Of a DNA stretch of 64,000 bases, positions 1 through 64,000 are shown one piece after another; position 1 is the stretch's first letter, and each line of letters starts with the position of its first letter. The notes below the pieces were generated by a model. The model was not told where the DNA came from. It saw only the letters and a program-made list of their open reading frames with translations, and made no database searches. The DNA comes from an uncultured Clostridia bacterium (GTDB taxonomy: Bacteria; Bacillota; Clostridia; Christensenellales; Borkfalkiaceae): contig CANRDX010000001.1 in assembly GCA_947629485.1 (NCBI GenBank), positions 6,663 through 70,662 of the forward strand. The letters run 5' to 3'. The position numbers were made by a program, and so were the translations under genes.

Positions 1-100
1 ATAGGCCGATGGAATAAGCCGCATCTTACGGTCCGCTTTCCCGTATAAGATCGCGGCTTCCTTCGGCTACGCCTGACTTTATGTTTTCGTGAGGTGAGAG

Positions 101-1759
101 ATGAAGGAAGAGATCAGAATTTTATTATCGCAACAAGATTACGAAGGCGCTGCCGAACGGGTGAAAAAACTTTCTCCCGAAGAGGCGGCGTATATTTTAT
201 CGGAAGCGGGGGAGCACCTCATTCCGCTCTGCCGCGCGCTGGATAGCGAACAGCTTGCCGAGATCATCGTCCTGTTGGAGCCGTCCGTGCAGGAGGAGAT
301 CATCGAAGGCCTGCACGACGACGAGTTGCAGGATGTCATGGAGGACGTCTCGGTAGACGATACCGTGGATATCATCGAGGATCTTCCCGAAGAGGTCGCC
401 CGCAGGATCGCGGAGGAGGACGAGATCCTCGCCCTGCTCGAAGAGCGCAACTTCGCCGTCCTCAAACCGCTGCTCGCGTCCATGAACGAGATCGACCTTG
501 CCGCCGTTTTCGAGAGCGCGAAGGAAGAAGATCTTCCCGTACTCTTCCGCATTCTGCCCAAAGATCTTGCGGCGCAGATGTTCGTCGAGATCGAGACGGA
601 TACGCAGGAAAAGCTCCTCAAAAAGCTGACGGATAAGGAGATCAAAGCCGTCATGGACGAGCTTTTCCTCGACGATACCGTCGACCTCGTCGAGGAGATG
701 CCTTCGAGCGTCGTCAAGCGTCTGCTCGCCCAGAGCGACAGCGAAACGCGCGCCTACATCAACGAGATCTTGAAGTACCCGAAGGACAGTGCGGGCAGCA
801 TCATGACCATCGAGTTCGTCCAATTCCTGCCCACCATGACCGTGGGGGAGGCGTTCGATCGCATTCGCAAGACGGCAATCGACAAGGAGACGATCTACAC
901 CTGCTACGTCACCGACTCTGCGAACAAACTCATCGGACTTGTGACGGCGAAAGATCTTCTTCTCGCGCGGATGGAGCAGTCGATCTCCGAGATCATGGAG
1001 GATAACGTCATCTACGTCAACACGCAGGACGATAAAGAGGTCGTGGCGCGCAAGATCTCGGACTACGGCTTCCTCGCGATCCCCGTCGTAGACGACGAGC
1101 GGCGGCTGGTCGGCATCGTCACCGTCGACGACGCAATCGACGTCATCGAAGAGGAGAACACCGAAGACCTCGAACGCATGGTCGGTATCGTTCACGACAA
1201 CAAGCCGTATTTGAAGACGAGCGTGTTCTCCATTTGGAAGAAGCGCGTGCCGTGGCTTTTGATCCTGCTCGTCAGCGCAACGTTCACGGGGCTGATCCTG
1301 AACAAATTCGAGAGCCTGCTCTCTACCGCGATGCTCGCATGCGTCCCCATGCTCATGGATACGGGCGGCAATTCGGGTTCGCAGGCGTCGGTGACGGTGA
1401 TCCGTTCCCTTGCCCTCGGCGAACTTTCGACGAAGGACGCGGGCAAGGTGCTATGGAAGGAATTCCGCGCCTCGCTTCTCCTTGCGCTGACGCTCGCCGC
1501 CGCCTGTTTTGCAAAACTTATGCTCATCGACAGACTGCTGTTCCGCTTTGAAGGGTACGACGTCGTGACCTGCCTCATCACCTCGCTCGCGCTCTTCTGC
1601 ACCGTCATCATGGCGAAGTTTGTGGGTTGTATGCTCCCGCTTCTCGTCAAGAAGTGCAAGCTCGACCCCGCCGCCGTCGCAAGCCCCTTCATCACCACGA
1701 TCGTAGACGCCGTATCCCTGCTCATCTTCTGCGGCCTCTCGCTCGCGATCCTCGGCTGA
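101..1759 (+). CDS. mgtE: Magnesium transporter MgtE
   Basis: 552-aa ORF with an acidic helical MgtE_N-like N-terminus and tandem CBS-like segments (LIGLVTAKDLL, LVGIVTVDDAIDVIEEE). The C-terminal TM domain carries the PMLMDTGGNSGSQAS motif. A GAGGTG Shine-Dalgarno lies 4 nt upstream of the ATG. Confidence 0.9.
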   Translation: MKEEIRILLSQQDYEGAAERVKKLSPEEAAYILSEAGEHLIPLCRALDSEQLAEIIVLLEPSVQEEIIEGLHDDELQDVMEDVSVDDTVDIIEDLPEEVARRIAEEDEILALLEERNFAVLKPLLASMNEIDLAAVFESAKEEDLPVLFRILPKDLAAQMFVEIETDTQEKLLKKLTDKEIKAVMDELFLDDTVDLVEEMPSSVVKRLLAQSDSETRAYINEILKYPKDSAGSIMTIEFVQFLPTMTVGEAFDRIRKTAIDKETIYTCYVTDSANKLIGLVTAKDLLLARMEQSISEIMEDNVIYVNTQDDKEVVARKISDYGFLAIPVVDDERRLVGIVTVDDAIDVIEEENTEDLERMVGIVHDNKPYLKTSVFSIWKKRVPWLLILLVSATFTGLILNKFESLLSTAMLACVPMLMDTGGNSGSQASVTVIRSLALGELSTKDAGKVLWKEFRASLLLALTLAAACFAKLMLIDRLLFRFEGYDVVTCLITSLALFCTVIMAKFVGCMLPLLVKKCKLDPAAVASPFITTIVDAVSLLIFCGLSLAILG

Positions 1760-1779
1760 TCGATACATCGAATCCTGAT

Positions 1780-1803
1780 CCACCCGCACTGCGGGTGGTT
1801 TTT
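1780..1803 (+). terminator. Intrinsic terminator after mgtE
   Basis: 8-bp stem ccacccgc/gcgggtgg with a 3-nt loop, followed by ttttt, 20 nt after the mgtE stop. Confidence 0.75.
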
Positions 1804-1836
1804 CATTACACGGAAACGGTCTTGCCCCTTGCCCAC

Positions 1837-2340
1837 CCCTTCGAGGGGAAAATTTTGCTTTTCTGTCAAAGATTGATAATCTTTGGCGCAAAATTTTCTT
1901 GGCATTTGCCCATATGCACGGGCAAATGCTGACCGCCCCGCGCGCACTATTCTCTACTAAGCGCGGCACGAGCCGTAGGCGAAGTAACGCGGGGGTCTAC
2001 CCGCGTGAGAGGGTGTCACGAGCAACGCGAGTGACGGAAGGGGTGTCATTCCAAATTCGTCATACTGAGCTTGTCGAAGTATCACCATAGCAAGGCTTCC
2101 CCCTTCGAGGGGTCGCAAAACGCATTTCTGCACATCGGCACGGTGTGCCGTGTGCGCGTTTTGCGGTGAGTGAGCGCATTCGTAGCGCGAACGACGACCG
2201 AACGCGGGGTTCTACCCGCGTGAGACAGCTGTCACGTTAGTGACTGATGAGGGTTGGTTTCTAATGTGCCCCTCATTCGTCACGGCTTTGCCGTGACACC
2301 GGGGGAAGGCTTCTAATCACGTCATGAAGTATCACCTTAT
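1837..2340. repeat. Mosaic of GC-rich hairpin repeat modules (locus A)
   Basis: A string of short stem-loops. It shares about 170 bp with 7128-7296 and shares cgtcatactgagcttgtcgaagtatcacc with 47708-47788. It also contains GTCAC..GTGAC mini-palindromes at 2015-2035, 2231-2244 and 2279-2297. Confidence 0.8.
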
Positions 2341-2397
2341 TCTTATTCATCGGCAAAGCCTCTCTTGAACCGCGCGGATATCGCGCAATTCACCTAT

Positions 2398-2430
2398 AAA
2401 AAAACTCCCCCGCAAAAGCATGCGGGGGAG
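2398..2430 (-). terminator. Intrinsic terminator for the beta-propeller gene (works on both strands)
   Basis: Perfect 10-bp stem ctcccccgca/tgcgggggag (2405-2414 and 2421-2430). It is followed on the minus strand by a 7-U run (A7 at 2398-2404), 16 nt after the stop at 2446. Confidence 0.85.
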
Positions 2431-2445
2431 TAGGTTTTTATCGCC

Positions 2446-4335
2446 TCAAACGGAATGGATATGCAGGGTGCCGTCGAACACATAGAGCGATCCGTTTTCG
2501 CAGAACGCGCGCACGTTGTTGGGACTGCATTGGGCGGCGATGGGGATGCGGGCGGCTTCGGCGAGTTTTTCGCCGTCCCAGCGGAGCAGAAGATACACGG
2601 TGCGCGCGCCGTTCTCCATATCCGCAAGTCCCAGCCCGATGAGCGAACGCTCGCGGTCGATGTAGTATGCCTTGTACTTTGTCGCGTGCCCCGTGAGGTT
2701 GCCGCTCACCGTATAGGAGGCGACGGGCTGTGCGTTCCCGTCGTACAGCTCCACTTTGAGATCGCTTTGGCGCTCCTCATGCCCGATGCCCACGAGCAGG
2801 CCGTTAGAAAATTTTGCGAGCGAGGTGGAATAGCCGGGGATCGTGCCGCTGTTCGTATAGGTGATGTTGCCGAGGTCGGAAAGGTCGAACCGAAATACGG
2901 GATCGACGAAGGACGCGGCGGTGCAAACATAGGCGATATCGCCGTCGAAACGGGCGGCGCGCACGCGCTCTCCCTCGGGGGCGAACGCCTCCGCGCTCGC
3001 CGCAACTTCCAGCGTCTCCGCGTCCAAAACGAAGAGGCTCGCGCCGGTGCCCTCGGCGGTCTCCGCCGCCGCCGTCGCCCAATAGCCCTCTCCTTCTTTG
3101 ATTTTATCGTTCGTCGTGAGGAAGATGCGCAGCTTGCCGTTATATTCGTCCATCGAATAGCGATCGTTGAGCCGCCCCGCAAGGTCGGTCTGCGCGCGCA
3201 GTGCGAGCGCGCCGCCCTCACCCAATTCCACGCGCGCAACGGTCGTGTGATATTCGCGGTCGCCCGTCTCGGCGGCTTGGGCGAGGTATTGCCCCGTCAC
3301 ATAGCAGGCGGAGGGGGAGACGTACACGTCCTTCGTGAAGGAGAGAAGGGCGCGCGAATCGATGAATGTTCCCTCGGGCGTGAGCGTGGAGACGACGGCA
3401 AACACCGCCCGCTGTGCGTTTTCGGGCACATAGATATGTTCTGCGGGAATGTTTTCGAGCGCGCCGATCGCGCCGTACTGCGGCAGATACTCCTTTTCGT
3501 CGGAGAAGTCCGTCTCGGCGTGCACGAAGAACCTCGAAACGACGAGCAAATTGCCGTCCGTCATGCGGGAGGAAATGAGTTCTCCCGAGATAAAGCGGGC
3601 GTCTGTCACAGACATGGTAGCGGGATCTTCCGTGTCCACCGTGATGATTTCGGTGTAAGTCAGCGCCGTTTTCTTCTCATAGGCGGTGACGAGAATGGTG
3701 GCGGCGGAGAGATCGTCGTTTAGGTACATCTCGCGCGACCATTCATAGAACACGAAGCCCTCCTCGGGCAGGATGGTGAGCGTTCCGAGCGCCTCTGTGC
3801 TCTGCCCGTCGATGGGATACGCTTGAAGGACGAGGGGGAGGATGGCTTCGTCATATGTGGTATCGAAGGTGAGATAGAACGCCGTGCGCTGCCCGCGCTT
3901 CACGATATCGCCCTCGGTCACGCCTTCCGCCTGACTGTCCGTGATCTCCGCGTATTGGTCGCGCCCGTCGTCCGCCGTGTATCCGTCGTCCGTCTCCGCG
4001 CCGCCGCCGTTTTTTACGATGGGGCGAAGGGCGTCCGCGACAACGGCATAGCTCTTTGCGCCTTGCAGTTCGATTTTGCCGCCATTCCCTCCGTTTCCAC
4101 CGTTTCCGCCATTACCGCCGTTGCCGCCGATATCGTCTCCGACATTCGCGTCGGGTCCCATAGGCGCGTCGGCGTTTCCGCCCGCTCCCGGCAAAAAGAG
4201 CGCGAGATTCAGAACGAGCACTGCGGCGAGCGTGCACGAGAGCGCGGAGATCCCCGCCGCGCGGCGCGCCTTCCGTTTCCGTTCCGCCGCCGCTTTTTCG
4301 AGGATAGCTTTTGTCCTTTCCTCACAAGTTTTCAT
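2446..4335 (-). CDS. Membrane-anchored secreted beta-propeller domain protein (PF09826-like), co-transcribed with an ECF sigma factor
   Basis: 629 aa. About 28 aa of basic cytoplasmic N-terminus, one TM (ISALSCTLAAVLVLNLALFL), a (GGN)x6 linker, then a long extracytoplasmic region ending in motifs typical of the bacterial/archaeal Beta_propel family (FVDPVFRFDLSDLGNI..GTIPGYSTSL). AGGAAGG RBS. The start overlaps the sigma gene stop by 14 nt. Confidence 0.7.
   Translation of the reverse strand: MKTCEERTKAILEKAAAERKRKARRAAGISALSCTLAAVLVLNLALFLPGAGGNADAPMGPDANVGDDIGGNGGNGGNGGNGGNGGKIELQGAKSYAVVADALRPIVKNGGGAETDDGYTADDGRDQYAEITDSQAEGVTEGDIVKRGQRTAFYLTFDTTYDEAILPLVLQAYPIDGQSTEALGTLTILPEEGFVFYEWSREMYLNDDLSAATILVTAYEKKTALTYTEIITVDTEDPATMSVTDARFISGELISSRMTDGNLLVVSRFFVHAETDFSDEKEYLPQYGAIGALENIPAEHIYVPENAQRAVFAVVSTLTPEGTFIDSRALLSFTKDVYVSPSACYVTGQYLAQAAETGDREYHTTVARVELGEGGALALRAQTDLAGRLNDRYSMDEYNGKLRIFLTTNDKIKEGEGYWATAAAETAEGTGASLFVLDAETLEVAASAEAFAPEGERVRAARFDGDIAYVCTAASFVDPVFRFDLSDLGNITYTNSGTIPGYSTSLAKFSNGLLVGIGHEERQSDLKVELYDGNAQPVASYTVSGNLTGHATKYKAYYIDRERSLIGLGLADMENGARTVYLLLRWDGEKLAEAARIPIAAQCSPNNVRAFCENGSLYVFDGTLHIHSV
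4078..4128 (-). repeat. In-frame 9-nt periodic (GGN)n codon repeat inside the beta-propeller gene
   Basis: Encodes GGNGGNGGNGGNGGNGG. The plus strand reads as iterated gtttcc/attacc-gcc units. Confidence 0.8.
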
Positions 4336-4852
4336 CCGAGATACCTTCCTTGATCAATTTTTCTTTGAGAGCGGCTTTTGCGCGCGCAAGGAGATTGTAG
4401 ATCTGTTTTCTCGATTTTTTCAGCGTCCTTTCCAGCTCTTCGGGCTTGAAGCCCTCGAAGTAGACGAGATAGAGCACGTCGCGGTACTGCGGAGCGATCC
4501 TGCCGAGGCAGGCGTACACCGTGCGGTCGCGTTCCCGTTCGAGGGCGAGCTGTTCGCCGTCGGGAAGTTCGCCGCAGGGCGCGATCTTCTTCTTGCGCAG
4601 TTGGGAAAGGCATCTGTTGCGCGCCGTCTTAAAAAGATATCCGCGCAGATGCGCCTCGTCCGCGAAACGTTTTCTCTTCGCGATGAGCGCGGCGAAAGAA
4701 TCCTCCGCAATGTCCTCTGCGGCATAAAGATCGCGCACAAAACAGTAGCAAAACCGCACAAGAGCGTCGCCATACAGCGCCACGAACTCTTCGAGCGCTT
4801 TCGTGTCTCCTTGCAGAAAGCGGTGGTAGCTACTTACACCGTTGTCTTGCAT
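4322..4852 (-). CDS. ECF-type RNA polymerase sigma-70 family factor
   Basis: Region 2 (DIAEDSFAALI..YLFKTARNRCL) and region 4 HTH (YRDVLYLVYFEGFKPEELERTLKKSRKQIYNLLARAK) are both present. I place the start at ATG 4852 (MQDNGV), preceded by GAGAGGTG, rather than the GTG at 4858 used in the ORF track. Confidence 0.85.
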   Translation of the reverse strand: MQDNGVSSYHRFLQGDTKALEEFVALYGDALVRFCYCFVRDLYAAEDIAEDSFAALIAKRKRFADEAHLRGYLFKTARNRCLSQLRKKKIAPCGELPDGEQLALERERDRTVYACLGRIAPQYRDVLYLVYFEGFKPEELERTLKKSRKQIYNLLARAKAALKEKLIKEGISDENL

Positions 4853-4902
4853 AAGCACCTCTCAACTGTAAAACGGTTTTCGCCGCCCGATTACTCACCC
4901 CC

Positions 4903-4930
4903 ATTATAAAATTCCATAAAAAAATGTCAA
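4903..4930 (-). promoter_or_regulatory. Sigma-A-type promoter for the sigma/beta-propeller operon
   Basis: Minus strand reads TTGACA, a 16-nt spacer, then TATAAT (-35 at 4925-4930, -10 at 4903-4908). Confidence 0.5.
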
Positions 4931-4985
4931 GCGCGATCAAAAAACGCCGCAAAAATGTTGAAATTATTTAACATCGTGAAATAAG

Positions 4986-5015
4986 TTGACGGGAAGAGGC
5001 GGCTATTGGTAAAAT
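4986..5015 (+). promoter_or_regulatory. Sigma-A-type promoter for the 623-aa lipoprotein gene
   Basis: TTGACG (4986-4991), 18-nt spacer, TAAAAT (5010-5015). It is divergent from the sigma operon promoter. Confidence 0.55.
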
Positions 5016-5044
5016 AAAGTCAGATCCTATCGGGAGGAAGATTT

Positions 5045-6916
5045 ATGAAGTTGAAGAAGTTCACCTGTGCGATCACCGCGCTCGCGATGGCGGCGGCTTT
5101 CGGACTTGCGGCCTGCAACGGGCAACAGGGCGATAAAGACGGCGACCACACCCATAGCTATACCATGAAAAGCAGCGAAACGCAGCATTGGGAGGCGTGT
5201 TCCTGCGGCGAAGAAAAGGCGGATAGCCGAGGCGCGCACGTCGATGAAGACGGCAACGGCGAGTGCGATGTGTGCGGATACGGCATGGGCGAATCCCACG
5301 GCCACGTCTGGGCGTGGAAGTACGAAGGGGACTATCACTGGCAGGAATGCACCTGCGGCGAAGAAAAAACGGGCAGCCGCGGCTTGCACAGCGACGACAA
5401 TAAGGACGGGGAGTGCGACGTCTGCAAGGCGCCCGTCAAGACCGAGGACGGCGGCGGGAGCGGCAGCGGCGACGAACATACGCATTCCTATGTATGGATG
5501 CGCGACGGCGCGCAGCATTGGCAGGAATGCTCCTGCGGGGAGACGACGGCAAAGACGCCGCACACCCAAAACGCCAACTATCGCTGCGCATGCGGCTATG
5601 CCTTCGACGCGCCCGCGGAAAACGGGCTGTCGTCTACGAATTATTGGATCATCGGGACGTTCACCGACAATAAGGACGGCGGCACGACGGGCTGGGGCGA
5701 GACCCACAGCGATCAGTGGAAATTCCACCGCCTCATCGGAAAGGATACGGAAGGAAGGACGCAATACGTCTTTGAACGCGCCTTCAAGGGCGGCGAAGAG
5801 TTCAAGATCGTCAAAGACGGCGGCGGGTATTGGGACGGCGAGATCAACGCGGACCATGTGAGCGCGAACGCGAAGAAGCTGTTCGACGGCAACGACGGCG
5901 GCAATATCAGAGTCGTCGGCGGCGCGGGCTACTACGTCATCACCCTGCACGCGGGCAGCGGAACTCCCTCGGTAGACGCCGGATTGCTCTATGGCGAGGG
6001 GAGCAAGCCCCAGCCCCACGAGCACGAATATTCTTCGGCGTGGGAGAGCGACGAAAGCGGCCATTGGCACCCTTCCATCTGCCAGCACACAGGACTGAAA
6101 CAGGACGAAGCGGCGCACACCTTCCAAAACGGAAGCTACACCTGCTCCGTCTGCGGCTACACAAAACAGCATACCCATGTCGGGGGCGAGTGGGTGAACA
6201 ACGCAAGTTCGCATTGGAAAAACTGCACGCTCTGCGGCCGGATGATGCAGGAGACCGAAGCGCCGCACAGCGGCGTGCCTTGCTCCGTCTGCGGCTACAA
6301 TGTCGCCGTCTCGGGGGCGTTGGAATACGAATACGATGAGGCGAGCAGATCCTACTTCGTCACGGGGTATGTGTACGACGAGATCGAGGAAGAACTGCGT
6401 ATCCCCGCAGAGTATAACAATAAGAAGGTCACCAAGATCGCAGGCCAAGCGTTTATGGGGTGTAATAAGATCCGAACGGTCATCATCCCCGATAGCGTCA
6501 CCTGCATTGACGTCTATGCATTCTATAACTGCGCATACCTTGCGAGCGTGAGCCTCGGCGCGGGCGTGAAGGAGATCGGCATGTCGGCATTCGGGAACTG
6601 CTCCGCGCTTTCGTCGATCGCCTTCCCCGCGAGCCTTACCAAGATCGGCAACAGCGCCTTTGAAAACACGGCGATCACCGAATTTACGGTGGGCAAGAAC
6701 CTTGTGGAGATCGGCGCATTTGCTTTCCGCACGAAGGATCTTCATGCGGTCACCTTCGAGGTGACGGCAGGCTGGAAGGTGCGCAACCTGCCTTTCAGCG
6801 AAGAAAGCGAAGATGTGAATGTTTCCGACCCCGTGACGAATGCGAAGAAAATGTCCGTTGCATTCTTCCAAGACAACGTTAACGGCCGCGCCAACTATAC
6901 TTGGACGCGCGGCTAA
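5045..6916 (+). CDS. Surface lipoprotein with five Cys/His-rich modules, a CBM-like beta-sandwich segment and C-terminal BspA-type leucine-rich repeats
   Basis: Signal peptide with lipobox FGLAAC. Repeated H-x-H..HW-x-x-C-x-CG..C-x-x-CGY modules. The segment GEEFKIVKDGGGYWDGEI..GNIRVVGGAGYYVITL resembles carbohydrate-binding modules. An LRR_5-like stretch (IPDSVTCIDVYAFYNCAYLASVSLGAGVKEIGMSAFGNCSALSSIAFP) follows. GGGAGGAAG RBS. Confidence 0.8.
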   Translation: MKLKKFTCAITALAMAAAFGLAACNGQQGDKDGDHTHSYTMKSSETQHWEACSCGEEKADSRGAHVDEDGNGECDVCGYGMGESHGHVWAWKYEGDYHWQECTCGEEKTGSRGLHSDDNKDGECDVCKAPVKTEDGGGSGSGDEHTHSYVWMRDGAQHWQECSCGETTAKTPHTQNANYRCACGYAFDAPAENGLSSTNYWIIGTFTDNKDGGTTGWGETHSDQWKFHRLIGKDTEGRTQYVFERAFKGGEEFKIVKDGGGYWDGEINADHVSANAKKLFDGNDGGNIRVVGGAGYYVITLHAGSGTPSVDAGLLYGEGSKPQPHEHEYSSAWESDESGHWHPSICQHTGLKQDEAAHTFQNGSYTCSVCGYTKQHTHVGGEWVNNASSHWKNCTLCGRMMQETEAPHSGVPCSVCGYNVAVSGALEYEYDEASRSYFVTGYVYDEIEEELRIPAEYNNKKVTKIAGQAFMGCNKIRTVIIPDSVTCIDVYAFYNCAYLASVSLGAGVKEIGMSAFGNCSALSSIAFPASLTKIGNSAFENTAITEFTVGKNLVEIGAFAFRTKDLHAVTFEVTAGWKVRNLPFSEESEDVNVSDPVTNAKKMSVAFFQDNVNGRANYTWTRG

Positions 6917-6931
6917 AACGCCGAACCTCAA

Positions 6932-6958
6932 AGGGGACCGCTCCGCGTCCCCTTTTTC
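6932..6958 (+). terminator. Intrinsic terminator
   Basis: Stem aggggac/gtcccct with an 8-nt loop, then ttttt, 16 nt after the stop. Confidence 0.75.
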
Positions 6959-6988
6959 TTTGCCGTTTTTACGCCGCGACAGGTGAGG

Positions 6989-7430
6989 ATTCGAGCTGCC
7001 CCCGTTGAAGGGGGCGGCTCCCGCGCAGCGGGTGGTGGGGGTTGAATTTCCAACGCGTCATTCCGAGCGAAGCGAGCGAATCCCCCCATACGCAGTCCGC
7101 AAGGCTTCCCCCCTTGAAGGGGTTGAACCCTTGTCGCCCCTGCAAGGGAAAATTTTGCTTTTCTGCCAAAGATTGATAATCTTTGGCGCAAAATTTTCTT
7201 GGCGTTTGCGCATATGCCCGCGCAAACGCTGACCGAACGCGGGGGTCTACCCGCGTGAGAGGGTGTCATGCCGCGTGCGGCATGACGGAAGGGGTGTACG
7301 CAATGAAGAATAACACCCCCTCCGTCGCGCAAAGACAGCGCGCCAGCTCCCCCTCAAAGGGGGCGCCAAGAGGTTACCGCGTCATTCCGAGGGGGAGGGC
7401 GGCACGGCTTCGCCGCGATGGGTGGGGGTG
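6989..7430. repeat. Mosaic of GC-rich hairpin repeat modules (locus B)
   Basis: 6993-7050 matches 47644-47700. 7128-7296 matches 1837-2052. gcgtcattccg occurs at 7055-7065 and 7379-7389, and as its reverse complement at 17827-17837 and 18069-18079. 7391-7428 matches 47604-47641. Confidence 0.85.
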
Positions 7431-7489
7431 AAAAAAACAAAAAACTACAAATTTTTTGAGCAGATTTTCAAAAAGGGCAAGAGAAATGC

Positions 7490-7519
7490 TTGACATAGAA
7501 TGTGCGCGCATGTTATAAT
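7490..7519 (+). promoter_or_regulatory. Sigma-A-type promoter for the 1406-aa lipoprotein gene
   Basis: TTGACA (7490-7495), 18-nt spacer, TATAAT (7514-7519), in an AT-rich spacer region. It would give a leader of about 90 nt. Confidence 0.6.
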
Positions 7520-7617
7520 AATTGTATATTTTCATAAAATGTTGCACAATATGCGCATAAATGGGATTGCGTAACATTTTATGTGAATGTGAGACAAATT
7601 TATCAAGGAGATAGGCA

Positions 7618-10600
7618 ATGAAAAAAATCAAACGGTTGCTCATGGTTGCGTTCAGCGTACTGTGCATTGTCTGCGCTGCGGCGGCGTTTGCGGCTTGCGG
7701 GGGAGATTCCTCCTACAAGCTCACGCTCAATGCAGGTGCGAACGGCACGGTCACGGCTTCTCCCGCATCCGACGACGGGGAATACGCATCGGGCACATCT
7801 ATCACCGTCACCGTAACGCCGAACAGCGGCTACGAAGTGGATACCTTCACGGTGAGCGGAGATAGCGACGCATCGCTTTCGGCAAACGGAACGTACACGT
7901 TCAAGATCGAGGCGGATACGACGATCGGTGCGACGTTCAAAGCGTCGCCGATCTTTACGGCAGATTATATCGGAACGTGGAGAATTTACGGCGTTTATAG
8001 CGGAGGATATGCGGCGGAAGTCACCGCGACCGGGCTGACGATCAACGGCACGGCGATCGATGTGACGAAGACGGCAGACGGCTATACGTTCGATGTGGAT
8101 TATGGCGAAGACACCACGGCGACTTGCAACGCGTCGCTCGTTGCGAACGGGCTGGTGCTTCACGTTGTCGCAGAAGTCCCCGCCGAAAGTGCGGACGAAG
8201 AGCCGTATGTTGAGCACATCTATCTTGTGAAAGACGGCGTGCAGCTTCCCGACGTCAAGCTCGGCGCTTCCTATTATAACACGAAGTGGGTTTGGGAAGG
8301 TGAGTATTTGTACGAAGTCGGCGCTCTCACCGTAGACGGCAGCGGCACGGTCACTTACCGCAGCGGCGAACCCGAAACGGTCGTCATTCTTTCCCTCGAC
8401 GCCACGGCGGGCACAGGTCTTGCGCTCGTCGGCCACACGCTCTACACCTTCACGGCGACGGCGGATTCCATCACGCTTTCGACGGACGGTGAGGACGACG
8501 CCGTCTTTACCAAAACGGTCATCGAGGCGGAGGAAGCTTCTCTTCCCACAGAGTTGGCAGGCACGTGGCAGGGCTGGCTGAACACGTACGATGAGGAAGG
8601 CAAGCTCGAAGTTGCAGCGGACGGCACCGCCAAGTGGAACGGCGAGGCGGTGACGACGTATGAAGAGGACAGCTATTACTTCTTCGCCTACGGCGGAAAT
8701 ACATATTGGATCGAGTTGTATGATTACAGTGCCATCCCCTTCGTCTCCGTTTCCGACGATTACGGCACGGAGTACAGTCTCTATCCGCTTGCGGAAGGGG
8801 TGGACGCAGAGGCCATTCCCTTCGGAACCTACACCTCCCTTACCGGCAAGACGATTGTGATCGCAGCGGATAAGATCACGATCAACGGCACGGAGTTCAC
8901 GCAGTTTATCACCAATGGGTACAATTATACCACGCTCGGAACGTTCTATCAGCTTAACGTCGAGTATGGCCGCGATTATATCTTGAAGGTCAGCGACGCA
9001 GAAGGCGTGGATCATGTCTATCTCAGGGGCGAGATTTCGCATCCCGAGACGCTCAACGAGGAGCTTGTCGGAAACTGGAACGTTACGACGCACAACGACT
9101 TCGGGCAGGCAACTTCCGCCGGCACGCTCGTCTTGAAGGCGGACGGCACCGCGACATGGGGGGATCACAAGATCCTCATTCTCTCCGCAGAAGAGTCGTA
9201 CGGCGGCTATTATCTGCTCGAAATGGTCATCGACGATTCCATTGTAACGGGTTCCTTCACGCTGTATGAAATGGAATTCCAGGGTATAGTCGGGCAGGCG
9301 TTCTACTACTTCGAGAAGGATCTTTCCGACGCGCTCTTCGATGAGACCTTCCTCGGCGAATGGGACGATCTCGGCGAGGATGAGCAGGTGCCCGTGATCG
9401 ACATCACCGCGAACAAGCTCACCCTTGACGGCGAAAAAGTGGACGTGACGGGCAATGCGAAAGACGGCTTCGTCTTTACCCATACCGATCCCGATACCGA
9501 GTGGGAGCTTACTTACACCCTCACGCTTTCCGACGACGGCTATGTTCTCATCGTTGTTGTGGAAAACGAGGCGAATGAGTATCACACGGTCTACTACTAC
9601 ATGAGTTACGAACACAATCCCGAATTTTACGTCATCGACGAATCCTATTGGGGAACCGAGTGGTCGGAAGGCGCCATGGGCGGTCTTTCCATCGACGAAT
9701 ACGGCGAGATCACGTGGAATAGCTACGGCCCTCTCTCCGTCAGATTTGTCACCGTCTCCAAAGACGGCAAGAGCGGTACGCTTGCCGCCGGCGCGGGCTA
9801 CTACTATTTCACGCTCGGCGACGACGACACCATCGTGCTCACCGAAGTGATGAATTCCGAAAATGTGCACCACTTCGTCAAAGAGGCGGAAGTCCCGCTC
9901 TCCATTCCCCAAGAACTTCGCGGCACGTGGAATGCGCTCACGATGGATGGGACTACGATCGTCATCGGCGAAACTTCCGTCACGGTGGATGGCGAAACTC
10001 CCGACTCCATCTTCTACGACAGCGAGATGCACACGATCTACCTCACATTGGCAGACGGCTCCGAGCCTTCCATCGTGCTCATGACCGACGGCAATGCGAT
10101 CTGCTATGTGGCAAATTATACTCCCGCCTTCTTTGTTCAAGAAGGGTTTGAAGGGCCTCAGACGCCCGTCTCCATGCCCGCGGACTACGTCGGTACATGG
10201 ACGGCTACGCACGGCGATGATGCCTACACCCTCACGGTAGACGCGCAGGGCGGCGTCACCATCGGCGACGATCAGTTCATGCTCCTCACGTTGGAAGAGG
10301 GATACGGCACGGCGATCTGGGGCGAGTATTGGTGCACTGTGGAGCTTGGAGAGGACTTCATCAAGTTCGATGTGTACTTTGGCGACACCTATAACTTCAC
10401 GCAGGGCGGTGACGTCGATCCCGTCGGTTCCACGCTTCTTCCCGAAGCGCTTCGCGGAAATACCTATACCTGCACCACGGCGGGCGAGGCGAACTTTGTG
10501 GTTGCCGCAGACGGCACCGTCTCTTGGGACGGCCATGTGGTTACCATTCTCTCCATCGAAGATTACAGCAATGATTATGGCATTTCTATCGACGGGCAGA

Positions 10601-11838
10601 TCGACGTGGACGGCGATACGTACAGTTTCAGCTGTCATAGTGTGGCGGAGCTTCATCTCGACAATTTCTCCATCGATAGTCATTACGTGTTTGTTCTGCC
10701 CGCAGAATTCGATGATTCGTATCTCGGGGACTATCATACCCTCACGGGCAAGACGTTGAAGGTCGAGACAAACAAGCTGACCGTCGGCGATGAAGTGTTC
10801 ACTTCCTTCTATGGCACCGCGGAAGACGGATACACAACGATGGGCGGCGATACGACGTATATAGTCGCTGCTTCCGAGTATGCTATCGGCGTTCTGTCTG
10901 TTACCCCTGTAATAGAAGGGACCCCTGGTACACCGTATGCTTATGTGACCGAGGATGTCGTAGGCGTCGAATCGCTCGACGAAGCGTATGTCGGGGACTG
11001 GACTGTCACGGATGTCACGGAAGATGAGGTCGATGCGGGTACCCTTGTCCTCGCTGCCGACGGCACCGCGACCTGGGATGGCCATGAGGTGCTTGTGCTT
11101 CTCACGTTTGATCAGACTGACGAGGGAATGACAACCTACATGGTATTGATGATTATCGACGACTATATGATCGACTCCTTCTTCTTCTTCACCGATTGCT
11201 ATATCGCGGAGTATGTGGACGTAGGTGACAGCACGTACACCTTCACGAAGGTCGTCGCTGAACCCGAAACGATCCCCGCCGATCTGCAAGGATATTTCAC
11301 GGCGTCGAAATTAACTTACGATATTATCCTCGACGTTGAGGAAGATGTCATTCACTTCACCCTCAATGGGGACAAGACGGACGTGACGGATTTTACCTAT
11401 CAGGAATTTTGCGAAGATGATCTTCCCGGCATTGTGTTCACGGTGAACGAAGTGGAGTATAAGTTCTACGGAACGCCGGATTACCCCGACTACGGTCCGT
11501 ATTTCCAAATCAAGTTCCCGTCGGCAGACGGCGTTAATGTCTTGATAGACGCTACGCCGAGCGAGAAGCCCGTGATCACTTCTGACGAATTCATCGGCAA
11601 CTTCACGGGAACCGGAGACGATGAAACGGAATTCACGCTCGTTGTCGACGCATTCTCCGTGAAGCTCAATGGTGAGACGGCGACAGATGTTTCGGAAAGC
11701 AATTTCATGGGAACGCCCGCCATCTTCTTTACAACGACGGCGTATGGAACATGCTTTTTGGAGTATGCCGCTGACGGCACCTATACCCTTTATACCAACA
11801 GTATGTATGGTACTTCTGCTACCATGACGAAGAACTGA
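7618..11838 (+). CDS. Very large surface lipoprotein: InlB-B-repeat-like N-terminal domain plus about 12 tandem GTW-type (lipocalin-like) modules
   Basis: 1406 aa. Signal peptide with lipobox AAFAACGG. The N-terminal segment YKLTLNAGANGTVTASP..GTSITVTVTPNSGYEVDTFTVSG resembles the divergent InlB B-repeat. Modules of about 90-110 aa recur, opening with (L/Y)xG(T/N/D/E)W and containing ADGT(A/V)xW(D/N/G)G. AAGGAGATAGG RBS. Confidence 0.8.
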   Translation: MKKIKRLLMVAFSVLCIVCAAAAFAACGGDSSYKLTLNAGANGTVTASPASDDGEYASGTSITVTVTPNSGYEVDTFTVSGDSDASLSANGTYTFKIEADTTIGATFKASPIFTADYIGTWRIYGVYSGGYAAEVTATGLTINGTAIDVTKTADGYTFDVDYGEDTTATCNASLVANGLVLHVVAEVPAESADEEPYVEHIYLVKDGVQLPDVKLGASYYNTKWVWEGEYLYEVGALTVDGSGTVTYRSGEPETVVILSLDATAGTGLALVGHTLYTFTATADSITLSTDGEDDAVFTKTVIEAEEASLPTELAGTWQGWLNTYDEEGKLEVAADGTAKWNGEAVTTYEEDSYYFFAYGGNTYWIELYDYSAIPFVSVSDDYGTEYSLYPLAEGVDAEAIPFGTYTSLTGKTIVIAADKITINGTEFTQFITNGYNYTTLGTFYQLNVEYGRDYILKVSDAEGVDHVYLRGEISHPETLNEELVGNWNVTTHNDFGQATSAGTLVLKADGTATWGDHKILILSAEESYGGYYLLEMVIDDSIVTGSFTLYEMEFQGIVGQAFYYFEKDLSDALFDETFLGEWDDLGEDEQVPVIDITANKLTLDGEKVDVTGNAKDGFVFTHTDPDTEWELTYTLTLSDDGYVLIVVVENEANEYHTVYYYMSYEHNPEFYVIDESYWGTEWSEGAMGGLSIDEYGEITWNSYGPLSVRFVTVSKDGKSGTLAAGAGYYYFTLGDDDTIVLTEVMNSENVHHFVKEAEVPLSIPQELRGTWNALTMDGTTIVIGETSVTVDGETPDSIFYDSEMHTIYLTLADGSEPSIVLMTDGNAICYVANYTPAFFVQEGFEGPQTPVSMPADYVGTWTATHGDDAYTLTVDAQGGVTIGDDQFMLLTLEEGYGTAIWGEYWCTVELGEDFIKFDVYFGDTYNFTQGGDVDPVGSTLLPEALRGNTYTCTTAGEANFVVAADGTVSWDGHVVTILSIEDYSNDYGISIDGQIDVDGDTYSFSCHSVAELHLDNFSIDSHYVFVLPAEFDDSYLGDYHTLTGKTLKVETNKLTVGDEVFTSFYGTAEDGYTTMGGDTTYIVAASEYAIGVLSVTPVIEGTPGTPYAYVTEDVVGVESLDEAYVGDWTVTDVTEDEVDAGTLVLAADGTATWDGHEVLVLLTFDQTDEGMTTYMVLMIIDDYMIDSFFFFTDCYIAEYVDVGDSTYTFTKVVAEPETIPADLQGYFTASKLTYDIILDVEEDVIHFTLNGDKTDVTDFTYQEFCEDDLPGIVFTVNEVEYKFYGTPDYPDYGPYFQIKFPSADGVNVLIDATPSEKPVITSDEFIGNFTGTGDDETEFTLVVDAFSVKLNGETATDVSESNFMGTPAIFFTTTAYGTCFLEYAADGTYTLYTNSMYGTSATMTKN

Positions 11839-11879
11839 CCGAAAGAGCGGCGGCGCGCTCCGCGCGCACCCAACACAAC

Positions 11880-11913
11880 AAAAAAATTACGGGCGCTCGC
11901 CCGTAATTTTTTT
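11880..11913. terminator. Bidirectional intrinsic terminator
   Basis: Stem attacgggc/gcccgtaat flanked by A7 upstream and T7 downstream. Confidence 0.8.
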
Positions 11914-11954
11914 GTCCCCGCACGGGCAAAATGACCTGCCCCCGTTTACGGGGG

Positions 11955-12360
11955 CGGGTGTCACGGCTCCGCCGTGACAGGTGGGGGTAAACACTTGTCG
12001 CCCCTGAAAGGGGAGATGTCACGAAGTGACAGAGGGGTTATAACCCTTTCCCCCGCTACGCGGGTACTTTCCCTTTCAGGGACAGCCTAACCCTCATCAG
12101 TCACCTGCGGTGACAGCTTCCCCCGTAGACGGGGGAAGCCCTACCCCTTTCAAGGGGGAGGGTGGCGAGCGCAGCGAGACGGGTGGGGGCAAACACTTGT
12201 CGCTCCTGAAAGGGGAGATGTCACGAAGTGACAGAGGGGTTATAACCCTTTCCCCCGCTACGCGGGTACTTTCCCTTTCAGGGACAGCCTAACCCCCATC
12301 AGTCACCTGCGGTGACAGCTTCCCCCTTCGACGGGGGAAGCCCTACCCCCTTCAAAGGGG
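11955..12360. repeat. Tandem duplication (two units of about 202 bp) of a multi-hairpin cassette (locus C)
   Basis: aaacacttgtcgc..gggggaagccctaccc starts at 11989 and again at 12191. The two units differ at fewer than about ten positions by eye. Confidence 0.9.
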
Positions 12361-12404
12361 GCAGCGCGCAGCGTGGGCGGAGGGGGGAATTTCACCCGTT
12401 CCCA

Positions 12405-12433
12405 TTGACGGATCGCAAAAGCGGCGGTATAAT
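12405..12433 (+). promoter_or_regulatory. Consensus sigma-A promoter for ansA
   Basis: TTGACG (12405-12410), 17-nt spacer, TATAAT (12428-12433). Confidence 0.7.
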
Positions 12434-12484
12434 AGAGAACGTAGGGCGAATAAAATGCGCGGAATCTCCGCGAAGGGATCAAGT

Positions 12485-13468
12485 ATGAAAAATATTTTAC
12501 TCATTGCCACGGGCGGCACGATCGCTTCTAAACCGACGAAAGGGGGGCTTGCCCCTTCGATCACGCCCTCCGAGCTTCTTTCCTATGTGCCCGAGATCGC
12601 CGAGGTCGCGCGGGTCGGCGAAGTCCAGCCCTTCAACCTCGATAGCACCAACGTCTCCCCCAAGCATTGGCTGGAAATCGCGCGCATCATCGAAGAGCGC
12701 TACGACGAATTCGATGGGTTCGTCGTCACGCACGGCACCGATACGATGGCGTATACTGCCGCCGCGCTCTCGTATCTCATTCAGTCCTCTCCCAAGCCCA
12801 TTGTGCTCACGGGGTCGCAAAAATCCGTATATCTGCGCGATACCGACGCGCGCAAGAATCTTGCCGACGCCTTCTCCTACTGTGCGGACGACGGCGCCTT
12901 CGGCGTGCACGTCGTGTTCGACGGGAATGTGATCCTCGGCACGCGCGCAAAAAAGACGAGAACGCGCAGTTATAACGCCTTTACGAGCATCGACTTCCCC
13001 GATATCGCGATCTTGCGCGACGGGAAGCCCTTCTATTACATTCGCGAAGAGAAGCCGAAGGGCAGGCCTCGGTTCTTCCGCGCGCTCGACGACGGCGTGT
13101 TCGTGCTGAAACTCATCCCGGGGCTGCAATCGGATATCTTCGATTATCTCGACGCCCACTGCACCGCGCTCGTGATAGAATCGTTCGGAACGGGCGGACT
13201 GCCCGCATACGGCGGTTGGGAAGAGCGGCTTGCCGCCTTTTTGCAAATGGGGAGGACGGCGGTCTTTACCACGCAGGTGGAACGGGAGGGCAGCGCGTTA
13301 GATCGGTATGAGGTGGGGCAAAAGCTCAAAGGGCTTGGGCGCGTGTTGGAGGCGCGCAGCATGACGCTGGAAGCGACGGCGTGCAAGCTGATGTGGCTGC
13401 TCGCCTTTGCGGAGGAGAACGATATCGAGCCGCTCTTCTACGACCCTGTCGCCCACGACATCATTTAA
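12485..13468 (+). CDS. ansA: Type I L-asparaginase
   Basis: The active-site threonine motif IATGGTIAS and a second motif HGTDTMAYTAAALS are present. I place the start at ATG 12485 (MKNILL) rather than the upstream ATG 12455. Confidence 0.9.
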   Translation: MKNILLIATGGTIASKPTKGGLAPSITPSELLSYVPEIAEVARVGEVQPFNLDSTNVSPKHWLEIARIIEERYDEFDGFVVTHGTDTMAYTAAALSYLIQSSPKPIVLTGSQKSVYLRDTDARKNLADAFSYCADDGAFGVHVVFDGNVILGTRAKKTRTRSYNAFTSIDFPDIAILRDGKPFYYIREEKPKGRPRFFRALDDGVFVLKLIPGLQSDIFDYLDAHCTALVIESFGTGGLPAYGGWEERLAAFLQMGRTAVFTTQVEREGSALDRYEVGQKLKGLGRVLEARSMTLEATACKLMWLLAFAEENDIEPLFYDPVAHDII

Positions 13469-13566
13469 GCGATGATTTTGGGCGATTCTTCGGGCGTTTT
13501 TCTCGCCCATTCCGCGCCATAGCAGGGCGAAAGATGAAAAAATTTTCATTATTTTGTCGCAAAGTG

Positions 13567-13596
13567 TTGACATTTCAAATAGGGGGGGGGTATAAT
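13567..13596 (+). promoter_or_regulatory. Sigma-A-type promoter
   Basis: TTGACA, 18-nt spacer, TATAAT. Confidence 0.6.
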
Positions 13597-13631
13597 AGTT
13601 TCATAAAATCCATTTTAGGAGGATATGAAAC

Positions 13632-14102
13632 ATGGCAAAAGCACACAAGCCCTCTACTCTGGGCATCATCCTCTCCGCAGTAGCGGGCGTAGGATTCGTT
13701 CTCGCGATCGTCGGACTTGCGATCGACGCGATCTCTGCGGGCGCATCCGGATTGAGCATGGGTATCGGCCTTTTTGATCTCAAAAACACCGGCACCAGCA
13801 TTCCCGGCGAACTCGTCCCTGCATTCGGCACTATCAGCTTCATTTTGGCGTTCGTCTCCTGCCTGTTGGTCGTTCTGAGCGCAGTCGGCATCGTCAAGCT
13901 CCCCAAGATCGTCAAGATCGTCCTCTCGACGCTCGTCGCGGTCTGCGCGGTCCTCACTGTTGTGTTCGCGATCGTTCTCGTCGGTCAGCTGAACAGTTTG
14001 TTTGGCGAGGGCGTGAGTTTGTATAAGATCGCCGCAGGTCCCTTCCTTCTTGCCATCGGCGCGATCGCTGCGACCGCTCCCCTGAACTTCTTGAAGGACT
14101 GA
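13632..14102 (+). CDS. Small polytopic membrane protein, function unknown
   Basis: 156 aa with about four hydrophobic helices. AGGAGG lies 9 nt upstream of the ATG. I recognise no family. Confidence 0.6.
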   Translation: MAKAHKPSTLGIILSAVAGVGFVLAIVGLAIDAISAGASGLSMGIGLFDLKNTGTSIPGELVPAFGTISFILAFVSCLLVVLSAVGIVKLPKIVKIVLSTLVAVCAVLTVVFAIVLVGQLNSLFGEGVSLYKIAAGPFLLAIGAIAATAPLNFLKD

Positions 14103-14132
14103 TCGTAAAAAGGGCAATTTCATGAAAAAAGA

Positions 14133-14159
14133 GGGTGGCGCTGCGGCGCCATCCTTTTT
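14133..14159 (+). terminator. Intrinsic terminator
   Basis: Stem ggtggcgc/gcgccatc (one G-U pair), then ttttt. Confidence 0.65.
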
Positions 14160-14183
14160 CGTATGCTTTTTCTGCGCGTTCCC

Positions 14184-14212
14184 TTGCTTTTTCGGCGGCA
14201 ACGTGCTATGAT
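14184..14212 (+). promoter_or_regulatory. Candidate promoter for upp
   Basis: TTGCTT, 17-nt spacer, TATGAT. Confidence 0.45.
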
Positions 14213-14242
14213 AGAGAGGATAAGGCACGGCGGAGGAATCCC

Positions 14243-14881
14243 ATGCAAAAGTATAAGAATATCTTTATCTTCGATCACCCCCTCATCAAGCACAAGGTCT
14301 CCATTCTTCGTGATAAAAACACGGGGATGAAGGAATTCCGCGAACTCATCGAGGAGATCACGACGATCATGACCTACGAGAGCATGCGCGATGTGGAACT
14401 GCTTCCCATCGAGGTCGAGACCCCCCTCGAAAAGACGGTGCAATACCGCATTCCCGAGGAGAGCATCGCGATCGTCCCCATTCTCCGCGCGGGCTTGGGC
14501 ATGGTCAACGGCGTTCACAAGGTGTTTCCCACGGCGCGCGTGGGGCATATCGGCATGTACCGCGACGAGACGACGCTGGAACCGCGGGAATATTATTGCA
14601 AACTGCCCGAGGGGATAGAGGACAAAATGGTATTCCTCGTGGACCCCATGCTTGCGACGGGAGGCTCCGCCTGCGACGCGTTGCGCGCGCTCAAATCGCG
14701 CGGGGTGAAACGCATCAAGTTCATGGCGATCATCGCCGCGCCCGAGGGGATGGAAGCCGTCGCCGCGGCGCACCCCGACGTGCCAGTCTATATCTCCACG
14801 GTGGATCGCTGCCTCAACGAGCACGGGTACATTTTGCCCGGGCTGGGCGACGCGGGCGACCGTCTCTACGGCACAAAATAA
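14243..14881 (+). CDS. upp: Uracil phosphoribosyltransferase
   Basis: FDHPLIKHKVSILRD N-terminus and PRPP-binding loop LVDPMLATGGS. Start placed at ATG 14243 with GGAGGA 5 nt upstream. Confidence 0.92.
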   Translation: MQKYKNIFIFDHPLIKHKVSILRDKNTGMKEFRELIEEITTIMTYESMRDVELLPIEVETPLEKTVQYRIPEESIAIVPILRAGLGMVNGVHKVFPTARVGHIGMYRDETTLEPREYYCKLPEGIEDKMVFLVDPMLATGGSACDALRALKSRGVKRIKFMAIIAAPEGMEAVAAAHPDVPVYISTVDRCLNEHGYILPGLGDAGDRLYGTK

Positions 14882-14900
14882 GCGAATTGCACGAAAAGTT

Positions 14901-14927
14901 CGGGGAGGCACTGCCTCCCCGTTTTTT
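14901..14927 (+). terminator. Intrinsic terminator between convergent genes
   Basis: Stem cggggaggc/gcctccccg, then tttttt. Confidence 0.8.
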
Positions 14928-14965
14928 GTCCTTTTTCCGATTTTCGCCGAGAAAAAATCTTCCCG

Positions 14966-15679
14966 TCACTCCGTGAGCGTGTTGACGGTGAGTTTTACGA
15001 GCAGGTTTTTTCTTCTCGCAAGGGAGAGAATCGAGGGCGTTACGCGTTCCCCCGCCAGCGCGACGGGGTTGCCGAAGCTATCGAAGAGGCTGCGCTTCAC
15101 GCGCCTTCCCAACAGGTTGGTATGGTTGAGAAGCGCGATTTTCGGCGCCTCCTTCTCGGGCATGGGTGCAGCGGAAGCCGTCTCCGCCGCGGCATGGGCG
15201 GGCTTCTTTCTCGGTGTGCGCCGATTTTCGGCAGAAGGTTTGGACGCGGCGGTGCGCGAGGCGGCGCGCCGCGCCGCCTCGTTCGGATAGACGACGACGT
15301 GTTCGGCGATGAGGGCGCGGGAGACGGGGACCGTCATGCGCACGCCTTCGCGGGAGACGGCGAGGACGCCCTCTTCCCCTTCGCCGAGGAGCAGATCGGA
15401 GACGACGCCGAGCGCCTCGCCCGTCTGCGCGTAAGCCGTCTTTCCCACGGGGGAGGGGACGCCCGCGGGCGCGTTGAGACGGCTCTTTCCCGCGATCACC
15501 CCATCGCCCGCCGAGAGGATCGCCTTGCCGGGCAGGTAGAATTCTTCCTCGTCGCCGTCCGCGCACACGAGGCAGGCGATCTGCGTAAAATCGCGGGTGG
15601 GGCGGGCTTCGGTGACATAGCCGTATGCCTGCCCCGCGGGGGAGAGAATGGGTTTTCCGATAAGCGTTGAAAGCTGCAT
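14966..15679 (-). CDS. PRC-barrel domain-containing protein
   Basis: 237 aa. Two PRC-like segments (LIGKPILSPAGQAYGYV; VGKTAYAQTGEALGVVSDLL), an Ala/Arg-rich linker and a conserved-looking C-terminal tail. The family call is tentative. Confidence 0.5.
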   Translation of the reverse strand: MQLSTLIGKPILSPAGQAYGYVTEARPTRDFTQIACLVCADGDEEEFYLPGKAILSAGDGVIAGKSRLNAPAGVPSPVGKTAYAQTGEALGVVSDLLLGEGEEGVLAVSREGVRMTVPVSRALIAEHVVVYPNEAARRAASRTAASKPSAENRRTPRKKPAHAAAETASAAPMPEKEAPKIALLNHTNLLGRRVKRSLFDSFGNPVALAGERVTPSILSLARRKNLLVKLTVNTLTE

Positions 15680-15810
15680 AATGACCTCTTTGCCCTATGG
15701 TATTCTCATTTTTGCCGAAAGAACGGTGCAATTTTTGTATGAAGAAAGAAGATTTTGTCAAATGAAAAGGCGCTCGGAAGGGGGGAAGCCCGTTTTTTTG
15801 CCACTTTTAC

Positions 15811-15839
15811 TTGACAATCGCCTTTTACGGTTGTAAAAT
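15811..15839 (+). promoter_or_regulatory. Sigma-A promoter (extended -10)
   Basis: TTGACA, 17-nt spacer, TG-TAAAAT. Confidence 0.65.
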
Positions 15840-15869
15840 GATAGCACCGAAAAACGCGAGCGGCAGAAC

Positions 15870-17111
15870 ATGGAAAATCTATACGACACTACCCCCAAAC
15901 GCAGATCGAAGGAATACAAGAAGTTCTTGAAGGAGATCGCCGAGACCTACAACACCAACGGCAAACCCACGGTGCTCATGGTCTGCGATACCTTCTTCCC
16001 CGTTTTCGACGGTGTCGTGAACGTTTTGGATAATTATTGCAAAAATCTCAAAGAGAACGTCAACGTCGTTGTGCTCGCGCCTTCCTTCCGCGGGCGCGTC
16101 TATATGAAGAGCTACCCCGTGATCGGCGTTCCCAATCTCTATTCCAAAGCGCTCGGCTACAACATCGTGCTCCCGGGCGCGGCGCGCTGTTATCGGAAAC
16201 TGCTCTCCACCCTTCGGATCGACCTCATCCATTGCCATTCGCCCTTCTTCCTCGGGAGGATCGCGCTCCGCATGCACAAGAAGCGCAAGATCCCGATGGT
16301 GACGACCTTCCACTCCCAATACAGGCGGGACTTCGTGAAATATGTGGGCGACGGGCTTCTCACGCGCTTCCTCATGCGCTTCATCATGAAGGTGTTTTGC
16401 GGCAGCGACGAGCTGTGGACGATGCAGCCCGCCGTGGGCGACGTCGCGCGGAGCTACGGCTACGAGGGCAAGATCCGCTATCTTCCCAACGCGACGGTGT
16501 TTGAACCCTCCAAAGACTACGAAAGCGAGCGCCGTCTTGCGCGCGAAAAGATGGGCGCGGGCGACGAACCGCTGTTCCTCTTCGTCGGTCGGCTCGTCGC
16601 GCAGAAAAACATTCTCTTCCTTGCGGAAGTGCTGGGAGAACTCAAACGGCGCGGCTTGAAGTTCAAAATGATCTTCGTGGGAGAGGGACCCGATCACGCG
16701 AAATTGCAGAAGAAGCTCAAAGAGGAGAACGTGAGCGAGGAGACGGTTTTCATGGGGCATGTCTCGGATATCTCCGTTCTCGAAGAGCTGTACGCCGCCG
16801 CCGATCTCTTTTTGTTCCCGAGCCTGTACGATACCAACAGCCTCGTACAGGTGGAGGCGGCATCCCGCCGTACGCCCACGGCGTTTGCCGAAGGCAGCAC
16901 GACGTCGTGCACCGTCACCGACGGCGTAAACGGCTACATACTCCCGTGCGATAAAGAGGGGTTCGCAGACGGCGTCATGCGGGCGATCTCCGATCGGGAG
17001 GAGCTGGAAGAGATGGGAAGGCGCGCCTTCCGCGACCTCTATGTCACATGGGGCGGCGTCGTCGAGCGCGCGGAGCAGTATTACAGGGAGATCATCTCCG
17101 CGCAAAAATAA
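15870..17111 (+). CDS. Family 4 glycosyltransferase (GT-B fold)
   Basis: 413 aa. The C-terminal half has the GT4 pattern FVGRLVAQKN..GEGPD..ADLFLFPSLYDTNSLVQVEAAS. Confidence 0.8.
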   Translation: MENLYDTTPKRRSKEYKKFLKEIAETYNTNGKPTVLMVCDTFFPVFDGVVNVLDNYCKNLKENVNVVVLAPSFRGRVYMKSYPVIGVPNLYSKALGYNIVLPGAARCYRKLLSTLRIDLIHCHSPFFLGRIALRMHKKRKIPMVTTFHSQYRRDFVKYVGDGLLTRFLMRFIMKVFCGSDELWTMQPAVGDVARSYGYEGKIRYLPNATVFEPSKDYESERRLAREKMGAGDEPLFLFVGRLVAQKNILFLAEVLGELKRRGLKFKMIFVGEGPDHAKLQKKLKEENVSEETVFMGHVSDISVLEELYAAADLFLFPSLYDTNSLVQVEAASRRTPTAFAEGSTTSCTVTDGVNGYILPCDKEGFADGVMRAISDREELEEMGRRAFRDLYVTWGGVVERAEQYYREIISAQK

Positions 17112-17127
17112 GTTTGAAACCGACGAA

Positions 17128-17154
17128 ACAGGGTCTGAACGGGACCCTGTTTTT
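17128..17154 (+). terminator. Intrinsic terminator
   Basis: Stem acagggtc/gaccctgt, then tttt. Confidence 0.75.
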
Positions 17155-17168
17155 GCACACCGAATTTC

Positions 17169-17198
17169 TTGACAACGCGCCCTGTTTTTTGGTAAAAT
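17169..17198 (+). promoter_or_regulatory. Sigma-A promoter placed for a leaderless ruvC transcript
   Basis: TTGACA, 18-nt spacer, TAAAAT ending at 17198. The ruvC ATG is at 17205 and has no Shine-Dalgarno. Confidence 0.6.
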
Positions 17199-17204
17199 GA
17201 ACGT

Positions 17205-17702
17205 ATGATAATTTTAGGGCTTGACCCCGGCTACGGCACGATGGGGTACGGCGTCATCGAGAAAGACGCACGGGGGAATTGTTCCCCCGTGGATTTCGGC
17301 GTCGTCAAGACGCCCGCGAGCGAAAATTTCGCCGTGCGGCTCTGCATGCTTGAAGAGGGCGTGAACGCGCTCTTCGATCGCTTTCAGCCCGAAGAGGCGG
17401 CGATGGAGGAGCTGTTCTTCTCCAAGAACGTGACAACGGGCATTGCCGTCGCCCATGCGCGCGGCGTGATCCTCCTCACCTGCAACAAGCGGTGCGGGAA
17501 GATCTTTGAATACACGCCCAACCAGATCAAGCAGGCGCTCACGGGATGGGGCGGCGCAGATAAGGGGCAGATGCAGCGGTGCGTCGCCTCGCACCTGCGC
17601 TTAAAGTCCATTCCCCGCCCCGACGACGCCGCCGACGCCCTCGCCGTCGCCCTCTGCCATGCGTTTACGAACAGATTCGCGGGGCTTTTCGGCGTGAAAT
17701 AG
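17205..17702 (+). CDS. ruvC: Crossover junction endodeoxyribonuclease RuvC
   Basis: MIILGLDPGYGTMGYGVIE, including the catalytic Asp, and the C-terminal DAADALAVALCH motif. Confidence 0.93.
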   Translation: MIILGLDPGYGTMGYGVIEKDARGNCSPVDFGVVKTPASENFAVRLCMLEEGVNALFDRFQPEEAAMEELFFSKNVTTGIAVAHARGVILLTCNKRCGKIFEYTPNQIKQALTGWGGADKGQMQRCVASHLRLKSIPRPDDAADALAVALCHAFTNRFAGLFGVK

Positions 17703-17740
17703 GGAAGAACGCTCGGCAAACGCCGCCTGCGTGCTAAAAT

Positions 17741-18112
17741 GAGATGTGGAGAACGAACCGTAGTAAATTTTGTTTTGCGAGGTGCGGACTTCGTATCAGG
17801 GGATTCACTCCCCCACTGCGTGGGGGCGGAATGACGCATTTCCCTCAAGCAAAACAAAATTTGTGAACTCAATTCCTTGCGTTAGGCGGAATTCACTTCC
17901 GCCGTGCGCGACCCAATTTGGCAAGCCCTGTTGCCTTAATGACTTTGAGAACAGAAAAGTCCAGCGGGCGATACGGCTTAGAGATGTACAATACTAACCC
18001 CTCGTAAAGTTTTGTTTTGCGAAGAATGGACTACGTATAAGGGGATTCACTCAACCCCGTTGGGGTTTCGGAATGACGCGGTGCCCCAAAAAGCAAAACA
18101 AAATTTACGAAA
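17741..18112. repeat. Two MITE-like palindromic elements (about 100 nt each) in the ruvC-ruvA spacer (locus D)
   Basis: Copy 1 lies at about 17761-17868 and copy 2 at about 18004-18112. Both are bounded by inverted repeats aaattttgttttgc / gcaaaacaaaattt and both are preceded by gagatgt (unit period about 240 bp). Confidence 0.8.
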
Positions 18113-18126
18113 CAAAAAGGCTTCAT

Positions 18127-18729
18127 ATGATCGGTTATCTGAAAGGAAAAGTAAAATGTATCTCCCCCGACTACATTCTGATGGAAGTGGGCGGCGTGGG
18201 GTATGAGATCGTGTGTTCGGGCGCGGCGTTTTCGCGTCTTTCGGGCGTGAGAGCGGGCGAGGAAGGCGAGGTCTATACCTATTTGCAGGTGAAGGAGGAC
18301 GGCATTACCCTCTTCGGCTTTGCCGATCCGCAGGAAAAGACGCTCTTTCTGCGCCTTACCTCGGTGCAGGGCGTGGGGGCGAAGCTGGCGATCGCGATCC
18401 TCTCCTCCATGCGCTACTTCGAGGTCTCCGAGGCGATCGCGACCGCCGATTCCAGAAGGCTCTCCGCCGTGAAGGGCGTCGGCAAAAAGACGGCGGAGCG
18501 CATTATTTTGGAACTTCACGGCAAGATCTCCGCGGACGAGCTTTTGGGAAGCGAAACGGTGGGTGGGAGAGTTTCCGTGCCTACCATGTCCGAGGACGAC
18601 GACGCAGTCTCTGCGCTCATGGGCTTGGGATTCACGAAGCAGGAGAGTACGCAGGCTGTCGCAAGGGCAAAGGCCGCGGGCGCAAAGACGGTGGAGGAGA
18701 TCCTCTCCGCCGCGCTGCGCGGCATGTAA
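18127..18729 (+). CDS. ruvA: Holliday junction branch migration complex subunit RuvA
   Basis: MIGYLKGKV start and HhH motifs (VQGVGAKLAIAIL, VKGVGKKTAERI). The upstream extension in the ORF track lies inside the repeat and is discounted. Confidence 0.92.
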   Translation: MIGYLKGKVKCISPDYILMEVGGVGYEIVCSGAAFSRLSGVRAGEEGEVYTYLQVKEDGITLFGFADPQEKTLFLRLTSVQGVGAKLAIAILSSMRYFEVSEAIATADSRRLSAVKGVGKKTAERIILELHGKISADELLGSETVGGRVSVPTMSEDDDAVSALMGLGFTKQESTQAVARAKAAGAKTVEEILSAALRGM

Positions 18730-18756
18730 CACGCGCGCAAAAAGGAAGGGGTGAAC

Positions 18757-19806
18757 ATGTTTGACGACGATTTCGGGGGCGAACGGCTGATTTCGAGCGC
18801 AAAGAGCGAATACGACATCGAGGAAAATATCCTTCGTCCCAAGACGATGGAGGAGTATATCGGGCAGGACAAGATCAAGGAGAATCTTGCCGTCTATATG
18901 GCCGCCGCAAAGAACCGCGGCGAGGCGCTCGACCATGTTCTTTTATACGGCCCGCCCGGGCTGGGCAAGACGACGCTCGCCCACATCATCGCGAATACGA
19001 TGGGCACGCAGATCAAGGTGACTTCCGGCCCCGCCATCGAGCGATCGGGCGATCTTGCCGCCATTCTGACCAATCTCAACGAGGGAGATATCCTGTTTAT
19101 CGACGAGATCCACCGCCTCAACCACGCCGTGGAGGAGATCCTCTATTCCGCGATGGAGGACTACGCGCTGGATATCATCGTCGGAAAAGGCCCCTCCGCC
19201 CGCAATATCCGTTTTTCCTTGAAGCGGTTCACGCTGATCGGCGCAACGACGCGCGCGGGCATGCTCTCCTCGCCCCTCAGAGACCGCTTCGGCATCATGT
19301 GCCGCCTCGACATGTATACCCCGTCTGAGCTTCAACGCATCGTCGAGCGTTCCGCAAAGACGTTGGGGATCGCCTTCGAGGGCGACGGGAGCTATGAGAT
19401 CGCAAGGCGTTCCCGCGGCACGCCGCGTATTGCCAACCGCCTTCTCAAACGCGTACGCGACTTCTCCGCGGTGCGCGGAAGCGCGAAGATCACCAAAGAG
19501 GACGCCCGCGGCGCCCTCGCCCGCATGGAGATCGACGAACTCGGCCTCGACGAGACGGATAGGAATCTTTTGAGGGCGCTCATCGAGAAGTTCAACGGCG
19601 GACCTGCGGGGCTGGATACGCTTGCTGCGACGACGGGGGAGGACGTGGGCACCATCGAGGATATCTACGAACCCTATCTTCTGCAACTCGGTTTCATTGC
19701 GCGCACGCCGCGCGGCAGGGTGTGCCTCAAAGGGGGCTATGAACACATGGGCGTGAAAATGCCCGAATCGGTGCGCAAGCAGATGAGCGTTTTCGATAAC
19801 GACTGA
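18757..19806 (+). CDS. ruvB: Holliday junction branch migration DNA helicase RuvB
   Basis: Walker [46 protein letters not shown] upstream of ATG 18757. Confidence 0.95.
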
Positions 19807-19807
19807 C

Positions 19808-20827
19808 ATGAAAACTTCCGATTTTTACTACGATCTTCCCGAGGAGCTGATCGCCCAAACTCCTGCGGAGCCGCGAGATTCTTCGCGGCTTTTGGTCTAT
19901 CACAGGGATACAAAAGAGATTGAGCACAGGATCTTTCGGGATATCGCCGAATATTTCCGCCCCGGGGACGTCTTGGTCGTCAACCGCACGCGCGTGTTGC
20001 CCGCCCGCCTTTATGCCTTCACCGAGAGCGGCGGGAAGGTGGAAGTGCTCCTTCTCAAACGGCGGTCGCTGAACGAATGGGAGGCGCTCGTAAAGCCCGG
20101 GAAGAAATGCAAGACGGGCGTCCGTCTCACGGTGAACGGCGAGCTGTCTTTGGAGATCGTCGATATCACGCCGACGGGGGAGCGGGGGATCCGCTTCTTC
20201 TACGAGGGGGCGTTTGAAGATGTGCTCTCCCGCGTGGGCACCGTTCCTCTCCCCCCCTACATTCACGAAAAACTCTCCGACCCCGAGCGGTACCAGACGG
20301 TGTATGCGCGGGAGAACGGCTCTTCGGCGGCGCCTACGGCGGGGCTGCACTTTACGCCCGAACTCCTTTCCAAGATCAAGGCGGCGGGCGTGGAGATCGC
20401 GGAAGTCCTTCTTCACGTCGGGCTGGGCACCTTCCGTCCCGTCAAGGTGGAAGACGTGGAGACGCACGTCATGCACTCCGAGTTCTACGAGGTGAGCGAG
20501 GAGGCGGCGGAAAAGATCAACCGCGCCCGCCGAAACGGGGGAAGGGTGATCTGCGTGGGCACCACGTCCGTCCGCACGCTCGAAACGGTCGCGGACATGG
20601 ATGGCACTGTTCGCGCCGCGAGGGGGGAAACTTCCATCTTCATCTACCCGCCCTATCGCTTCAAGTGCTGCGACGCGCTCATCACGAACTTTCATCTTCC
20701 CGAGAGCACGCTCCTCATGCTCGTCTCCTCGCTTTGCTCGCGGGAAGAGATCCTGCACGTCTATGAGGTGGCGGTAAGGGAGAGGTATCGCTTTTTCTCC
20801 TTCGGCGATGCGTGCCTCTTCTTATAA
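19808..20827 (+). CDS. queA: S-adenosylmethionine:tRNA ribosyltransferase-isomerase
   Basis: [21 protein letters not shown] and HVGLGTF motifs. The ATG lies 1 nt after the ruvB stop. Confidence 0.95.
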
Positions 20828-20837
20828 GCGGCGCATC

Positions 20838-21140
20838 TCTTCGTCGCGCTTGCGTTTTCCCTCGGTCATTTACCTCATAGTAAACTCCCGTCGGGAAAGC
20901 CGCGCGCTCCTCGACCTGCTTGCTTCTAAAAAGAGGCATTCTCCGTGAGGACGACTTGTTTCGTCGCGCTTGACGGCGGGTCGCGTACCTTTGTACGCTC
21001 CCCTTGTCAACGCTCGCTTTCCTTGTCTTGCTCGTTTCTAAAAACAAGCGACCTTCCTTCTCTGTAAGGGTGGCTCCCTTCGTCGCTTACGCGCGCTCCT
21101 CAACCTGCTTGCTTCTAAAAAGAGGCATTCTCCGCAAGGC
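20838..21140. repeat. Direct and degenerate repeats in the queA-tgt spacer (locus E)
   Basis: gcgcgctcctc(g/a)acctgcttgcttctaaaaagaggcattctccg occurs at about 20902-20946 and about 21091-21135. cttcgtcgcgcttg-like units occur at 20838, 20959 and 21078. Confidence 0.8.
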
Positions 21141-21197
21141 GTGGCGATGAGAGCGCCCTTCATATGCGGGAATACGCTCGCCATTGGCTCGGTATGA

Positions 21198-22361
<1,164 letters not shown>

Positions 22362-22418
22362 AACACCAAATTTCGCACATGAAAAACAGGTGAAATGGGA
22401 AATTCCCCCGGAAAACGC

Positions 22419-22447
22419 TTGCCAAAAGCGCAAAAAGTTTGTATGAT
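22419..22447 (+). promoter_or_regulatory. Sigma-A-type promoter
   Basis: TTGCCA, 17-nt spacer, TATGAT. Confidence 0.55.
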
Positions 22448-22492
22448 GTTTGAGAAAAACCTTTTAGAAAAGGAACAAGGAATAAAGAATCT

Positions 22493-23338
22493 ATGAAAAG
22501 AATGAAAAGAAAATTTCTCCCCGTACTCTTGACGCTTCTTGCGCTTCTCGTGTGCCTCTTCTCGCTGGCGGGCTGCGGCGGCGGGAATTCCGTTACGGGC
22601 AAGTACGTCAACCCCTCGACGTCCACCGACATCTATGAGCTGAAAGAAAACGATGCATGGTCGCACGGCGAGGAGAGCGGAACCTACGTTTATACCGAAG
22701 CAGACGGCAAGATCTCTTTCAGGAGCGACGACGCCGAAGTTGCGAGCGGGACTTTGAAGGACGGCACCTTGACGGTCGGCGGCAAGACCTATAAGAAGGA
22801 GTCGAGCGGAAACTTCTTCTCGCAGTACGGAATGTATATTCTCCTCGGCGTGATCGTTGTCCTTCTCATCGTATGGTTTATCTTCTCGGGGCGGAAGAAC
22901 AAGTCCCGCCAGCAGGAGTATGTCGAACAGATCCAGGCGATCCGTCCCGGCAACAAGGTGAAGTCCACGGGCGGTATCTGCGGGATCGTCGTCGAAGTGT
23001 GCGACGACAACACCGTGATCATCGAAACGGGCAGCGAAACTTCGGGGAAATCCTATTTCAAGCTCGATAAGGAATCCATCTATCAGACGGACGCGAAGGG
23101 GCCGACGCAGATCGCCCGCGAACAGGCGGAGGCGGCAAAGCGCGCGGCAAAGGCGGGGACGGCTGCCGATACAGCTCCCGCAGCTCCCGAAGCGCCCTCG
23201 GACGCGCCCGCGGAAGCTCCCGCAGAGGAGCCTGTGTTCCCCGAGGAAGTGGCAGCTCCCGAGAGCGAGACGGAGCCTGCACCCGAAGAAGACGAGACGG
23301 CGGCAGAGCCTGCGCCCGAAGAGGAAGACAAGGAATAA
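22493..23338 (+). CDS. yajC: YajC-domain protein with N-terminal lipoprotein ectodomain and acidic Pro/Ala/Glu-rich tail
   Basis: Lipobox SLAGC, an ectodomain of about 90 aa, one TM, and a YajC core (RKNKSRQQEYVEQIQAIRPGNKVKSTGGICGIVVEV). An APEAPSDAPAEAPAEEP..EEEDKE tail of about 75 aa follows. Confidence 0.8.
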   Translation: MKRMKRKFLPVLLTLLALLVCLFSLAGCGGGNSVTGKYVNPSTSTDIYELKENDAWSHGEESGTYVYTEADGKISFRSDDAEVASGTLKDGTLTVGGKTYKKESSGNFFSQYGMYILLGVIVVLLIVWFIFSGRKNKSRQQEYVEQIQAIRPGNKVKSTGGICGIVVEVCDDNTVIIETGSETSGKSYFKLDKESIYQTDAKGPTQIAREQAEAAKRAAKAGTAADTAPAAPEAPSDAPAEAPAEEPVFPEEVAAPESETEPAPEEDETAAEPAPEEEDKE

Positions 23339-23348
23339 ACAAGAAACG

Positions 23349-23381
23349 CTCCGCATACGTTAACGCATGCGGAGGTTTTTT
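23349..23381 (+). terminator. Intrinsic terminator after yajC whose 3' arm contains the next gene's Shine-Dalgarno
   Basis: ctccgcatacgttaacgcatgcggag hairpin (23349-23374), then tttttt. The GGAGG at 23371-23375 is 6 nt from ATG 23382. Confidence 0.65.
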
Positions 23382-23759
23382 ATGGAAGAAGGTTGGAAAC
23401 GGGCGGCGACCCAAGTGGCGCTTGCAGCCGCATTCGCGGCGGTATTCTATCTTTTGGCGGCGGCGCTGTTCGCCGTCATCGTAAAGGCGTATGCCCCCTC
23501 GCAGACGGCCATTGTCGCCGTGAATTGGGCGATCAAAGGGGCGGGCGCCTTCGCGTTCCCCCTCATCTTCGTGCGGAAGGGGCGCGCGCTCTTCAAGGGA
23601 TTGGCGGCGGGCGCGCTCGCGTGCGTTCTCGCCATGCTCCTCTTCGGCGCGATCGGCGGGTTCCATGTGACGGCGTTCTTCCCCCTCGAACTGCTGTTTT
23701 GCGCGGCGCTCGGCGGGCTTGGCGCGATCTTCGGCGTAAAATTGCGCAAAGAAGAATAA
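23382..23759 (+). CDS. Small membrane protein, possibly TIGR04086/YrzE-like
   Basis: About 125 aa with hydrophobic helices carrying Gly/Ala-rich faces (WAIKGAGAFAFPLIF, GLAAGALACVLAMLLFGAIGG). Start moved from 23367, which lies inside the terminator stem, to 23382. Confidence 0.55.
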   Translation: MEEGWKRAATQVALAAAFAAVFYLLAAALFAVIVKAYAPSQTAIVAVNWAIKGAGAFAFPLIFVRKGRALFKGLAAGALACVLAMLLFGAIGGFHVTAFFPLELLFCAALGGLGAIFGVKLRKEE

Positions 23760-23764
23760 AACGC

Positions 23765-23793
23765 TTGCAATTCGCCGCCGCAAGGTATATAAT
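23765..23793 (+). promoter_or_regulatory. Consensus sigma-A promoter for the SCIFF operon
   Basis: TTGCAA, 17-nt spacer, TATAAT. A GGAG RBS lies 7 nt before ATG 23815. Confidence 0.65.
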
Positions 23794-23814
23794 AGAGAAA
23801 AAAGGAGAACTGCC

Positions 23815-23967
23815 ATGATCAAGACGATAGCAAAACCTGCCGAAAAGAAAGTTACGGGCTGCGGCGAGTGCAGGAGCACCTGCCAATCCGCCTGCAAGAC
23901 GAGCTGCACCGTGGGGAATCAGTCCTGCGAGCGCGTGACCCGCGAACAGAAGATCGAGAGAAAGTAA
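23815..23967 (+). CDS. scfA: SCIFF (six-cysteines-in-forty-five) ranthipeptide precursor
   Basis: 50-codon ORF absent from the supplied track. My translation is MIKTIAKPAEKKVTGCGECRSTCQSACKTSCTVGNQSCERVTREQKIERK. It carries the family signature GCGEC..TCQSACKTSCTVGNQ.CE and sits directly upstream of its radical SAM maturase. Confidence 0.9.
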   Translation: MIKTIAKPAEKKVTGCGECRSTCQSACKTSCTVGNQSCERVTREQKIERK

Positions 23968-23984
23968 CTGAGCGCGCTTCCGAT

Positions 23985-24010
23985 GAGCGACGGTTTCCCG
24001 TCGCTCTTTT
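23985..24010 (+). terminator. Intra-operon attenuating hairpin between precursor and maturase
   Basis: Stem gagcgacgg/ccgtcgctc with loop tttc, then tttt. Confidence 0.55.
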
Positions 24011-24028
24011 AACGTATCCGAAAAAAAT

Positions 24029-25366
24029 ATGGTACATACATTTTCCTATCACGGTCAATATTATCTCTACGACACGGGCAGCGGGAGCTTGCACGAATGC
24101 GACGAACGCACCGCGCGCTACTTCTCGGGCGAACCCGTTCCGCTCTCGGACGAAGAACTCGCCGAGATCGCAGACCTCAAAGCGCAGGGGCTTTTAGATG
24201 CTCCCGAAACGGAGGCGCGCCCCATCAAATCGCATGAGATCAAGGCGCTTTGCCTGCACGTCAGCCACGACTGCAACCTGCGCTGCCGCTATTGCTTTGC
24301 CGACGAGGGCGCATACCATTCCGTCCGCGAGGTGATGTCCTTCGAGACGGCGAAGGCGGCGATCGACTTCCTCCTCGCCAACAGCGGGGCGCGCCGCGTT
24401 CTCGAAGTGGACTTCTTCGGCGGCGAGCCGCTCATGAATCTCGACGTCGTGAAGCGGACGGTATACTACGCAAAGGAAGAGGCCGCCAAGCTCGGCAAGC
24501 GGTTTTTATTCACGACGACGACCAACGGGCTGCTCCTCGACGACGAGACGATCGCGTTTTTCAACGAAGAGATGGAAAACGTCGTGCTCTCTCTCGACGG
24601 CAGGAAGGAAGTCCACGACGCCGTGCGAAAGACGGTGAACGGGAAGGGCAGCTACGACGCCGTCGTCGAAAAGATCAAAAAATTCGTGCGGGCGCGGGGG
24701 GACAAGCACTACTATGTCCGCGGCACGTTCACGGCGAAGAATCTCGATTTTGCCAAAGACGTGCTCTTTCTGGCGGACAGCGGGTTCGACAGCATCTCGC
24801 TCGAACCCGTCGTCACGGATATCCCCGATCTCGCCATCAAGGAAGAACATCTTCCTATCATCGAAAAGGAGTACGAGAATCTCTGCGACGAATACATAAA
24901 GCGCGAGGCGGAGGGGAAGGGATTTTTATTCTTCCACTTCCACATCGATCTCGAAGGCGGGCCTTGCCTCAGCAAGCGGGTCTCGGCGTGCGGCGCGGGC
25001 AACGAATATTTTTCGGTGGTGCCGAACGGCGACATCTATCCCTGCCACCAATTTGCGGGGGACAGGGAATTCCGCATGGGCAGCGTGTTCGAGGGGAAGT
25101 TGGACGGCGCGCTGCGCGAGAAGTTCGCTTCGAGCTGTCTCTTCACGCGAAAAAAATGCAAGGATTGCTTCGCAAAGTTCATCTGCTCGGGCGGTTGCAG
25201 CGCCAACAACTACCATTACTGCGGCGATATCGACGAGCCGTACCCCATGACGTGCGCGATGATGAAGAAGCGCATCGAGTGCGCAATGCACGTGCTGGCG
25301 GCGCGGAAAGCGCGCGAAACGGAAGCGGCGGAGCGGGAAAAACAAGAAAAAAATCAAGAAAATTAA
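24029..25366 (+). CDS. scfB: SCIFF radical SAM/SPASM maturase
   Basis: CNLRCRYC radical SAM cluster and C-terminal SPASM cysteines (CGAGNEYFSVVPNGDIYPCHQF, CKDCFAKFICSGGCSANN). It is adjacent to scfA. Confidence 0.9.
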   Translation: MVHTFSYHGQYYLYDTGSGSLHECDERTARYFSGEPVPLSDEELAEIADLKAQGLLDAPETEARPIKSHEIKALCLHVSHDCNLRCRYCFADEGAYHSVREVMSFETAKAAIDFLLANSGARRVLEVDFFGGEPLMNLDVVKRTVYYAKEEAAKLGKRFLFTTTTNGLLLDDETIAFFNEEMENVVLSLDGRKEVHDAVRKTVNGKGSYDAVVEKIKKFVRARGDKHYYVRGTFTAKNLDFAKDVLFLADSGFDSISLEPVVTDIPDLAIKEEHLPIIEKEYENLCDEYIKREAEGKGFLFFHFHIDLEGGPCLSKRVSACGAGNEYFSVVPNGDIYPCHQFAGDREFRMGSVFEGKLDGALREKFASSCLFTRKKCKDCFAKFICSGGCSANNYHYCGDIDEPYPMTCAMMKKRIECAMHVLAARKARETEAAEREKQEKNQEN

Positions 25367-25385
25367 AGAAGCGGCGCATTTCAGC

Positions 25386-25414
25386 TTGACGTGCGCGCGG
25401 TTCTATATTATAAT
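25386..25414 (+). promoter_or_regulatory. Consensus sigma-A promoter for secDF
   Basis: TTGACG, 17-nt spacer, TATAAT. Confidence 0.65.
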
Positions 25415-25488
25415 GTTAAGAGTGAGTTTTTCCGATAGGAACAGCTTTTCAAAGCGGGAATACCCGTTCACGATACAGGAGGAGGCTA

Positions 25489-27003
25489 ATGGGTAAGAAA
25501 AAATCGGCGGCATATCTTGTGCTGATCACCGTTCTGATACTCGGACTTTGCTTGATGTGTTTCCTGCCGTTTTTCTACGGCGGCGTAAAGGGCTTCAATC
25601 CATTCCCGAGCATGTCGGGGAAGGACGCGCTGCTCGGCAACGGATTTGCAGACGGTTATACCACGGACGGCGGCGACGATTATATCGGCGGCGGCTATTC
25701 TTTCGTGTTCTATCCCGAAGGCGTGATCCCGCTTTCGGACTATGAGGACAACCTCGAAAGCAAGACGGGCGACGAGCAGACGAAATACGCGGAGAAGTAT
25801 CAAACGTTCGGCGAACTGTGCATCGAGAAGGAGCTTCTCGGGGAAGACGGCAAACCGGGCGAGGACTTTCTCGCCGCTTTCGACGCGGCTGTCTGCCAAT
25901 TCCGGACGCGCGTCCGCGAACTGAACCTCGAAAATGCCGCGCTCGATATCGTAAACGATTACAGCGTGCGCGTCTTTTTGCCCGATCTCGGCAACAGGAC
26001 AACGCAGTTTTCCGTGTTCCGCGCGGTCGGCACGATGGGTGAATTCACGTTGAGCTACGGTTCAAGCGCCGACAGCGCGACGCCGCTCTCCTATTCGAGA
26101 AAGGAGAACGGAGAGTTCGAGACGATCAACGACTATGTGGACGGCGCCTACTCTATGGTCCGCGGCGGGACAAGTTACGTCGTCATCCGCTTCACCTCGA
26201 AGGGAAGGGACATGCTGCAAAGCTGGACTTCAGACGCCGCGAATTCCTCCGTCACGATCTATTTCAAGATCGGCGATACGGTGCTCATTCCTCTGACCAT
26301 CAACGAGACGATTACCGAGAAGTCGCTTCCCATCAGCGGGAGCTATACCTCGGATTCGGCGCATGCGATCGCGCTTGCGATCGACACGGCGGTCAATAGC
26401 ACGCCCACCGATCTTTCCTTCACGGCGTATTCGGGCGCGCGCCACGAAGCGCTCTTCGGCGGACTTGCGCTCACGCTCTGCTATGTTGCCTTCGGCGTAA
26501 TCGCCCTTGCCATGCTCGCGTTCTTCTTTGTGCGCTATCATCTGCTCGGATTCGTTCAGCTCTACTCCTTCCTCATCTATCTCCTTCCCATGATCGTGCT
26601 CATCTGGGGCATTCCCTTCCTGCACATCGGGATCGAGACCTTCCTCGCCGTTCTCTTCGGCGCGGCGCTGCTCTCCTTCTCCAACATCGCGGTATTCGAG
26701 AGCGCGCGGAAGGAATTCGCGCTGGGCAAGACGATCGCCTCGTCCGTCAAGGCGAGCTATAAGAAGCACTTCTGGGGCGTGTTCGACGTGCATGTCATCG
26801 TCGCTCTGCTCGCCTTTGTCACCTACTTTATTTCCATAACGCAGCTCTCCGTGTTCGCGTTCACGCTCGGCCTCGGCGCCGTGCTCTCCGGGCTTATTTC
26901 GCTCGCCGTCGGGCGGCTGAACTGGGCGGCGATGATGTCGCTCGCCAAGAACAAGGGAGCGTTCTGCAACTTCAAGAGAGGGGAGGATACGGACGATGAG
27001 TAA
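25489..27003 (+). CDS. secD: SecD-like protein translocase subunit (divergent)
   Basis: 504 aa. N-terminal TM, a large ectodomain, and a C-terminal 5-6 TM block that aligns by eye to the SecD core (..LGKTIASSV..FDVHVIV..). Its position after yajC/SCIFF matches clostridial synteny. Canonical polar motifs are degenerate. Confidence 0.7.
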   Translation: MGKKKSAAYLVLITVLILGLCLMCFLPFFYGGVKGFNPFPSMSGKDALLGNGFADGYTTDGGDDYIGGGYSFVFYPEGVIPLSDYEDNLESKTGDEQTKYAEKYQTFGELCIEKELLGEDGKPGEDFLAAFDAAVCQFRTRVRELNLENAALDIVNDYSVRVFLPDLGNRTTQFSVFRAVGTMGEFTLSYGSSADSATPLSYSRKENGEFETINDYVDGAYSMVRGGTSYVVIRFTSKGRDMLQSWTSDAANSSVTIYFKIGDTVLIPLTINETITEKSLPISGSYTSDSAHAIALAIDTAVNSTPTDLSFTAYSGARHEALFGGLALTLCYVAFGVIALAMLAFFFVRYHLLGFVQLYSFLIYLLPMIVLIWGIPFLHIGIETFLAVLFGAALLSFSNIAVFESARKEFALGKTIASSVKASYKKHFWGVFDVHVIVALLAFVTYFISITQLSVFAFTLGLGAVLSGLISLAVGRLNWAAMMSLAKNKGAFCNFKRGEDTDDE

Positions 27004-28045
27004 GTTGAGATCCAAAAAATTGCTCGCGCTTCTCATTGCGGTCTCCGCAGTCGTGATCGTCGCCGGGATCGTGCTCTACGCTCTGCTCGGGTTCAATACC
27101 GCGCAGGATCTTTCGGGGAGCAAGGTGCTCGAAGTGACATACAGCGTCAACGTCGCGAGCGAGAACGTCGATGAGACGAACACGCCCGCCGGCGAAGTGC
27201 TGGAAACACAGTGCGAGGCGCTCATCAAAGCCGCGGGGCTTTCTTACAGCAAGGAAGTCGCCACGGGCAAGGTGTTCGACAGCGACGGCAGCAACATCGG
27301 CGACAGCTACGATACGATCGTGAGCTACACGCTCAACGGGGCTTCCGACGAGCAGCTCGCCACCCTCAAAGAGGCGATCGTAAGCTATGCCGCGGCTCCT
27401 ACTTCTCCCGAAGTGTTCCACCGTACGAGCGAAGAAGTCTCCGTCACATGGTATCAGACGGAGAGCGTCTCTTTCAACAAGGCGGCTTGGCGCGGCGCGA
27501 TCGCGCTCGCCGTCGGTGCGATCGTTGCGCTCGGATATCTCACGATCCGTTTCGGCGTGAGCTGCGGCGTTGCGGGGCTTGTCTGCTGCGCGCACGACGC
27601 GCTGTTCACCCTCGCATTCTTCGCGATCACGCGGATCCCCGTGTATTCCTTCGCGCCCCTTCTCTATGCCGCGATCGCAGCCTTTGTCTCCGTAGCGGTT
27701 TGGGCGGTTTTGAGCGTGCGGATCCGCACCAACATCAAGAGCGCCGAATTTGCGGGCAAGACGGGCACGGAGATCGCAAACGAAACGGTGAATTCTTCGT
27801 GGAAGTATGTCCTGATCGTCGCGGGCGTCGTTGCGGCGGTGATCGCCGTGTTCGGGATCGTCGCGGCAAGCGGAACGCGCGCGCTGGTGCTGCCTGCTCT
27901 GCTCGCTGCCGCGGTGCCCGCGTACTCGGCGCTGTTCATCGGCCCCGCCGTCTATACCCCCGTCCGCAAGGCGTTCGATGATCGCCGCGCCGCGAAGAAG
28001 GGCGGATACGTCGGGAAAAAGAAGAAGGCGGAGCTTTCGGAGTGA
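26996..28045 (+). CDS. secF: SecF-like protein translocase subunit (divergent)
   Basis: 349 aa. Contains the HDALFTLAFFAITRIP motif and overlaps secD by 8 nt. The GYSxNDT/FDRIREN region is degenerate. Confidence 0.7.
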   Translation: MSKLRSKKLLALLIAVSAVVIVAGIVLYALLGFNTAQDLSGSKVLEVTYSVNVASENVDETNTPAGEVLETQCEALIKAAGLSYSKEVATGKVFDSDGSNIGDSYDTIVSYTLNGASDEQLATLKEAIVSYAAAPTSPEVFHRTSEEVSVTWYQTESVSFNKAAWRGAIALAVGAIVALGYLTIRFGVSCGVAGLVCCAHDALFTLAFFAITRIPVYSFAPLLYAAIAAFVSVAVWAVLSVRIRTNIKSAEFAGKTGTEIANETVNSSWKYVLIVAGVVAAVIAVFGIVAASGTRALVLPALLAAAVPAYSALFIGPAVYTPVRKAFDDRRAAKKGGYVGKKKKAELSE

Positions 28046-28068
28046 CCCCTTATTCAGCGAATAGAGAG

Positions 28069-28093
28069 CGGCGGGCGAAGTCCCGCCGTTTTT
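28069..28093 (+). terminator. Intrinsic terminator
   Basis: Stem cggcggg/cccgccg, then ttttt. Confidence 0.7.
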
Positions 28094-28105
28094 GATAGGT
28101 AAGAG

Positions 28106-30415
28106 ATGAAGAAACTTGTTCGAGAATTTACATTTTCTCCCGAACAACTTCATACCGTAAAGGCGCTCTCCCGCGCCCTCGGGCTGACCGAGACGACGGC
28201 GGGGATCCTTTACGCGCGCGGCGTAGATACCGAAGAGAAGATGCGCGCCTTTCTTTCGCCCTCCGAGCGGAATTATCTCTCGCCCTTTTTGATGAAGGGC
28301 ATGCGGGAGGCGGTGGATCTTCTCCAAACCGCGCGCGCCGAGGGCTGGCGGGTCGCCGTATTCGGGGACTACGACGCGGACGGGATCGGCGCATGCGCCG
28401 TGCTCTCCCGCGCGCTCGTCGCCTTCGGCATCGAGCCGTATCTCTTCGTCCCCGAGCGGTCGGACGGCTACGGGCTTACGGAGGGCGCGATCGACCGCAT
28501 TTTCGATGAATTTCTTCCCGATCTCATCGTCACGGTAGATTGCGGTATTTCGTGCAAGCATGAGGTCGAATATATCAAGGAGCAGGGGGCGTACGTCATC
28601 GTCACCGATCACCACGAGCTGCCCCCCGAGCTTCCCGACTGCATCGTGATCAATCCGAAGTTGAAGGACGATTACCCCTACGATAACCTGTGCGGCGCGG
28701 GCGTGGCGTTCAAACTTGCGCAGGCGCTCATCGGAAATAAGGCTTACCCGCTCGCCGACTTTGCGGCGCTCTCCACCGTGGCGGACAGCGTCCCCCTCCT
28801 CGGGGAGAACCGCGATATCGTCGCGGAGGGGCTGAAACGCATTGCGAACGCGCCCCGTCCCTGTTTTTCGGCGCTCCTCGGGAAGGCGGGGGAGGTGACC
28901 GCGACCACGCTCGCCTTCACCGTTGCGCCCCGTATCAACGCCGCGGGGAGAATGGGCGACGCCGCCTCCGCCCTCAAACTCTTTACGAGCGAGGACGAAG
29001 GGGAGATCTTCGAGCTTGCCGCCCGCCTCAACGCCTACAATCTCGAACGGCAGAAGCTGTGCGACGAGCTTTACGCGCGCGTATCCTCCGAGATCGCCGC
29101 CGAGGGACCTTATCAGAACGTCGTCATGCTCGCGGGCGACGATTGGCACGCGGGGTTTGTCGGCATCGTAGCGGCGCGCATCGCCGAAGAATTCTCCCGC
29201 CCCGCCCTCCTCTTCGTGCGCCGCGGGGAACTTCTCAAAGGGAGCGCGCGCAGTATCGAGAACATCAATATCTTCGACGCGCTCAAAAATTGCAGCGGCC
29301 TTATCGAAGAATTCGGCGGCCACGCGCAGGCGGCGGGCATCAACGTGCGTGAGGAGAACTTCGGCGCGCTCAAAGAGGCGCTCGACGCCTACATCGGCTC
29401 CCGCTACGACCGCGAGGACTTCGTTCCCTCCGTCACGGTGGCGGGGGAGGGGACGGAGGAGTTCCGCACGATCGCGAAAGAGCTTCTTCTCCTCGAACCG
29501 TGCGGCATGGGGAACCGCCGTCCGCTCTTCTTTGTGCGGGCGGGCAGGGTAGACGCCGCCCCCCTCAAACCGCTCTCGCCCCACCTCTCCATGAATATCG
29601 GCGGCGTGGAATTCGTGTACTTCAACGGCGTCAAAGATCTTGCCGTTTTGCGGAGCGATCTCGAAAAGAAGATCGTGTTTGAATATAACGTCTCCCGCTT
29701 CAAGGGGAAGGAATACGTCAAGGGCTTCGTGCGCTGCGTGATCGCCGACGGAATGAGCGGGAAGGACGTGGAACTGGACGCATTGGAGAACACCCTGCGC
29801 CTGCTTCCGCGGGGGGAGCATGCCGAGCGCTTCTCCGCTTCGGCGCTCAACGACTTCATCGAAACACGCGTGGAGCGGTGCGCCTACGGATTGTGCGCGG
29901 TCGCGCACGACCGCGCGACGCTAAAAAAATATCCCGCGCTGCGCGGCATTCCGCCCGATGTGTTCCGCCTCTCCGCGGCAAGCGCGGCGAACGCCGTGCT
30001 CTTCGCGCCCGAGGAGTCGTGTTCCCTTGCCGCTTTCCGCGAGATCGTCGTGCTCGACGGGGTGGCGGCGCTTCCCGAAACGGGCAATGCGCGCGTGCTT
30101 GCGTGCGACGAGATCGCGGACATGGCTGCCATGAAAGCGATATCGTGCGTGCGGGAAGACCTTCTTAAAGTGTTCTCCGCCTTGAAGAGAGCGGAGGGCG
30201 AGGATACGGGCATGGGTTATGCGGAAGCGGCGCGCGCCCTTTCGCAGAAATTGCCGTGGATCGCGCGGGAGCAGCTCGTGTTCGCGCTCGCGGTGTTCGA
30301 GGAGCTTGGTCTTATCTCGCTGGATGGCGGCAGGCTCCGCCTCATGCGCGGCGTACATACGGATCTGAATCATTCCGCGATCTATAAGGCGGTCTGCCGT
30401 CTTGGGGAGGATTGA
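28106..30415 (+). CDS. recJ: Single-stranded-DNA-specific exonuclease RecJ
   Basis: DHH motifs VFGDYDADGIGACA, TVDCGIS, VTDHH, and the DHHA1 motif GGHAQAAG. Confidence 0.93.
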   Translation: MKKLVREFTFSPEQLHTVKALSRALGLTETTAGILYARGVDTEEKMRAFLSPSERNYLSPFLMKGMREAVDLLQTARAEGWRVAVFGDYDADGIGACAVLSRALVAFGIEPYLFVPERSDGYGLTEGAIDRIFDEFLPDLIVTVDCGISCKHEVEYIKEQGAYVIVTDHHELPPELPDCIVINPKLKDDYPYDNLCGAGVAFKLAQALIGNKAYPLADFAALSTVADSVPLLGENRDIVAEGLKRIANAPRPCFSALLGKAGEVTATTLAFTVAPRINAAGRMGDAASALKLFTSEDEGEIFELAARLNAYNLERQKLCDELYARVSSEIAAEGPYQNVVMLAGDDWHAGFVGIVAARIAEEFSRPALLFVRRGELLKGSARSIENINIFDALKNCSGLIEEFGGHAQAAGINVREENFGALKEALDAYIGSRYDREDFVPSVTVAGEGTEEFRTIAKELLLLEPCGMGNRRPLFFVRAGRVDAAPLKPLSPHLSMNIGGVEFVYFNGVKDLAVLRSDLEKKIVFEYNVSRFKGKEYVKGFVRCVIADGMSGKDVELDALENTLRLLPRGEHAERFSASALNDFIETRVERCAYGLCAVAHDRATLKKYPALRGIPPDVFRLSAASAANAVLFAPEESCSLAAFREIVVLDGVAALPETGNARVLACDEIADMAAMKAISCVREDLLKVFSALKRAEGEDTGMGYAEAARALSQKLPWIAREQLVFALAVFEELGLISLDGGRLRLMRGVHTDLNHSAIYKAVCRLGED

Positions 30416-30430
30416 GTGGAAGCAATTCTC

Positions 30431-32545
30431 ATGAAAATCTACGAATATTACTCGGGGGACGACCGCGAAATGCTCCTTCGCGCGTACGACTTTGCCAAGC
30501 AAGCGCACCAAAACCAGAAGCGCGCTTCGGGAGAGCCGTACTTCATCCACCCGTGTGCCGTGGCGGGGATCCTCGTCGAGCTGGGGCTGGACGCGGAGAC
30601 GATCGCCGCGGCGCTTCTGCATGACGTCATCGAAGATACGCCCGCCACAGAGGACGATATCCGCCGCGAATTCGGCGATGTTGTGCTCGGGCTTGTCTCC
30701 GGCGTCACCAAGCTCGACCGGATCGTTTTCAAATCGCAGGAAGAGGAGGAGGCGGAGAATTTCCGCAAGATCTTCATCGCGATGGCAAAGGATATCCGCG
30801 TCATCATCATCAAACTTGCCGACCGCCTGCACAATATGCGCTCGCTCAACTATCTTTCGCCCGAGCGCCAGCAGAAGATGGCGCAGGAGACCCTCGATAT
30901 CTATGCCCCAATCGCGGGGAGATTGGGTATCAGTCAGGTCAAGTGCGAGCTGGAAGATCTCTGCCTCAAATATCTCGACCCCGCGGCGTTTGAATTCCTT
31001 GTGGAAAACATCCACCAAAAGATCGAGGAGCGGACGAGATTCGTCAACTCCGTCGTGGAGGAGATCAAGAAGATCCTCGCCGAATCGAATATTCAGGGCG
31101 AGGTGTTCGGCAGACCCAAACACTTTTATTCCATCTATAAAAAGATGAAGACCAAGCACCGCACCCTCGAACAGATCTACGATCTCACGGCGGTGCGCGT
31201 CATCGTCGCCACCATCGACGAATGCTACGAAGTGTTCGGCAAGATCCATAAGCAGTGGAAGCCCGTCCCGGGGCGGATCAAGGACTACATCGCAACGCCC
31301 AAGCCCAACATGTATCAGTCGCTGCACACGACGGTCGTCACCGACTTCGGGCAGCCCTTTGAAATTCAGATAAGGACGGTGGAAATGCACCGCACGGCGG
31401 AATACGGTATCGCGGCGCATTGGAAGTATAAGGAACAGCGGGATACGGAGACCACCCTCGACCAGCGCATCGCATGGATCCGCGAGATGATGGAGTTGCA
31501 GCGCGGCGTCAAGGACTCGAAGGAGTTCATGAATACGGTGAAGGAGGAGCTTTACAGCCCCGAACTTCTCGTGTTCACCCCGCGGAGCAAGGTCATCTCC
31601 CTGCCCGAGGGCGCGACCCCCGTGGATTTCGCCTATGCCATCCACTCCGAAGTGGGCAATCACTGCATCGGAGCGAAAGTCAACGGGAAGATCGTCCCCC
31701 TCAACTCGCCGCTCGAACTTGGCGACGTCGTGGAGATCATCACTTCTCCGACGAGCAAAGGCCCCTCCCGCGATTGGCTCAAATTCATCAAGTCCTCGTC
31801 TGCGCGGGCGAAGATCAAGCAGTTCTACAAGAAGCAGACGAAGGAAGAGAATATCAAATTGGGCAAGAGCATGCTCGAAGACGCCGCCAAACGGAAGGGC
31901 TTTTCTTTGAGCGAACTGCTCACGCCCGAGAGCTTCAAAAAGGTCTCGGAAAAGCTCACGTTCGACTCGCAGGACGAGATGTTCGCCGCCATCGGATACG
32001 GCGCGGTCTCCGTCAATCAGGTATTTTTCAAGCTCGTAGATTACTTCCGCAAGGAAGTCCCGCAGCCCGTGGAGCTTCGCCCCTTCAAGGAGAAGAATAC
32101 TTCGGGGACGGTGACGGTGAAAGGGCTTTCGGGGCTGCTCGTCTCCTTTGCGGGCTGTTGTTCGCCCGTCCCCGGAGACGACATCGTGGGCTTTGTCACG
32201 CGGGGAAGGGGGGTCGTCATCCACAGGCGCGATTGCCCCAATATCCGCAATGCGGAGCCTGAGCGCATGCAGCCCGCGGAATGGGTGGCGAGCGCGGGGG
32301 CGGCGCGCTTCCGTGCGGCGATCGTCGTCTATGCCGACGAGCAGGGCGCCGCGCTCTCGGCGATCTCGCAGGCGACGGCGGATATGAAGCTCTCCATCAC
32401 TTCCATCAACGGAAGATACGATAAGAACAACGCGGCGATCGTAGAGGTCACCGTAAGTTTGCTCAGCAAGCAGGACGTCGAGGTGCTCATCGGGAAGATC
32501 ATGAACCGCGCGGGGATCCGCGACGTCCACAGAATGAGCAATTAG
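30431..32545 (+). CDS. rel: Bifunctional (p)ppGpp synthetase/hydrolase
   Basis: HD hydrolase motif (HDVIEDT), synthetase region (YSIYKKM..QIRT), and TGS and ACT regions. ATG 30431 is preferred over the GTG at 30416. Confidence 0.93.
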   Translation: MKIYEYYSGDDREMLLRAYDFAKQAHQNQKRASGEPYFIHPCAVAGILVELGLDAETIAAALLHDVIEDTPATEDDIRREFGDVVLGLVSGVTKLDRIVFKSQEEEEAENFRKIFIAMAKDIRVIIIKLADRLHNMRSLNYLSPERQQKMAQETLDIYAPIAGRLGISQVKCELEDLCLKYLDPAAFEFLVENIHQKIEERTRFVNSVVEEIKKILAESNIQGEVFGRPKHFYSIYKKMKTKHRTLEQIYDLTAVRVIVATIDECYEVFGKIHKQWKPVPGRIKDYIATPKPNMYQSLHTTVVTDFGQPFEIQIRTVEMHRTAEYGIAAHWKYKEQRDTETTLDQRIAWIREMMELQRGVKDSKEFMNTVKEELYSPELLVFTPRSKVISLPEGATPVDFAYAIHSEVGNHCIGAKVNGKIVPLNSPLELGDVVEIITSPTSKGPSRDWLKFIKSSSARAKIKQFYKKQTKEENIKLGKSMLEDAAKRKGFSLSELLTPESFKKVSEKLTFDSQDEMFAAIGYGAVSVNQVFFKLVDYFRKEVPQPVELRPFKEKNTSGTVTVKGLSGLLVSFAGCCSPVPGDDIVGFVTRGRGVVIHRRDCPNIRNAEPERMQPAEWVASAGAARFRAAIVVYADEQGAALSAISQATADMKLSITSINGRYDKNNAAIVEVTVSLLSKQDVEVLIGKIMNRAGIRDVHRMSN

Positions 32546-32553
32546 GGGGGCGT

Positions 32554-33168
32554 ATGCGCGTCGTTTCCCTCCATGCGGCGGCGGGCTTTGCCGCCAACTG
32601 CTATCTTATCAGCGAGGACGGAGAAAACGCCGTCGCCGTCGATCCCTCCTTTCCGCTTGTCGTCGAAGAGGCAGAAAAGCGGGGGTTGAAGATCGGCGCG
32701 GCGCTTTTGACGCACGGGCATTTCGACCATATCGGCGGCTGTGCCGCTGTCCGCAGGGCGGGCGGAAAGGTGGGCTGTCTCTCGCAAGAAGTCTCGCTCG
32801 CGATGGGGAAGGAGAACCTTTCGGAGATGTTCGGCTGCCCCGTCGAGCCCTTTTCGGTAGATTTTCTTCTGCGCGACGGCGAAACTTTCGAGCGGTTCGG
32901 CATTTCCTTTACCGTGATATCGACGCCCGGGCACACCGCGGGGAGCTGTTGCTATCTCGCATGCGGCGGAGCGGACGCGCCCGCGCTCTTTTCGGGCGAC
33001 ACGCTCTTTTGCGGCGACGTGGGCAGGTGCGACCTTCCCACGGGCGACGAGGCGGCGCTCAAACACAGCCTGAAAAAACTTTTGAAACTGCCCGATTGCA
33101 CGGTCTATCCCGGGCATGGTATGCCGACAACTCTTCTGAAAGAACGAAATCTTCTATTGGATCTCTGA
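32554..33168 (+). CDS. MBL-fold metallo-hydrolase (hydroxyacylglutathione hydrolase-like)
   Basis: THGHFDHIGG metal motif, plus TPGHTAGS and the distal GH. Confidence 0.85.
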   Translation: MRVVSLHAAAGFAANCYLISEDGENAVAVDPSFPLVVEEAEKRGLKIGAALLTHGHFDHIGGCAAVRRAGGKVGCLSQEVSLAMGKENLSEMFGCPVEPFSVDFLLRDGETFERFGISFTVISTPGHTAGSCCYLACGGADAPALFSGDTLFCGDVGRCDLPTGDEAALKHSLKKLLKLPDCTVYPGHGMPTTLLKERNLLLDL

Positions 33169-33171
33169 ATC

Positions 33172-34548
33172 ATGCTGACTTCCCGCGATCGCTGGCTCGA
33201 ACCCGAGCTTATGGACGTCGTCCGCCTTTTTTACGGGGCGGAGGACAGAGAGATCGCCCACGCGTGCGAACGCGAGGGCGACATTTTCCGCAACGTCTTT
33301 TTCTTTGAGGGGAAGGAGCGCGTCTTTGTTGACCGCGCAACGTACAGTTCGGCGGGAGAGGAAAAGAGCCTCGCAAAACGGTTCGCCAAGCTGGGGTTAT
33401 ACACCATTCTTTCCGAATTTTACGGAAAAAAACTGCCGTGGGGGTCGCTCACGGGGATCCGTCCCACCCGTCTCGCCCGCGCGCACGGAGAGGAGGGCTT
33501 CGAGGAATTCTTCCGCGGGCTTGGCGTCTGCGAGGAGAATATCGCGCTCACCGCGCGCGTGATCGCGGGGCAGAGGGGGATCTATGAGGAGAGGGAAGGC
33601 AACTGCGATCTCTTCGTCTCCCTTCCGTTCTGCCCGACGAAGTGCGTCTACTGCTCCTTCATCACCGCGCCCATTGCGGGCACAAAGCAGTATGTTCCCG
33701 CCTATCTCGACGCGCTCGAACAAGAGCTTGCCGCCGCCGCGCCCCTGATCGGGCGGCTCCGCTCCGTCTATATCGGCGGAGGAACGCCCTTCGTGCTCGG
33801 GGCAGAGGAGCTTGAACGCGTATTCAAAGCCGTCGCGCCGCTGCGTTCGGGGGAGGAATACACGGTGGAGGCGGGCAGGGCGGACGTGTTCACCGAAGAA
33901 AAACTGCGGCTGTGCAAGGAGTACGGCGTCACGCGGATCTGCATCAACGCGCAGAGTTTTTCCGACCGCACGCTCGAAGCGATCGGCAGGAAACACACCG
34001 CCGCCGACGTGATCCGCGCCTTTGAAATGGCGGAGCCGTTCGGCTTCGATATCAACTGCGATCTCATCGCCGGGCTTACGGGGGAAACGCTCGGGGAATT
34101 CCGAAAAAGCGTGGATACCGCCGTTGCCCTATCCCCTGCGAACATCACCGTCCACACGCTCTGCCTCAAAAAGGGAGCGCGGCTCAAAGAGGAGACGAGC
34201 GCGCTTTCCGAGGGGGGCATGTCCGAGATGATCGCCTACTCGCGCGAAAAACTCACCGCGGCGGGGTACGAGCCTTACTATCTCTACCGCCAAAAATACA
34301 TGGCGGGTGCGCACGAGAACGTGGGCTGGACGAAACCGGGGCACGCCTGCGTGTATAATATCGACGTCATGGAGGAGATCGCGGATAACCTTGCCGTCGG
34401 CAGCAACGCCGTCTCCAAAAAAGTTTTTCTGAAAGAGGGGAGGATCGAGCGGCTCGGAAGCCCGAAGGATATCCCCACCTATCTTTCCAAAGCGGAAAAG
34501 ATCGCGGCGGAAAAGAGCGCGCTCTTCACGGGCGAAGGGCGGCGGTGA
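33172..34548 (+). CDS. HemN-family radical SAM protein (HemZ-like coproporphyrinogen dehydrogenase family)
   Basis: CPTKCVYCSF cluster motif, with an N-terminal extension of about 130 aa as in HemZ-type members. Confidence 0.75.
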   Translation: MLTSRDRWLEPELMDVVRLFYGAEDREIAHACEREGDIFRNVFFFEGKERVFVDRATYSSAGEEKSLAKRFAKLGLYTILSEFYGKKLPWGSLTGIRPTRLARAHGEEGFEEFFRGLGVCEENIALTARVIAGQRGIYEEREGNCDLFVSLPFCPTKCVYCSFITAPIAGTKQYVPAYLDALEQELAAAAPLIGRLRSVYIGGGTPFVLGAEELERVFKAVAPLRSGEEYTVEAGRADVFTEEKLRLCKEYGVTRICINAQSFSDRTLEAIGRKHTAADVIRAFEMAEPFGFDINCDLIAGLTGETLGEFRKSVDTAVALSPANITVHTLCLKKGARLKEETSALSEGGMSEMIAYSREKLTAAGYEPYYLYRQKYMAGAHENVGWTKPGHACVYNIDVMEEIADNLAVGSNAVSKKVFLKEGRIERLGSPKDIPTYLSKAEKIAAEKSALFTGEGRR

Positions 34549-34561
34549 GGTTTTAAGGCAG

Positions 34562-34591
34562 AAAAAAACGGCGGTCGCCCGCCGATTTTTT
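34562..34591. terminator. Bidirectional intrinsic terminator (hemZ-like / fba convergent)
   Basis: Stem cggcgg/ccgccg with loop tcgc, flanked by A7 and T6. Confidence 0.8.
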
Positions 34592-34600
34592 ATGCTGTTT

Positions 34601-35536
34601 TTATGCTTTTCCAGCGGAGCCGAGCACGTCGCAGATCTTGTGCTTGACCATTTCCTTCATGCTTGCGCGCGCGTCGGTGAGGTATTGGCGGGGGTCGAAG
34701 TGCGAGGGATTTTCCGCAAAGTGCTTTCTGATCGCCGCCGTGAACGCCACGCGCAGATCGGAGTCGATATTGATCTTGCAGACCGCGAGCGCCGCGGCTT
34801 TTTTCAGCTCGCTCTCGGGAATGCCGATGGCGTTGGGCATGGAGCCGCCGAAGCGGTTGACAATGGCGACCTGATCCTGCGGGACGCTGGACGCGCCGTG
34901 CAGCACGATGGGGAAGCCGGGTAGCCTTCTGCCGATCTCTTCGAGGATATCGATGCGCAGTTTGGGATCCTGCCCGGGTTTGAATTTATAGGCGCCGTGC
35001 GACGTGCCGATCGCGATCGCGAGGGAGTCGATCCCCGTCCTTTGGGTGAATTCTTCCACTTCGTCGGGGGAAGTGAACTGCGCGTCGTGGTCGGCGACCT
35101 TCACGTCGTCCTCGATGCCCGCGAGTTTCCCAAGTTCCGCCTCGACGACGACGCCGTGCGCATGCGCGTATTCCACGACTTTCTTCGTGAGGGCGATGTT
35201 TTCTTCCCACGGTTTGGAAGAAGCGTCGATCATGACGGAAGTGAATCCGCCGTCGATAGACGCCTTGCAGATCTCGAAATCGGCGCCGTGGTCGAGGTGC
35301 ATGGCGACGGGGATATCCGTCGTCTCCACCGCCGCCGCCACGAGGTGGCGCAGATACACGGGGTTGGCGTATTTTCTCGCGCCCGCCGAGACTTGAAGGA
35401 TCACGGGGGAGCGGCATTCGTTCGCCGCTTCGACGATCGCTTGGATCATCTCCATGTTGTTGACGTTGAAAGCGCCGACGGCGTAGTGCCCCTCATACGC
35501 TTTTTTGAACATTTCGGTTGTCGTTACCAAAGGCAT
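34601..35536 (-). CDS. fba: Class II fructose-1,6-bisphosphate aldolase
   Basis: [16 protein letters not shown] and LHGASSVP motifs. GGAGGAAC RBS. Confidence 0.95.
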
Positions 35537-35569
35537 AAATCAGTTCCTCCGAACAAATCATTTTTCCAA

Positions 35570-35598
35570 ATTATACCGCATTCCCAAAAAAATTGCAA
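35570..35598 (-). promoter_or_regulatory. Consensus sigma-A promoter for fba
   Basis: Minus strand reads TTGCAA, 17-nt spacer, TATAAT. Confidence 0.65.
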
Positions 35599-35678
35599 GA
35601 GGAATCGAAGCAAACGAAGGTATTTTTTACGCTGCGCTTGGGAAGAACTTCACACATGGAAAAATTCGGAAAAAAACG

Positions 35679-35707
35679 TTGACGGGAACGGAAAAGCGTG
35701 GTATAAT
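35679..35707 (+). promoter_or_regulatory. Consensus sigma-A promoter for gap
   Basis: TTGACG, 17-nt spacer, TATAAT. Confidence 0.7.
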
Positions 35708-35768
35708 AGCGCATGGAAATAAAGGCTCCCTCAGGGTGCCGAAAACGAAATCGGAGGAACAGTTTCAA

Positions 35769-36791
35769 ATGGCAAACGTAAAAGTTGCAATCAACGGATT
35801 CGGGCGCATCGGCCGCCTCGCATTCAGGCAGATGTTCAGAGCAAAGGGCTATGAGATCGTTGCGATCAACGACCTTACCACCCCCTCGATGCTTGCGCAC
35901 CTTTTGAAGTACGACAGCGCGCAGGGCAGATACGCGCTTGCGGATAAGGTCTCCGCCAACGACGAGGAGAGAACGCTCACCGTCGACGGCACAACGATCA
36001 AGATCTACGAGGAGAAGGACGCGAAGAATCTTCCGTGGAAGGAACTCGACGTAGACGTCGTGCTCGAATGCACGGGCTTCTACACCTCGAAGGCGAAGTC
36101 GCAGGCGCACATCGACGCCGGCGCGAAGAAGGTCGTCATTTCCGCGCCCGCGGGCAACGATCTTCCCACCATCGTCTACGGTGTCAACGAAAAGACGCTC
36201 AAAGCGACGGATACCATCATCTCCGCGGCGAGCTGCACGACGAACTGCCTTGCGCCTATGGCGAACACGCTGAACAACATCTATCCCATCGTTTCGGGTA
36301 TCATGACGACCGTTCACGCCTTCACGGGCGACCAGATGGTGCTCGACGGCCCGCACCGCAAGGGCGACCTGCGCAGGGCGCGCGCGGCGGCGGTCAACAT
36401 CGTTCCCAATTCCACGGGCGCGGCGAAGGCGATCGGCCTCGTCATTCCCGCTCTGAACGGCAAGCTCATCGGCAGCGCGCAGCGCGTTCCCGTTCCCACC
36501 GGCTCCACGACCATTCTCGTCGCGGTCGTCAAGGGCAAGGACGTCACGAAGGATTCCATCAATGCGGCGATGAAGGCCGCGGCGTCCGCTTCCTTCGGCT
36601 ACACCGAAGAACCGCTCGTCTCCTCCGATATCATCGGGATCACGCACGGCTCCCTGTTCGACGCAACGCAGACGATGGTCACGAAGATCGACGACGATAC
36701 CTATCAGGTACAGGTCGTCGCGTGGTACGACAACGAGAACAGCTACACCTCCCAGATGGTGCGCACGATCAAATATTTCGCCGAACTGTAA
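35769..36791 (+). CDS. gap: Type I glyceraldehyde-3-phosphate dehydrogenase
   Basis: INGFGRIGR and the catalytic SCTTNCLAP motif. Start placed at ATG 35769. The 88-codon upstream extension in the ORF track spans the promoter and is rejected. Confidence 0.95.
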
Positions 36792-36806
36792 TAGGTTAAA
36801 TACAAA

Positions 36807-36835
36807 ATGCCGTCCCTTGCGGGGCGGCATTTTTC
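36807..36835 (+). terminator. Intrinsic terminator after gap
   Basis: 10-bp stem atgccgtccc/ggggcggcat (one wobble pair), then ttttc. A second GC hairpin follows at 36838-36864. Confidence 0.8.
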
Positions 36836-36901
36836 TCTGCCCGCCGCCCTGTTTGCGGCGGGCATGTCATGCCTTCTGCCCGTCTTGCATAAAATAGAGA
36901 A

Positions 36902-37159
36902 ATGAGGCTTTCGGAGGAAATTTTCAAGGCGCTCGGCGGAGAGGGGGAAACGTCCCGCGTGCGCTATACCGTCGTAGACGGCAGGGGCGGCTACTTTCAG
37001 AACGTGAAGCGGCTGCCCGAATTTTCCTCGGGCGTCGTCGTGCTCCGCGGCAGGCGGGGCGGCGTGCGCGTGGAGGGGAACGGCCTTTCCCTCGGCAAGT
37101 ATTGTGCGGGGGACGTCTGCGTGCTCGGCGACATCGTGCGCGTCTCGCGGGAGGAGTGA
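36902..37159 (+). CDS. yqfC: YabP/YqfC-family sporulation protein
   Basis: 85 aa. YabP-like core VVLRGRRGGVRVEGNGLSLGKYCAGDVCVLGDI. Located immediately upstream of yqfD, as in Bacillus. Confidence 0.75.
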   Translation: MRLSEEIFKALGGEGETSRVRYTVVDGRGGYFQNVKRLPEFSSGVVVLRGRRGGVRVEGNGLSLGKYCAGDVCVLGDIVRVSREE

Positions 37160-37163
37160 GAGC

Positions 37164-38021
37164 ATGAAGGGTGTGGAGATCACCGTGGAGAGTTTGAGCG
37201 CGGCGCGCGCGGTGGAAAAGCTCTCGCGGGAGGGCGTCGCCGTGCTGTCGGCGCGAAGTCCCCGAAAAAATGTCGTGATACTCGCCGTCGCGGGGAAAGA
37301 TCGCCAAAAAGCCTTTGCAATTTTGCGCGGTTCATGCTATAATATAAAAAACGTGCGCGAGCGCGGCGTGTTGCGCCTGAAAAAACTTCTCTCCGCCTCC
37401 GCGGGGCTGATCGCGGGCGGGGCGCTCTTTTTCGCCGCCGTATGCTTTTTCGGAACGCGCGTTCTGCGCGTGGAAATTTCGGGGAGCGGCGCATACTATG
37501 AGCGGGAAGTCCGCGCCATTCTGAAAGAGGCGGGGGTGGACCGCTTTTCCGCATATCCTTCGGATACGGGGGCGCTCACCGCGCAGATCTTGGCTCTGCC
37601 GCGCGTGGAATTCTGCGCCTTCCGCATGGAAGGGGGCGTTCTCACGGTAGAGATACGGGCGGGCGAGGAGACGGAACGCCTGACGCCCGCACCCCTTCGC
37701 GTTCCCTCCGACGGGACGGTGGAGGAGATCGTCGCCGTCCGCGGCACGCCCCTCGTGAAAGAGGGCGACGCGGTGCGCGCAGGGCAGATCGCCGTCGGCG
37801 ACTACGCGCTGTTCGGCGAGACGAAACAACGTGTTGCCGTCATTGCCAAAGTCGTCGTCCGCGCGCCCGTTTCGAGGGAGTATGCCGCGGGGCGCGAAGA
37901 GGCGATCGCGCAGGCGCTGCTCGATTTCGGGGAGCTTTCCGAACTCGAAGCCGTCGCGACGCAGCGGGGATTTATGATCAAGGGGATCGCGCATTTTACG
38001 GCGGCTATCGGTCTCGAATGA
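37164..38021 (+). CDS. yqfD: Sporulation protein YqfD (short form)
   Basis: N-terminal domain MKGVEITVESLSAARAVEKLSREGVAVL, one TM, then a C-terminal beta-rich region. Synteny runs yqfC-yqfD-phoH. Confidence 0.7.
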   Translation: MKGVEITVESLSAARAVEKLSREGVAVLSARSPRKNVVILAVAGKDRQKAFAILRGSCYNIKNVRERGVLRLKKLLSASAGLIAGGALFFAAVCFFGTRVLRVEISGSGAYYEREVRAILKEAGVDRFSAYPSDTGALTAQILALPRVEFCAFRMEGGVLTVEIRAGEETERLTPAPLRVPSDGTVEEIVAVRGTPLVKEGDAVRAGQIAVGDYALFGETKQRVAVIAKVVVRAPVSREYAAGREEAIAQALLDFGELSELEAVATQRGFMIKGIAHFTAAIGLE

Positions 38022-38031
38022 GGAGGAAGAT

Positions 38032-39000
38032 TTGGTCACGGTGGATACGGGGGCGCTGGACAAGCTCCAAAAGGTGCTCGGCGTCTTTGACGAAAATATC
38101 AACACGATCGCGCGGGAGCTTCGGCTCACGGCGCACGTGGAGGGCACGAAGATCGTGCTCGAAGGCGAGGATGAGACGGCGCGCGTCGGCGCCGCCGTGA
38201 TCGAGAGCCTGCTCTGCATCGTGAGCGCGGGCGAGGAGATCGATAAAACGCGCCTTCTGTATTGCATCGAGCTTGCCCGCGAGGGGCATGCCTCGGATAT
38301 CGAGGGCGTGATGAAGGGCGTCGTCGCCGTCACTTCGCGCGGAAAACCCATCAAATGCAAGACGGTGGGGCAGAAGAATTATGTCGCCGCCGTAGAAAAG
38401 AACACGATCACCTTCGGCGTGGGGCCTGCGGGCACGGGCAAGACCTACCTTGCCGTCTGCCTCGCGGTGGCCGCATACAAGGGCAAGGAGGTGGAGAAGA
38501 TCATTCTCACCCGCCCCGCGGTGGAGGCGGGGGAAAAGCTCGGCTTTCTCCCCGGCGATCTGCAAACGAAGGTGGATCCCTATCTTCGCCCGCTCTACGA
38601 CGCATTGCAAGAGCTGTTCGGGCTTGAAACCTACCAAAAACTCATGGAGAAAGGGGTGATCGAGGTCGCGCCGCTCGCCTACATGCGCGGGAGAACGCTC
38701 TCCGACGCCTTCGTCATTCTCGACGAGGCGCAGAACGCCACGCGCGAACAGATGAAGATGTTTCTGACCCGTCTCGGGGAGGGGAGCAAGATGGTCGTCA
38801 CGGGCGATCTCACGCAGACCGATCTTCCCGACGGGAAGACGAGCGGTCTCAAACACGCCGTGAAGATCCTCGACGGCGTGGAGGAGATCGCGGTATGCAA
38901 ACTCTCGGAAAAAGACGTCGTGCGGCACCCGCTCGTCTCGCGGATCGTGCGGGCATACGAGCACGACGAGAATAAACGCAAGAAAGGGGAGAAGAAATGA
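38032..39000 (+). CDS. phoH: PhoH-family ATPase
   Basis: Walker A GPAGTGKTYLAV and DEAQN motif. TTG start with AGGAGG 5 nt upstream. Confidence 0.9.
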   Translation: MVTVDTGALDKLQKVLGVFDENINTIARELRLTAHVEGTKIVLEGEDETARVGAAVIESLLCIVSAGEEIDKTRLLYCIELAREGHASDIEGVMKGVVAVTSRGKPIKCKTVGQKNYVAAVEKNTITFGVGPAGTGKTYLAVCLAVAAYKGKEVEKIILTRPAVEAGEKLGFLPGDLQTKVDPYLRPLYDALQELFGLETYQKLMEKGVIEVAPLAYMRGRTLSDAFVILDEAQNATREQMKMFLTRLGEGSKMVVTGDLTQTDLPDGKTSGLKHAVKILDGVEEIAVCKLSEKDVVRHPLVSRIVRAYEHDENKRKKGEKK

Positions 39001-40490
39001 ACAGCGCCACGCTTTACGAAAGAAAAAGTCAGGATAAGCGCCGCCTGATCGCAAGCGGAGCCATGTTCGCCGCCTGCTATCTCATGGTGATCGTCATCGT
39101 CTTTCTGATGCTCGTCATCAACGATCCCGCAGGGTGGAAGACATATATTGTACAGCACTATTCCGAAGTCCTCTCCATGATCGTGAGTATTTTCTTCCTC
39201 TTCGGGATCGGCTTCTTTTATTTCTATTTCGAGGATCGGCAGTTCCTGTATCGGTCCGCCAACGTCGCGCTGTATTTTTCCATCGTGCTCCTTTCCGCCG
39301 TCGTCTGCTATGTCTTCGGGCGGTTCGTGAGCATCTATGCCCGCCCCTACGCCATGTTTGCGATCCTGTGCATGTTCCTGCTCAACCGCAGGCAGGCGCT
39401 CTTCCTCAACTTTATTTTCGTCTTTCTGATGTTCTCCATCGACTTGTTCGGGAACGGGTTCTCGGGCGGCGTCGATCTCGAAGTCTATTCCACCCTCCTG
39501 CTCGGATTTGTGAGCGGGACGTTTGCGGTGTTCCTCTCCAACCGCGTGCGCACCCGCGCCGAACTTCTCTTGGTCGGGATCATTCTTTCGGTGCCGACGG
39601 TGCTCATCATCTTCTTCTTCCAGATTCCGAACGCGCGCTACGATTGGATCGACTACGTGTCGTCGGCGGGCTTCCAGATCCTCGGCTGCGTCGTCTCCTC
39701 CATTCTCGCGCTCTCCCTCATGCCCGTCTTCGAGGTGCTGTTCAACAGGCTCACATCCTTCCGTCTGCGCGAGCTTACGAGCACGGGCGCGCCCATTCTC
39801 AAACGGCTGCAAAGCGAAGCGCCGGGCACGTTCAACCATTCGCTGATCGTCGCCCAGCTCGCCGAATCGTGCGCGGTCGCGATCGGGGAGAATGCCGAGC
39901 TTGCGAGGGCGGCGGCGTACTATCACGACGTCGGAAAGCTGAAACAGCCCGATTGCTTCACCGAGAATCAGACGGGCTACAACCTGCACGACGAGATCAC
40001 GCCCGAGCTTTCGGCGGATATCATCCGCTCGCACACGAGGGACGGCTACGATCTTCTCATTCAGAACCATATGCCGAAGGTGATCGCAGACGTCGCTCTT
40101 CAACATCACGGCACGCAGCCCATCAAATATTTCTACGATAAAGCCATGCGCTTTTCGGGCGACGCCGATATCAAGGATTTCTCCTATCTCGGACCCATTC
40201 CGCAGACCAAGATCGCCGCGATCATCATGGTATCCGACGCGGCGGAAGCGGCGACGCGCGCCAGCTCGGACCGCTCGCCCGCCCATGTGGAGGAGGTGTG
40301 CCGCAGTATCATCGAGGAGCGCATGGATCTCGGGCAGTTCGACGAGTGCGATATCACCATGCGCGAGCTGACGACCATCAAACAGACGCTGGTGGAGGCG
40401 CTTTCGGGCATCCATCACCACAGAGTGGAATATCCCTCGATCCGCTTCAACCGCGACCGTCAGGCGGTCTCGGAGGACGAGCATGAGTAA
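38997..40490 (+). CDS. 7TM-HD (HDIG) membrane phosphohydrolase, PgpH/YqfF-like but without the N-terminal ectodomain
   Basis: 497 aa. A multi-TM block followed by an HD domain (FNHSLIVAQLAE..AAYYHDVGK..HHG). ATGA overlap with phoH. Confidence 0.8.
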   Translation: MNSATLYERKSQDKRRLIASGAMFAACYLMVIVIVFLMLVINDPAGWKTYIVQHYSEVLSMIVSIFFLFGIGFFYFYFEDRQFLYRSANVALYFSIVLLSAVVCYVFGRFVSIYARPYAMFAILCMFLLNRRQALFLNFIFVFLMFSIDLFGNGFSGGVDLEVYSTLLLGFVSGTFAVFLSNRVRTRAELLLVGIILSVPTVLIIFFFQIPNARYDWIDYVSSAGFQILGCVVSSILALSLMPVFEVLFNRLTSFRLRELTSTGAPILKRLQSEAPGTFNHSLIVAQLAESCAVAIGENAELARAAAYYHDVGKLKQPDCFTENQTGYNLHDEITPELSADIIRSHTRDGYDLLIQNHMPKVIADVALQHHGTQPIKYFYDKAMRFSGDADIKDFSYLGPIPQTKIAAIIMVSDAAEAATRASSDRSPAHVEEVCRSIIEERMDLGQFDECDITMRELTTIKQTLVEALSGIHHHRVEYPSIRFNRDRQAVSEDEHE

Positions 40491-40980
40491 GGTCGCGATC
40501 GACTGCGAAGCGCTCGGCGAAAGGGAGCGCGCCGCGCTGGAAGGCACGCTTTCGGCGGCGGTGAAGGCGGATATCCCGCTTGTTTTGGAGCTTTTGTTCG
40601 TCTCCGAAGAGGAGATCCGCGCGCTCAACGCGCGGGAGCGCGGCGTAGACAGCGTGACCGACGTTTTGAGCTTCCCCGCGGCGGAATTGGAGCCGGGCAG
40701 CCCCATTTCTTCGGCGGATCACGAAGAATGCGTGGAGATGCCCCCGGAGGGCGGCGAAGGGGAGCCGAGAATGTATCTCGGGAGCGTCGCGATCTGCACG
40801 GCGCGGGCGCAGGCGCAGGCGGAGGAATACGGACATTCGTATGCGCGCGAGGTGTGCTATCTCGCCGTGCACGGATTTTTGCACTGCCTCGGCTACGACC
40901 ACGAGCGGGAGGATATGAAGCGCGTCATGCGCGCGAAAGAGGAGGAGCTCATGGCAACGCTTGGGCTGACAAGAGAATGA
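40483..40980 (+). CDS. ybeY: rRNA maturation endoribonuclease YbeY
   Basis: HGFLHCLGYDH zinc motif. Overlaps the previous gene by 8 nt. Confidence 0.93.
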   Translation: MSKVAIDCEALGERERAALEGTLSAAVKADIPLVLELLFVSEEEIRALNARERGVDSVTDVLSFPAAELEPGSPISSADHEECVEMPPEGGEGEPRMYLGSVAICTARAQAQAEEYGHSYAREVCYLAVHGFLHCLGYDHEREDMKRVMRAKEEELMATLGLTRE

Positions 40981-41864
40981 AGAGCGGAACGGTCGCCGTC
41001 ATCGGGAAGGCGAACGCGGGCAAGAGCACCCTCGTGAACGTGCTCGTCGGGGAGAAGGTCGCGATCGTCTCCCCCAAGCCCCAGACCACGCGCGATCGCA
41101 TTTTAGGCGTTCTCACGCGGGAACAGTATCAGATCGTCTTTGTGGATACGCCCGGGATCTACCGCCGCAAAGGGGGGCTGACCGACCGCATGATGCGCAC
41201 GACGGAGGCGACCGCAAAGGACGTCGATCTCATCCTCTTCGTCCACGACGGGCACGCGGGGATCGGGGAGGACGACATCGAATTGATGCTCCGCTACGCG
41301 CATTCGGGCATACCCATGCTCGTGGCTTACACCAAGATCGACATCATGCCCAAAGAACGCATCCCCGAGGACTTAAAAACGCTCTACGAGGGGGGCGTGA
41401 CGGCGGACGTGTACCCCGTGTCCGCGAGGAAGGGGCAGAATTTGAAGCGGTTGGAGCAGGGCGTCGCCGCCCTCCTGCCCGAGGGAGAGCCGCTCTTTCC
41501 CGAGGATATCGTCTCCGACCGCAGCGAAAAATTCATGGTCGCGGAACTGATGCGCGAGAAGATCCTCTTAAAATACGAGAAGGAGATCCCGCACGGGGTG
41601 GCGATCGTCGTCAACACCTTCGCGCGGCGCGAAAACGGGACGTACGACGTCGATCTCGACATCGTTTGCGAAAAGAAGAACCACAAGGCGATCCTCATCG
41701 GAAAGCGGGGGGCGGCGCTCAAAGAGACGGCTTCCTTCGCGCGGCAGGATATGGAAAAATTTTTGGGCGCGAAGGTCTTTCTCACGGTGTATGTGAAGGT
41801 CCGCGAGGATTGGCGGGACAGCCCCGCCCTTCTCAAAGAATTCGGCTACGGCGAAGAGACATAG
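40977..41864 (+). CDS. era: GTPase Era
   Basis: G1 GKANAGKSTLVN, G3 DTPG, G4 TKID and a C-terminal KH domain. ATGA overlap with ybeY. The long upstream extension in the ORF track is rejected. Confidence 0.95.
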   Translation: MKSGTVAVIGKANAGKSTLVNVLVGEKVAIVSPKPQTTRDRILGVLTREQYQIVFVDTPGIYRRKGGLTDRMMRTTEATAKDVDLILFVHDGHAGIGEDDIELMLRYAHSGIPMLVAYTKIDIMPKERIPEDLKTLYEGGVTADVYPVSARKGQNLKRLEQGVAALLPEGEPLFPEDIVSDRSEKFMVAELMREKILLKYEKEIPHGVAIVVNTFARRENGTYDVDLDIVCEKKNHKAILIGKRGAALKETASFARQDMEKFLGAKVFLTVYVKVREDWRDSPALLKEFGYGEET

Positions 41865-41901
41865 GGCGCATAACTTTTCCGCGTTCCCGCATACTGCGGG
41901 T

Positions 41902-42009
41902 ATGAAAGACGAGGAAAAGAAGCCCAAGAACGCGAAACAGCTCGCATGGGATCTCTTTGAACAGACGGGAAATTTCAGCTATTACATGCTGTATAAGCGC
42001 TTGAAATGA
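41902..42009 (+). CDS. yqzL: YqzL-family small protein
   Basis: 35-codon ORF absent from the track: MKDEEKKPKNAKQLAWDLFEQTGNFSYYMLYKRLK. It carries the W..F..TG....Y..Y signature and sits in the conserved era-yqzL-recO position. Confidence 0.75.
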   Translation: MKDEEKKPKNAKQLAWDLFEQTGNFSYYMLYKRLK

Positions 42010-42047
42010 GCCGCGCATCCCTTTCGGCGGGCGCGGCGGGAGAGGGA

Positions 42048-42773
42048 ATGGAATTCAAGGCGGACGCGCTTCTACTCCGCGCGGTCGATTACGGCGAAAA
42101 CGACAAGATGGCGACGCTCCTTACCGCCGAACGCGGCAAGATCGGCGCGGCGCTCAAAGGGGTGCGCAAGGCGGGCGCGAAACTGCGCTTCGCCGCACAG
42201 CCCTTTTGTTTTGCCGAATACGTGTTCGCAGAACGGGGCGGGCGTTTCACGGTCACGCAGGCCTCCTTGCACGACGGATTCTACGATATCCGCACCGATC
42301 TTGCGGCATACTATGCCGCCGCGAGCGTGACGGAGATGTGCGGAACGATCTCCTTCGAGGGGATGCCGTGCGGCGCGCTCCTCGTATGCGCGGTGGAGGC
42401 GTTGGAGGCGCTGGACGCAGACCAAAGCGCGCCCGAACGCCCGCTTTTGAAGTTTTTGTTGGAGGCGGCGGCGCTCGCGGGCTACCCCGTCTCGGCGGGA
42501 GATTGCCCGGGCTGCGGCAAAAAGATCGCGGGAAGAAGATTTTTCGATATGACGGCGGGCGCCTTCAACTGCGCGGACTGCGCGCAAGGAGTCCCCGCGA
42601 GCGCCTCCACCTACGAGGCGATCCGCGCCTTTCTCACGAAGGGGGAACTTCCCCCCGAACGGGAGGGATATATCCGCGCCGTCAGGCTCCTCAAAGCCTA
42701 TCTTACTTATCATACGGAAGCGGAGCTGCCCGCGCTCGGCGAATTTTTACGCCTTTCTCCCTTGAAAATATAA
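42048..42773 (+). CDS. recO: DNA repair protein RecO
   Basis: The N-terminal OB region (ADALLLRAVDYGENDKMATLLT) and the zinc site CPGCG..CADC are both present. Confidence 0.88.
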   Translation: MEFKADALLLRAVDYGENDKMATLLTAERGKIGAALKGVRKAGAKLRFAAQPFCFAEYVFAERGGRFTVTQASLHDGFYDIRTDLAAYYAAASVTEMCGTISFEGMPCGALLVCAVEALEALDADQSAPERPLLKFLLEAAALAGYPVSAGDCPGCGKKIAGRRFFDMTAGAFNCADCAQGVPASASTYEAIRAFLTKGELPPEREGYIRAVRLLKAYLTYHTEAELPALGEFLRLSPLKI

Positions 42774-42801
42774 AAAAATTGCAATTCTCTTTCAAAAACG
42801 A

Positions 42802-42831
42802 TTGACAACGCCCCCGCCGCTGTGGTAAACT
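42802..42831 (+). promoter_or_regulatory. Sigma-A-type promoter for rpmG-secE-nusG
   Basis: TTGACA, 18-nt spacer, TAAACT. Confidence 0.5.
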
Positions 42832-42880
42832 CAACTTACGCACCGAGGGGTGTAATTTTTTTGTATGGAGTTTTCACGCA

Positions 42881-43045
42881 ATGGCTGTCAAATCTACGAG
42901 ACTGAAAGTCACGTTCGAGTGTACCGAGTGCAAGAACAGGAACTACGATAGCTTCAAGAACAAGCGGAACGATCCCGACCGTCTCGAACTCAAAAAATAC
43001 TGTCCCGTCTGCAAGAAGCACACCGTCCACAAGGAATCCAAGTAA
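42881..43045 (+). CDS. rpmG: 50S ribosomal protein L33
   Basis: 54-codon ORF absent from the track: [54 protein letters not shown]. It has the CxxC..CxxC zinc ribbon and the canonical position before secE. Confidence 0.93.
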
Positions 43046-43072
43046 GGCGCCGACGCGCATCGGAGAAAAGAT

Positions 43073-43345
43073 ATGGCAAAGTCCAACGAAAAAGACGTCG
43101 CCGTCAAGGACGGAAAAAAGCCCAAGACGGATAAGAACAAGAAGCCGAATATTTTCGTGCGCATGGGCAGAAGGCTCAAAGAGACCTTTTCCGAGCTGAA
43201 ACGGGTGACATGGCCCACGCTCCCCAAAGCGCTCAAAGCGACGGGCGTCGTGCTCGTCGTCGTGCTCGTCTTTACGGTGATCGTCACCGGCGTGAACGTC
43301 GGTTTTTCCAAGCTCTTGGAGCTTCTCACCGGGATAGGGGGATAA
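43073..43345 (+). CDS. secE: Preprotein translocase subunit SecE
   Basis: ELKRVTWPT motif followed by a single TM. Confidence 0.9.
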   Translation: MAKSNEKDVAVKDGKKPKTDKNKKPNIFVRMGRRLKETFSELKRVTWPTLPKALKATGVVLVVVLVFTVIVTGVNVGFSKLLELLTGIGG

Positions 43346-43348
43346 GCG

Positions 43349-43918
43349 ATGATACCCGTTACCGACACCGAGCCGAAGTGGTATATTCTCCACACCTACT
43401 CGGGATATGAGGCTATGGTGAAGGAGAGCCTTTTCAGGCTCATCGAAAACAATAACCTGAGCGATCAGATCGTCGATGTGAAGATCCCCACGGAGCAGAC
43501 CATCGAGGAGAAGGCGAACGGCAAGAAAAAGGTCGTGGAGCGCAAGCTCCTGCCTTGCTACGTCTTTATCAAGATGATCTATTCCAACCAGCTCTGGTAT
43601 CTCGTCACCAACACGCGCGGCGTCACGGGGTTTGTCGGTCCGCAGGGCCGTCCCATTCCCATGAAGGAAGAGGAGATCCGCAAGATGCGCCTCGAAGACT
43701 ACGTCGTAGACGCGGACTTCAAGATCGGCGACAGGGTTTCCATCGACAACGGGCCGTTGGAGGGCTTTATCGGCACGCTGAAAGAAGTCAACGACGAGAC
43801 GCAGCGCGCAAAAGTCACCATTGTGATGTTCGGGCGCGAGCAAGACGTCGAGGTGGAATACGTCCAGATGACGAAGATCGCCGCCGACGCCGTCGAGATC
43901 CCTCGCGACGAAGAATAA
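43349..43918 (+). CDS. nusG: Transcription termination/antitermination factor NusG
   Basis: NGN domain (WYILHTYSGYE) and KOW motif (FKIGDRVSIDNGPLEGFIGTL). Confidence 0.95.
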   Translation: MIPVTDTEPKWYILHTYSGYEAMVKESLFRLIENNNLSDQIVDVKIPTEQTIEEKANGKKKVVERKLLPCYVFIKMIYSNQLWYLVTNTRGVTGFVGPQGRPIPMKEEEIRKMRLEDYVVDADFKIGDRVSIDNGPLEGFIGTLKEVNDETQRAKVTIVMFGREQDVEVEYVQMTKIAADAVEIPRDEE

Positions 43919-44135
43919 ATTCCATGCGCAAGGAGGGTTTCCCTCCGCAAGCGCGCCTCAATTTGCACATTCATGTGCTTCCTGTCCGATGGAACGAACG
44001 AGAGGACGGCACTCATTGAGGCAGTAAAACAGGTTTCCTCGACGAAAATATTGTTTGCAAGATTTTCGTCGAAAAGGGTGGGAGACGGCAAATCTTTCTG
44101 CCGTCACGAATACCACAGAATAGGAGAAAGCGAAC

Positions 44136-44561
44136 ATGGCAAAGAAAGTTACCGCAGTCGTCAAGCTGCAACTTCCCGCCGGAAAAGCGACGCCCGGGCC
44201 GCCCGTCGGTTCGACGCTCGGTCCCCACGGCGTGAACATTCCGGGATTCACGAAGGAATTCAACGCGAAGACGGCGCATCAGGAAGGTCTCATTATTCCC
44301 GTCGTCATGACGATCTATCAGGATCGTTCCTTCACCTTTGTGCTCAAAACGCCGCCCGCACCCGTCCTCATCAAGAAGGCGCTCGGGCTGGAAACGGCTT
44401 CCTCGACCCCCAATAAGGTCAAGGTGGGCAAGCTCACGAAGGCGCAGGTCGAGGAGATCGCAAAGACGAAGATGCCCGATCTCAACTGCTCCACGCTCGA
44501 AAGCGCAATGAGCATGATCAAGGGCACCGCCCGCAGTATGGGCATCACGGTCGAGGAGTAA
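44136..44561 (+). CDS. rplK: 50S ribosomal protein L11
   Basis: [26 protein letters not shown]. Confidence 0.97.
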
Positions 44562-44574
44562 GGAGGTACGCGCG

Positions 44575-45264
44575 ATGAAATACGGTAAAAAATACGCGGA
44601 AAGTCTCAAATCCTACGACCGCACGAAGGCTTACGACGCGACCGAGGCGATGAACGTCGTGCTCGGGAACGCAAAGGCGAAGTTCGATGAAACGGTGGAA
44701 CTTCACGTTCGTCTCGGCATCGACCCGAGGCAGGCGGATCAGCAGGTCCGCGGCGTGCTCGTTCTTCCCAACGGCACGGGCAAGACCAAGAAGGTGCTCG
44801 TCATCGCCAAAGGCGAGAGAGCGGACGCGGCGCAGGCTGCGGGCGCGGATTTCGTCGGGGCGGAGGAGATGATCCAGAAGATCCAGACGGAGAACTGGTT
44901 CGGCTTCGACGTGATGATCACCACGCCCGACATGATGGGCGTCGTGGGACGTATCGGCCGTATCCTCGGACCCAAAGGCCTCATGCCCAACCCCAAGTCG
45001 GGCACGGTCACGATGGACGTCGCCAAAGCGGTCGCCGAAGTCAAAGCAGGTAAGGTGGAGTACCGTCTCGATAAGACGGCCATCATCCACTGCCCCATCG
45101 GGAAGAAGAGCTTCGGCACCGAGAAGCTGATGGAGAACTTCACGGCGCTCATGGACGCCATCATCAAGGCGAAGCCCGCCGCCGCGAAAGGGCAGTACGT
45201 CAAGAGCGTGACGCTCACTTCGACGATGGGCCCCGGCGTGAAGGTCGCCTACACGAGAGGGTAA
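44575..45264 (+). CDS. rplA: 50S ribosomal protein L1
   Basis: [24 protein letters not shown]. Confidence 0.97.
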
Positions 45265-45282
45265 AAAACCTTCGCAAATCGC

Positions 45283-45311
45283 TTGACGGCGGTTTGCGGA
45301 TATGGTACAAT
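45283..45311 (+). promoter_or_regulatory. Sigma-A promoter for rplJL
   Basis: TTGACG, 17-nt spacer, TACAAT. Confidence 0.65.
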
Positions 45312-45317
45312 GAAAAC

Positions 45318-45482
45318 GCTCGACGGATCTTTCCCTCGGGCAAGGCCGCAGACAACGGGTGCCGCTCCGCAGGGAGCGCTCAATATCCCGTCGAGGTCAA
45401 CTTCTAAATCTTGTTTTAGAGTTGCTCCGTACTGTCTGCGTACGGAGCTTTATTTCGGCGTGAAAACGCCATAGGAGGTAAT
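45318..45482 (+). promoter_or_regulatory. Ribosomal protein L10 leader (candidate autoregulatory attenuator)
   Basis: A structured leader of about 165 nt in the canonical position. It ends in the hairpin gctccgtac/gtacggagc (45424-45448) plus tttattt, just before the rplJ RBS. Confidence 0.6.
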
Positions 45483-45980
45483 ATGTCGGCAAATTTGGAA
45501 GCGAAGAAAGTTGTCGTCGAAGAGATCAAGGCAAAGATCTCAGCGTCGAAAGCCGTCGTGCTTACGCACTATGAGAGGCTCACCGTCGCCGAAGTCACCG
45601 ATCTCCGCAACAAGTTCAGAGAGGCTTCTTGCGAATACAAGGTGTATAAAAACACCCTTGTTCGGAAGGCGTTCGACGAGCTTGGCGTTACGGCATTCGA
45701 CAACGACTTAAACGGCGCGACGGCGTTCGTGTTCTGCCCCGATGAGACGAGCGGCTGCTCGATCATCGCGAAGGCGGTCAAGGAAAAGCCCGTTCTCGCA
45801 GACAAGGTCGTCCCCAAGAGCGCATATGTCGGCGGCGCTTATGTGGACGCGGAAGGTGTGAAAAAACTCGCGGCGATCCCTTCGAGAGAAGTGCTCATCG
45901 CAAAGATGCTCGGCTGCTTGCAGGCGCCCATCGCGAATCTTGCGTTTGTTTTGAAGGCAATCGCAGACCAAAAATCATAA
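45483..45980 (+). CDS. rplJ: 50S ribosomal protein L10
   Basis: Typical L10 N-terminus, with ATAGGAGG RBS. Confidence 0.95.
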   Translation: MSANLEAKKVVVEEIKAKISASKAVVLTHYERLTVAEVTDLRNKFREASCEYKVYKNTLVRKAFDELGVTAFDNDLNGATAFVFCPDETSGCSIIAKAVKEKPVLADKVVPKSAYVGGAYVDAEGVKKLAAIPSREVLIAKMLGCLQAPIANLAFVLKAIADQKS

Positions 45981-46001
45981 AAAAATCGGAGGATACCAAA
46001 A

Positions 46002-46376
46002 ATGGATGTTCAGAAGTTTATCGAAGAAGTGAAGGCGATGACGGTCGTCGAGCTCAACGATTTCGTGAAGGCGCTCGAAGAGGAATTCGGCGTTTCCGCA
46101 GCGGCGGCGGTCGCAGTCGGCGGCGGCGCGGGCGCAGCGGCAGAGGCAGCTCCTCAGGAAGAGGAAAAGACGGAGTTCGATATCGTCCTCAAAGATTTCG
46201 GCGCAAACAAGATCGCCGTCATCAAGGCGGTGCGCGAATTCACCGGTCTCGGGCTTGCCGACGCGAAGAAGGCAGTCGAGAGCCTCGGCGTTCTCAAAGA
46301 AGCCGTTCCGAAGGCGGATGCGGAAGCCGCGCTTGCCAAGCTCAAAGAAGCGGGCGCTGTCGCAGAGCTTAAATAA
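46002..46376 (+). CDS. rplL: 50S ribosomal protein L7/L12
   Basis: [24 protein letters not shown]. Confidence 0.97.
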
Positions 46377-46387
46377 GGAAAAAAACA

Positions 46388-46419
46388 ACGCCCCGCCTCA
46401 AAACGAGCGGGGCGTTTTT
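46388..46419 (+). terminator. Intrinsic terminator after rplL
   Basis: Stem acgccccgc/gcggggcgt, then ttttt. Confidence 0.85.
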
Positions 46420-46495
46420 CCATGCCGAAAAAGGCGGTTCGGGGCATAAAAGAGGGGCGCTTTTGCAATTTTCACGCTGAAATCACCGAAAGCGC

Positions 46496-46524
46496 TTGAC
46501 GTATCGGGAAAATACGGGTAAAAT
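46496..46524 (+). promoter_or_regulatory. Consensus sigma-A promoter
   Basis: TTGACG, 17-nt spacer, TAAAAT. Confidence 0.65.
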
Positions 46525-46558
46525 AGAACCGTATAGAAAGTTGGTATAGGAGATAGCT

Positions 46559-47497
46559 ATGAAAAAGAGTTTCCGTCGTATCGGCGCAGGCGTCGCCGTC
46601 GCCGCGCTTCTCTCGGGCACCGTCATGATGTTTACGGGCTGCACGACGCAGCACCCCGAGGTCACGATCACCTACGAATTCCACGGCGAGACCTACGAGG
46701 TGGAGTACACGCTCTCGCGCGAGGACGCGCCCCGCACCGTGACCCATTTCATCGAACTTGCGGACGCAGGTTATTACGATTACGACGATGAGACGAATAC
46801 GGGCTTTATCATTCACGACTACACGAGCGAATACCTGATGACGGGCGGCTACCGTCTCGTCGAGGGCGAACTCGAAGAAGTGGATTATTTTACCGTCGTC
46901 AAAGACCTCGAAGAGAGCCTTTCCAAGCCCTTCACCAAGTCCGTCTGGATGAACGCGAGCAGCGCGGGTTCGCCCGCGAAGGGCGAAGCGCTCTATTCCG
47001 TGTTCGGCGAAGCACCCGGGAAGATCGATTCGCAGTACGGCAGGGAGTACGGCCACAGGCAGGGTGCCCTCGTCATGTACTATACGGATAAGAGCGAAAC
47101 GGAGCAAGTCGTCGTCGAGCGTTCGGATAAGGGCAAGGGCAACGACGGCGAGATCCTTCAAGAGGAGAATTACGCCGTAAACAGCGCGACGTCGCTCTTT
47201 TATACGTGGCTCAGCACGAGTTCAAGCTCTTCGCAGGAGGGCTTCAAAACCAACAACTACACCGTGTTCGGCATGGCGAAGAACTACACGGAGGATCTCG
47301 AAGAGGGGCTTTTGAAGGCGATAAAGGAGTATATCGAAGGCTTGGCGGAGGACGAGAGCTTCACCCAAGATCAGGAAGTCCAGCTGAACCAATACGAGCC
47401 GTTCCAGAGAGTGAGAGAGGATTACAGGACGAAGACGTTCAAAACGCCGATCACGGAGCCGATCATTCTCCGCTCCGTCGAAGTCACCAAGTATTGA
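46559..47497 (+). CDS. Lipoprotein, divergent cyclophilin-type peptidylprolyl isomerase
   Basis: Lipobox FTGC. APRTVTHFIELADAGYYD and NYTVFGMAKN fit the cyclophilin pattern, but the catalytic core is diverged and carries insertions. Confidence 0.55.
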   Translation: MKKSFRRIGAGVAVAALLSGTVMMFTGCTTQHPEVTITYEFHGETYEVEYTLSREDAPRTVTHFIELADAGYYDYDDETNTGFIIHDYTSEYLMTGGYRLVEGELEEVDYFTVVKDLEESLSKPFTKSVWMNASSAGSPAKGEALYSVFGEAPGKIDSQYGREYGHRQGALVMYYTDKSETEQVVVERSDKGKGNDGEILQEENYAVNSATSLFYTWLSTSSSSSQEGFKTNNYTVFGMAKNYTEDLEEGLLKAIKEYIEGLAEDESFTQDQEVQLNQYEPFQRVREDYRTKTFKTPITEPIILRSVEVTKY

Positions 47498-47525
47498 TCG
47501 CGCAAATGAATTGAAGAAAAGAGGC

Positions 47526-47563
47526 CGACCCCGTTGACTTTCCGTCAACGGGGTCGATTTTTA
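47526..47563 (+). terminator. Strong intrinsic terminator
   Basis: Perfect 13-bp stem cgaccccgttgac/gtcaacggggtcg with loop tttcc, then attttta. Confidence 0.85.
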
Positions 47564-47569
47564 TAAGCG

Positions 47570-47880
47570 CTTGTGAGGGGGAAGCCCTACCCTTCGCTTG
47601 CGAGGGGGAGGGTGGCACGGCTTCGCCGTGACAGGTGGGGGTAGAGCTGCCCCCTTTGAAGGGGGCGGCTCCCGCGTAGCGGGTGGTGGGGGTTGATTTT
47701 CTTAATACGTCATGTTGAGCTTGCCGAAACATCACCGCATTATAATAAGGTGATACTTCGACTTCGCTACGCTTCGCTCAGTATGACGGATTAGAACGTG
47801 CGCGCGGGGCAGTATGACGATTTTAGCCTTCCCCCCTCGGGGGGAAGGTGCCGAGCAAAGCGAGGCGAATGAGGGGCAAT
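47570..47880. repeat. Mosaic of GC-rich hairpin repeat modules (locus F)
   Basis: 47604-47641 matches 7391-7428 and is related to 11955-11988. 47644-47700 matches 6993-7050. 47708-47736 and the inverted copy at 47749-47788 match 2058-2086. Confidence 0.85.
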
Positions 47881-47938
47881 ACTTTAATTACGTCATCGTC
47901 CCGCCCTTTGACACCGATCAAGCGGCGTATCAGAATAT

Positions 47939-48817
47939 TCATTCCATCGGCGAGATGTTGGAGATCTTCCCGTCCTCAAAGGAGACGCGAAAATATCGCA
48001 CGTCAAAGACGTTTTCCTTCCGCCGATAGACCAGCCCGACTTCCTCCCCCTTTTCGGTGAGTACGACGGAGAGATAATCCCCGAGAAACTCTTTGAGCGC
48101 GCCCGCCTTCTCCGCGATGGACGGCGCGAGAAAGGGGGTGCAATCGGCGTCGGCGCGCACGCATTCAAAGAGGGCGAGCGCATACGCGGCGGAAGAAGCC
48201 TCCCGCCGTGCGCGAATGGAGCGGCGAACGAGAGCGCCGTTCTCATAGACGCACAGCGCGGTATGCCCCATAGAGTCGTGGTAGGGGATCTCCGCGGCGA
48301 TCTCTCTTCCGCGTTTTGTCACCCTTCCCTCGGAGAGAACGAGCTTTTCCCCCGCCCGCGAAAGAAGGAGGAAGGCGTCCTTCCCCTCGATCAAAAACAC
48401 CTCGCCCGCCTCGCAGAACGAGGCGTCCTCGAAGGCGTCGGGCAGCGTCATGAGGTGGAATCCCGTCTCATTTTCCGCCGAGAGCTGCACGCTCCCCTGC
48501 ACGAAGAGGGTGAAGAGGGTGTCCGCGATCCGCTGCTGCCGCACGACGCGCATGCCCGCATCCTCTCTCAAAAAGCCGCGGCAGTAGATCGCCGCGCCCT
48601 GTCGCGTGTGATACAGTTCGATATGCGGCGGCGGCGCAAAAAGAAAATCGCCGTCGAAGCGGAAACGCACGGGGTGAAAGCCCGCGGGCTTGCACTCCAC
48701 GAAACAGCCGTCGGCGGGATCGAGTTCCACGGAGCGTTCAAAGCCGTCGGCATAGCCGAGGAACAGCCCGTTCACGGTGACGGCGCACAGCTTTTCAGCC
48801 AAAAAAAAGACCCTCAT
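47939..48817 (-). CDS. Hypothetical protein, no family recognised
   Basis: About 292 aa from ATG 48817 (MRVFFLAEKL). Amino-acid composition is coding-like. Divergent from the Myb-like gene. Confidence 0.55.
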   Translation of the reverse strand: MRVFFLAEKLCAVTVNGLFLGYADGFERSVELDPADGCFVECKPAGFHPVRFRFDGDFLFAPPPHIELYHTRQGAAIYCRGFLREDAGMRVVRQQRIADTLFTLFVQGSVQLSAENETGFHLMTLPDAFEDASFCEAGEVFLIEGKDAFLLLSRAGEKLVLSEGRVTKRGREIAAEIPYHDSMGHTALCVYENGALVRRSIRARREASSAAYALALFECVRADADCTPFLAPSIAEKAGALKEFLGDYLSVVLTEKGEEVGLVYRRKENVFDVRYFRVSFEDGKISNISPME

Positions 48818-48878
48818 TACTATATGCAATGTATATTGCGATAAAATTATGTCAACAATTTTTTCCGAGGTGGTCATC

Positions 48879-49433
48879 ATGAATAAAATCAACGGCTACA
48901 CGGAAGAGGAAGCGATCGGTCTCATCGAATACATTTACAGCGGAAAGAACGCGGGAAAGACGCTTTCCTATCTTTTCGAGACGTACGGGAAGGAGCACAG
49001 CCGCGCAAAGGGCAGCGTGCGGAACTACTATTATGCCTTTCTCAAACAAAACGACGAGCGCGCGAAGCGCATTCTCGAAGGGAAAAATCTCACGGCGGGC
49101 GAGATAAAGCCCTTCACCGAAGAGGAAACGGAGGAACTGCTCGGCAAAGTGCTTGAAGGCAGGCGGAAGGGCTATTCCGTCCGCAAAAGCATCATCGAGG
49201 CGGCGGGCGGCGACGAAAAGCTCATGCTGCGCATGCAGAACAAGTACCGCAATCTTCTCAAAAAGGAGCCGGAGCGCGTCGAGCGCGCGGCAAAGAAGGC
49301 GGGCGTTGCGAATCCCTTCCTGCAAAAGCGTCTCGAACGGGAGATCGATGCGCTCTATGCGCGCATCGCCGAGGATCTTCGCCGCGAGAACGAACGGCTG
49401 CGCGCCGAACTCGAAAAACTCAAAGAGACCTGA
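48879..49433 (+). CDS. Protein with two SANT/Myb-like repeats and a C-terminal coiled coil (RsfA-like architecture)
   Basis: The repeats are YTEEEAIGLIEYIY..GSVRNYYYAFLKQ and FTEEETEELLGKVL..MQNKYRNLLKK. The tail is a heptad-like LEREIDALYARIAEDLRRENERLRAELEKLKE. Confidence 0.55.
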   Translation: MNKINGYTEEEAIGLIEYIYSGKNAGKTLSYLFETYGKEHSRAKGSVRNYYYAFLKQNDERAKRILEGKNLTAGEIKPFTEEETEELLGKVLEGRRKGYSVRKSIIEAAGGDEKLMLRMQNKYRNLLKKEPERVERAAKKAGVANPFLQKRLEREIDALYARIAEDLRRENERLRAELEKLKET

Positions 49434-49507
49434 TCTCCCAAATATCCCCATGCCCGCGGGCGAATAACGCGCGTATTGCTTCACAAACTGCGGGTATGGA
49501 GGGTAGT

Positions 49508-49711
49508 ATGGAAAAGTTATTCTGCCTCGGAGTTGCGCTCGGCATGGTCGGCGGCGCGCTCCTCGTCGCGAACAGCTATAAGGCGCGCTCTCTCGTAAAG
49601 AAGAGCCAGGCTGAGATCATCGACAAGATGGACGAGATGATGGACGAGCGTCTGAAAGCCATGAGCGAGGGCGAAGAAAAGAAAACCGCCAAGAAGAAGG
49701 AGCAGAAATAA
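49508..49711 (+). CDS. Small single-TM protein with a charged tail
   Basis: 67 aa from MEKLFCLGVALGMVGGALLVANS. GGAGGG lies 6 nt upstream of ATG 49508. Confidence 0.5.
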   Translation: MEKLFCLGVALGMVGGALLVANSYKARSLVKKSQAEIIDKMDEMMDERLKAMSEGEEKKTAKKKEQK

Positions 49712-49712
49712 G

Positions 49713-49745
49713 GAAAACGCGGCAGACGCCGCGTTTTCTCTTTCC
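49713..49745 (+). terminator. Terminator-like hairpin
   Basis: 11-bp stem gaaaacgcggc/gccgcgttttc with loop agac. The T-tract that follows is weak. Confidence 0.5.
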
Positions 49746-49789
49746 GCTTTTTCTTGCTTTTTCACGCGATAAGTGGTATACTGTTGTGC

Positions 49790-50503
49790 ATGGAGCTGAT
49801 CGCCGCATTCGACATTGGGGATAGGCGCGTCGGCGTCGCTTTTTCCGATCCGACGTTGACATATGCGATCCCTTCGCAGACGTATTTCCGCACCGGGCGC
49901 TTCCGCGAGGACGTAGCCGCCCTCGCTTCGCTCGCAAGGGCGCGCGGGGCGACGAAGATCGTGTGCGGGCTTCCCCTCTCGGAGGACGGAAGCGAGAGCG
50001 CGCAATCGGAAAAGACGCGGCGTTTTGCCGCGGCGCTCGAACAGGAGGCGGGACTCCCCGTCGTCTTGGAGGACGAACGGTTCACGACCCGCGCGGCGCG
50101 CGCCGATCTGAACTATCTCGGCGTCAGCGCGAAGAAGGACAAAAAAAAGAAGGCCGTCGATTCGCTTGCGGCGGCGTATATTCTGGAAAATTATCTTGCG
50201 GAGGAGAGAGACATGAAAGAGGAAAGAAACGACTACGAAGAGGATCCCATCGTCGAACTTGTCGACGACGACGGAAAGACGTATCGCTACGAGCACCTCA
50301 TGACCTTTGAATATGAGGGGAAGTGGTACATCGCGCTCACGCCCGAGGGGGCGGAAGAGGACGACGAGGAGGACGTCGCGATCTACGCGATCGTCGGCAG
50401 CGAAGAGGACGAGCACCTCGAAACCATCGAGGACGAGGCGCTGCTCGACGCGGTATTCGCGGAATTTTTGAGGCAGTACGAGGCCGACGACGAGGAGGAC
50501 TGA
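49790..50503 (+). CDS. ruvX: RuvX (YqgF) pre-16S rRNA nuclease fused in frame to a DUF1292 (YrzB-like) domain
   Basis: N-terminal FDIGDRRVGVAFSD..LEDERFTT..AAAYILENYL. The C-terminal part is IVELVDDDGKTYRYEHLMTFEYEGKWYIALTPE..IEDEALLDAVFAEF. There is no stop codon between the two parts. Confidence 0.8.
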   Translation: MELIAAFDIGDRRVGVAFSDPTLTYAIPSQTYFRTGRFREDVAALASLARARGATKIVCGLPLSEDGSESAQSEKTRRFAAALEQEAGLPVVLEDERFTTRAARADLNYLGVSAKKDKKKKAVDSLAAAYILENYLAEERDMKEERNDYEEDPIVELVDDDGKTYRYEHLMTFEYEGKWYIALTPEGAEEDDEEDVAIYAIVGSEEDEHLETIEDEALLDAVFAEFLRQYEADDEED

Positions 50504-50620
50504 GATCCTTATTTTTCTGCCGCGGATCGTAAAAACCGCGGTATTTTCTCATTTTTTGAAAGAAAATCGACGATTTAGATTATATTTCGACAAATATCGA
50601 AATAAGAAAAAGGAGCGGTT

Positions 50621-51496
50621 ATGCAAGAGGAACGTTACGGGCTGAATAAAAACCTCGCGCAGATGTTGAAGGGCGGCGTGATCATGGACGTCACCACACC
50701 CGAACAGGCGAGGATCGCAGAGGAGGCGGGCGCATGCGCTGTCATGGCGCTCGAACGGATCCCCGCGGATATCCGCGCGGCGGGCGGCGTCGCGCGCATG
50801 TCCGATCCCAAGATGATCAAGGGCATTCAGAGCGCGGTCTCCATTCCCGTCATGGCGAAGTGCCGCATCGGGCATATCGCCGAGGCGCGCATTCTCGAAG
50901 CCATCGACATCGACTTCATCGACGAGAGCGAAGTCCTCTCTCCCGCCGACGATAAATACCATATCGACAAGACGAAATTCTCCGTGCCCTTTGTGTGCGG
51001 GGCGCGGGATCTCGGCGAGGCGCTTCGCCGCATTGCGGAGGGCGCCGCGATGATCCGCACGAAGGGCGAACCGGGGACGGGGGATATCGTGCAGGCGGTG
51101 CGCCATATGCGCGCCATGAACAGCGAGATCGCACGCCTCTCGTCCCTTCGCGACGACGAACTGTTCGAGGCCGCCAAAACGTTAGGCGTTCCCGTCGAAC
51201 TCGTGCGAGCCGTCCATGAGAGCGGAAAACTCCCTGTCGTCAACTTTGCGGCGGGCGGCGTCGCGACCCCTGCGGACGCCGCGCTCATGATGCAGCTCGG
51301 CGCGGAGGGCGTGTTCGTCGGAAGCGGTATCTTCAAGTCGGGCGACCCCGCAAAGCGCGCCCGCGCCATCGTGCAGGCGGTCACCCACTTTGAGGACGCG
51401 AAGTATCTTGCCGAACTTTCCGAGGATCTCGGGGAAGCGATGGTGGGGATCAACGAACAGGAGATCCGGATCCTGATGGCGGAGCGCGGAAAGTGA
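50621..51496 (+). CDS. pdxS: Pyridoxal 5'-phosphate synthase lyase subunit PdxS
   Basis: [15 protein letters not shown] and DESE motifs. Confidence 0.97.
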
Positions 51497-52059
51497 AGAT
51501 CGGCGTTCTCGCCTTGCAGGGGGCGTTTTATGAGCATGAACAGGCGTTGCGGCGGTTGGGTGCGGAATGCGTTGAGATCCGCCGTCCCGTAGATCTTCGC
51601 GGCGTCTGCGGGATCGTTCTTCCCGGCGGGGAATCCACCGTGCAGGGCAAACTTCTCCGCGAAGAAGGGCTACTTGCGCCCTTGCGGGAAGCGATCGAGG
51701 GGGGCATGCCCGCGTTCGGCACCTGCGCGGGGCTGATTTTGCTCGCCAAAGAGATCGTGAACGATCCGAACGTGTATCTGGGTACCATGTCCGTGGCGGT
51801 GCGGCGCAACGCCTACGGCAGGCAGCTCGGCTCTTTCAAGGCGGTTGCGGACATGGGTGGCATAAAAGACTTCCCGATGGTGTTCATTCGCGCGCCGTAT
51901 ATCGAACGCGTCGAAGGGGAGGCGGAGATCGTTGCGACCGTAGACGGACATATCGTCGCCGCCCGCGAGAAAAACATGCTCGTCACCGCCTTTCATCCCG
52001 AGCTTACGGAAGATCTTCGCGTGCACGAATACTTTTTACATATGGCAGAGGGCGTATGA
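51493..52059 (+). CDS. pdxT: Pyridoxal 5'-phosphate synthase glutaminase subunit PdxT
   Basis: [21 protein letters not shown] (catalytic Cys) and FHPE. GTGA overlap with pdxS. Confidence 0.95.
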
Positions 52060-52658
52060 GCAGGCGCAATTACGACGCCGAAATGCAGGATATCATGCGG
52101 GGCGCGGCGGGGAAGCGGCTACTTCTCCACAGCTGTTGCGCGCCCTGTTCCTCCTATTGTCTCGAACAGCTTTCCCCCGTGTTCCGCGTGACCGTCTTTT
52201 ATTTCAACCCCAACATCGACTCGAAGGAGGAGTACGAGAGGCGCAAGGCGGAGGAGATCCGCTTTCTCGCCGAGACGGGCTACGCTGATTTTCTCGACTG
52301 CGATCACAGCGCGGAGCTGTTCGAGGAGGCTGTCCGCGGCTATGAGGGGGAGCGAGAGGGCGGGGCGCGCTGCCCCATCTGCTTCGAGCTTCGCCTTCGC
52401 CGCACCGCGGAGGAAGCAAAGCGGGGCGGGTACGACTATTTTGCCACCACGCTCACCCTTTCCCCGCTCAAAAACGCGGAACTTCTCAACCGCATCGGCT
52501 TCTCTCTCGCGGAGGAATTGCAGATCGCATATCTTCCCACCGATTTCAAGAAGCGGGGAGGATATCTCCGCTCCGTCGAGCTTTCAAAGGAGCACGGGCT
52601 TTACCGCCAGAACTATTGCGGCTGCATCTATTCAAAGCGGGAGAGAGATCTCCGCTGA
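52056..52658 (+). CDS. queH: Epoxyqueuosine reductase QueH (DUF208)
   Basis: LLLHSCCAPCS, CPICFELR and YCGCIYS cysteine motifs. ATGA overlap with pdxT. Confidence 0.88.
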   Translation: MSRRNYDAEMQDIMRGAAGKRLLLHSCCAPCSSYCLEQLSPVFRVTVFYFNPNIDSKEEYERRKAEEIRFLAETGYADFLDCDHSAELFEEAVRGYEGEREGGARCPICFELRLRRTAEEAKRGGYDYFATTLTLSPLKNAELLNRIGFSLAEELQIAYLPTDFKKRGGYLRSVELSKEHGLYRQNYCGCIYSKRERDLR

Positions 52659-52686
52659 AAATCTATCGAAATAAAACGGAGCAAAT

Positions 52687-52721
52687 AAAAAATCGCCGAC
52701 TGTTCGGCGATTTATTTTTTT
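52687..52721. terminator. Bidirectional intrinsic terminator
   Basis: 10-bp stem aaatcgccga/tcggcgattt with loop ctgt, flanked by an A-run and a T-run. Confidence 0.85.
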
Positions 52722-52951
52722 GTATCCGTATTTGCGTATCGTTTCGGCTCGTCCGTCTGCCCCAACAAATAGTCGATACTCGTATTATAGAATTGCGCGA
52801 GGCGTATCAAAACATCGGTGGGCAGATCGTTTTCGCCCGTTTCATATTTCGAATACCCCGTTTGCGACATTCCGAGCATCTTTGCGACTTCGGTCTGATT
52901 CAAATCATGGTCTTCCCGCAGATCCCGGATCCGTCGATACATTCTTCTCAT
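52712..52951 (-). CDS. XRE-family helix-turn-helix transcriptional regulator
   Basis: LREDHDLNQTEVAKMLGMSQTGYSKYETGENDLPTDVLIRLAQFY. The start is ambiguous between ATG 52951 and ATG 52942. GC content is visibly lower than in the flanking genes. Confidence 0.85.
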   Translation of the reverse strand: MRRMYRRIRDLREDHDLNQTEVAKMLGMSQTGYSKYETGENDLPTDVLIRLAQFYNTSIDYLLGQTDEPKRYANTDTKK

Positions 52952-52973
52952 TTTCTTTGCCACTCTGAAAAAA

Positions 52974-52982
52974 ATTATAACA
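52974..52982 (-). promoter_or_regulatory. Extended -10 element for the XRE gene
   Basis: Minus strand reads TGTTATAAT. It lies back to back with the plus-strand promoter at 53000-53028. Confidence 0.45.
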
Positions 52983-52999
52983 CGAATGCGCGGAAGTAC

Positions 53000-53028
53000 T
53001 TGACATATAACCTGTTTTAGGTTAAAAT
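53000..53028 (+). promoter_or_regulatory. Consensus sigma-A promoter for the PH-domain gene
   Basis: TTGACA, 17-nt spacer, TAAAAT. The inverted repeat ttgttgaa-N8-ttcaacaa (53033-53056) lies just downstream. Confidence 0.65.
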
Positions 53029-53091
53029 AGGGTTGTTGAAGGGCACGATTCAACAAAAAAACAAACAATAGGAGAAAAAAGGAGAGCAAAA

Positions 53092-53538
53092 ATGAGTAAG
53101 TACGTAGAGAACAATTTGCAAAAAGGGGAAACGATCGTAAAGAAAGCGAAGATCACAATGCTCTTTGCTTTCATGCACATCACGAACATTCTGATCATTC
53201 CGCTCATCGTCCGCCTTGTTAAGGTCAAAAACATCGCGCTTGCCTTCACCAATAAGCGGATCGTCGGAAAGGTCGGCGTCATTAAGACGTAGGCGCTCGA
53301 CGCCCCGCTCAACAAGATCCAGAATTGCTCCGTGAAACAGGGCTTGGGGGGCAAAATTTTCAATTACGGTACGATCAGAGTCGACACTGCCGCGGGAAAA
53401 TTTGAATTCGGCGGCGTGAAGGACGCCAATGGATTCAAGAATGCGCTCATGGCGCAGACCGACAAATTTGAAGAGGACAGAATGCAACAGCAGGCCAGCC
53501 AGATGGCGCAAGCAATGGCGGGCGTTCTCAATAGGTAA
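53092..53538 (+). pseudogene. Bacterial PH-domain (bPH_2/YdbS-like) membrane protein interrupted by one in-frame TAG
   Basis: ORFs 53092-53292 and 53332-53538 are in the same frame. Reading through TAG 53290-53292 gives a contiguous bPH-like sequence ..FTNKRIVGKVGVIKT*ALDAPLNKIQNCSVKQGLGGKIFNYGTIRVDTAAGKFEFGGV.. Confidence 0.7.
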
Positions 53539-53644
53539 GGTAGAATTCCGCTATCGTGTCGGCGTGTTCAACCATAGTTCATACTCCTAAAATAGATAGG
53601 AGCGTCGGGGACGTATGTCCTCGGCGCTCTCTTCTATCATGCCG

Positions 53645-54505
53645 TTATTTCGCGCGGCGGAGGGAGAAAGTTTCCGTCTCCTCTCCCGTGAGCAAGTTTC
53701 GTGCGAATAGCTCCTTCGGCAGTACCGTGTCCGCGTTGAACGCTTCCAAAAATGCCGAAATGCAGTGCGCGCTCTCCCGCACCGCATGCAAAAAGAGCGC
53801 GTCGGCGTCGGCGCCCCGCCCCTCGGAGAGTGCGGCGAAGTTCTTCCCGCCGAGGTAATCGGAATTGAGCGCGGCGCGCGGATAGAATGCCGAAAAACCG
53901 AGGTGGCGCAGCACCCTTCCCCGCGCCCTGTGGAAGTGCCCGAGATAAAGCCCGAACAGGCGCGTCATGCGGCGGAAAGCGCGCATATCGAACTTCTTTT
54001 CGCATGCCCGAAACGCTTCGCCCAAAAAATCGCAGAGGGCGCCGTCGCGCGCGATCGCTTTGAGATCGAAGGGGAAGGTATACCCCGTTGCGCTCTTTCC
54101 GCGCAGAACGCGGAGAAAGTAGACGTCCCAATCCGTTTCGATCCGCTGGTGGGTGTAGCGCGCCGCGTCGTGCGTTTGAAGATATCGGTAGATGAAGGGG
54201 TGAAAGACGACGTCCGCGGCAAGATGCGAGCAAAATCCCAGCGCATAGGCGAGGCAGTGCGCGAAATCCTCTCCCGCAAAGGCGGGAAGTGCACCGAGCA
54301 TCGCGGAGAAAAAGGGATATGCGCCGCGGTGGAGCGTCTTCCCGAAATTGCCGCGCTTGAAGGGGCGGTAGAAGAAAAAGAGATCGGGACCCTGCGCCCC
54401 GAGAAGATAGTAGGCGGGCGCCTTCTCAGCCGCCTTTCGCGCGCCTGCGGGCAGAAGTTCGATCGCTTCCTCGGCAATGAGCTGATGTGTGATACTTGAC
54501 GGCAT
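53645..54505 (-). CDS. Zinc-dependent phospholipase C-like family protein
   Basis: Start placed at ATG 54505 (MPSSITHQLIAEEA) with GGAGGAG RBS. His-rich motifs (THQ, CSHLAADVVFHPF) fit the Zn_dep_PLPC fold. The long upstream extension in the ORF track is rejected. Confidence 0.6.
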   Translation of the reverse strand: MPSSITHQLIAEEAIELLPAGARKAAEKAPAYYLLGAQGPDLFFFYRPFKRGNFGKTLHRGAYPFFSAMLGALPAFAGEDFAHCLAYALGFCSHLAADVVFHPFIYRYLQTHDAARYTHQRIETDWDVYFLRVLRGKSATGYTFPFDLKAIARDGALCDFLGEAFRACEKKFDMRAFRRMTRLFGLYLGHFHRARGRVLRHLGFSAFYPRAALNSDYLGGKNFAALSEGRGADADALFLHAVRESAHCISAFLEAFNADTVLPKELFARNLLTGEETETFSLRRAK

Positions 54506-54550
54506 GATCTCCTCCGCCTCTATTATATCCCTTTTGCGAAAAAAGTACCG

Positions 54551-54595
54551 AAAAAGAGAAAAAAGTTGCCCCTTTGCGCGGATTGCGCCGAGGGG
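54551..54595 (-). terminator. Intrinsic terminator after yggS
   Basis: Stem gcccct/aggggc enclosing an inner gcgc/gcgc pairing, followed on the minus strand by a T-rich run. Confidence 0.55.
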
Positions 54596-54636
54596 CGGAT
54601 TTCGTAGAATGCGGCGCGGCGGGCGCTCCCTTCTTG

Positions 54637-55302
54637 TCAGCGCTTCTCCCGTTCTCCGAAGATCGCCGTTCCGAGACGGATCATGTTGGCACCATGTCCG
54701 AGACACAGCTCCCAATCTCCGCTCATGCCCATCGAGAGATAGCGGACATGGGGTCGGCCTTTTTTCGTCTCGTCGAAGAGGGCGCGCATCTTTTTTATCA
54801 GCGGGATAAGCTCGGCGTCCTCTTTTTTTGCGGGCAGCATCGCCATATACCCCACGGGGCGGAGTGCGGGAAGCGAAGCGGCGCGCGAGAAAGCCTCGGC
54901 GCCCTCTTCCAACGAATATCCGCCCTTCGTCGCTTCGCCGCCGATGTTGATCTGGATGAGGATATCCTGCACGACGCCCAAAGCGACGGCGCGGCGGGAG
55001 ATCTCGCAGACCACCTCGTCGCGGTCGGCGGAGTGGATGAGGGAGACGTTTCCGACGAGATACTTCACCTTGTTGGTCTGCAAATGCCCGATGAAGTGCC
55101 GTTCCGCCCCCGAGATATGAGGATATTTTTCGAGAAGCTCCTGCACGTGGTTCTCTCCGACGGCAACGATCCCCGCGTCTATGGCGCGCTGCACTTCTTC
55201 CGCGGTGCGCGTCTTGGTCGCCGCGACGAGGACGACGGGTTCGCCGAACGCGTTCCCCCGCGCGATCTTTTGCAAAATTTCCTTCACGTTCGATTCGATC
55301 AT
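54637..55302 (-). CDS. yggS: YggS-family pyridoxal phosphate homeostasis protein
   Basis: VAATKTRTAEEV (PLP lysine), VGENHVQE and HFIGHLQTNK. Start placed at ATG 55302. Confidence 0.9.
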   Translation of the reverse strand: MIESNVKEILQKIARGNAFGEPVVLVAATKTRTAEEVQRAIDAGIVAVGENHVQELLEKYPHISGAERHFIGHLQTNKVKYLVGNVSLIHSADRDEVVCEISRRAVALGVVQDILIQINIGGEATKGGYSLEEGAEAFSRAASLPALRPVGYMAMLPAKKEDAELIPLIKKMRALFDETKKGRPHVRYLSMGMSGDWELCLGHGANMIRLGTAIFGEREKR

Positions 55303-55534
55303 AACAAGCGTATTATAGCACTTTCTGCGGCGCAAGGCAAGCGGCGCGCCGCCTTCTTCCCGTTTTGCCCGCAGAGCGCGGCAAAATATTTTCTCGGAAA
55401 ATCGCGGCGGGCGGCGAAATCCTTTGACAAACGCCTCAAAGTATGATATTCTTATTGTCGACGCACGCGAGGAATTGCGTTCTCCCCGCACTTCTTGGCG
55501 CGACGTGACGATTTCCATAGGAGGATAAACGCAA

Positions 55535-55789
55535 ATGGAAAAGAGTGAAATCATCGCGAAGTTTGCTTCTCACGAAGGGGATACGGGTTCTCCCGAGGTC
55601 CAGATCGCGCTTCTCACCGAACGCATCAACCACCTCAACGAGCACCTCAAACTTCATAAGCACGACAATCATTCGAGAAGAGGGCTTCTCAAAATGGTCG
55701 GTCGCCGCCGCGGTCTTTTGGATTATCTCAAAGCCAAAGATATCGAGCGTTACCGTGCCGTTGTTGCCGCGTTGGAACTTCGTAAGTAA
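55535..55789 (+). CDS. rpsO: 30S ribosomal protein S15
   Basis: [45 protein letters not shown]. Confidence 0.96.
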
Positions 55790-55800
55790 CGGACTGAAAG

Positions 55801-55829
55801 GGGGCGGGCTTTTTCTCCGCCCTTTTTTC
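55801..55829 (+). terminator. Intrinsic terminator/attenuator between rpsO and pnp
   Basis: Stem gggcgg/ccgccc, then tttttt. A second hairpin ggggaaggg/cccttcccc lies at 55833-55857 in the pnp leader. Confidence 0.65.
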
Positions 55830-55956
55830 ATGGGGAAGGGGAAAACGCCCTTCCCCGCGCCGCTCCTCTTTAATGCGGGGAGCGGAAAATCAAGGAAATT
55901 CGCTCCCGCCGTCACGGGACTGCGGGGCAAAGAATAGGAGCAGAAAGGAGAAATTT

Positions 55957-58053
55957 ATGACACAAAATTACAGAGAATTCAAATTCCAGATCGGCGGCAG
56001 AGAAGTCGTCGTCGAAACGGGCAAATATGCCGAACAGACCAACGGAAGCTGCGTCGTCCGCTGCGGCGAGACGGTCGTCATGGTCAACGTCTGCATGTCC
56101 GAAAAGCCCAGAGAGGGAATGGATTTCTTCCCTCTTCAAGTGGACTACGAAGAAAAGATGTTCGCCGTCGGAAAGATCCCCGGCGGATTCAAGAGAAGGG
56201 AGGGAAGGGCGTCGGACAAGGCGATCCTCACCGCCCGCCTCATCGACCGTCCGCTTCGCCCGCTCTTCCCGAAGGGACTTTTCAACGACGTCGTCGTCGT
56301 TGCGACTGCGCTCTCCGTGGAGCCTGACGTCGCTCCCGAGCCTCTCGCGATGGTGGGTTCCTCCGTTGCGCTCGCGATCTCCGATATTCCGTGGGCGGGG
56401 CCTACGGGAAGCGTCGTCGTCGGGCTTGTGAACGGCGAATATGTCATCAATCCCGACGCCGCACAGCGCGAAGCGAGCACCATTCACCTGAACCTTGCCG
56501 GCACCAAAGATGCGATCCTCATGATCGAGGCGGGCGCAGACGAGGTCACGAACGACGAAATGGTGGGCGCGATCATGTTCGGGCACAAGGAGATCGCGAA
56601 GATCTGCGCCTTCATCGAGGACGTCATCGTTCCCGCCGTCGGCAAGCCCAAGCGCGAGATCGAACTCTACCACATTCCCGAAGATATCGACGCCGCGGTG
56701 CGCGCCTTTGCAGACGCGAAGCTCGATTGGGCGCTGGATACCTTCGATCGGCAGGAGCGGCAGGCGCGTCAGGATCAGGTGGACGCCGAGACGCTCGAAC
56801 ACTTCAAGGATATCTATCCCGAAAACGCCCGCGAGATCAAGGACAGCCTCTACTATCTCACCAAAGAGAAGGTGCGCGCGAAGATCTTCGTGAACGGCGT
56901 CCGTCCCGACGGAAGAGGATTGAAAGATATCCGTCCCATCTGGTGCGAGAGGAGCGTTCTTCCCCGCGCGCACGGCAGCGCCGTGTTCACGAGAGGGCAG
57001 ACGCAGACGCTCACGACCTGTACGCTCGACATGCTCGCCGCGGCGCAGAAGCTCGAAGGGCTTGACGACGAGACGGAGAAGCGTTACATGCACCAATACA
57101 ACTTCCCCGGCTACTGCACGGGCGAGGCGAAGGCGCTTCGCAGCCCCGGCCGCCGCGAGATCGGGCACGGCGCTCTTGCAGAGCGCGCGCTCCTTCCCGT
57201 CATTCCGCCCGTAGAGGAATTCCCCTATGCGATCCGTGTCGTCAACGACATTCTCTCCTCCAACGGCTCCTCGTCGATGGCCTCCGTGTGCGGCTCGACG
57301 ATGGCGCTCATGGACGCGGGCGTTCCCATCAAGGCTCCCGTTGCCGGCGTTGCGATGGGGCTTATCAAGGATCAGGCTTCGGGCGAATTCCGCATCCTCA
57401 CCGATATTCAGGGGCTGGAAGATTTCCTCGGCGACATGGACTTCAAGGTAGCGGGGACGCAGAAGGGGATCACGGCGATCCAGATGGATATCAAGATCAA
57501 GGGGATCTCCGAGCAGATCATGCACGCCGCGATCGAGCAGGCGAACGAGGGCAGGCAGTTCATTCTCTCCAAGATGCTCGCATGCGTGCCCGAAGTCGCG
57601 CCCGCGCTCTCGAAGTACGCGCCCCGCATCATCTTCTTCAAGATCGATCCCGAGAAGATCGGCGACGTCGTGGGCAAGCAGGGGAAGGTCATCAACTCCA
57701 TCATTGCCGAGACGGGCACCAAGATCGACATCGAGGACGACGGCACCGTGTGTATCGCCTCCTACGGCGACAGCGCGGCGGCGGAAAAGGCGAAGGCGAT
57801 CGTCGAGAGCATCGTACACGATCCCGAAGTGGGCGATATGTTCATCGGCAGAGTGGTGCGCATTCTCTCCCAGACGGGCGCGTTCGTCGAATTTGCGCCC
57901 GGCAAAGACGGAATGATCCACATCTCCAAGCTCTCGGATAAACGGGTGGACAAGGTCGAAGACGTGCTCTCCCTCGGCGACGTCGTGAAGGTTCGCATCA
58001 TCAAGATCGGCGAGAAGGGGATCGACTTCAAATTGTTGGAAAAGCTTTCTTAA
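55957..58053 (+). CDS. pnp: Polyribonucleotide nucleotidyltransferase (PNPase)
   Basis: Two RNase PH domains, a KH domain (IGDVVGKQGKVI) and an S1 domain (GRVVRILSQTGAFVEF). Start placed at ATG 55957 with AAGGAG upstream. Confidence 0.96.
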   Translation: MTQNYREFKFQIGGREVVVETGKYAEQTNGSCVVRCGETVVMVNVCMSEKPREGMDFFPLQVDYEEKMFAVGKIPGGFKRREGRASDKAILTARLIDRPLRPLFPKGLFNDVVVVATALSVEPDVAPEPLAMVGSSVALAISDIPWAGPTGSVVVGLVNGEYVINPDAAQREASTIHLNLAGTKDAILMIEAGADEVTNDEMVGAIMFGHKEIAKICAFIEDVIVPAVGKPKREIELYHIPEDIDAAVRAFADAKLDWALDTFDRQERQARQDQVDAETLEHFKDIYPENAREIKDSLYYLTKEKVRAKIFVNGVRPDGRGLKDIRPIWCERSVLPRAHGSAVFTRGQTQTLTTCTLDMLAAAQKLEGLDDETEKRYMHQYNFPGYCTGEAKALRSPGRREIGHGALAERALLPVIPPVEEFPYAIRVVNDILSSNGSSSMASVCGSTMALMDAGVPIKAPVAGVAMGLIKDQASGEFRILTDIQGLEDFLGDMDFKVAGTQKGITAIQMDIKIKGISEQIMHAAIEQANEGRQFILSKMLACVPEVAPALSKYAPRIIFFKIDPEKIGDVVGKQGKVINSIIAETGTKIDIEDDGTVCIASYGDSAAAEKAKAIVESIVHDPEVGDMFIGRVVRILSQTGAFVEFAPGKDGMIHISKLSDKRVDKVEDVLSLGDVVKVRIIKIGEKGIDFKLLEKLS

Positions 58054-58066
58054 AGCGTTGCCTTTC

Positions 58067-58100
58067 AAGGAGAGCTTTCCTACGCGGAAAGCTCTCCTTT
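58067..58100 (+). terminator. Strong hairpin after pnp
   Basis: Perfect 14-bp stem aaggagagctttcc/ggaaagctctcctt with loop tacgc. The U-tract is short. Confidence 0.6.
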
Positions 58101-58123
58101 CAAAAGTGATAAAGGAGATAGCA

Positions 58124-61100
58124 ATGAAAAATATAAGGCGTTTTATCCTTGCCTTTCTCGGTGCGCTTTCGCTCTCCCTCCTCGTGCTCGCGGGCTGCGG
58201 CTCGGGCGCGGAGAAGGCGGAGCTGACGCTCGACGCAGACGGCGTCGGCACGCTCACAAAGAGCGAATACACCGTGGAAGTCGGGTCGAATCTCAAAGAT
58301 CTTCTCAAAGATGTCACGCCTCAGGCGCAGAACGGATTCACCTTTGAGGGGTGGTTCAACGGCGATACTCCCATCGGCGACGACGATACCATGCCCGCGG
58401 GCGGGTTGAAACTCACGGCGAAATATCAGACGACTTACACCGTCGCGATCTATAAAGAGACCGCGGCTTTGGGCGTCTATCCCGCTGCGGCGGACGAGCA
58501 AACGACGCACTCCGCAAGATATAAATCTACGGTCACATACGATCTTGCGCCCGTCACGGGCTACGAGCTTGATGTCGCCAAACCCAACGTGCTCTCGGGC
58601 ACGGTCGGCGTAAACACCGTGCTCACCGTCTATTTGAAGCGCGCGAGCTTCCGCGTCGGCTACGAAGTCAACCTTCCCGAAGGGGCAGAGGCGGAAGGCT
58701 CCGTCGAGGCGGCATACGCGCGGTTCGGCACGGAGACCGCGCTCGCGGATGGCAAGGGCTTCCGTGCGCCCGCAAATCTGCGCTTTTTGGGCTGGTCGCT
58801 CACGGCGGACGGCGAAGTGCAGTATCATGCGGGCGACAATTTCCCCGTCAACGGCGATACCAAGCTCTATGCGGTGTGGCAGAAGGGGATCACCGACGTC
58901 TTTGAAATCAGCGACGACGTGCTCTTTCCCTCCACCGAAGAGGGAGAAGAAAACGTCATATATCTGCGCAGAGCGGGCTTTGACGGGGACGTCGCGGGCG
59001 TTCTGAACGACGGACGGTTCTCCTTCAAGGAAGAGGATCGGGAAGTCCTTGCGGGCGCGATCCTTCCCTCCGGCACCCGATTCTTCTACTATAAGGAAAT
59101 CGGAACGGGGACGTTCGCCGCTGCGGACGGCACGGGCGCCTCGCTCCGTTTGGAGCGCGAGAAGGCGTTCCTCACCGAGGACGGCGAAGTGACGGAGGGC
59201 ACCTACTCCGTCGACGAGCTGACGCGCGAATATATCTTCGAGAGCGAAGAGAGCGAATTCCGTTTCCAACTCGGTCTGAGCGGCGGCGACTATGTTTTCT
59301 ATCGCGAGAACGCGGCGCGCGGCCCCGAGCGCGGATTTTATATCTATAAGAATGCCGAGGGCGAGATCGAGGACAACATCCTCTTCCTCGACGGCATGGT
59401 AGACGGCAACGGGATCGCTACCGCCACCGCCTACACGCTCGAAGATGGCACGCTCGTGCCCGTGCGGATGTTCTACTATTCTCTCGATACCGCCGTTGAA
59501 GGGCTATACCATGTCTTTGACGCAGAGGGCGAGCGCCTGTTCGGTCTGCGCCTCGACGCCTATGAGGGCGAGGCGGGCGGCCGGCGGCTCAAAGGCGCTT
59601 TCCGCACCTCCGACGGGTACGAACAGCTCTCCTATGTGCTCTATGACGAGATGTTCTTCTCCGACGATGTGGGGCGCCACTATCTCACGGTAGACGGATT
59701 CGGAAACGGCGCGATCACCCTTCAAAAGACGTCGGGCGGCGGCGAGACCGTCCGCGGGACGTACGTCCTTAAAATGTTCACCTTCAACGAATTCAGCTCC
59801 TACGTCGGGAACTTTACGGGCGGGCAGGAATGGATGGAATTTACGACGGAGGCGGGGCAGAAGCTCCTTCTCTCCGTGCACAGCATCGTCTATAACGCCG
59901 ATCCCTACTATCTCGTCCTCTCCGAGGAGCCTTATATGCAGGATTGGGCGGGTTCTCCCGTCTCCATCTACGGGGAGAACGATATGCACGGCTCCCTTCC
60001 CCAAAACGCGGCGTTCCTCTTCGAGGGCAACGGCGTCGCCTACGTCTATGCGTGGTTCGTCGATACGGGCATCGGAGACAAGGTCTATGAGAACATCGAC
60101 AGCGGCACCGTCGAAGAAGTGGGCGGCGGAGAGTATATCTTTACCAGCTCGTTGTACGGCTTCCACTTCTCCTTCCGCGAGGAAGAAGGTCTCATCGTCG
60201 TCTCCCCGCGCGACATCATAGAACTTACCACGACGGACGGCGCCCTCTCTCTCGACAGCTGGGGCGCGCTGACGTACGGCGGGAAAACGTATCCCTACGG
60301 GGAGTGGACGGTCGAGGCGATCGGAGAGGGCACAAAGGAGATCGAGGGCAAGGAGAACAACCTCTATATCTTCACCTTCGGCGGCGAAACGCACTATGTC
60401 AAGGTCGAAAGCGGCGCGCAAAACGAGCCTGTTTACACGCTGCTCAGCCACCGCGCCGTCTACGACATCGCATTGAAGCAGTATGCGATGCAGCAGCAGG
60501 GCTTCGAGAGGATGTACTTCCCCGACGCGAATTGGGAGACCGCGGCGCAGACAGAGGCGGGCGCGGAGTGCGTGATCGCCCTTCGTCTCACGAGCGGAGC
60601 CGAAGAATTCGTGATCTACGGCACGGCGCATAAATTTACTTCGGACTATCTGTTCCGGAGCGCGATCTCGGAAGAAGATCTGCTCGGGCTTGGCGTTACG
60701 CAGGAGATGATCGACGCGCTTTCGGCGTTCCGCTTCGTTCCCGACGCCGCCGCGGGGCAGCTTCTCGTCAGCGACAGATTCACCCTCACCGCGGAGGGCG
60801 ACACGGGTTCTTTGAAGCTGGACGGCTACGGAAAGGGCGTGTTCACCCCCGAGGGCGGCGCCCCCGTTGCGGGCAGCTACGACTATCTCGCCACGCGGAA
60901 GGACGGCAGCGAGTTCATCCTCTTTACCGAGGAGAACGGCAAAACGCACTATTTCTCCGTCGTGCAGTCGGACGATCCCTACTTTATCGAGAGCGCCGAT
61001 GAGATGGCGGGTCTTCGCTACTACTTCTACACGCTGGATTCGGAGAGCTACGGCATCTACTACGACGCCTACATCGTGATCTTCGGGGACGGCGAACTGT

Positions 61101-64000
61101 GGTACGGCACCGACGCGCGCGGCAACGACGTCTACGGTACCTACACGCCCACCGCCCGCGCCGTCGTCAGCTACCTCGGCATGGATTGGGATGAATATCT
61201 CGTGACGATCTCGGCTGTGGATAGGGACGGGATCTTGCAGACGGAGTCCTTCACCATCATCATGGCGCAGGTTCCTTTCAGCGTGGGCACGGAGTATGTG
61301 TACCGCGAACGGGATGAGGCGCAGGTGCTCAACTATATCGTGGAGGGCGGCGGATATATCCGCGGCAACGGCTACGACGCCGCGACCTATTCTGACGGCG
61401 AGATCGTCTACTATGGCGAGATGAGCCGCGTAGACGTGTACGATAGATCTCCGCTCTACGAAGATTATCGCGCCGAAAACAACTTTGAAAACGGCAAGCA
61501 GATCCTCTTCCACGCCTACTATGCGGAGCGGAACGGGGAGCAGGTGGTCTTCGGATCCTACGAGTCCCTCCTCTTCGATATCATAGACGACGGCGTCGCG
61601 GCGCTCAGAGACGACTATTCGGGCACGTACGCCTACTTCACGCGGGGCGCGCGCAACGAGCAGACGATGTATCTCGACGGACACGGCAACGCCACGCTCT
61701 ACGCGGCGGACGGCTCTGTCACGGAGACGGGCAGCTATGCCCTTGCGCCCGAAGTGGACGAATACACGATGGTGTACAGCGGCACGACGACCTTCCGCTT
61801 CCGCCTCGCCTCCATTTTAGACGTGAACTCGACGTGGCTCATCTACAACAAGATCGAGGACGAGACGGTGTACACGACGGAGGATTGGGCGATCCTTCTT
61901 CTCAGCGGATACGGCTACTACGTCGACGACGAGGGCAACCCTTACTGCGCGATGTATGTGGACGAATGGGGCACGATCACCTACGGGGCTTCCTATTCCT
62001 ACAAGACGGATACGCTCGTTCAGTTCGAGACGCTGGACGGCGACATCACCTTCTTCGATCTCAAAGACGGCTCCTTCTCCATCAACCATGAGGAATTCAT
62101 CGTGCGCGACGGCGTGCTCTACGGCTATCAGGGACCTAAGGAGATCATCGGCGATCTCATCATTCCCGAAGATGTCAGAGTGATCGGCGACTACGCCATG
62201 ATGACGCTCACGAAGATCGGTCCCGCGGACGGCTGGCACACCTCCACCATTCAGCTCAACAACGTGGAGAAGATCGGCAAATATGCCTTTGCGAACATAA
62301 AGACCTTCAACATCGTCTCGCTCTCTTCCGATAAACTGGTCGAGATCGACGACTATGCCTTCTCGTGGCGGGATGTCAACGGCACCGCGGCGGGAGGGAA
62401 CGCGGGCGTGAACGCCCTGCAAAACGTGAACTTCCCCAACGTGAAGCGCGTCGGAAACTACGCCTTCTACGGCGTGCACAGCCTCGGCCTCGGCATGGTG
62501 ACGTTGGGCGCGGTGACGGAGATCGGGGAATATGCCTTCACGCACCCCGCCATGATCTCGGGAGAACGCATGACGCTCGATCTGCGCAGCGTCGATCTCT
62601 CCAAGCTCTCCATCGCCGATACCGCCCTCGTCATTCTCGACCGCAACAACAATCTCAAAGAGATGTTCGGCATCAAAGTGCTCGTGAGCGGGATCGCCGG
62701 GGTCGCATTCCGCGACAGCCTTCCCGAAGGCGCGCGCGAATATGTGGTCGTATCGAGCGACTATACGACGGAAAACGTGTTCGAGGGCAAGGCGATCCTC
62801 GACTTCGAGGGCGGCGTGCTCTACGTGCTCGGGCAGCCCACGGAGAGCGAGGGCATCTTCGCCGCGACGAAGTATTTGTACAACGCGGAAGATAATATTT
62901 GGAGCGAGGGAAGCGGAAGCGCGTTCTACGGCGTAAGTTCCGCGCAGGGCGTGGAATTCATCACGGAGGCGGGCGTTTCTGCGTCGTTCCAATCGACTGC
63001 AACCAGTGTGGAGATCGGCGGGCAGACCTTCCTCTTCACGAGCGCAGAGCATACCATGTCCGTAACAAAGGACGGAGAAACGAGCGAACTTGCGTTCTCG
63101 TTCACCGTGGAAGTGCAGTCGGATATCCTCGGCGGCACAAACGTCGCGCTCCGCTTTGAAGACGTGCGGCTGGACGGCGAACCCGACCTGTACGGCTCGC
63201 CCTACTTCGACGGCGTGCTCACGCTCTATTTCGTCGAGGAAGCGGATCTCGTCAAGGTCACGGTGGATCTCGGCGGCAAGACGGCGGAGAGCGCCGTGAG
63301 CGGCGCCGTGCTTTACAGCGGCGATCAGGCGTACCGCGGCGTGTTTACGAGACCCATTATGGGCGAAGAGGGCGCCTATCTCACGCTCGAACTTGCGAAA
63401 AAGCAGGAGAGCGGGGAATATGTGTTCCTCACGGAGGGCGGCACGAACCGCAACAGCAACGATCCCGAGAACATTTTCTGGACGTTTACCGTGACGGCGG
63501 GGGATCGCCAGACGATATATACCGTGCACATTTCCTCCGAGACTTCCGAACTCGTCGTCGATACGCGCGAGATCTACGCGCAGACCGACGTCTGCGACGC
63601 GGAAAATCTCTACCGCGCCTCCTTCACGGGCGAATCGCTCGAAACGATGGATTCGCTCACGAAGTTTGAAGTCTACGATACAAAATACAGCTATTGGACG
63701 GAACAGCGCGGCATTGCGACGAAGGTAGGGGAAAATACCTTCGAGGTCGCCGTCCACAACCTCTACGAAAACGGCAAGCGGATCTCGCGCGTGTACACCG
63801 TTATATTCCATGCGGCGGCGGGCGGCGCGGCTTCCATCGAGGTCTCCTATAAGGATTATCTGCAATATACCGTGTACACCGCGGGGCGCGATGAACAGAA
63901 GCCGCACTATTCGCTCACCATCCTCGCCAACGAGGAAGGGGAGATCTACGGGCTGACGGGTTCCATCCGAAGCTACGAATGGTCTACCGCAAACGAGTGG
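58124..64000 (+). CDS. Giant surface lipoprotein (more than 1958 aa, 3' end outside the window) with Listeria-Bacteroides-type repeats and a central BspA-type LRR block
   Basis: Not in the ORF track because it has no stop inside the window. The frame starting at ATG 58124 (AAGGAG RBS) contains no listed competing ORF, and all other plus-frame ORFs here are short. N-terminus MKNIRRFILAFLGALSLSLLVLAGCGS (lipobox). GFTFEGWFNG and LRFLGWSLTADG repeat signatures. An LRR_5-like block lies around 62150-62650 (IIPEDVRVIGDYAM..VEKIGKYAFAN..VKRVGNYAFYG..VTEIGEYAFTH). The three long minus-strand ORFs here are antisense shadows. Confidence 0.8.
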   Translation, partial: MKNIRRFILAFLGALSLSLLVLAGCGSGAEKAELTLDADGVGTLTKSEYTVEVGSNLKDLLKDVTPQAQNGFTFEGWFNGDTPIGDDDTMPAGGLKLTAKYQTTYTVAIYKETAALGVYPAAADEQTTHSARYKSTVTYDLAPVTGYELDVAKPNVLSGTVGVNTVLTVYLKRASFRVGYEVNLPEGAEAEGSVEAAYARFGTETALADGKGFRAPANLRFLGWSLTADGEVQYHAGDNFPVNGDTKLYAVWQKGITDVFEISDDVLFPSTEEGEENVIYLRRAGFDGDVAGVLNDGRFSFKEEDREVLAGAILPSGTRFFYYKEIGTGTFAAADGTGASLRLEREKAFLTEDGEVTEGTYSVDELTREYIFESEESEFRFQLGLSGGDYVFYRENAARGPERGFYIYKNAEGEIEDNILFLDGMVDGNGIATATAYTLEDGTLVPVRMFYYSLDTAVEGLYHVFDAEGERLFGLRLDAYEGEAGGRRLKGAFRTSDGYEQLSYVLYDEMFFSDDVGRHYLTVDGFGNGAITLQKTSGGGETVRGTYVLKMFTFNEFSSYVGNFTGGQEWMEFTTEAGQKLLLSVHSIVYNADPYYLVLSEEPYMQDWAGSPVSIYGENDMHGSLPQNAAFLFEGNGVAYVYAWFVDTGIGDKVYENIDSGTVEEVGGGEYIFTSSLYGFHFSFREEEGLIVVSPRDIIELTTTDGALSLDSWGALTYGGKTYPYGEWTVEAIGEGTKEIEGKENNLYIFTFGGETHYVKVESGAQNEPVYTLLSHRAVYDIALKQYAMQQQGFERMYFPDANWETAAQTEAGAECVIALRLTSGAEEFVIYGTAHKFTSDYLFRSAISEEDLLGLGVTQEMIDALSAFRFVPDAAAGQLLVSDRFTLTAEGDTGSLKLDGYGKGVFTPEGGAPVAGSYDYLATRKDGSEFILFTEENGKTHYFSVVQSDDPYFIESADEMAGLRYYFYTLDSESYGIYYDAYIVIFGDGELWYGTDARGNDVYGTYTPTARAVVSYLGMDWDEYLVTISAVDRDGILQTESFTIIMAQVPFSVGTEYVYRERDEAQVLNYIVEGGGYIRGNGYDAATYSDGEIVYYGEMSRVDVYDRSPLYEDYRAENNFENGKQILFHAYYAERNGEQVVFGSYESLLFDIIDDGVAALRDDYSGTYAYFTRGARNEQTMYLDGHGNATLYAADGSVTETGSYALAPEVDEYTMVYSGTTTFRFRLASILDVNSTWLIYNKIEDETVYTTEDWAILLLSGYGYYVDDEGNPYCAMYVDEWGTITYGASYSYKTDTLVQFETLDGDITFFDLKDGSFSINHEEFIVRDGVLYGYQGPKEIIGDLIIPEDVRVIGDYAMMTLTKIGPADGWHTSTIQLNNVEKIGKYAFANIKTFNIVSLSSDKLVEIDDYAFSWRDVNGTAAGGNAGVNALQNVNFPNVKRVGNYAFYGVHSLGLGMVTLGAVTEIGEYAFTHPAMISGERMTLDLRSVDLSKLSIADTALVILDRNNNLKEMFGIKVLVSGIAGVAFRDSLPEGAREYVVVSSDYTTENVFEGKAILDFEGGVLYVLGQPTESEGIFAATKYLYNAEDNIWSEGSGSAFYGVSSAQGVEFITEAGVSASFQSTATSVEIGGQTFLFTSAEHTMSVTKDGETSELAFSFTVEVQSDILGGTNVALRFEDVRLDGEPDLYGSPYFDGVLTLYFVEEADLVKVTVDLGGKTAESAVSGAVLYSGDQAYRGVFTRPIMGEEGAYLTLELAKKQESGEYVFLTEGGTNRNSNDPENIFWTFTVTAGDRQTIYTVHISSETSELVVDTREIYAQTDVCDAENLYRASFTGESLETMDSLTKFEVYDTKYSYWTEQRGIATKVGENTFEVAVHNLYENGKRISRVYTVIFHAAAGGAASIEVSYKDYLQYTVYTAGRDEQKPHYSLTILANEEGEIYGLTGSIRSYEWSTANEW

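Follow-up and report, generated by a model that had tools for sequence, protein, structure and literature searches.

REP-type repeats, which are short extragenic DNA palindromes, have been studied almost only in Proteobacteria, where the RAYT transposase explains the GTAG class. To our knowledge, the CGTC/TGTC class has been without a known mobiliser since its description in 2013. That class was presented as a superfamily by Di Nocera, De Gregorio and Rocco (2013), includes Neisseria dRS3 and Rickettsia RPE-4 and RPE-6, occurs in several phyla and has no dedicated transposase associated with it (PMC3733652). Its members carry an unpaired CGTC (or TGTC/CCTC) 5′ of a hairpin with an 8–9-bp stem starting A-T, T-A, a 4–5-nt loop and a tail of consensus CCA, and they form head-to-head dimers (PMC3733652). 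Firmicutes and Clostridia are not reported as hosts in that study, and searching the literature on Firmicutes for REP, REPIN or RAYT gave nothing specific. TnpA of subclass 1.1 is common in Clostridia (PMC6006769), and GCGNAGC is an extraordinarily stable DNA mini-hairpin (Hirao and colleagues; reviewed in PMC13037366).

We analysed a window of 64 kb (the whole stretch of DNA considered here) from an uncultured gut Clostridia species. The window belongs to the core chromosome, and among the loci compared the closest relatives of the species are Candidatus Gallimonas MAGs. Five gaps between housekeeping genes in this window are probably BIME-like mosaics of REP-type extragenic DNA palindromes, located as follows.

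1820–2395: mosaic 1, between the mgtE terminator (1780–1798) and the bidirectional terminator (2404–2431) of a convergent beta-propeller gene.
6960–7440: mosaic 2, between a terminator (6930–6955) and a 12/12 promoter-like site (7490–7519).
11916–12400: mosaic 3, between a palindromic terminator (11878–11915) and an 11/12 promoter-like site (12405–12433); contains module C (11956–11987) and a 202-nt tandem duplication built of units J, K, L and G.
17703–18126: mosaic 4, filling the ruvC-ruvA spacer; two 98-nt M units with a 144-nt spacer between them.
47557–47900: mosaic 5, downstream of a terminator (47526–47556); contains module C (47606–47641), module D (47644–47696) and the hairpin CTTCCCCCCTCGGGGGGAAG (47828–47847).

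Modules of 25–98 nt are shared among the five mosaics at 88–100% identity; their copies are dispersed over intergenic sites that lie far apart, in either orientation and in an order that varies. The main modules outside the tagged units and M units described below are these.

1846–1935, plus strand: module H+I, copy 1; an 11-bp inverted repeat GAAAATTTTGC/GCAAAATTTTC around a CAAAGATT..AATCTTTG hairpin, then a hairpin with the loop CATATGCA.
1848–1903 and 7148–7203: unit H, with 11-bp terminal inverted repeats.
1986–2010, plus strand: module A, hairpin AACGCGGGGGTCTACCCGCGTGAGA; more copies at 2201–2225 and 7236–7260.
2112–2200, plus strand: module N, a long hairpin CGCAAAACGC..GCGTTTTGCG, then GCGC..GCGC.
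6993–7045, plus strand: module D, GAGCTGCCCCC..GGGGGCGGCTCCCGCG..CGGGTGGTGGGGGTTGA, copy 1; copy 2 at 47644–47696 (96% identity).
7146–7260, plus strand: module H+I, copy 2, followed directly by a copy of module A.
7379–7428, plus strand: orphan REP head GCGTCATTCCG fused to module C (GGGAGGGCGGCACGGCTTCGCCGCGATGGGTGGGGG).
12010–12037, plus strand: core of module J, GGGGAGATGTCACGAAGTGACAGAGGGG; second copy at 12212–12239.

In self-BLAST, 1846–1935 matched 7146–7235 (93% over 90 nt), 1986–2018 matched 7236–7268 (100%), 6972–7050 matched 47624–47701 (90%) and 17768–17810 matched 18010–18052 (86%). The segments 7388–7429, 47601–47642 and 11950–11989 are 90–92% identical to one another, and the 202-nt tandem duplication pairs 11976–12158 with 12178–12360 (96%). 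The motifs quoted in a preliminary description of this DNA lie where it had placed them and exceed chance: GCGTCATTCCG has four matches (7055 and 7379 on the plus strand, 17827 and 18069 on the minus strand) against 0.10 expected, and CTTCCCCC..GGGGGAAG has three (12117, 12319 and 47828) against 0 expected. A unit like gggagggtggcacggc.. that it had recognised at 12157–12190 shares the flanks, whereas its centre differs.

The same description had counted six loci with shared modules. Five are confirmed, but the sixth (20838–21140) has no module in common with the five mosaics by self-BLAST or module comparison, and is a different conserved structured element outside the mosaic set.

20828–21140, minus strand: structured element of ~110 nt in the queA-tgt spacer; full or partial copies at 20828–20937, 20998–21044 and 21090–21134.

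In relatives, of which at least 12 have it, this element was seen at no site other than the orthologous spacer, with an identity of up to 96%. Its stems co-vary, the minus strand is favoured (alifold −23.3 versus −13.5 kcal/mol; 15 G-T versus 2 A-C pairs), and a comparison of the element with Rfam gave no match.

The mosaics fold far more stably than their dinucleotide shuffles (z = −11.4, −7.0, −11.8, −4.1 and −4.3 for mosaics 1–5; −9.6 for mosaic 3 in a separate folding run), compared with z values of −0.05 to −1.1 for control sequences in the same test. Of 19 distinct CCCC-loop-GGGG hairpins in the 64 kb, 16 fall within the five mosaics, and therefore no similar locus was missed in the window. 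Short motifs are likewise over-represented, namely GTCAC..GTGAC hairpins (9 versus 0.32 expected), GTCA (35 versus 12.6), TGTCAC (12 versus 1.0) and GCGNAGC within mosaics (12 versus 3.2); the enrichment of GTAG is marginal (17 versus 10.3, p = 0.03). Loops are generally very short, mostly 3–4 nt, and larger hairpins hold smaller ones nested in their loops.

Every mosaic strings together small hairpin units of several classes. Class (i) consists of [C/T]GTC-tagged units, single or as inverted REPIN-like dimers. They combine a 5-bp stem starting A-T with tandem G.A mismatches and with a GAGC..CGA apex, in which the GCGNAGC mini-hairpin is often formed. Class (ii) consists of TGTCAC..GTGACA hairpins between G-rich arms, usually adjoining CCCC-loop-GGGG hairpins. 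Class (iii), to which units H and M belong, comprises longer palindromes that contain A/T and have TCACG..CGTGA feet, and class (iv) is the A hairpin with variable upstream partners. Linkers recur as well, with GACCG ahead of hairpin A and a TTATTNTTA spacer in dimers.

Several other identities were considered and rejected. An assembly artefact is ruled out by identical mosaics in independent assemblies from four samples. The tracts of the G-rich arms are irregular for G-quadruplexes, a regular repeat-spacer period as in a CRISPR-like array is absent, and the inverted repeats are just 3–70 nt apart with no recombinase found nearby, unlike an inverton (phase-variable promoter). A group II intron remnant was suggested by a GAGCCGTAGGCGAAG string and the position past terminators, but this string cannot form domain V and the Rfam intron models had no match. 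A reading of hairpin A as a tRNA-like T-arm failed on its 6-nt loop and on tRNA models without a match. No tRNA or tmRNA was found by scanning, and a protein search with a 134-aa pseudo-ORF spanning mosaic 2, looking for other mis-called copies, returned no match.

In their general architecture the mosaics resemble the BIMEs and REPINs of Enterobacteria and Pseudomonas, being intergenic clusters of short palindromes in alternating orientation that are joined by a small repertoire of linker motifs, include inverted doublets, have sequences specific to the species and vary among strains. The REP/BIME-like reading of the preliminary description, built on short palindromes dispersed in both orientations and changing order, is thus upheld, and one class fits the CGTC/TGTC superfamily in most of its traits. 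The differences are that far more unit types occur per cluster here, that hairpins are nested in loops, that clusters lie beyond terminators and not between stop codon and terminator, and that no RAYT was found in the loci searched. Unlike in the REPIN-RAYT system, the guide tetranucleotide GTAG/GTGG is not the common foot; feet here are [C/T]GTC or GTCA[C/T]. Many units have an apex that reads exactly GCGAAGC, GCGTAGC or GCGGAGC, or the complement of one of these. Unlike a repeat family, GCGNAGC is a structural motif, which would account for stability of the apex in single-stranded DNA and not for the spread of the units.

The [C/T]GTC class follows the consensus [C/T]GTC-AT-NNN-GAGC..CGA-NNN-AT-C. 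Its representatives in the window, which holds 4–5 units as against at least 11 in 7.5 kb of the relative L012, are given below.

2058–2086, plus strand: CGTC-tagged REP unit CGTCATACTGAGCTTGTCGAAGTATCACC; regular-expression match, covariance model 41.6 bits.
2320–2337: CGTC-tagged REP unit, truncated copy of the unit at 2058–2086.
7056–7085, plus strand: CGTC-tagged variant of the REP unit, CGTCATTCCGAGCGAAGCGAGCGAATCCCC, with the GCGAAGC mini-hairpin motif; covariance model 35.8 bits.
47708–47788: CGTC-tagged head-to-head (REPIN-like) dimer; units 47708–47736 (plus strand) and 47749–47788 (minus strand) with a 12-nt A/T spacer; covariance model 40.3 and 35.1 bits; additional GCGAAGC/GCGTAGC sequence sits in the loop of the minus-strand unit.

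A generic detector for CGTC plus any hairpin was too noisy in GC-rich coding DNA (39 matches versus ~15 in shuffles) and the specific grammar was used instead. As a regular expression it gave 14 matches in 4 species and none in 10 shuffles, and a covariance model of the class gave 25 matches at E<0.01 in 6 species. All 14 regular-expression matches, and the covariance-model matches, start with CGTC (window, L012) or TGTC (L006, L027). The stem has 5 Watson-Crick pairs, then tandem G.A/A.G and one G-C pair, and thus reaches 8 positions only when the mismatches are counted; the first pair is A-U in 31 of 33 sequences and the second U-A in all 33. Tails read CACC, CTCC, CCCC or CCGC. The distance from GAGC to CGA is 3–6 nt in simple units and 17–33 nt in nested units, with inserts at 47749–47788 of the window, 5526–5571 of L012 and 5006–5066 of L006. 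Further head-to-head dimers were found at 4877–4980 of L006 and 5483–5571 of L012.

The stems are kept by strictly Watson-Crick compensation. Double-sided stem changes number 35 versus 9.6 in shuffles (none of 500 reached 35), and one-sided changes through G-U were not seen. In the covariance alignment 94.4% of cells pair and no G-U pair occurs among 196 cells; the fitting of this alignment to the structure inflates its counts of pairing. Outside these genomes, 58 of 71 matches in IMG/VR have perfectly complementary stems, compared with a chance of 1 in 64, on contigs of 32–68% GC. The tag base of these 58 is T in 52 and C in 5, and the true loop of the canonical IMG/VR form is the GAA triloop of GCGAAGC.

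Judged by their sequences, these units would fit the published CGTC/TGTC-tagged superfamily in most, though not all, of its traits. Shared features are the unpaired CGTC/TGTC tag at the 5′ foot, a stem starting A-T then T-A, a short tail rich in C, dimers arranged head-to-head, stem variants within a family that are compensatory, more than one family per genome, spread over several phyla and no associated transposase in the loci searched. Moreover, translations of the window units give peptide motifs (RFARND, RQAQHD, SLSMT) of the kind listed for intragenic CGTC units. The stem differs, its 5 Watson-Crick pairs, tandem G.A mismatch and G-C pair replacing the 8–9 continuous pairs of the superfamily. 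So does the apex, a conserved GAGC..CGA in place of a 4–5-nt loop, whose loop measures anywhere from 3 nt to over 30 nt owing to the nesting of further hairpins. The tagged units are also just one ingredient of far more mixed mosaics.

A second class is widespread too, with the consensus GGGGAG-N-TGTC-hairpin-GAC-N-GAGGGG in at least 120 IMG/VR contigs, loops dominated by GAA triloops closed by C-G, and the exact core of module J occurring 10 times in IMG/VR contigs. With two classes widespread outside the genome and one of them matching a known superfamily, the modules are no private family, which partly goes against the preliminary description by the refuting test it had set. Within the relatives sampled, most of the exact sequences of modules are nonetheless private to the species, as they were not found in ~80 relatives compared at ~20 kb per genome. 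Exact 13-mer sharing with the same ~80 relatives was dominated by coding noise and is uninformative for the mosaics. As for RNA families, the window had no Rfam match at gathering level, and a search of the mosaics at E≤1 yielded nothing except a chance match of 27 bits to ftsZ-DE (gathering score 72) at the terminator 11853–11916. No paper was found in a literature search on the unit sequences themselves.

Mosaics 1, 2, 3 and 5 are each preceded by an intrinsic terminator and followed by the next promoter or by a convergent or facing terminator, and the relative L006 has the same terminator-to-promoter layout. The association with gene 3′ ends made in the preliminary description does not hold in the sense of 3′-UTR elements, and its placement of modules inside operons applies to mosaic 4 only, in the ruvC-ruvA spacer, where no terminator lies upstream and the operon is probable. 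The mosaics have been inserted where relatives have short spacers: the ruvC-ruvA spacer is 424 nt here versus ~12–70 nt in most relatives, and in L005, L008 and L012 it is 470–750 nt and carries unrelated hairpin mosaics.

This layout bears on whether the units work as RNA, either as read-through stem-loops with a role in blocking 3′ exonucleases, insulating adjacent transcription units or attenuating operons, or as small RNA genes. E. coli REPs stabilise upstream mRNA and can terminate transcription (PMC3733652, PMC6006769), no terminator precedes mosaic 4 in the ruvC-ruvA spacer, and PNPase is encoded in the window. A ~196-nt element ending in hairpin A, present in metagenome contigs L093–L096 and 95–99% conserved at three loci in other metagenomes, could also be read this way. 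This element had no match in Rfam (L093–L095) or by BLAST against plasmids and phages. Against an RNA role, four of the five mosaics begin past a strong intrinsic terminator and stop before the next promoter, units are used in both orientations, G-U pairs are missing from all 196 cells, the loops are mostly triloops that include the DNA-specific GCGNAGC motif, Rfam is silent even at E≤1 and block content varies among near-identical strains. Taken together, we consider an RNA role improbable.

Near-identical strains, with flanking genes 99.5–100% identical, have gained or lost blocks of 100–250 nt and differ in array copy number. Mosaic 3 lacks 106 nt in contig L001 and 202 nt in L002, the latter a difference that could be a collapsed tandem repeat as the strain contigs are metagenome assemblies at 3x coverage. 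A 161-nt block between GACCG repeats of mosaic 1 differs between strains, and mosaic 4 of strain contig L085 has at least two additional M-plus-spacer units (77% identical). Several of the contigs compared end inside mosaics. The ends of the strain indels carry microhomology (GACCG in mosaic 1, TGA in mosaic 3), so slippage fits as well as mobility does, and the strain comparisons gave no clean filled-versus-empty junction at which a target site was defined.

The M array of mosaic 4 has the following units.

17765–17862 (M1) and 18007–18104 (M2): bounded by perfect terminal inverted repeats of 14 bp, AAATTTTGTTTTGC/GCAAAACAAAATTT; inside each lies a CGTC-type unit in reverse, which has a C/G hairpin nested in it.

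The perfect terminal repeats of M, together with the 11-bp repeats of H, raise the question of whether these larger units are classical MITEs, deletion derivatives of DDE transposons that carry the small GC-rich hairpins as cargo. M is multicopy with strain-variable copy number and its repeat sequence is kept in another species (L006, 5222–5255), as such elements would predict. However, that homologue is an ‘empty’ M hairpin, a bare hairpin with an 8-nt loop, and the terminal repeats of M are therefore better seen as the stem of a hairpin that received an insert; on this comparison of sequences, M appears to be the filled version of the L006 hairpin. Moreover, no target-site duplication was seen at either M copy, the copies are arrayed in tandem, a ~145-nt spacer repeating along with them, and are not dispersed single insertions, no DDE transposase was found in the window or in REP-rich relatives, and mosaics 1–3 and 5 would be left unexplained. 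A MITE origin is accordingly very improbable.

The preliminary description reported no transposase in the window, and a Pfam search of its ~50 proteins agrees. None was found in the REP-rich relatives L012 and L006 either, and tblastn with seven RAYT/TIRYT sequences and IS608 TnpA (an approximate query) gave no match in two sets of related or hairpin-bearing loci (1.9 Mb and 1.6 Mb). As a transposase was found nowhere in ~3.5 Mb, transposition is unproven. The units may nevertheless be compared with the ends of IS200/IS605 elements and with PATEs, which are mobilised as single-stranded DNA by Y1 TnpA: both have subterminal hairpins of ~20–25 nt with a short conserved foot sequence, and activity at the DNA level is suggested for the units here. 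The ~196-nt element in L093–L095 stops ~10–12 nt past its 3′ hairpin, which we take to resemble the right-end geometry of IS608. Unlike IS200/IS605 elements, tnpA/tnpB were not found near any copy, and a left-end/right-end pair and target tetranucleotide are not established here.

A scenario that dispenses with a transposase is possible, if unlikely. Template switching and quasi-palindrome correction would make palindromes locally, gene conversion or illegitimate recombination would copy blocks, and the mosaics, as mutational debris, would be tolerated only in untranscribed gaps. Strict Watson-Crick pairing with no wobble intermediates, the very short loops, the microhomologies at strain indels, the 202-nt tandem duplication and the failure to find a Y1 transposase in the ~3.5 Mb searched are all in keeping with it. 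It does not readily account for identical modules of 25–53 nt lying 5–40 kb apart, nor for module N, which has an 87% match in opposite orientation in the queA-tgt spacer of another species (L009), a site that is not orthologous. The same grammar, with conserved unpaired tag, apex and tail, in contigs of 32–68% GC is hard to square with independent local origins, and the conserved unpaired [C/T]GTC, GAGC..CGA and C-N-CC would point to recognition by a protein.

For BIME-like mosaics of REP-type palindromes, we propose that the units act as DNA, in the form of a single-strand hairpin or cruciform, and not as RNA. They may spread in trans through a structure-specific enzyme encoded elsewhere, for which a Y1 HUH transposase (RAYT or IS200 type), or another activity recognising the GTCA[C/T] foot, would be a candidate. 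Preferential landing in or beside existing hairpins would produce the clustering and nesting; replication slippage at GACCG and TGA and tandem duplication would then remodel the mosaics, which would persist where insertion is least harmful. A more radical idea, and a long shot, is that the [C/T]GTC-AT..GAGC..CGA..AT-C and GGGGAG-N-TGTC-hairpin-GAC-N-GAGGGG units are pan-bacterial self-propagating DNA hairpins with no dedicated transposase, moved by a universal host activity at single-stranded DNA with preferential insertion into hairpin loops. If that were true, the nested hairpins, the clusters beyond terminators and the covariation restricted to Watson-Crick changes would be footprints of the mechanism, and the hypervariable Clostridia mosaics a natural system in which to catch it acting.

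In this window, an uncultured gut Clostridia lineage is seen to carry units of the CGTC/TGTC class plus at least one other widespread hairpin family, in unusually mixed and strain-variable mosaics. If such mosaics occur genome-wide, they would be fast-evolving strain markers, a cause of contig breaks in gut metagenome assemblies and, through their translations, a source of spurious small ‘hypothetical proteins’. Their nested, terminator-distal architecture would also lead to testable predictions on how transposase-less hairpin repeats spread.

Five of the six loci grouped as related in the preliminary description were found to share modules, as judged by self-BLAST, motif counts and folding, whilst the sixth (20838-21140) shares no module with them.

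Loci in the window:
1820-2395, mosaic 1
6960-7440, mosaic 2
11916-12400, mosaic 3
17703-18126, mosaic 4, ruvC-ruvA spacer
47557-47900, mosaic 5
20828-21140, sixth locus, queA-tgt spacer

Self-BLAST of the window recovered the shared blocks described previously. Against dinucleotide shuffles, the quoted motif GCGTCATTCCG had 4 matches (0.10 expected), the quoted stem-loop of module G had 3 (0 expected) and GTCAC..GTGAC hairpins numbered 9 (0.32 expected). Single-strand folding of mosaics 1-5 gave z values versus shuffles of -11.4, -7.0, -11.8, -4.1 and -4.3 (-9.6 for mosaic 3 in the fold tool), compared with -0.7 for an ordinary intergenic region and -0.05 and -1.1 for two coding stretches. Moreover, the window has 19 distinct CCCC-loop-GGGG hairpins, and 16 of them fall within the 2.3 kb of the five mosaics, which argues that the preliminary list of loci was complete. 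The mosaics are strings of small palindromes whose order is recurrent yet reshuffled.

Modules of the mosaics:
Module A, AACGCGGGGKTCTACCCGCGTGAGA, three copies
Module C, GGGAGGGTGGCACGGCTTCGCCGTGACAGGTGGGGG, three copies plus one with the flanks alone in common
Module D, 53 nt, two copies
Module G, CTTCCCCC..GGGGGAAG, three copies
Module H+I, 90 nt, two copies
Modules J-K-L, within a 202-nt tandem duplication
Module M, 98 nt with 14-bp terminal inverted repeats, two copies
Module N, 89 nt
CGTCAT-headed units, a recurrent class

The mosaics contain GTCA 35 times (12.6 expected), nearly always as GTCAC or GTCAT, and TGTCAC 12 times (1.0 expected), pointing to a common foot among modules. Also enriched is GCGNAGC (12 versus 3.2 expected), an extraordinarily stable DNA mini-hairpin (review, PMC13037366).

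The window has a G+C content of 58% and its genes are housekeeping only (mgtE, a sigma factor, two large surface proteins, asparaginase, upp, ruvC-ruvA-ruvB-queA-tgt-yajC, secDF, recJ, relA, aldolase, gapdh, phoH, era, recO, the L10/L12 region, ruvX, pdxST, queH and PNPase). RuvB is 88-90% identical to that of uncultured Clostridia MAGs from rabbit and chicken gut, including Candidatus Gallimonas (NCBI placement Clostridia incertae sedis). The stretch immediately 5' of the L10/L12 genes matches the ribosomal protein L10 leader below threshold (RF00557; 45328-45463 (+), 39.6 bits versus a gathering score of 44, E=0.007) and is probably a genuine leader. At ~58100-64000 (+) one frame is stop-free over 58100-59269, 59504-61684 and 61817-63907, with typical codon bias (GC3 ~0.8), so that a very large gene probably runs past the window end; long minus-strand ORFs here are shadows of this frame and have no Pfam matches.

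The mosaics had been placed at gene 3' ends and also inside operons. Four of the five start directly 3' of an intrinsic terminator (1780-1798, 6930-6955, the palindrome 11878-11915 and 47526-47556), and only the ruvC-ruvA mosaic lies within a probable operon. Mosaics 2 and 3 end just short of strong promoter-like sites (7490-7519, 12/12; 12405-12433, 11/12), mosaic 1 ends just short of the convergent gene's terminator (2404-2431), and a mosaic in a relative (L006) likewise follows a terminator. Judged from these predicted signals, the mosaics appear to occupy the least transcribed parts of intergenic space, which speaks against a role as 3'-UTR stabilisers. The terminators at 11878-11915 and 2404-2431, which adjoin mosaics, are near-perfect palindromes with A-runs and T-runs on either side and could stop transcription from both strands. 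The two surface-protein genes flanking mosaic 2, encoding a BspA-type LRR protein and a 1406-aa Flg_new_2 protein, contain direct repeats (5186-5275/5336-5425; 8596-8638, 9118-9160, 11035-11077), which are protein repeats unrelated to the hairpin modules.

One class of unit recurs across species; its pattern is [C/T]GTC-AT-NNN-GAGC-(loop)-CGA-NNN-AT-C-N-CC. Searched for by a strict regular expression with stem complementarity as a further requirement, it turned up 14 times in four species but not once in ten shuffles of 1.4 Mb. Seven copies were used to build a covariance model, which gave 25 matches at E<0.01 in six species, at least 11 of them in one 7.5-kb locus (L012). In its alignment 94.4% of cells are paired, a figure inflated by the model fitting; double-sided changes occupy 35 cells versus 9.6 in shuffles (0/500 reach 35), and one-sided (G-U type) changes occupy none. 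Despite the model-fitted alignment, this lack of any wobble pair is more readily reconciled with a DNA palindrome than with an RNA helix. Taken with the siting of the mosaics, it weighs against the view that the hairpins function at the RNA level, which we consider improbable. Inverted dimers with an A/T spacer occur at 47708-47788 in the window and in two relatives (L006 4877-4980, L012 5483-5571).

On sequence features, this class matches the CGTC-tagged REP superfamily of Di Nocera et al., reported from five phyla, Firmicutes not among them, and said to 'apparently lack a dedicated transposase' (PMC3733652). Common to both are the CGTC/TGTC tag, A-T first pairs, C-rich tail and head-to-head dimers (PMC3733652), but the window stem carries a tandem G.A mismatch and its loop varies in length. 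Spurious ORFs over the window mosaics encode RFARND, RQAQHD and SLSMT, peptides of the same kind as the DSRFRGND and IPAFAGMT published for intragenic CGTC units. The REP/BIME-like reading first proposed is thereby supported, and for this one class a known repeat family exists.

Some units are nested. In [C/T]GTC units, extra hairpins separate GAGC from CGA at 47749-47788 in the window, 5526-5571 in L012 and 5006-5066 in L006. Similarly, a hairpin that is bare in L006 (AAATTTTGTTTTG-GCGAAGCA-CAAAACAAAATTT) recurs in filled form as the M unit, whose insert is a reversed CGTC-type unit that itself contains a C/G hairpin. We infer that nesting reflects insertion into or beside single-stranded hairpin loops.

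A metagenome scan with module A returned four contigs, in which a hairpin identical to the window module forms the 3' end of a ~196-nt element (GGTGAGGGCGTGCG...CCCGCGTGAGACAACCGA).

Copies of the ~196-nt element in other gut metagenome contigs:
L093, ~4990-5195 (-)
L094, ~2060-2255 (+)
L095, ~1800-2000 (+)
L096, 1-35

Across three gene contexts, among them sites 5' of plsX-like and ychF-like genes (assigned from reading translations), the element is 95-99% identical and sharply bounded. Its RNA fold z is only -2.7, and searches of Rfam, plasmids and phages gave no match. Window copies of hairpin A retain only the element's last ~30 nt (GACCG + A + GAGA), behind varying partners. That the larger units of the window mosaics (M and H), and these only, are classical MITEs seems to us very improbable. 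The genome with the element has further hairpin modules common to several of its loci, which makes modular mosaics a feature of the lineage, not confined to the window.

The scan of IMG/VR for GTCATNNNGAGCN{4,6}CGANNNATCNCC gave 71 matches on 57 contigs of 32% to 68% G+C. Both NNN were perfectly complementary in 58 (chance, 1 in 64), and the preceding base was T in 52 and C in 5. The canonical form, TGTCATTCTGAGCGAAGCGAAGAATCTCC, has five pairs, the tandem G.A and then a GCGAAGC mini-hairpin. With the module J core (GGGGAGNTGTCN{5,19}GACNGAGGGG) there were at least 158 matches in at least 120 contigs, including at least 10 occurrences of the window's exact 28-mer. Among the matches listed, many variants have compensatory stems, 94 of 158 have triloops and many are preceded by a CCCC..GGGG hairpin. 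The commonest variant, GGGGAGATGTCCGGCAGGACAGAGGGG (at least 38 copies), is often found in inverted pairs at a distance of ~123 nt, with two such pairs on some contigs (L158 6546-6694, L163 712-861, L183, L205, L207, L226 3232-3382 and 6044-6192, L231); this arrangement suggests the two ends of a small ~150-nt element. A literature search found no paper containing the unit sequences of these classes.

The sixth locus holds a different, ~110-nt element, with units at 20828-20937, 20998-21044 and 21090-21134. The first is 95-96% identical to the sequence directly after queA in two relatives (L009, L035), where QueA identity is only 70-81%. Homologues were found only in the queA-tgt spacer of the lineage, in 1-3 copies and at least 12 species.

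Copies in relatives:
L009, 12276-12385
L035, 12254-12355
L008, 6139-6546
L028, 6651-6741 and 7551-7647

A 5-bp hairpin co-varies (TTTAC/GTAAA, GTGTAC/GTACAC, CATAC/GTATG, CGTAC/GTACG), as do other stems. Folding favours the minus strand (-23.3 versus -13.5 kcal/mol for the plus); this strand also has 15 G-T pairs versus 2 A-C pairs and bears a near-invariant 21-nt stretch, AGAAGCAAGCAGGTCGAGGAG. Rfam gave no match. The ~110-nt element is a candidate structured RNA or cis element in its own right and stands outside the hairpin family; it may represent an RNA, hitherto undescribed, associated with queuosine genes.

Orthologous spacers were compared at two sites. The ruvC stop and ruvA start are ~12-70 nt apart in most of ~50 relatives but 424 nt apart in the window; in L005, L008 and L012 the spacer is 470-750 nt and filled with different hairpin mosaics, indicating independent colonisation in different species. 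The queH-phospholipase C spacer holds hairpin mosaics, including REPIN-like dimers, in L006 (4459-5267) and L012 (1800-2336), whereas that of the window (52659-53644, ~1 kb) is not hairpin-rich (z -0.7); ORFs lie in this region at 52712-53089(-) and 53050-53511(-). The exact window modules are almost private: blastn-short against relatives' loci matched only module N, in L009, in opposite orientation at a non-orthologous site.

Near-identical contigs were present in four ENA metagenome assemblies (ERZ27249129, -352, -358, -610). Such strain contigs match the window at 99.5-100% identity across flanking genes, yet differ within mosaics, where several terminate. L001 is without 106 nt of mosaic 3; its junction shows TGA microhomology only, too short for a de Bruijn artefact. 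L002 is without one 202-nt unit of mosaic 3, which may be a collapsed repeat. L087 has an additional 161-nt block (A'-D'-N') in mosaic 1, bordered by GACCG repeats and not a simple misjoin since N' shares only 92% identity with the window N, and the L085 ruvC-ruvA array has at least two further M-plus-spacer units (77% identical). These differences indicate that block-wise change within mosaics far outpaces the gain of substitutions in the DNA around them.

As first noted, no cognate transposase was seen in the window by Pfam, nor any integrase or reverse transcriptase; Y1, DDE, serine and tyrosine recombinases were likewise not found among ~60 proteins encoded in the window, L012 and L006. 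Searches by tblastn with seven RAYT/TIRYT queries from a published supplement and with IS608 TnpA were negative over 1.9 Mb plus 1.6 Mb of hairpin-bearing loci. A transposase-free origin of the hairpins, by template switching and gene conversion, we regard as unlikely. The mobiliser may be a single-copy gene elsewhere in the genome, outside the searched loci, and IS200-type TnpA is common in Clostridia (PMC6006769). Best supported, and in our judgement probable, is that these are BIME-like mosaics of REP-type DNA palindromes: hairpin units would accumulate in transcriptionally quiet gaps, dispersed in trans by a putative structure-specific activity, and the mosaics would then be remodelled by slippage and duplication.

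Follow-up and report, generated by a model that had tools for sequence, protein, structure and literature searches.

Two intergenic spacers of an uncultured Clostridia genome, both within a 64,000-nt stretch of DNA that is here called the window, contain related arrays of hairpins in which a substitution on one arm is matched on the other. The question raised by this locus is whether the paired changes reflect a structured RNA or a hairpin that functions as single-stranded DNA, alternatives that the earlier note on this DNA aptly proposed. The element is not a gene-specific regulatory RNA. The explanation towards which the evidence leans, if only slightly, is that it belongs, as a composite member, to a modular and dispersed family of DNA repeats defined by their hairpins; the family would resemble REP/BIME/REPIN repeats and be confined to a clade of rabbit-gut Clostridia that are uncultured and spore-forming. 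The family is probably mobile.

Modules of the window copies

The two copies share a 99-nt direct repeat with 90% identity (1837-1935 versus 7137-7235). Within this repeat is a nested palindrome; its outer arms, gaaaattttgc (1848-1858 and 7148-7158) and gcaaaattttc (1888-1898 and 7188-7198), enclose the inner hairpin caaagatt-gat-aatctttg. As first described, the palindrome is near identical at 1848-1898 and 7148-7198, with T1866 versus C7166 as the sole difference. A 19-mer of the inner palindrome has 0 expected matches in shuffled sequence, which excludes chance. The second hairpin reads gcatttgccc/gggcaaatgc in copy 1 (1902-1929) and gcgtttgcgc/gcgcaaacgc in copy 2 (7202-7229); the reported compensated differences at two base pairs are therefore real, with both arms changed. 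The insertion in copy 1, previously put at about 50 bp, is exactly 50 nt (1936-1985). Copy 2 folds with a z-score of -8.6 as DNA and -7.6 as RNA; for copy 1, the DNA value is -6.4.

Parts of the initial description require revision. The tail is indeed shared by both copies, but its hairpin has a third copy at 2201-2225 (family D11). In addition, the 7130-7297 unit is not a single cassette; it is a composite of nested modules (Table 1).

Table 1. Repeat modules, units and clusters in the window
Feature	Positions	Strand	Basis
Copy 2 M1, 5' half of basic unit: head CTTGTCG, small hairpin CCCCT-gca-AGGG	7130..7148	+	Same head and C-run/G-run hairpin starts 283 units
Copy 2 M2, nested palindrome; outer stem 7148-7158 / 7188-7198	7148..7198	+	Fold, covariation
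Copy 2 M2 bulge TTTTCT, 5' side (family motif TTCTG)	7159-7164	+	
Copy 2 M2 inner stem, loop GAT	7165-7174 / 7178-7187	+	
Copy 2 M3, 10-bp hairpin GCGTTTGCGC / GCGCAAACGC; conserved ATATG opens the loop	7202..7229	+	
Copy 2 linker TGACCG, conserved; preferred insertion point of module X	7230..7235	+	25 X cases after TGACCG
Copy 2 M4, hairpin A-ACGCGGG-ggtcta-CCCGCGT-GAGA; closes the inserted block	7236..7260	+	5-6 complementary stem haplotypes
Inserted block of copy 2	about 7149-7260		
Copy 2 M5, 3' half of basic unit: GGGT, hairpin GTCATGCCG-cgtg-CGGCATGAC (7265-7286), tail GGAAGGGGTGT	7261..7297	+	Hairpin variable, flanks conserved
Copy 1 M1 (CTTGCCCACCCCTTCGAGGGG)	1828..1848	+	
Copy 1 M2 (1848-1898), M3 (1902-1929), TGACCG linker (1930-1935)	1848..1935	+	
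Copy 1 module X, 50 nt, two hairpins: CCCCGCGCGCA...GCGCGGCACGAG-ccgtagg-CGAAGT; no target-site duplication	1936..1985	+	
Copy 1 M4 (1986-2010), M5 (2011-2046)	1986..2046	+	
Third, diverged unit, same architecture; M1 = cttcccccttcgagggg	2097..2255	+	
Third unit, outer stem cgcaaaacgc / gcgttttgcg; ATTTCTG bulge, different inner hairpin	2114-2123 / 2156-2165	+	
Third unit, M3-type segment ending GACGACCG; M4 2201-2225; M5 2226-2255		+	
Plain basic unit, no insert, inverted, adjoining copy 2	7314..7370	-	
Plain basic unit with the head of copy 2: CTTGTCGCCCCTGAAAGGGG-AGAT-GTCACGAAGTGAC-AGAGGGGTT	11994..12039	+	
Repeat clusters	1825-2340, 6990-7430, 11920-12400, 47570-47900		

The second plain basic unit in Table 1 provides a picture of the host unit without its inserted block. 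Modules of a CGTCAT type occur elsewhere in the clusters, outside the composite unit.

Nesting and extent of the family

The units are nested at three levels. The basic unit, ~50 nt long, opens with a CTYGSY head and closes with a tail that ends in GGGGTT; in between are a small C/G hairpin and, after a short linker, a variable one. In the composite copies, a block of ~112 nt lies between these two hairpins and contains the nested palindrome with its TTCTG bulge, the 10-bp hairpin, TGACCG, and a 7-bp hairpin followed by GAGA. The 50-nt module X of copy 1 is the third level. Short forms with AGGGGA/AGT are found as against long forms with AGGGGA/GAATTTTGC...GAGAC/AGT, and metagenome contigs contain joints of 1848 to 2011 and of 1935 to 1986, the latter being the form that lacks X. 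A filled form exceeds its empty counterpart by the insert and nothing else, with an ambiguity of at most 1 nt.

Module X is present in ~45 copies with several kinds of host context, one of them X itself, and no insertion of X shows a duplication. Its left flank is TGACCG in 25 of the ~45; elsewhere it is TGAGTG, ATTCTG, ATCCTG, TTGTCG or CACG, the shared feature being just ...YG.

The original description as two copies of one cassette does not hold: the family to which they belong is dispersed, with ~100 copies recovered in ~10 genomes. When further genomic copies were gathered with the inner 19-mer, as had been recommended, more than 111 stretches were recovered from ~10 MAG species of rabbit-gut Clostridia, and 98 of these have family context. 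An nhmmer search for copies lacking the exact 19-mer added just two clear ones (L123 and L103), and inner-hairpin variation within this subfamily is for this reason not judged free of ascertainment. Basic-unit heads number 283 in 0.9 Mb of loci, as compared to the ~100 composite copies. Intergenic sequence has 12.8 hairpins per kb, as compared to 4.4 per kb in genic sequence. The sequencing runs that hold the region are rabbit-gut DNA metagenomes; on their contigs, depth reaches 300-2400 over the modules versus 4-15 on flanking genes.

Module order and orientation are fixed within units, and paired units are arranged head-to-head (28), tail-to-tail (27) or in tandem (31), with GGGGTTTTGAAACCCC as the recurrent junction. 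A 202-nt tandem duplication of units spans 11973-12360, and its copy number differs in other assemblies.

Covariation and genomic placement

Among 64 distinct copies, pairing is retained in 98.3% of pair cells and five pairs are changed on both sides. The observed covariation score is reached by 0 of 500 shuffles, and RNAalifold independently predicts the same structure. Every stem covaries across subfamilies. The M2 outer stem does so as GAAAA/GAGAA/AAGAA... and is entirely replaced in other subfamilies. The inner hairpin is also fully replaced, by GAAAGGT..ACCTTTC, by CTCAACAGCCC..GGGCTGTGAG, and in the third copy of the window. The tail hairpin M4 has five to six fully complementary stem haplotypes among copies taken by position alone, and a conserved CTA ends its loop. 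For M3, the majority haplotype is GCATTTGCCC/GGGCAAATGC, and that of copy 2 is common to L061 and L105. In the window, both compensated pairs belong to a single shared haplotype and do not count as two independent events.

Conservation extends to positions that do not pair. Subfamilies with unrelated stem sequences retain the purine-rich linkers, the loop motifs ATATG and CTA, and the TTCTG bulge, which without exception occupies the 5' side. M5 triloops are GNA in 26 cases and TNC in 1, and the C-GNA-G triloops lie on one strand. Mini-hairpins of the GCGNAGC type are exceptionally stable as DNA (PMC13037366).

Selection on secondary structure had been argued from the paired substitutions. The stems are indeed kept by paired changes, but such changes alone are no proof of selection on folding, because template switching in palindromes yields them in one step (PMC8794818). 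Footprints of this process are present: L025 and L097 have a perfect palindrome where the bulge was, and L041 has an inverted loop, patterns that match the predicted products (PMC8794818, PMC8604942). One M4 copy has arms taken from two different haplotypes. Compensatory substitutions in a palindromic repeat should therefore not by themselves be read as evidence for an RNA gene.

The copies had been placed just downstream of gene 3' ends. They are downstream, but beyond the intrinsic terminators of the upstream genes (1780-1798 for copy 1; 6930-6955 for copy 2), and the clusters sit between such a terminator and the next promoter. No promoter-like site was found inside the units; the strong promoter-like sites at 7490-7519 and 12405-12433 are those of the downstream genes. 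Pfam scans of 26 window genes identify chromosomal housekeeping functions alone (e.g. ruvCAB, queA, tgt, secDF, recJ, relA). The same holds for the flanking genes: ten scanned genes with units on both sides are all of this kind (gyrB, rpsP, luxS, alaS, spoIVA and similar).

Clusters differ among related genomes. The syntenic spacer between mgtE and the beta-propeller gene is empty of the element in a related species (L122), and in L123 the copy behind the mgtE homologue is reversed. At the strain level, three other assemblies (L114, L115 and L117) carry an identical copy-2 spacer. Spacers of L116 and L001 differ, but are set aside because their contigs have ~3x coverage and end in repeats; the L001 rearrangement at copy 1 is possibly chimeric. 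The strain comparison established no locus-specific insertion polymorphism within a species.

Orientation follows the local gene majority in 57 copies and opposes it in 22 (p = 1e-4), although these counts include orthologous sites and are thus not independent. Replication direction was deduced from gene strand and GC skew. Together, the one-strand C-GNA-G triloops and the gene-direction bias fit a single-stranded DNA form.

Competing readings and related systems

If the element is a composite REP-like repeat, its propagation might involve: folding of the hairpins in single-stranded form, specifically in the strand with the bulge and the C-GNA-G triloops, which in most copies would be the lagging-strand template; recognition by a trans-acting, structure-specific enzyme; and copying or movement of modules by that enzyme into linkers of existing units. 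The most plausible kind of enzyme would be an IS200/IS605-type HUH transposase. Elements of this group act on the lagging-strand template (PMC5027513). Y1 transposases of class 1.1 are frequent in Clostridia, and class-2 Y1 genes are sparse outside a few phyla (PMC6006769). Stems could stay paired in two ways: foldable copies alone would propagate, and template switching during replication would carry changes in one arm to the other. Active amplification is indicated by the presence of the family in several species and at very high copy number.

No candidate enzyme was identified in the loci covered. In tblastn searches of the window and 124 loci (0.9 Mb, part of each genome), three Y1 queries (approximate sequences of IS200, IS608 and E. 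coli RAYT) gave no match at E < 0.2, and no transposase or recombinase was seen near any unit in the loci examined. Other origins were also considered. A plasmid or phage source found no blastn match. A group II intron was suggested by a GTGCG-containing repeat near copies in one MAG, but rejected because the segment is just ~170 nt and is followed by other modules. The element does not read as a MITE, as consistent terminal repeats and duplications are absent. The ends of the inserted block (GAAAATTTTGC...GTGAGA) are unrelated to each other, as are those of module X (CCCCGC...CGAAGT), and an 8-bp end complementarity, CACCCCTT/AAGGGGTG, is confined to the host unit of one subfamily.

A more specific reading, which we regard as possible but tentative, is that the repeats belong to an undescribed single-stranded-DNA mobile-element system. 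Here, the 112-nt block and the 50-60-nt X would be pasted strand-specifically and without target duplication into linkers, building multi-level nests; the enzyme would not be a classical RAYT; and its recognition or cleavage signals would be the TGACCG linker, the TTCTG bulge, and the loops with ATATG and CTA. The position and orientation of the block in its host unit are the same in nearly all copies, so the composite may spread whole, or by recombination, as opposed to repeated insertion. The left flank of X is also not one fixed motif, unlike IS200/IS605 targets.

A structured RNA is an improbable explanation. Transcription would start at a promoter of its own or reach it by read-through from the upstream gene; the product would serve either within a 3' UTR, in stabilization or processing, or as a small RNA encoded in many copies, and selection would act on RNA folding. 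Consistent with this, every helix covaries; this is not decisive, because a DNA hairpin predicts the same result. The predicted fold is strong (-88.8 kcal/mol, z = -7.6), but the reverse strand folds nearly as well (z = -7.1), and G·T pairs show no excess over A·C (4 versus 5-8 in M1-M3, 4 versus 6 in M4; haplotype events and single mismatches). Tandem G·A motifs in a number of M5 hairpins favor an RNA, but the loops are mostly GNA triloops, with GNRA in 27/592 tetraloops. In tandem-gene spacers 29 copies are sense and 10 antisense, but overall 22/79 copies are antisense to local genes. Repeats of the bcr1 type in Firmicutes are reported to be transcribed, which favors the RNA reading, but the present units lie beyond terminators and lack internal promoter-like sites. 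The suggested Rfam check was negative, with 0 matches at the gathering score in the whole window; at E <= 10, both spacers gave chance-level matches, none over the unit, and a tRNA/tmRNA scan found none. The empty syntenic spacer in L122 also argues against an RNA.

Domestication by the host carries a similarly low probability. The AT-rich palindrome CAAAGATT-GAT-AATCTTTG, in a genome of 58% G+C, would bind a chromosome-organizing or topology protein, or would act as a cruciform or roadblock insulator between transcription units. BIME elements, for comparison, bind gyrase and IHF. Such a role would account for the strict placement between terminator and promoter, and for the avoidance of divergent promoter regions (21 convergent versus 2 divergent spacers). 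The 19-mer persists in five or more subfamilies that differ in their outer stems, but its conservation is inflated, since it was the search key. The same palindrome precedes genes in Marinomonas (L005, L007, L100) that appear ParD-like by eye from their translated starts, which suggests that a palindrome of this kind could be a protein operator. Against domestication, the inner hairpin is wholly exchanged in other subfamilies, cluster content is variable, a whole cluster is missing at the same site in the related species, and double-strand binding leaves the strand-specific bulge and GNA loops unexplained.

The least probable reading, that of neutral, decaying palindromes whose arms are homogenized by quasipalindrome correction and whose clusters grow by slippage and recombination, fits the template-switch footprints, the M4 copy of mixed haplotype and the variable 202-nt duplication, but correction alone would erase the bulges and asymmetric loops that persist along with the purine-rich linkers, and it does not agree with the fixed module order or with amplification to high copy number in several species.

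Returning to the REP-like reading, the closest known systems are the REP/BIME/REPIN repeats and their RAYT (TnpA_REP) enzymes in Proteobacteria (PMC3116915, PMC3333891, PMC3733652). These are likewise short, GC-rich, imperfect palindromes of very high copy number. Both are strictly extragenic and near 3' gene ends, and both often form inverted dimers and mosaic clusters. In either case a genome contains several subfamilies, structure is better conserved than sequence, and asymmetric features define a strand. In contrast to REP/BIME, the basic unit here has two hairpins in ~50 nt and can have inserts of 112 nt and of 50-60 nt nested within it. The GTAG/CGTC foot tag is not conserved, as units run from CTYGSY to GGGGTT and GTAG occurs inside some M1 loops alone, and no RAYT gene was found in the 0.9 Mb examined.

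IS200/IS605 elements and their non-autonomous hairpin derivatives, which move by a single-strand 'peel and paste' mechanism (PMC5027513, PMC3201880), similarly lack terminal inverted repeats and target duplications. Hairpins near both ends of the inserted modules (X and the block), strand-specific features, and an orientation bias with gene direction, and putatively with replication direction, are further likenesses. However, neither a transposase gene nor a full-length element with these ends was seen, no single tetra- or pentanucleotide lies to the left of the inserts, and the modules are much smaller than known derivatives.

Pneumococcal BOX (boxA-B-C) and RUP and Bacillus cereus bcr1 (reviewed in PMC3184786) are also intergenic, multicopy and modular. 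No sequence relationship to these is expected, and module-in-module nesting is far more developed here. BOX, RUP and bcr1 are likewise 100-200 nt long, with predicted stable folds and reported compensatory changes. Terminal repeats and target duplications, which are features of both bcr1 and RUP, are not seen in the rabbit-gut family. Integron attC sites also conserve structure over sequence, and extrahelical bases on one arm mark their active single strand. The likeness is in principle alone, as the present units lack R/L boxes (GTTRRRY), a gene-cassette arrangement and an integrase context.

The import of this family is mainly as a new, nested, REP-like example in a group where none were known: repeats of the REP/BIME type are well studied in Proteobacteria but essentially undescribed in Clostridia. 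A survey of REP sequences lists no Firmicutes, and the origin of REP families without a dedicated transposase is an open question (PMC3733652). The family has many subfamilies, in which stems can be fully exchanged while unpaired motifs persist, and each of its three nesting levels is known in a filled and an empty form. This makes it a clear natural dataset for asking which features a hairpin-recognizing enzyme reads, and for finding that enzyme. Finally, the repeats break short-read assemblies and many copies lie at MAG contig ends, so recognizing them would aid assembly and binning of this abundant rabbit-gut clade.

Covarying stems in a dispersed family

The hairpin element belongs to a dispersed family with a conserved architecture, covarying stems and modules that nest without duplication. 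An earlier note, made from the sequence alone, had described two near-identical copies of a cassette, and sequence reading and a repeat finder both recover them. Each contains the reported nested palindrome, in which the outer stem gaaaattttgc/gcaaaattttc encloses the inner hairpin caaagatt-gat-aatctttg, the sole difference being T1866 versus C7166. The 10-bp hairpin is compensated on both sides at two pairs (gcatttgccc/gggcaaatgc in copy 1; gcgtttgcgc/gcgcaaacgc in copy 2), the tail aacgcggggGtctacccgcgtgaga is common to both, and the insertion in copy 1 measures exactly 50 bases. The count of two was too low: a third tail hairpin lies within a third whole unit. The repeat and its folds are not due to chance, since the inner 19-mer of M2 has zero expected matches in shuffles and, relative to shuffled sequence, copy 2 folds with z = -8.6 as DNA (-54.3 kcal/mol) and z = -7.6 as RNA (-88.8 kcal/mol), and copy 1 with z = -6.4 as DNA.

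The two changed pairs represent one inherited variant, not two independent events, because the gcgtttgcgc haplotype recurs at two other loci (L061 and L105). Covariation is real and general across the family. Over 64 distinct copies of M1-M3, standard pairs make up 98.3% of pair cells, five pairs are altered on both sides, and the covariation score is reached by 0 of 500 shuffles; pairing falls to 33-59% when the 3' partners are slid, and RNAalifold, an independent prediction, gives the same helices. The M2 outer stem variants GAAAATTTTGC, GAGAATTTTGC and AAGAATTTTGC each have a matching 3' arm. Other subfamilies have this stem wholly swapped (GGAGCAACGCG/CGCGTTGC, AATAATTTTTGCGC/GCGCAAAAATTATT, GCGGCGCA/TGCGCCGC, GCAAAACGC/GCGTTTTGC), some with a different inner hairpin too. 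Among M4 copies taken by position only, where pairing was not a selection criterion, the haplotypes are ACGCGGG/CCCGCGT, ATGCGGG/CCCGCAT, GGGCGGG/CCCGCCC, GGGCAGG/CCTGCCC and GCGCGGG/CCCGCGC; a regex-selected set adds GGACGGG/CCCGTCC, and compensated pairs number four of seven in an alignment selected for pairing. The bulge, loop motifs and linkers stay constant while the stems change.

A search for the inner 19-mer in a single genome of each species gave more than 111 stretches. Among the listed matches, the majority come from MAGs of uncultured rabbit ('Lapin') Clostridia (about 10 species bins), many at contig ends; 98 have the family context, all with identical module order. Plasmid and phage collections held no match to the family. 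On rabbit-gut metagenome contigs, depth is 300-2400 over modules versus 4-15 on flanking genes. In runs X1, X2, X5 and X9 (rabbit-gut DNA metagenomes), modules at 1400-2700 are 50-400 times deeper than flanking unique genes, so the family forms a sizeable share of community intergenic DNA. Its repeats break short-read contigs.

Modules of the element, with repeats and other features of the window and related loci
Feature	Position	Description
M1		small hairpin, C-run/G-run
M2		nested palindrome; unpaired (A)TTCTG(C), 5' side only
M3		10-bp hairpin, loop begins ATATG; then linker TGACCG
M4		7-bp hairpin, loop ends CTA; then GAGA
M5		hairpin with free sequence; then tail ending GGGGT(T/G)
Module X	1936-1985 (copy 1)	CCCCGCSCGCA..GSGCGGCACGAG-hairpin-GAAGT; 48-59 nt; third nesting level
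Direct repeat	1837-1935; 7137-7235	99 nt, 90% identity
Inserted block	~7149-7260; 1849-2010	M2-M3-TGACCG-M4; the second with module X
Third unit	2097-2255	outer stem cgcaaaacgc/gcgttttgcg; stem and inner hairpin wholly different, architecture kept; tail hairpin 2201-2225
Upstream terminators	1780-1798; 6930-6955	intrinsic; T-run after each
Promoter of next gene	7490-7519	strong; downstream of copy 2
Basic unit, example 1		CTCGCTGCCCCTCGTAGGGG-AAGT-CCCCGAAGGGG-AAAGGGGTT
Basic unit, example 2		CTTGCCCACCCCTTGAGGGG-TGGGT-GTCACGTAGTGAC-GGAAGGGGTGT
Plain basic unit	11994-12039	head same as copy 2
Tandem duplication	11973-12360	202 nt, 95% identical; inverted basic-unit pair; spacer before asparaginase gene
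ruvC/ruvA elements	17765-17862; 18007-18105	~100 nt each, between ruvC and ruvA; long terminal inverted repeats AAATTTTGTTTTGCGA...AAGCAAAACAAAATTT; small hairpin and GGAATGACGC motif inside
queA/tgt repeat	20901-21139	50-nt CGCGCGCTCCTCGACCTGCTTGCTTCTAAAAAGAGGCATTCTCC..., three times between queA and tgt; different repeat type
(G)CGTCAT modules	7057-7085; 7378-7392; 2058-2085; 47708-47745	e.g. gcgtcattccgagcgaagcgagcgaatcc, ttcgtcatactgagcttgtcgaagtatcacc
Repeats in BspA-type LRR protein gene	5186-5425	two, ~90 nt, in frame, 71% identical
Long ORF	58058-64000 (+)	at least 1981 codons; runs past window end
Multicopy segment	L019 381-560; L075; L092 4295-4470; L095; L106 3006-3180	~170 nt, conserved; TTCGAGCGA...TTGTTCATCAATTAGGTC...GGACATTAAGCCTACGGTAGTGTGGCAAATGGGGTGCGCTCCGCAAAAGCGTGGTTTTGCTACGCGCAG...
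Marinomonas 19-mer	L005 311-329; L007 272-290; L100	identical palindrome, GATA/TATC flanks
Tandem palindromes	L081 4213-4231; L083; L085; L093	CAAAGATTAATAATCTTTG-like, alternating with AATAAGGAATACAGGAGG

Nested modules in intergenic spacers

What had been called a cassette is a nest of modules. The commonest form among all sequences starting with the M1 head is a short unit lacking M2-M4. Comparison of short AGGGGA/AGT with long AGGGGA/GAATTTTGC...GAGAC/AGT (slashes mark the joints) places the block between the two hairpins of this basic unit, and the block-less joint of 1848 to 2011 is seen in metagenome contigs. Module X directly follows TGACCG in 25 cases and is also found after TGAGTG, ATTCTG, ATCCTG, TTGTCG and CACG, X inside X included; no duplicated target accompanies its insertion in any case. 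Pairs of basic units are head-to-head in 28 cases and tail-to-tail in 27 (typical junction GGGGTTTTGAAACCCC), versus 31 in tandem.

Core chromosome makes up the window, whose Clostridia-like source organism (~58% G+C) comes from rabbit-gut metagenomes. Nearly every gene is on the + strand; the genes include mgtE, a beta-propeller protein, an ECF-type sigma factor, BspA-type and InlB-repeat surface proteins, asparaginase, upp, ruvCAB, queA, tgt, yajC, secDF, recJ and relA. Several spacers of 400-700 nt consist wholly of short GC-rich hairpins with purine-rich linkers between. Both copies do lie 3' of genes, as the earlier note had it, but past the upstream genes' terminators; the family is placed in the terminator-to-promoter spacer and differs between related genomes. 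The mgtE/beta-propeller spacer is 686 nt here versus only 169 nt, with two terminators, in a syntenic relative (L122: mgtE, convergent beta-propeller gene, sigma factor, LRR gene); another relative (L123) has a cluster after mgtE with a unit in opposite orientation, and a third has a plain spacer of 120 nt. Clean within-species polymorphism at one locus was not found among the assemblies compared. The 10 scanned genes with units on both sides are all ordinary housekeeping genes. Units occupy 21 convergent versus 2 divergent spacers, and between tandem genes 29 are sense and 10 antisense. The element is no property of neighbouring genes.

Folding as DNA or RNA, and proposed amplification

The proposal that structure is under selection, as RNA or single-stranded DNA, holds in part: the structure is conserved, but its carrier is probably a selfish or structural DNA repeat, not a locus-specific RNA. 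The bulge is always on the 5' side, and M5 triloops in unit orientation are C-GNA-G in 26 cases versus the complementary TNC in one. Being strand-specific, these asymmetries are counted for single-stranded DNA. As DNA, mini-hairpins of the GCGNAGC type have exceptional stability (PMC13037366). Tetraloops of the GNRA kind show no enrichment. The bulge-bearing strand is co-oriented with the local gene majority in 57 of 79 copies, and by inference would be the lagging-strand template in a Firmicute, which is where IS200/IS605-type Y1 transposases act (PMC5027513).

The family may have been amplified by a trans-acting enzyme reading folded single-stranded DNA; that enzyme's folding requirement, together with template switching between arms, would uphold the stems. 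A single template-switching step makes a compensated change, perfects a palindrome or inverts a loop (PMC8794818, PMC8604942), and products of template switching are present at three loci (L025, L097, L041). No such enzyme was found by tblastn of three Y1 queries against the window and 124 loci. Class-2 Y1 genes are sparse beyond a few phyla, whereas Clostridia commonly carry IS200-type genes (PMC6006769). That the Clostridia have a new transposition system for hairpin cassettes is possible, if somewhat unlikely. REP/BIME/REPIN elements (PMC3116915, PMC3333891) offer the closest working likeness. The family fails on one of their defining features, the GTAG or CGTC tag; REP surveys include no Firmicutes (PMC3733652).

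Maintenance of the stems by folding as RNA is improbable: the units lie past terminators and contain no promoter-like sites, the Rfam search suggested by the earlier note returned no match to the family, the reverse strand folds almost equally well, there is no surplus of G·T over A·C mismatches, and about one-quarter of copies are antisense to local genes. A classical MITE is ruled out, as the family has neither terminal repeats nor duplication. With REP-like working, the tag failed and MITE features lacking, the family is therefore assigned to no named family.

Other repeats and neighbouring features

In other assemblies of the same species, the tandem duplication before the asparaginase gene is single (L118) or partial (L117), so copy number may vary or low-coverage assemblies may collapse the repeat. 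The second ruvC/ruvA element overlaps the predicted ruvA start, and in one MAG (L019, L042, L092, L095, L106) ends resembling those of these elements (ATTTTGTTTT/AAAACAAAAT) lie on either side of entire units. The ~170-nt segment, another multicopy element, comes after the unit in many of the copies from one MAG; despite its GTGCG, its length falls short of a group II intron. The (G)CGTCAT modules recur in clusters, form one insertion context of module X and recall CGTC-tagged REPs of other phyla.

The long ORF has a very high coding score from a codon-usage gene caller and may encode a giant protein; the ORF listing, which omits ORFs leaving the window, has only opposite-strand shadows there. 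Translated by eye, the LRR gene repeats give a Cys-rich motif, HW(E/Q)xCxCGEEK...D(G)ECDVC. The Marinomonas 19-mer precedes a small gene by ~45 nt, and the product of that gene (start MHVSLTSELEARIKAKVESGLY) is putatively ParD-like, as judged by eye; the palindrome is probably an unrelated operator, identical to the family's inner hairpin by chance. In other Bacillota MAGs, the tandem palindromes lie directly upstream of genes, a repeated, leader-like arrangement unrelated to the family.
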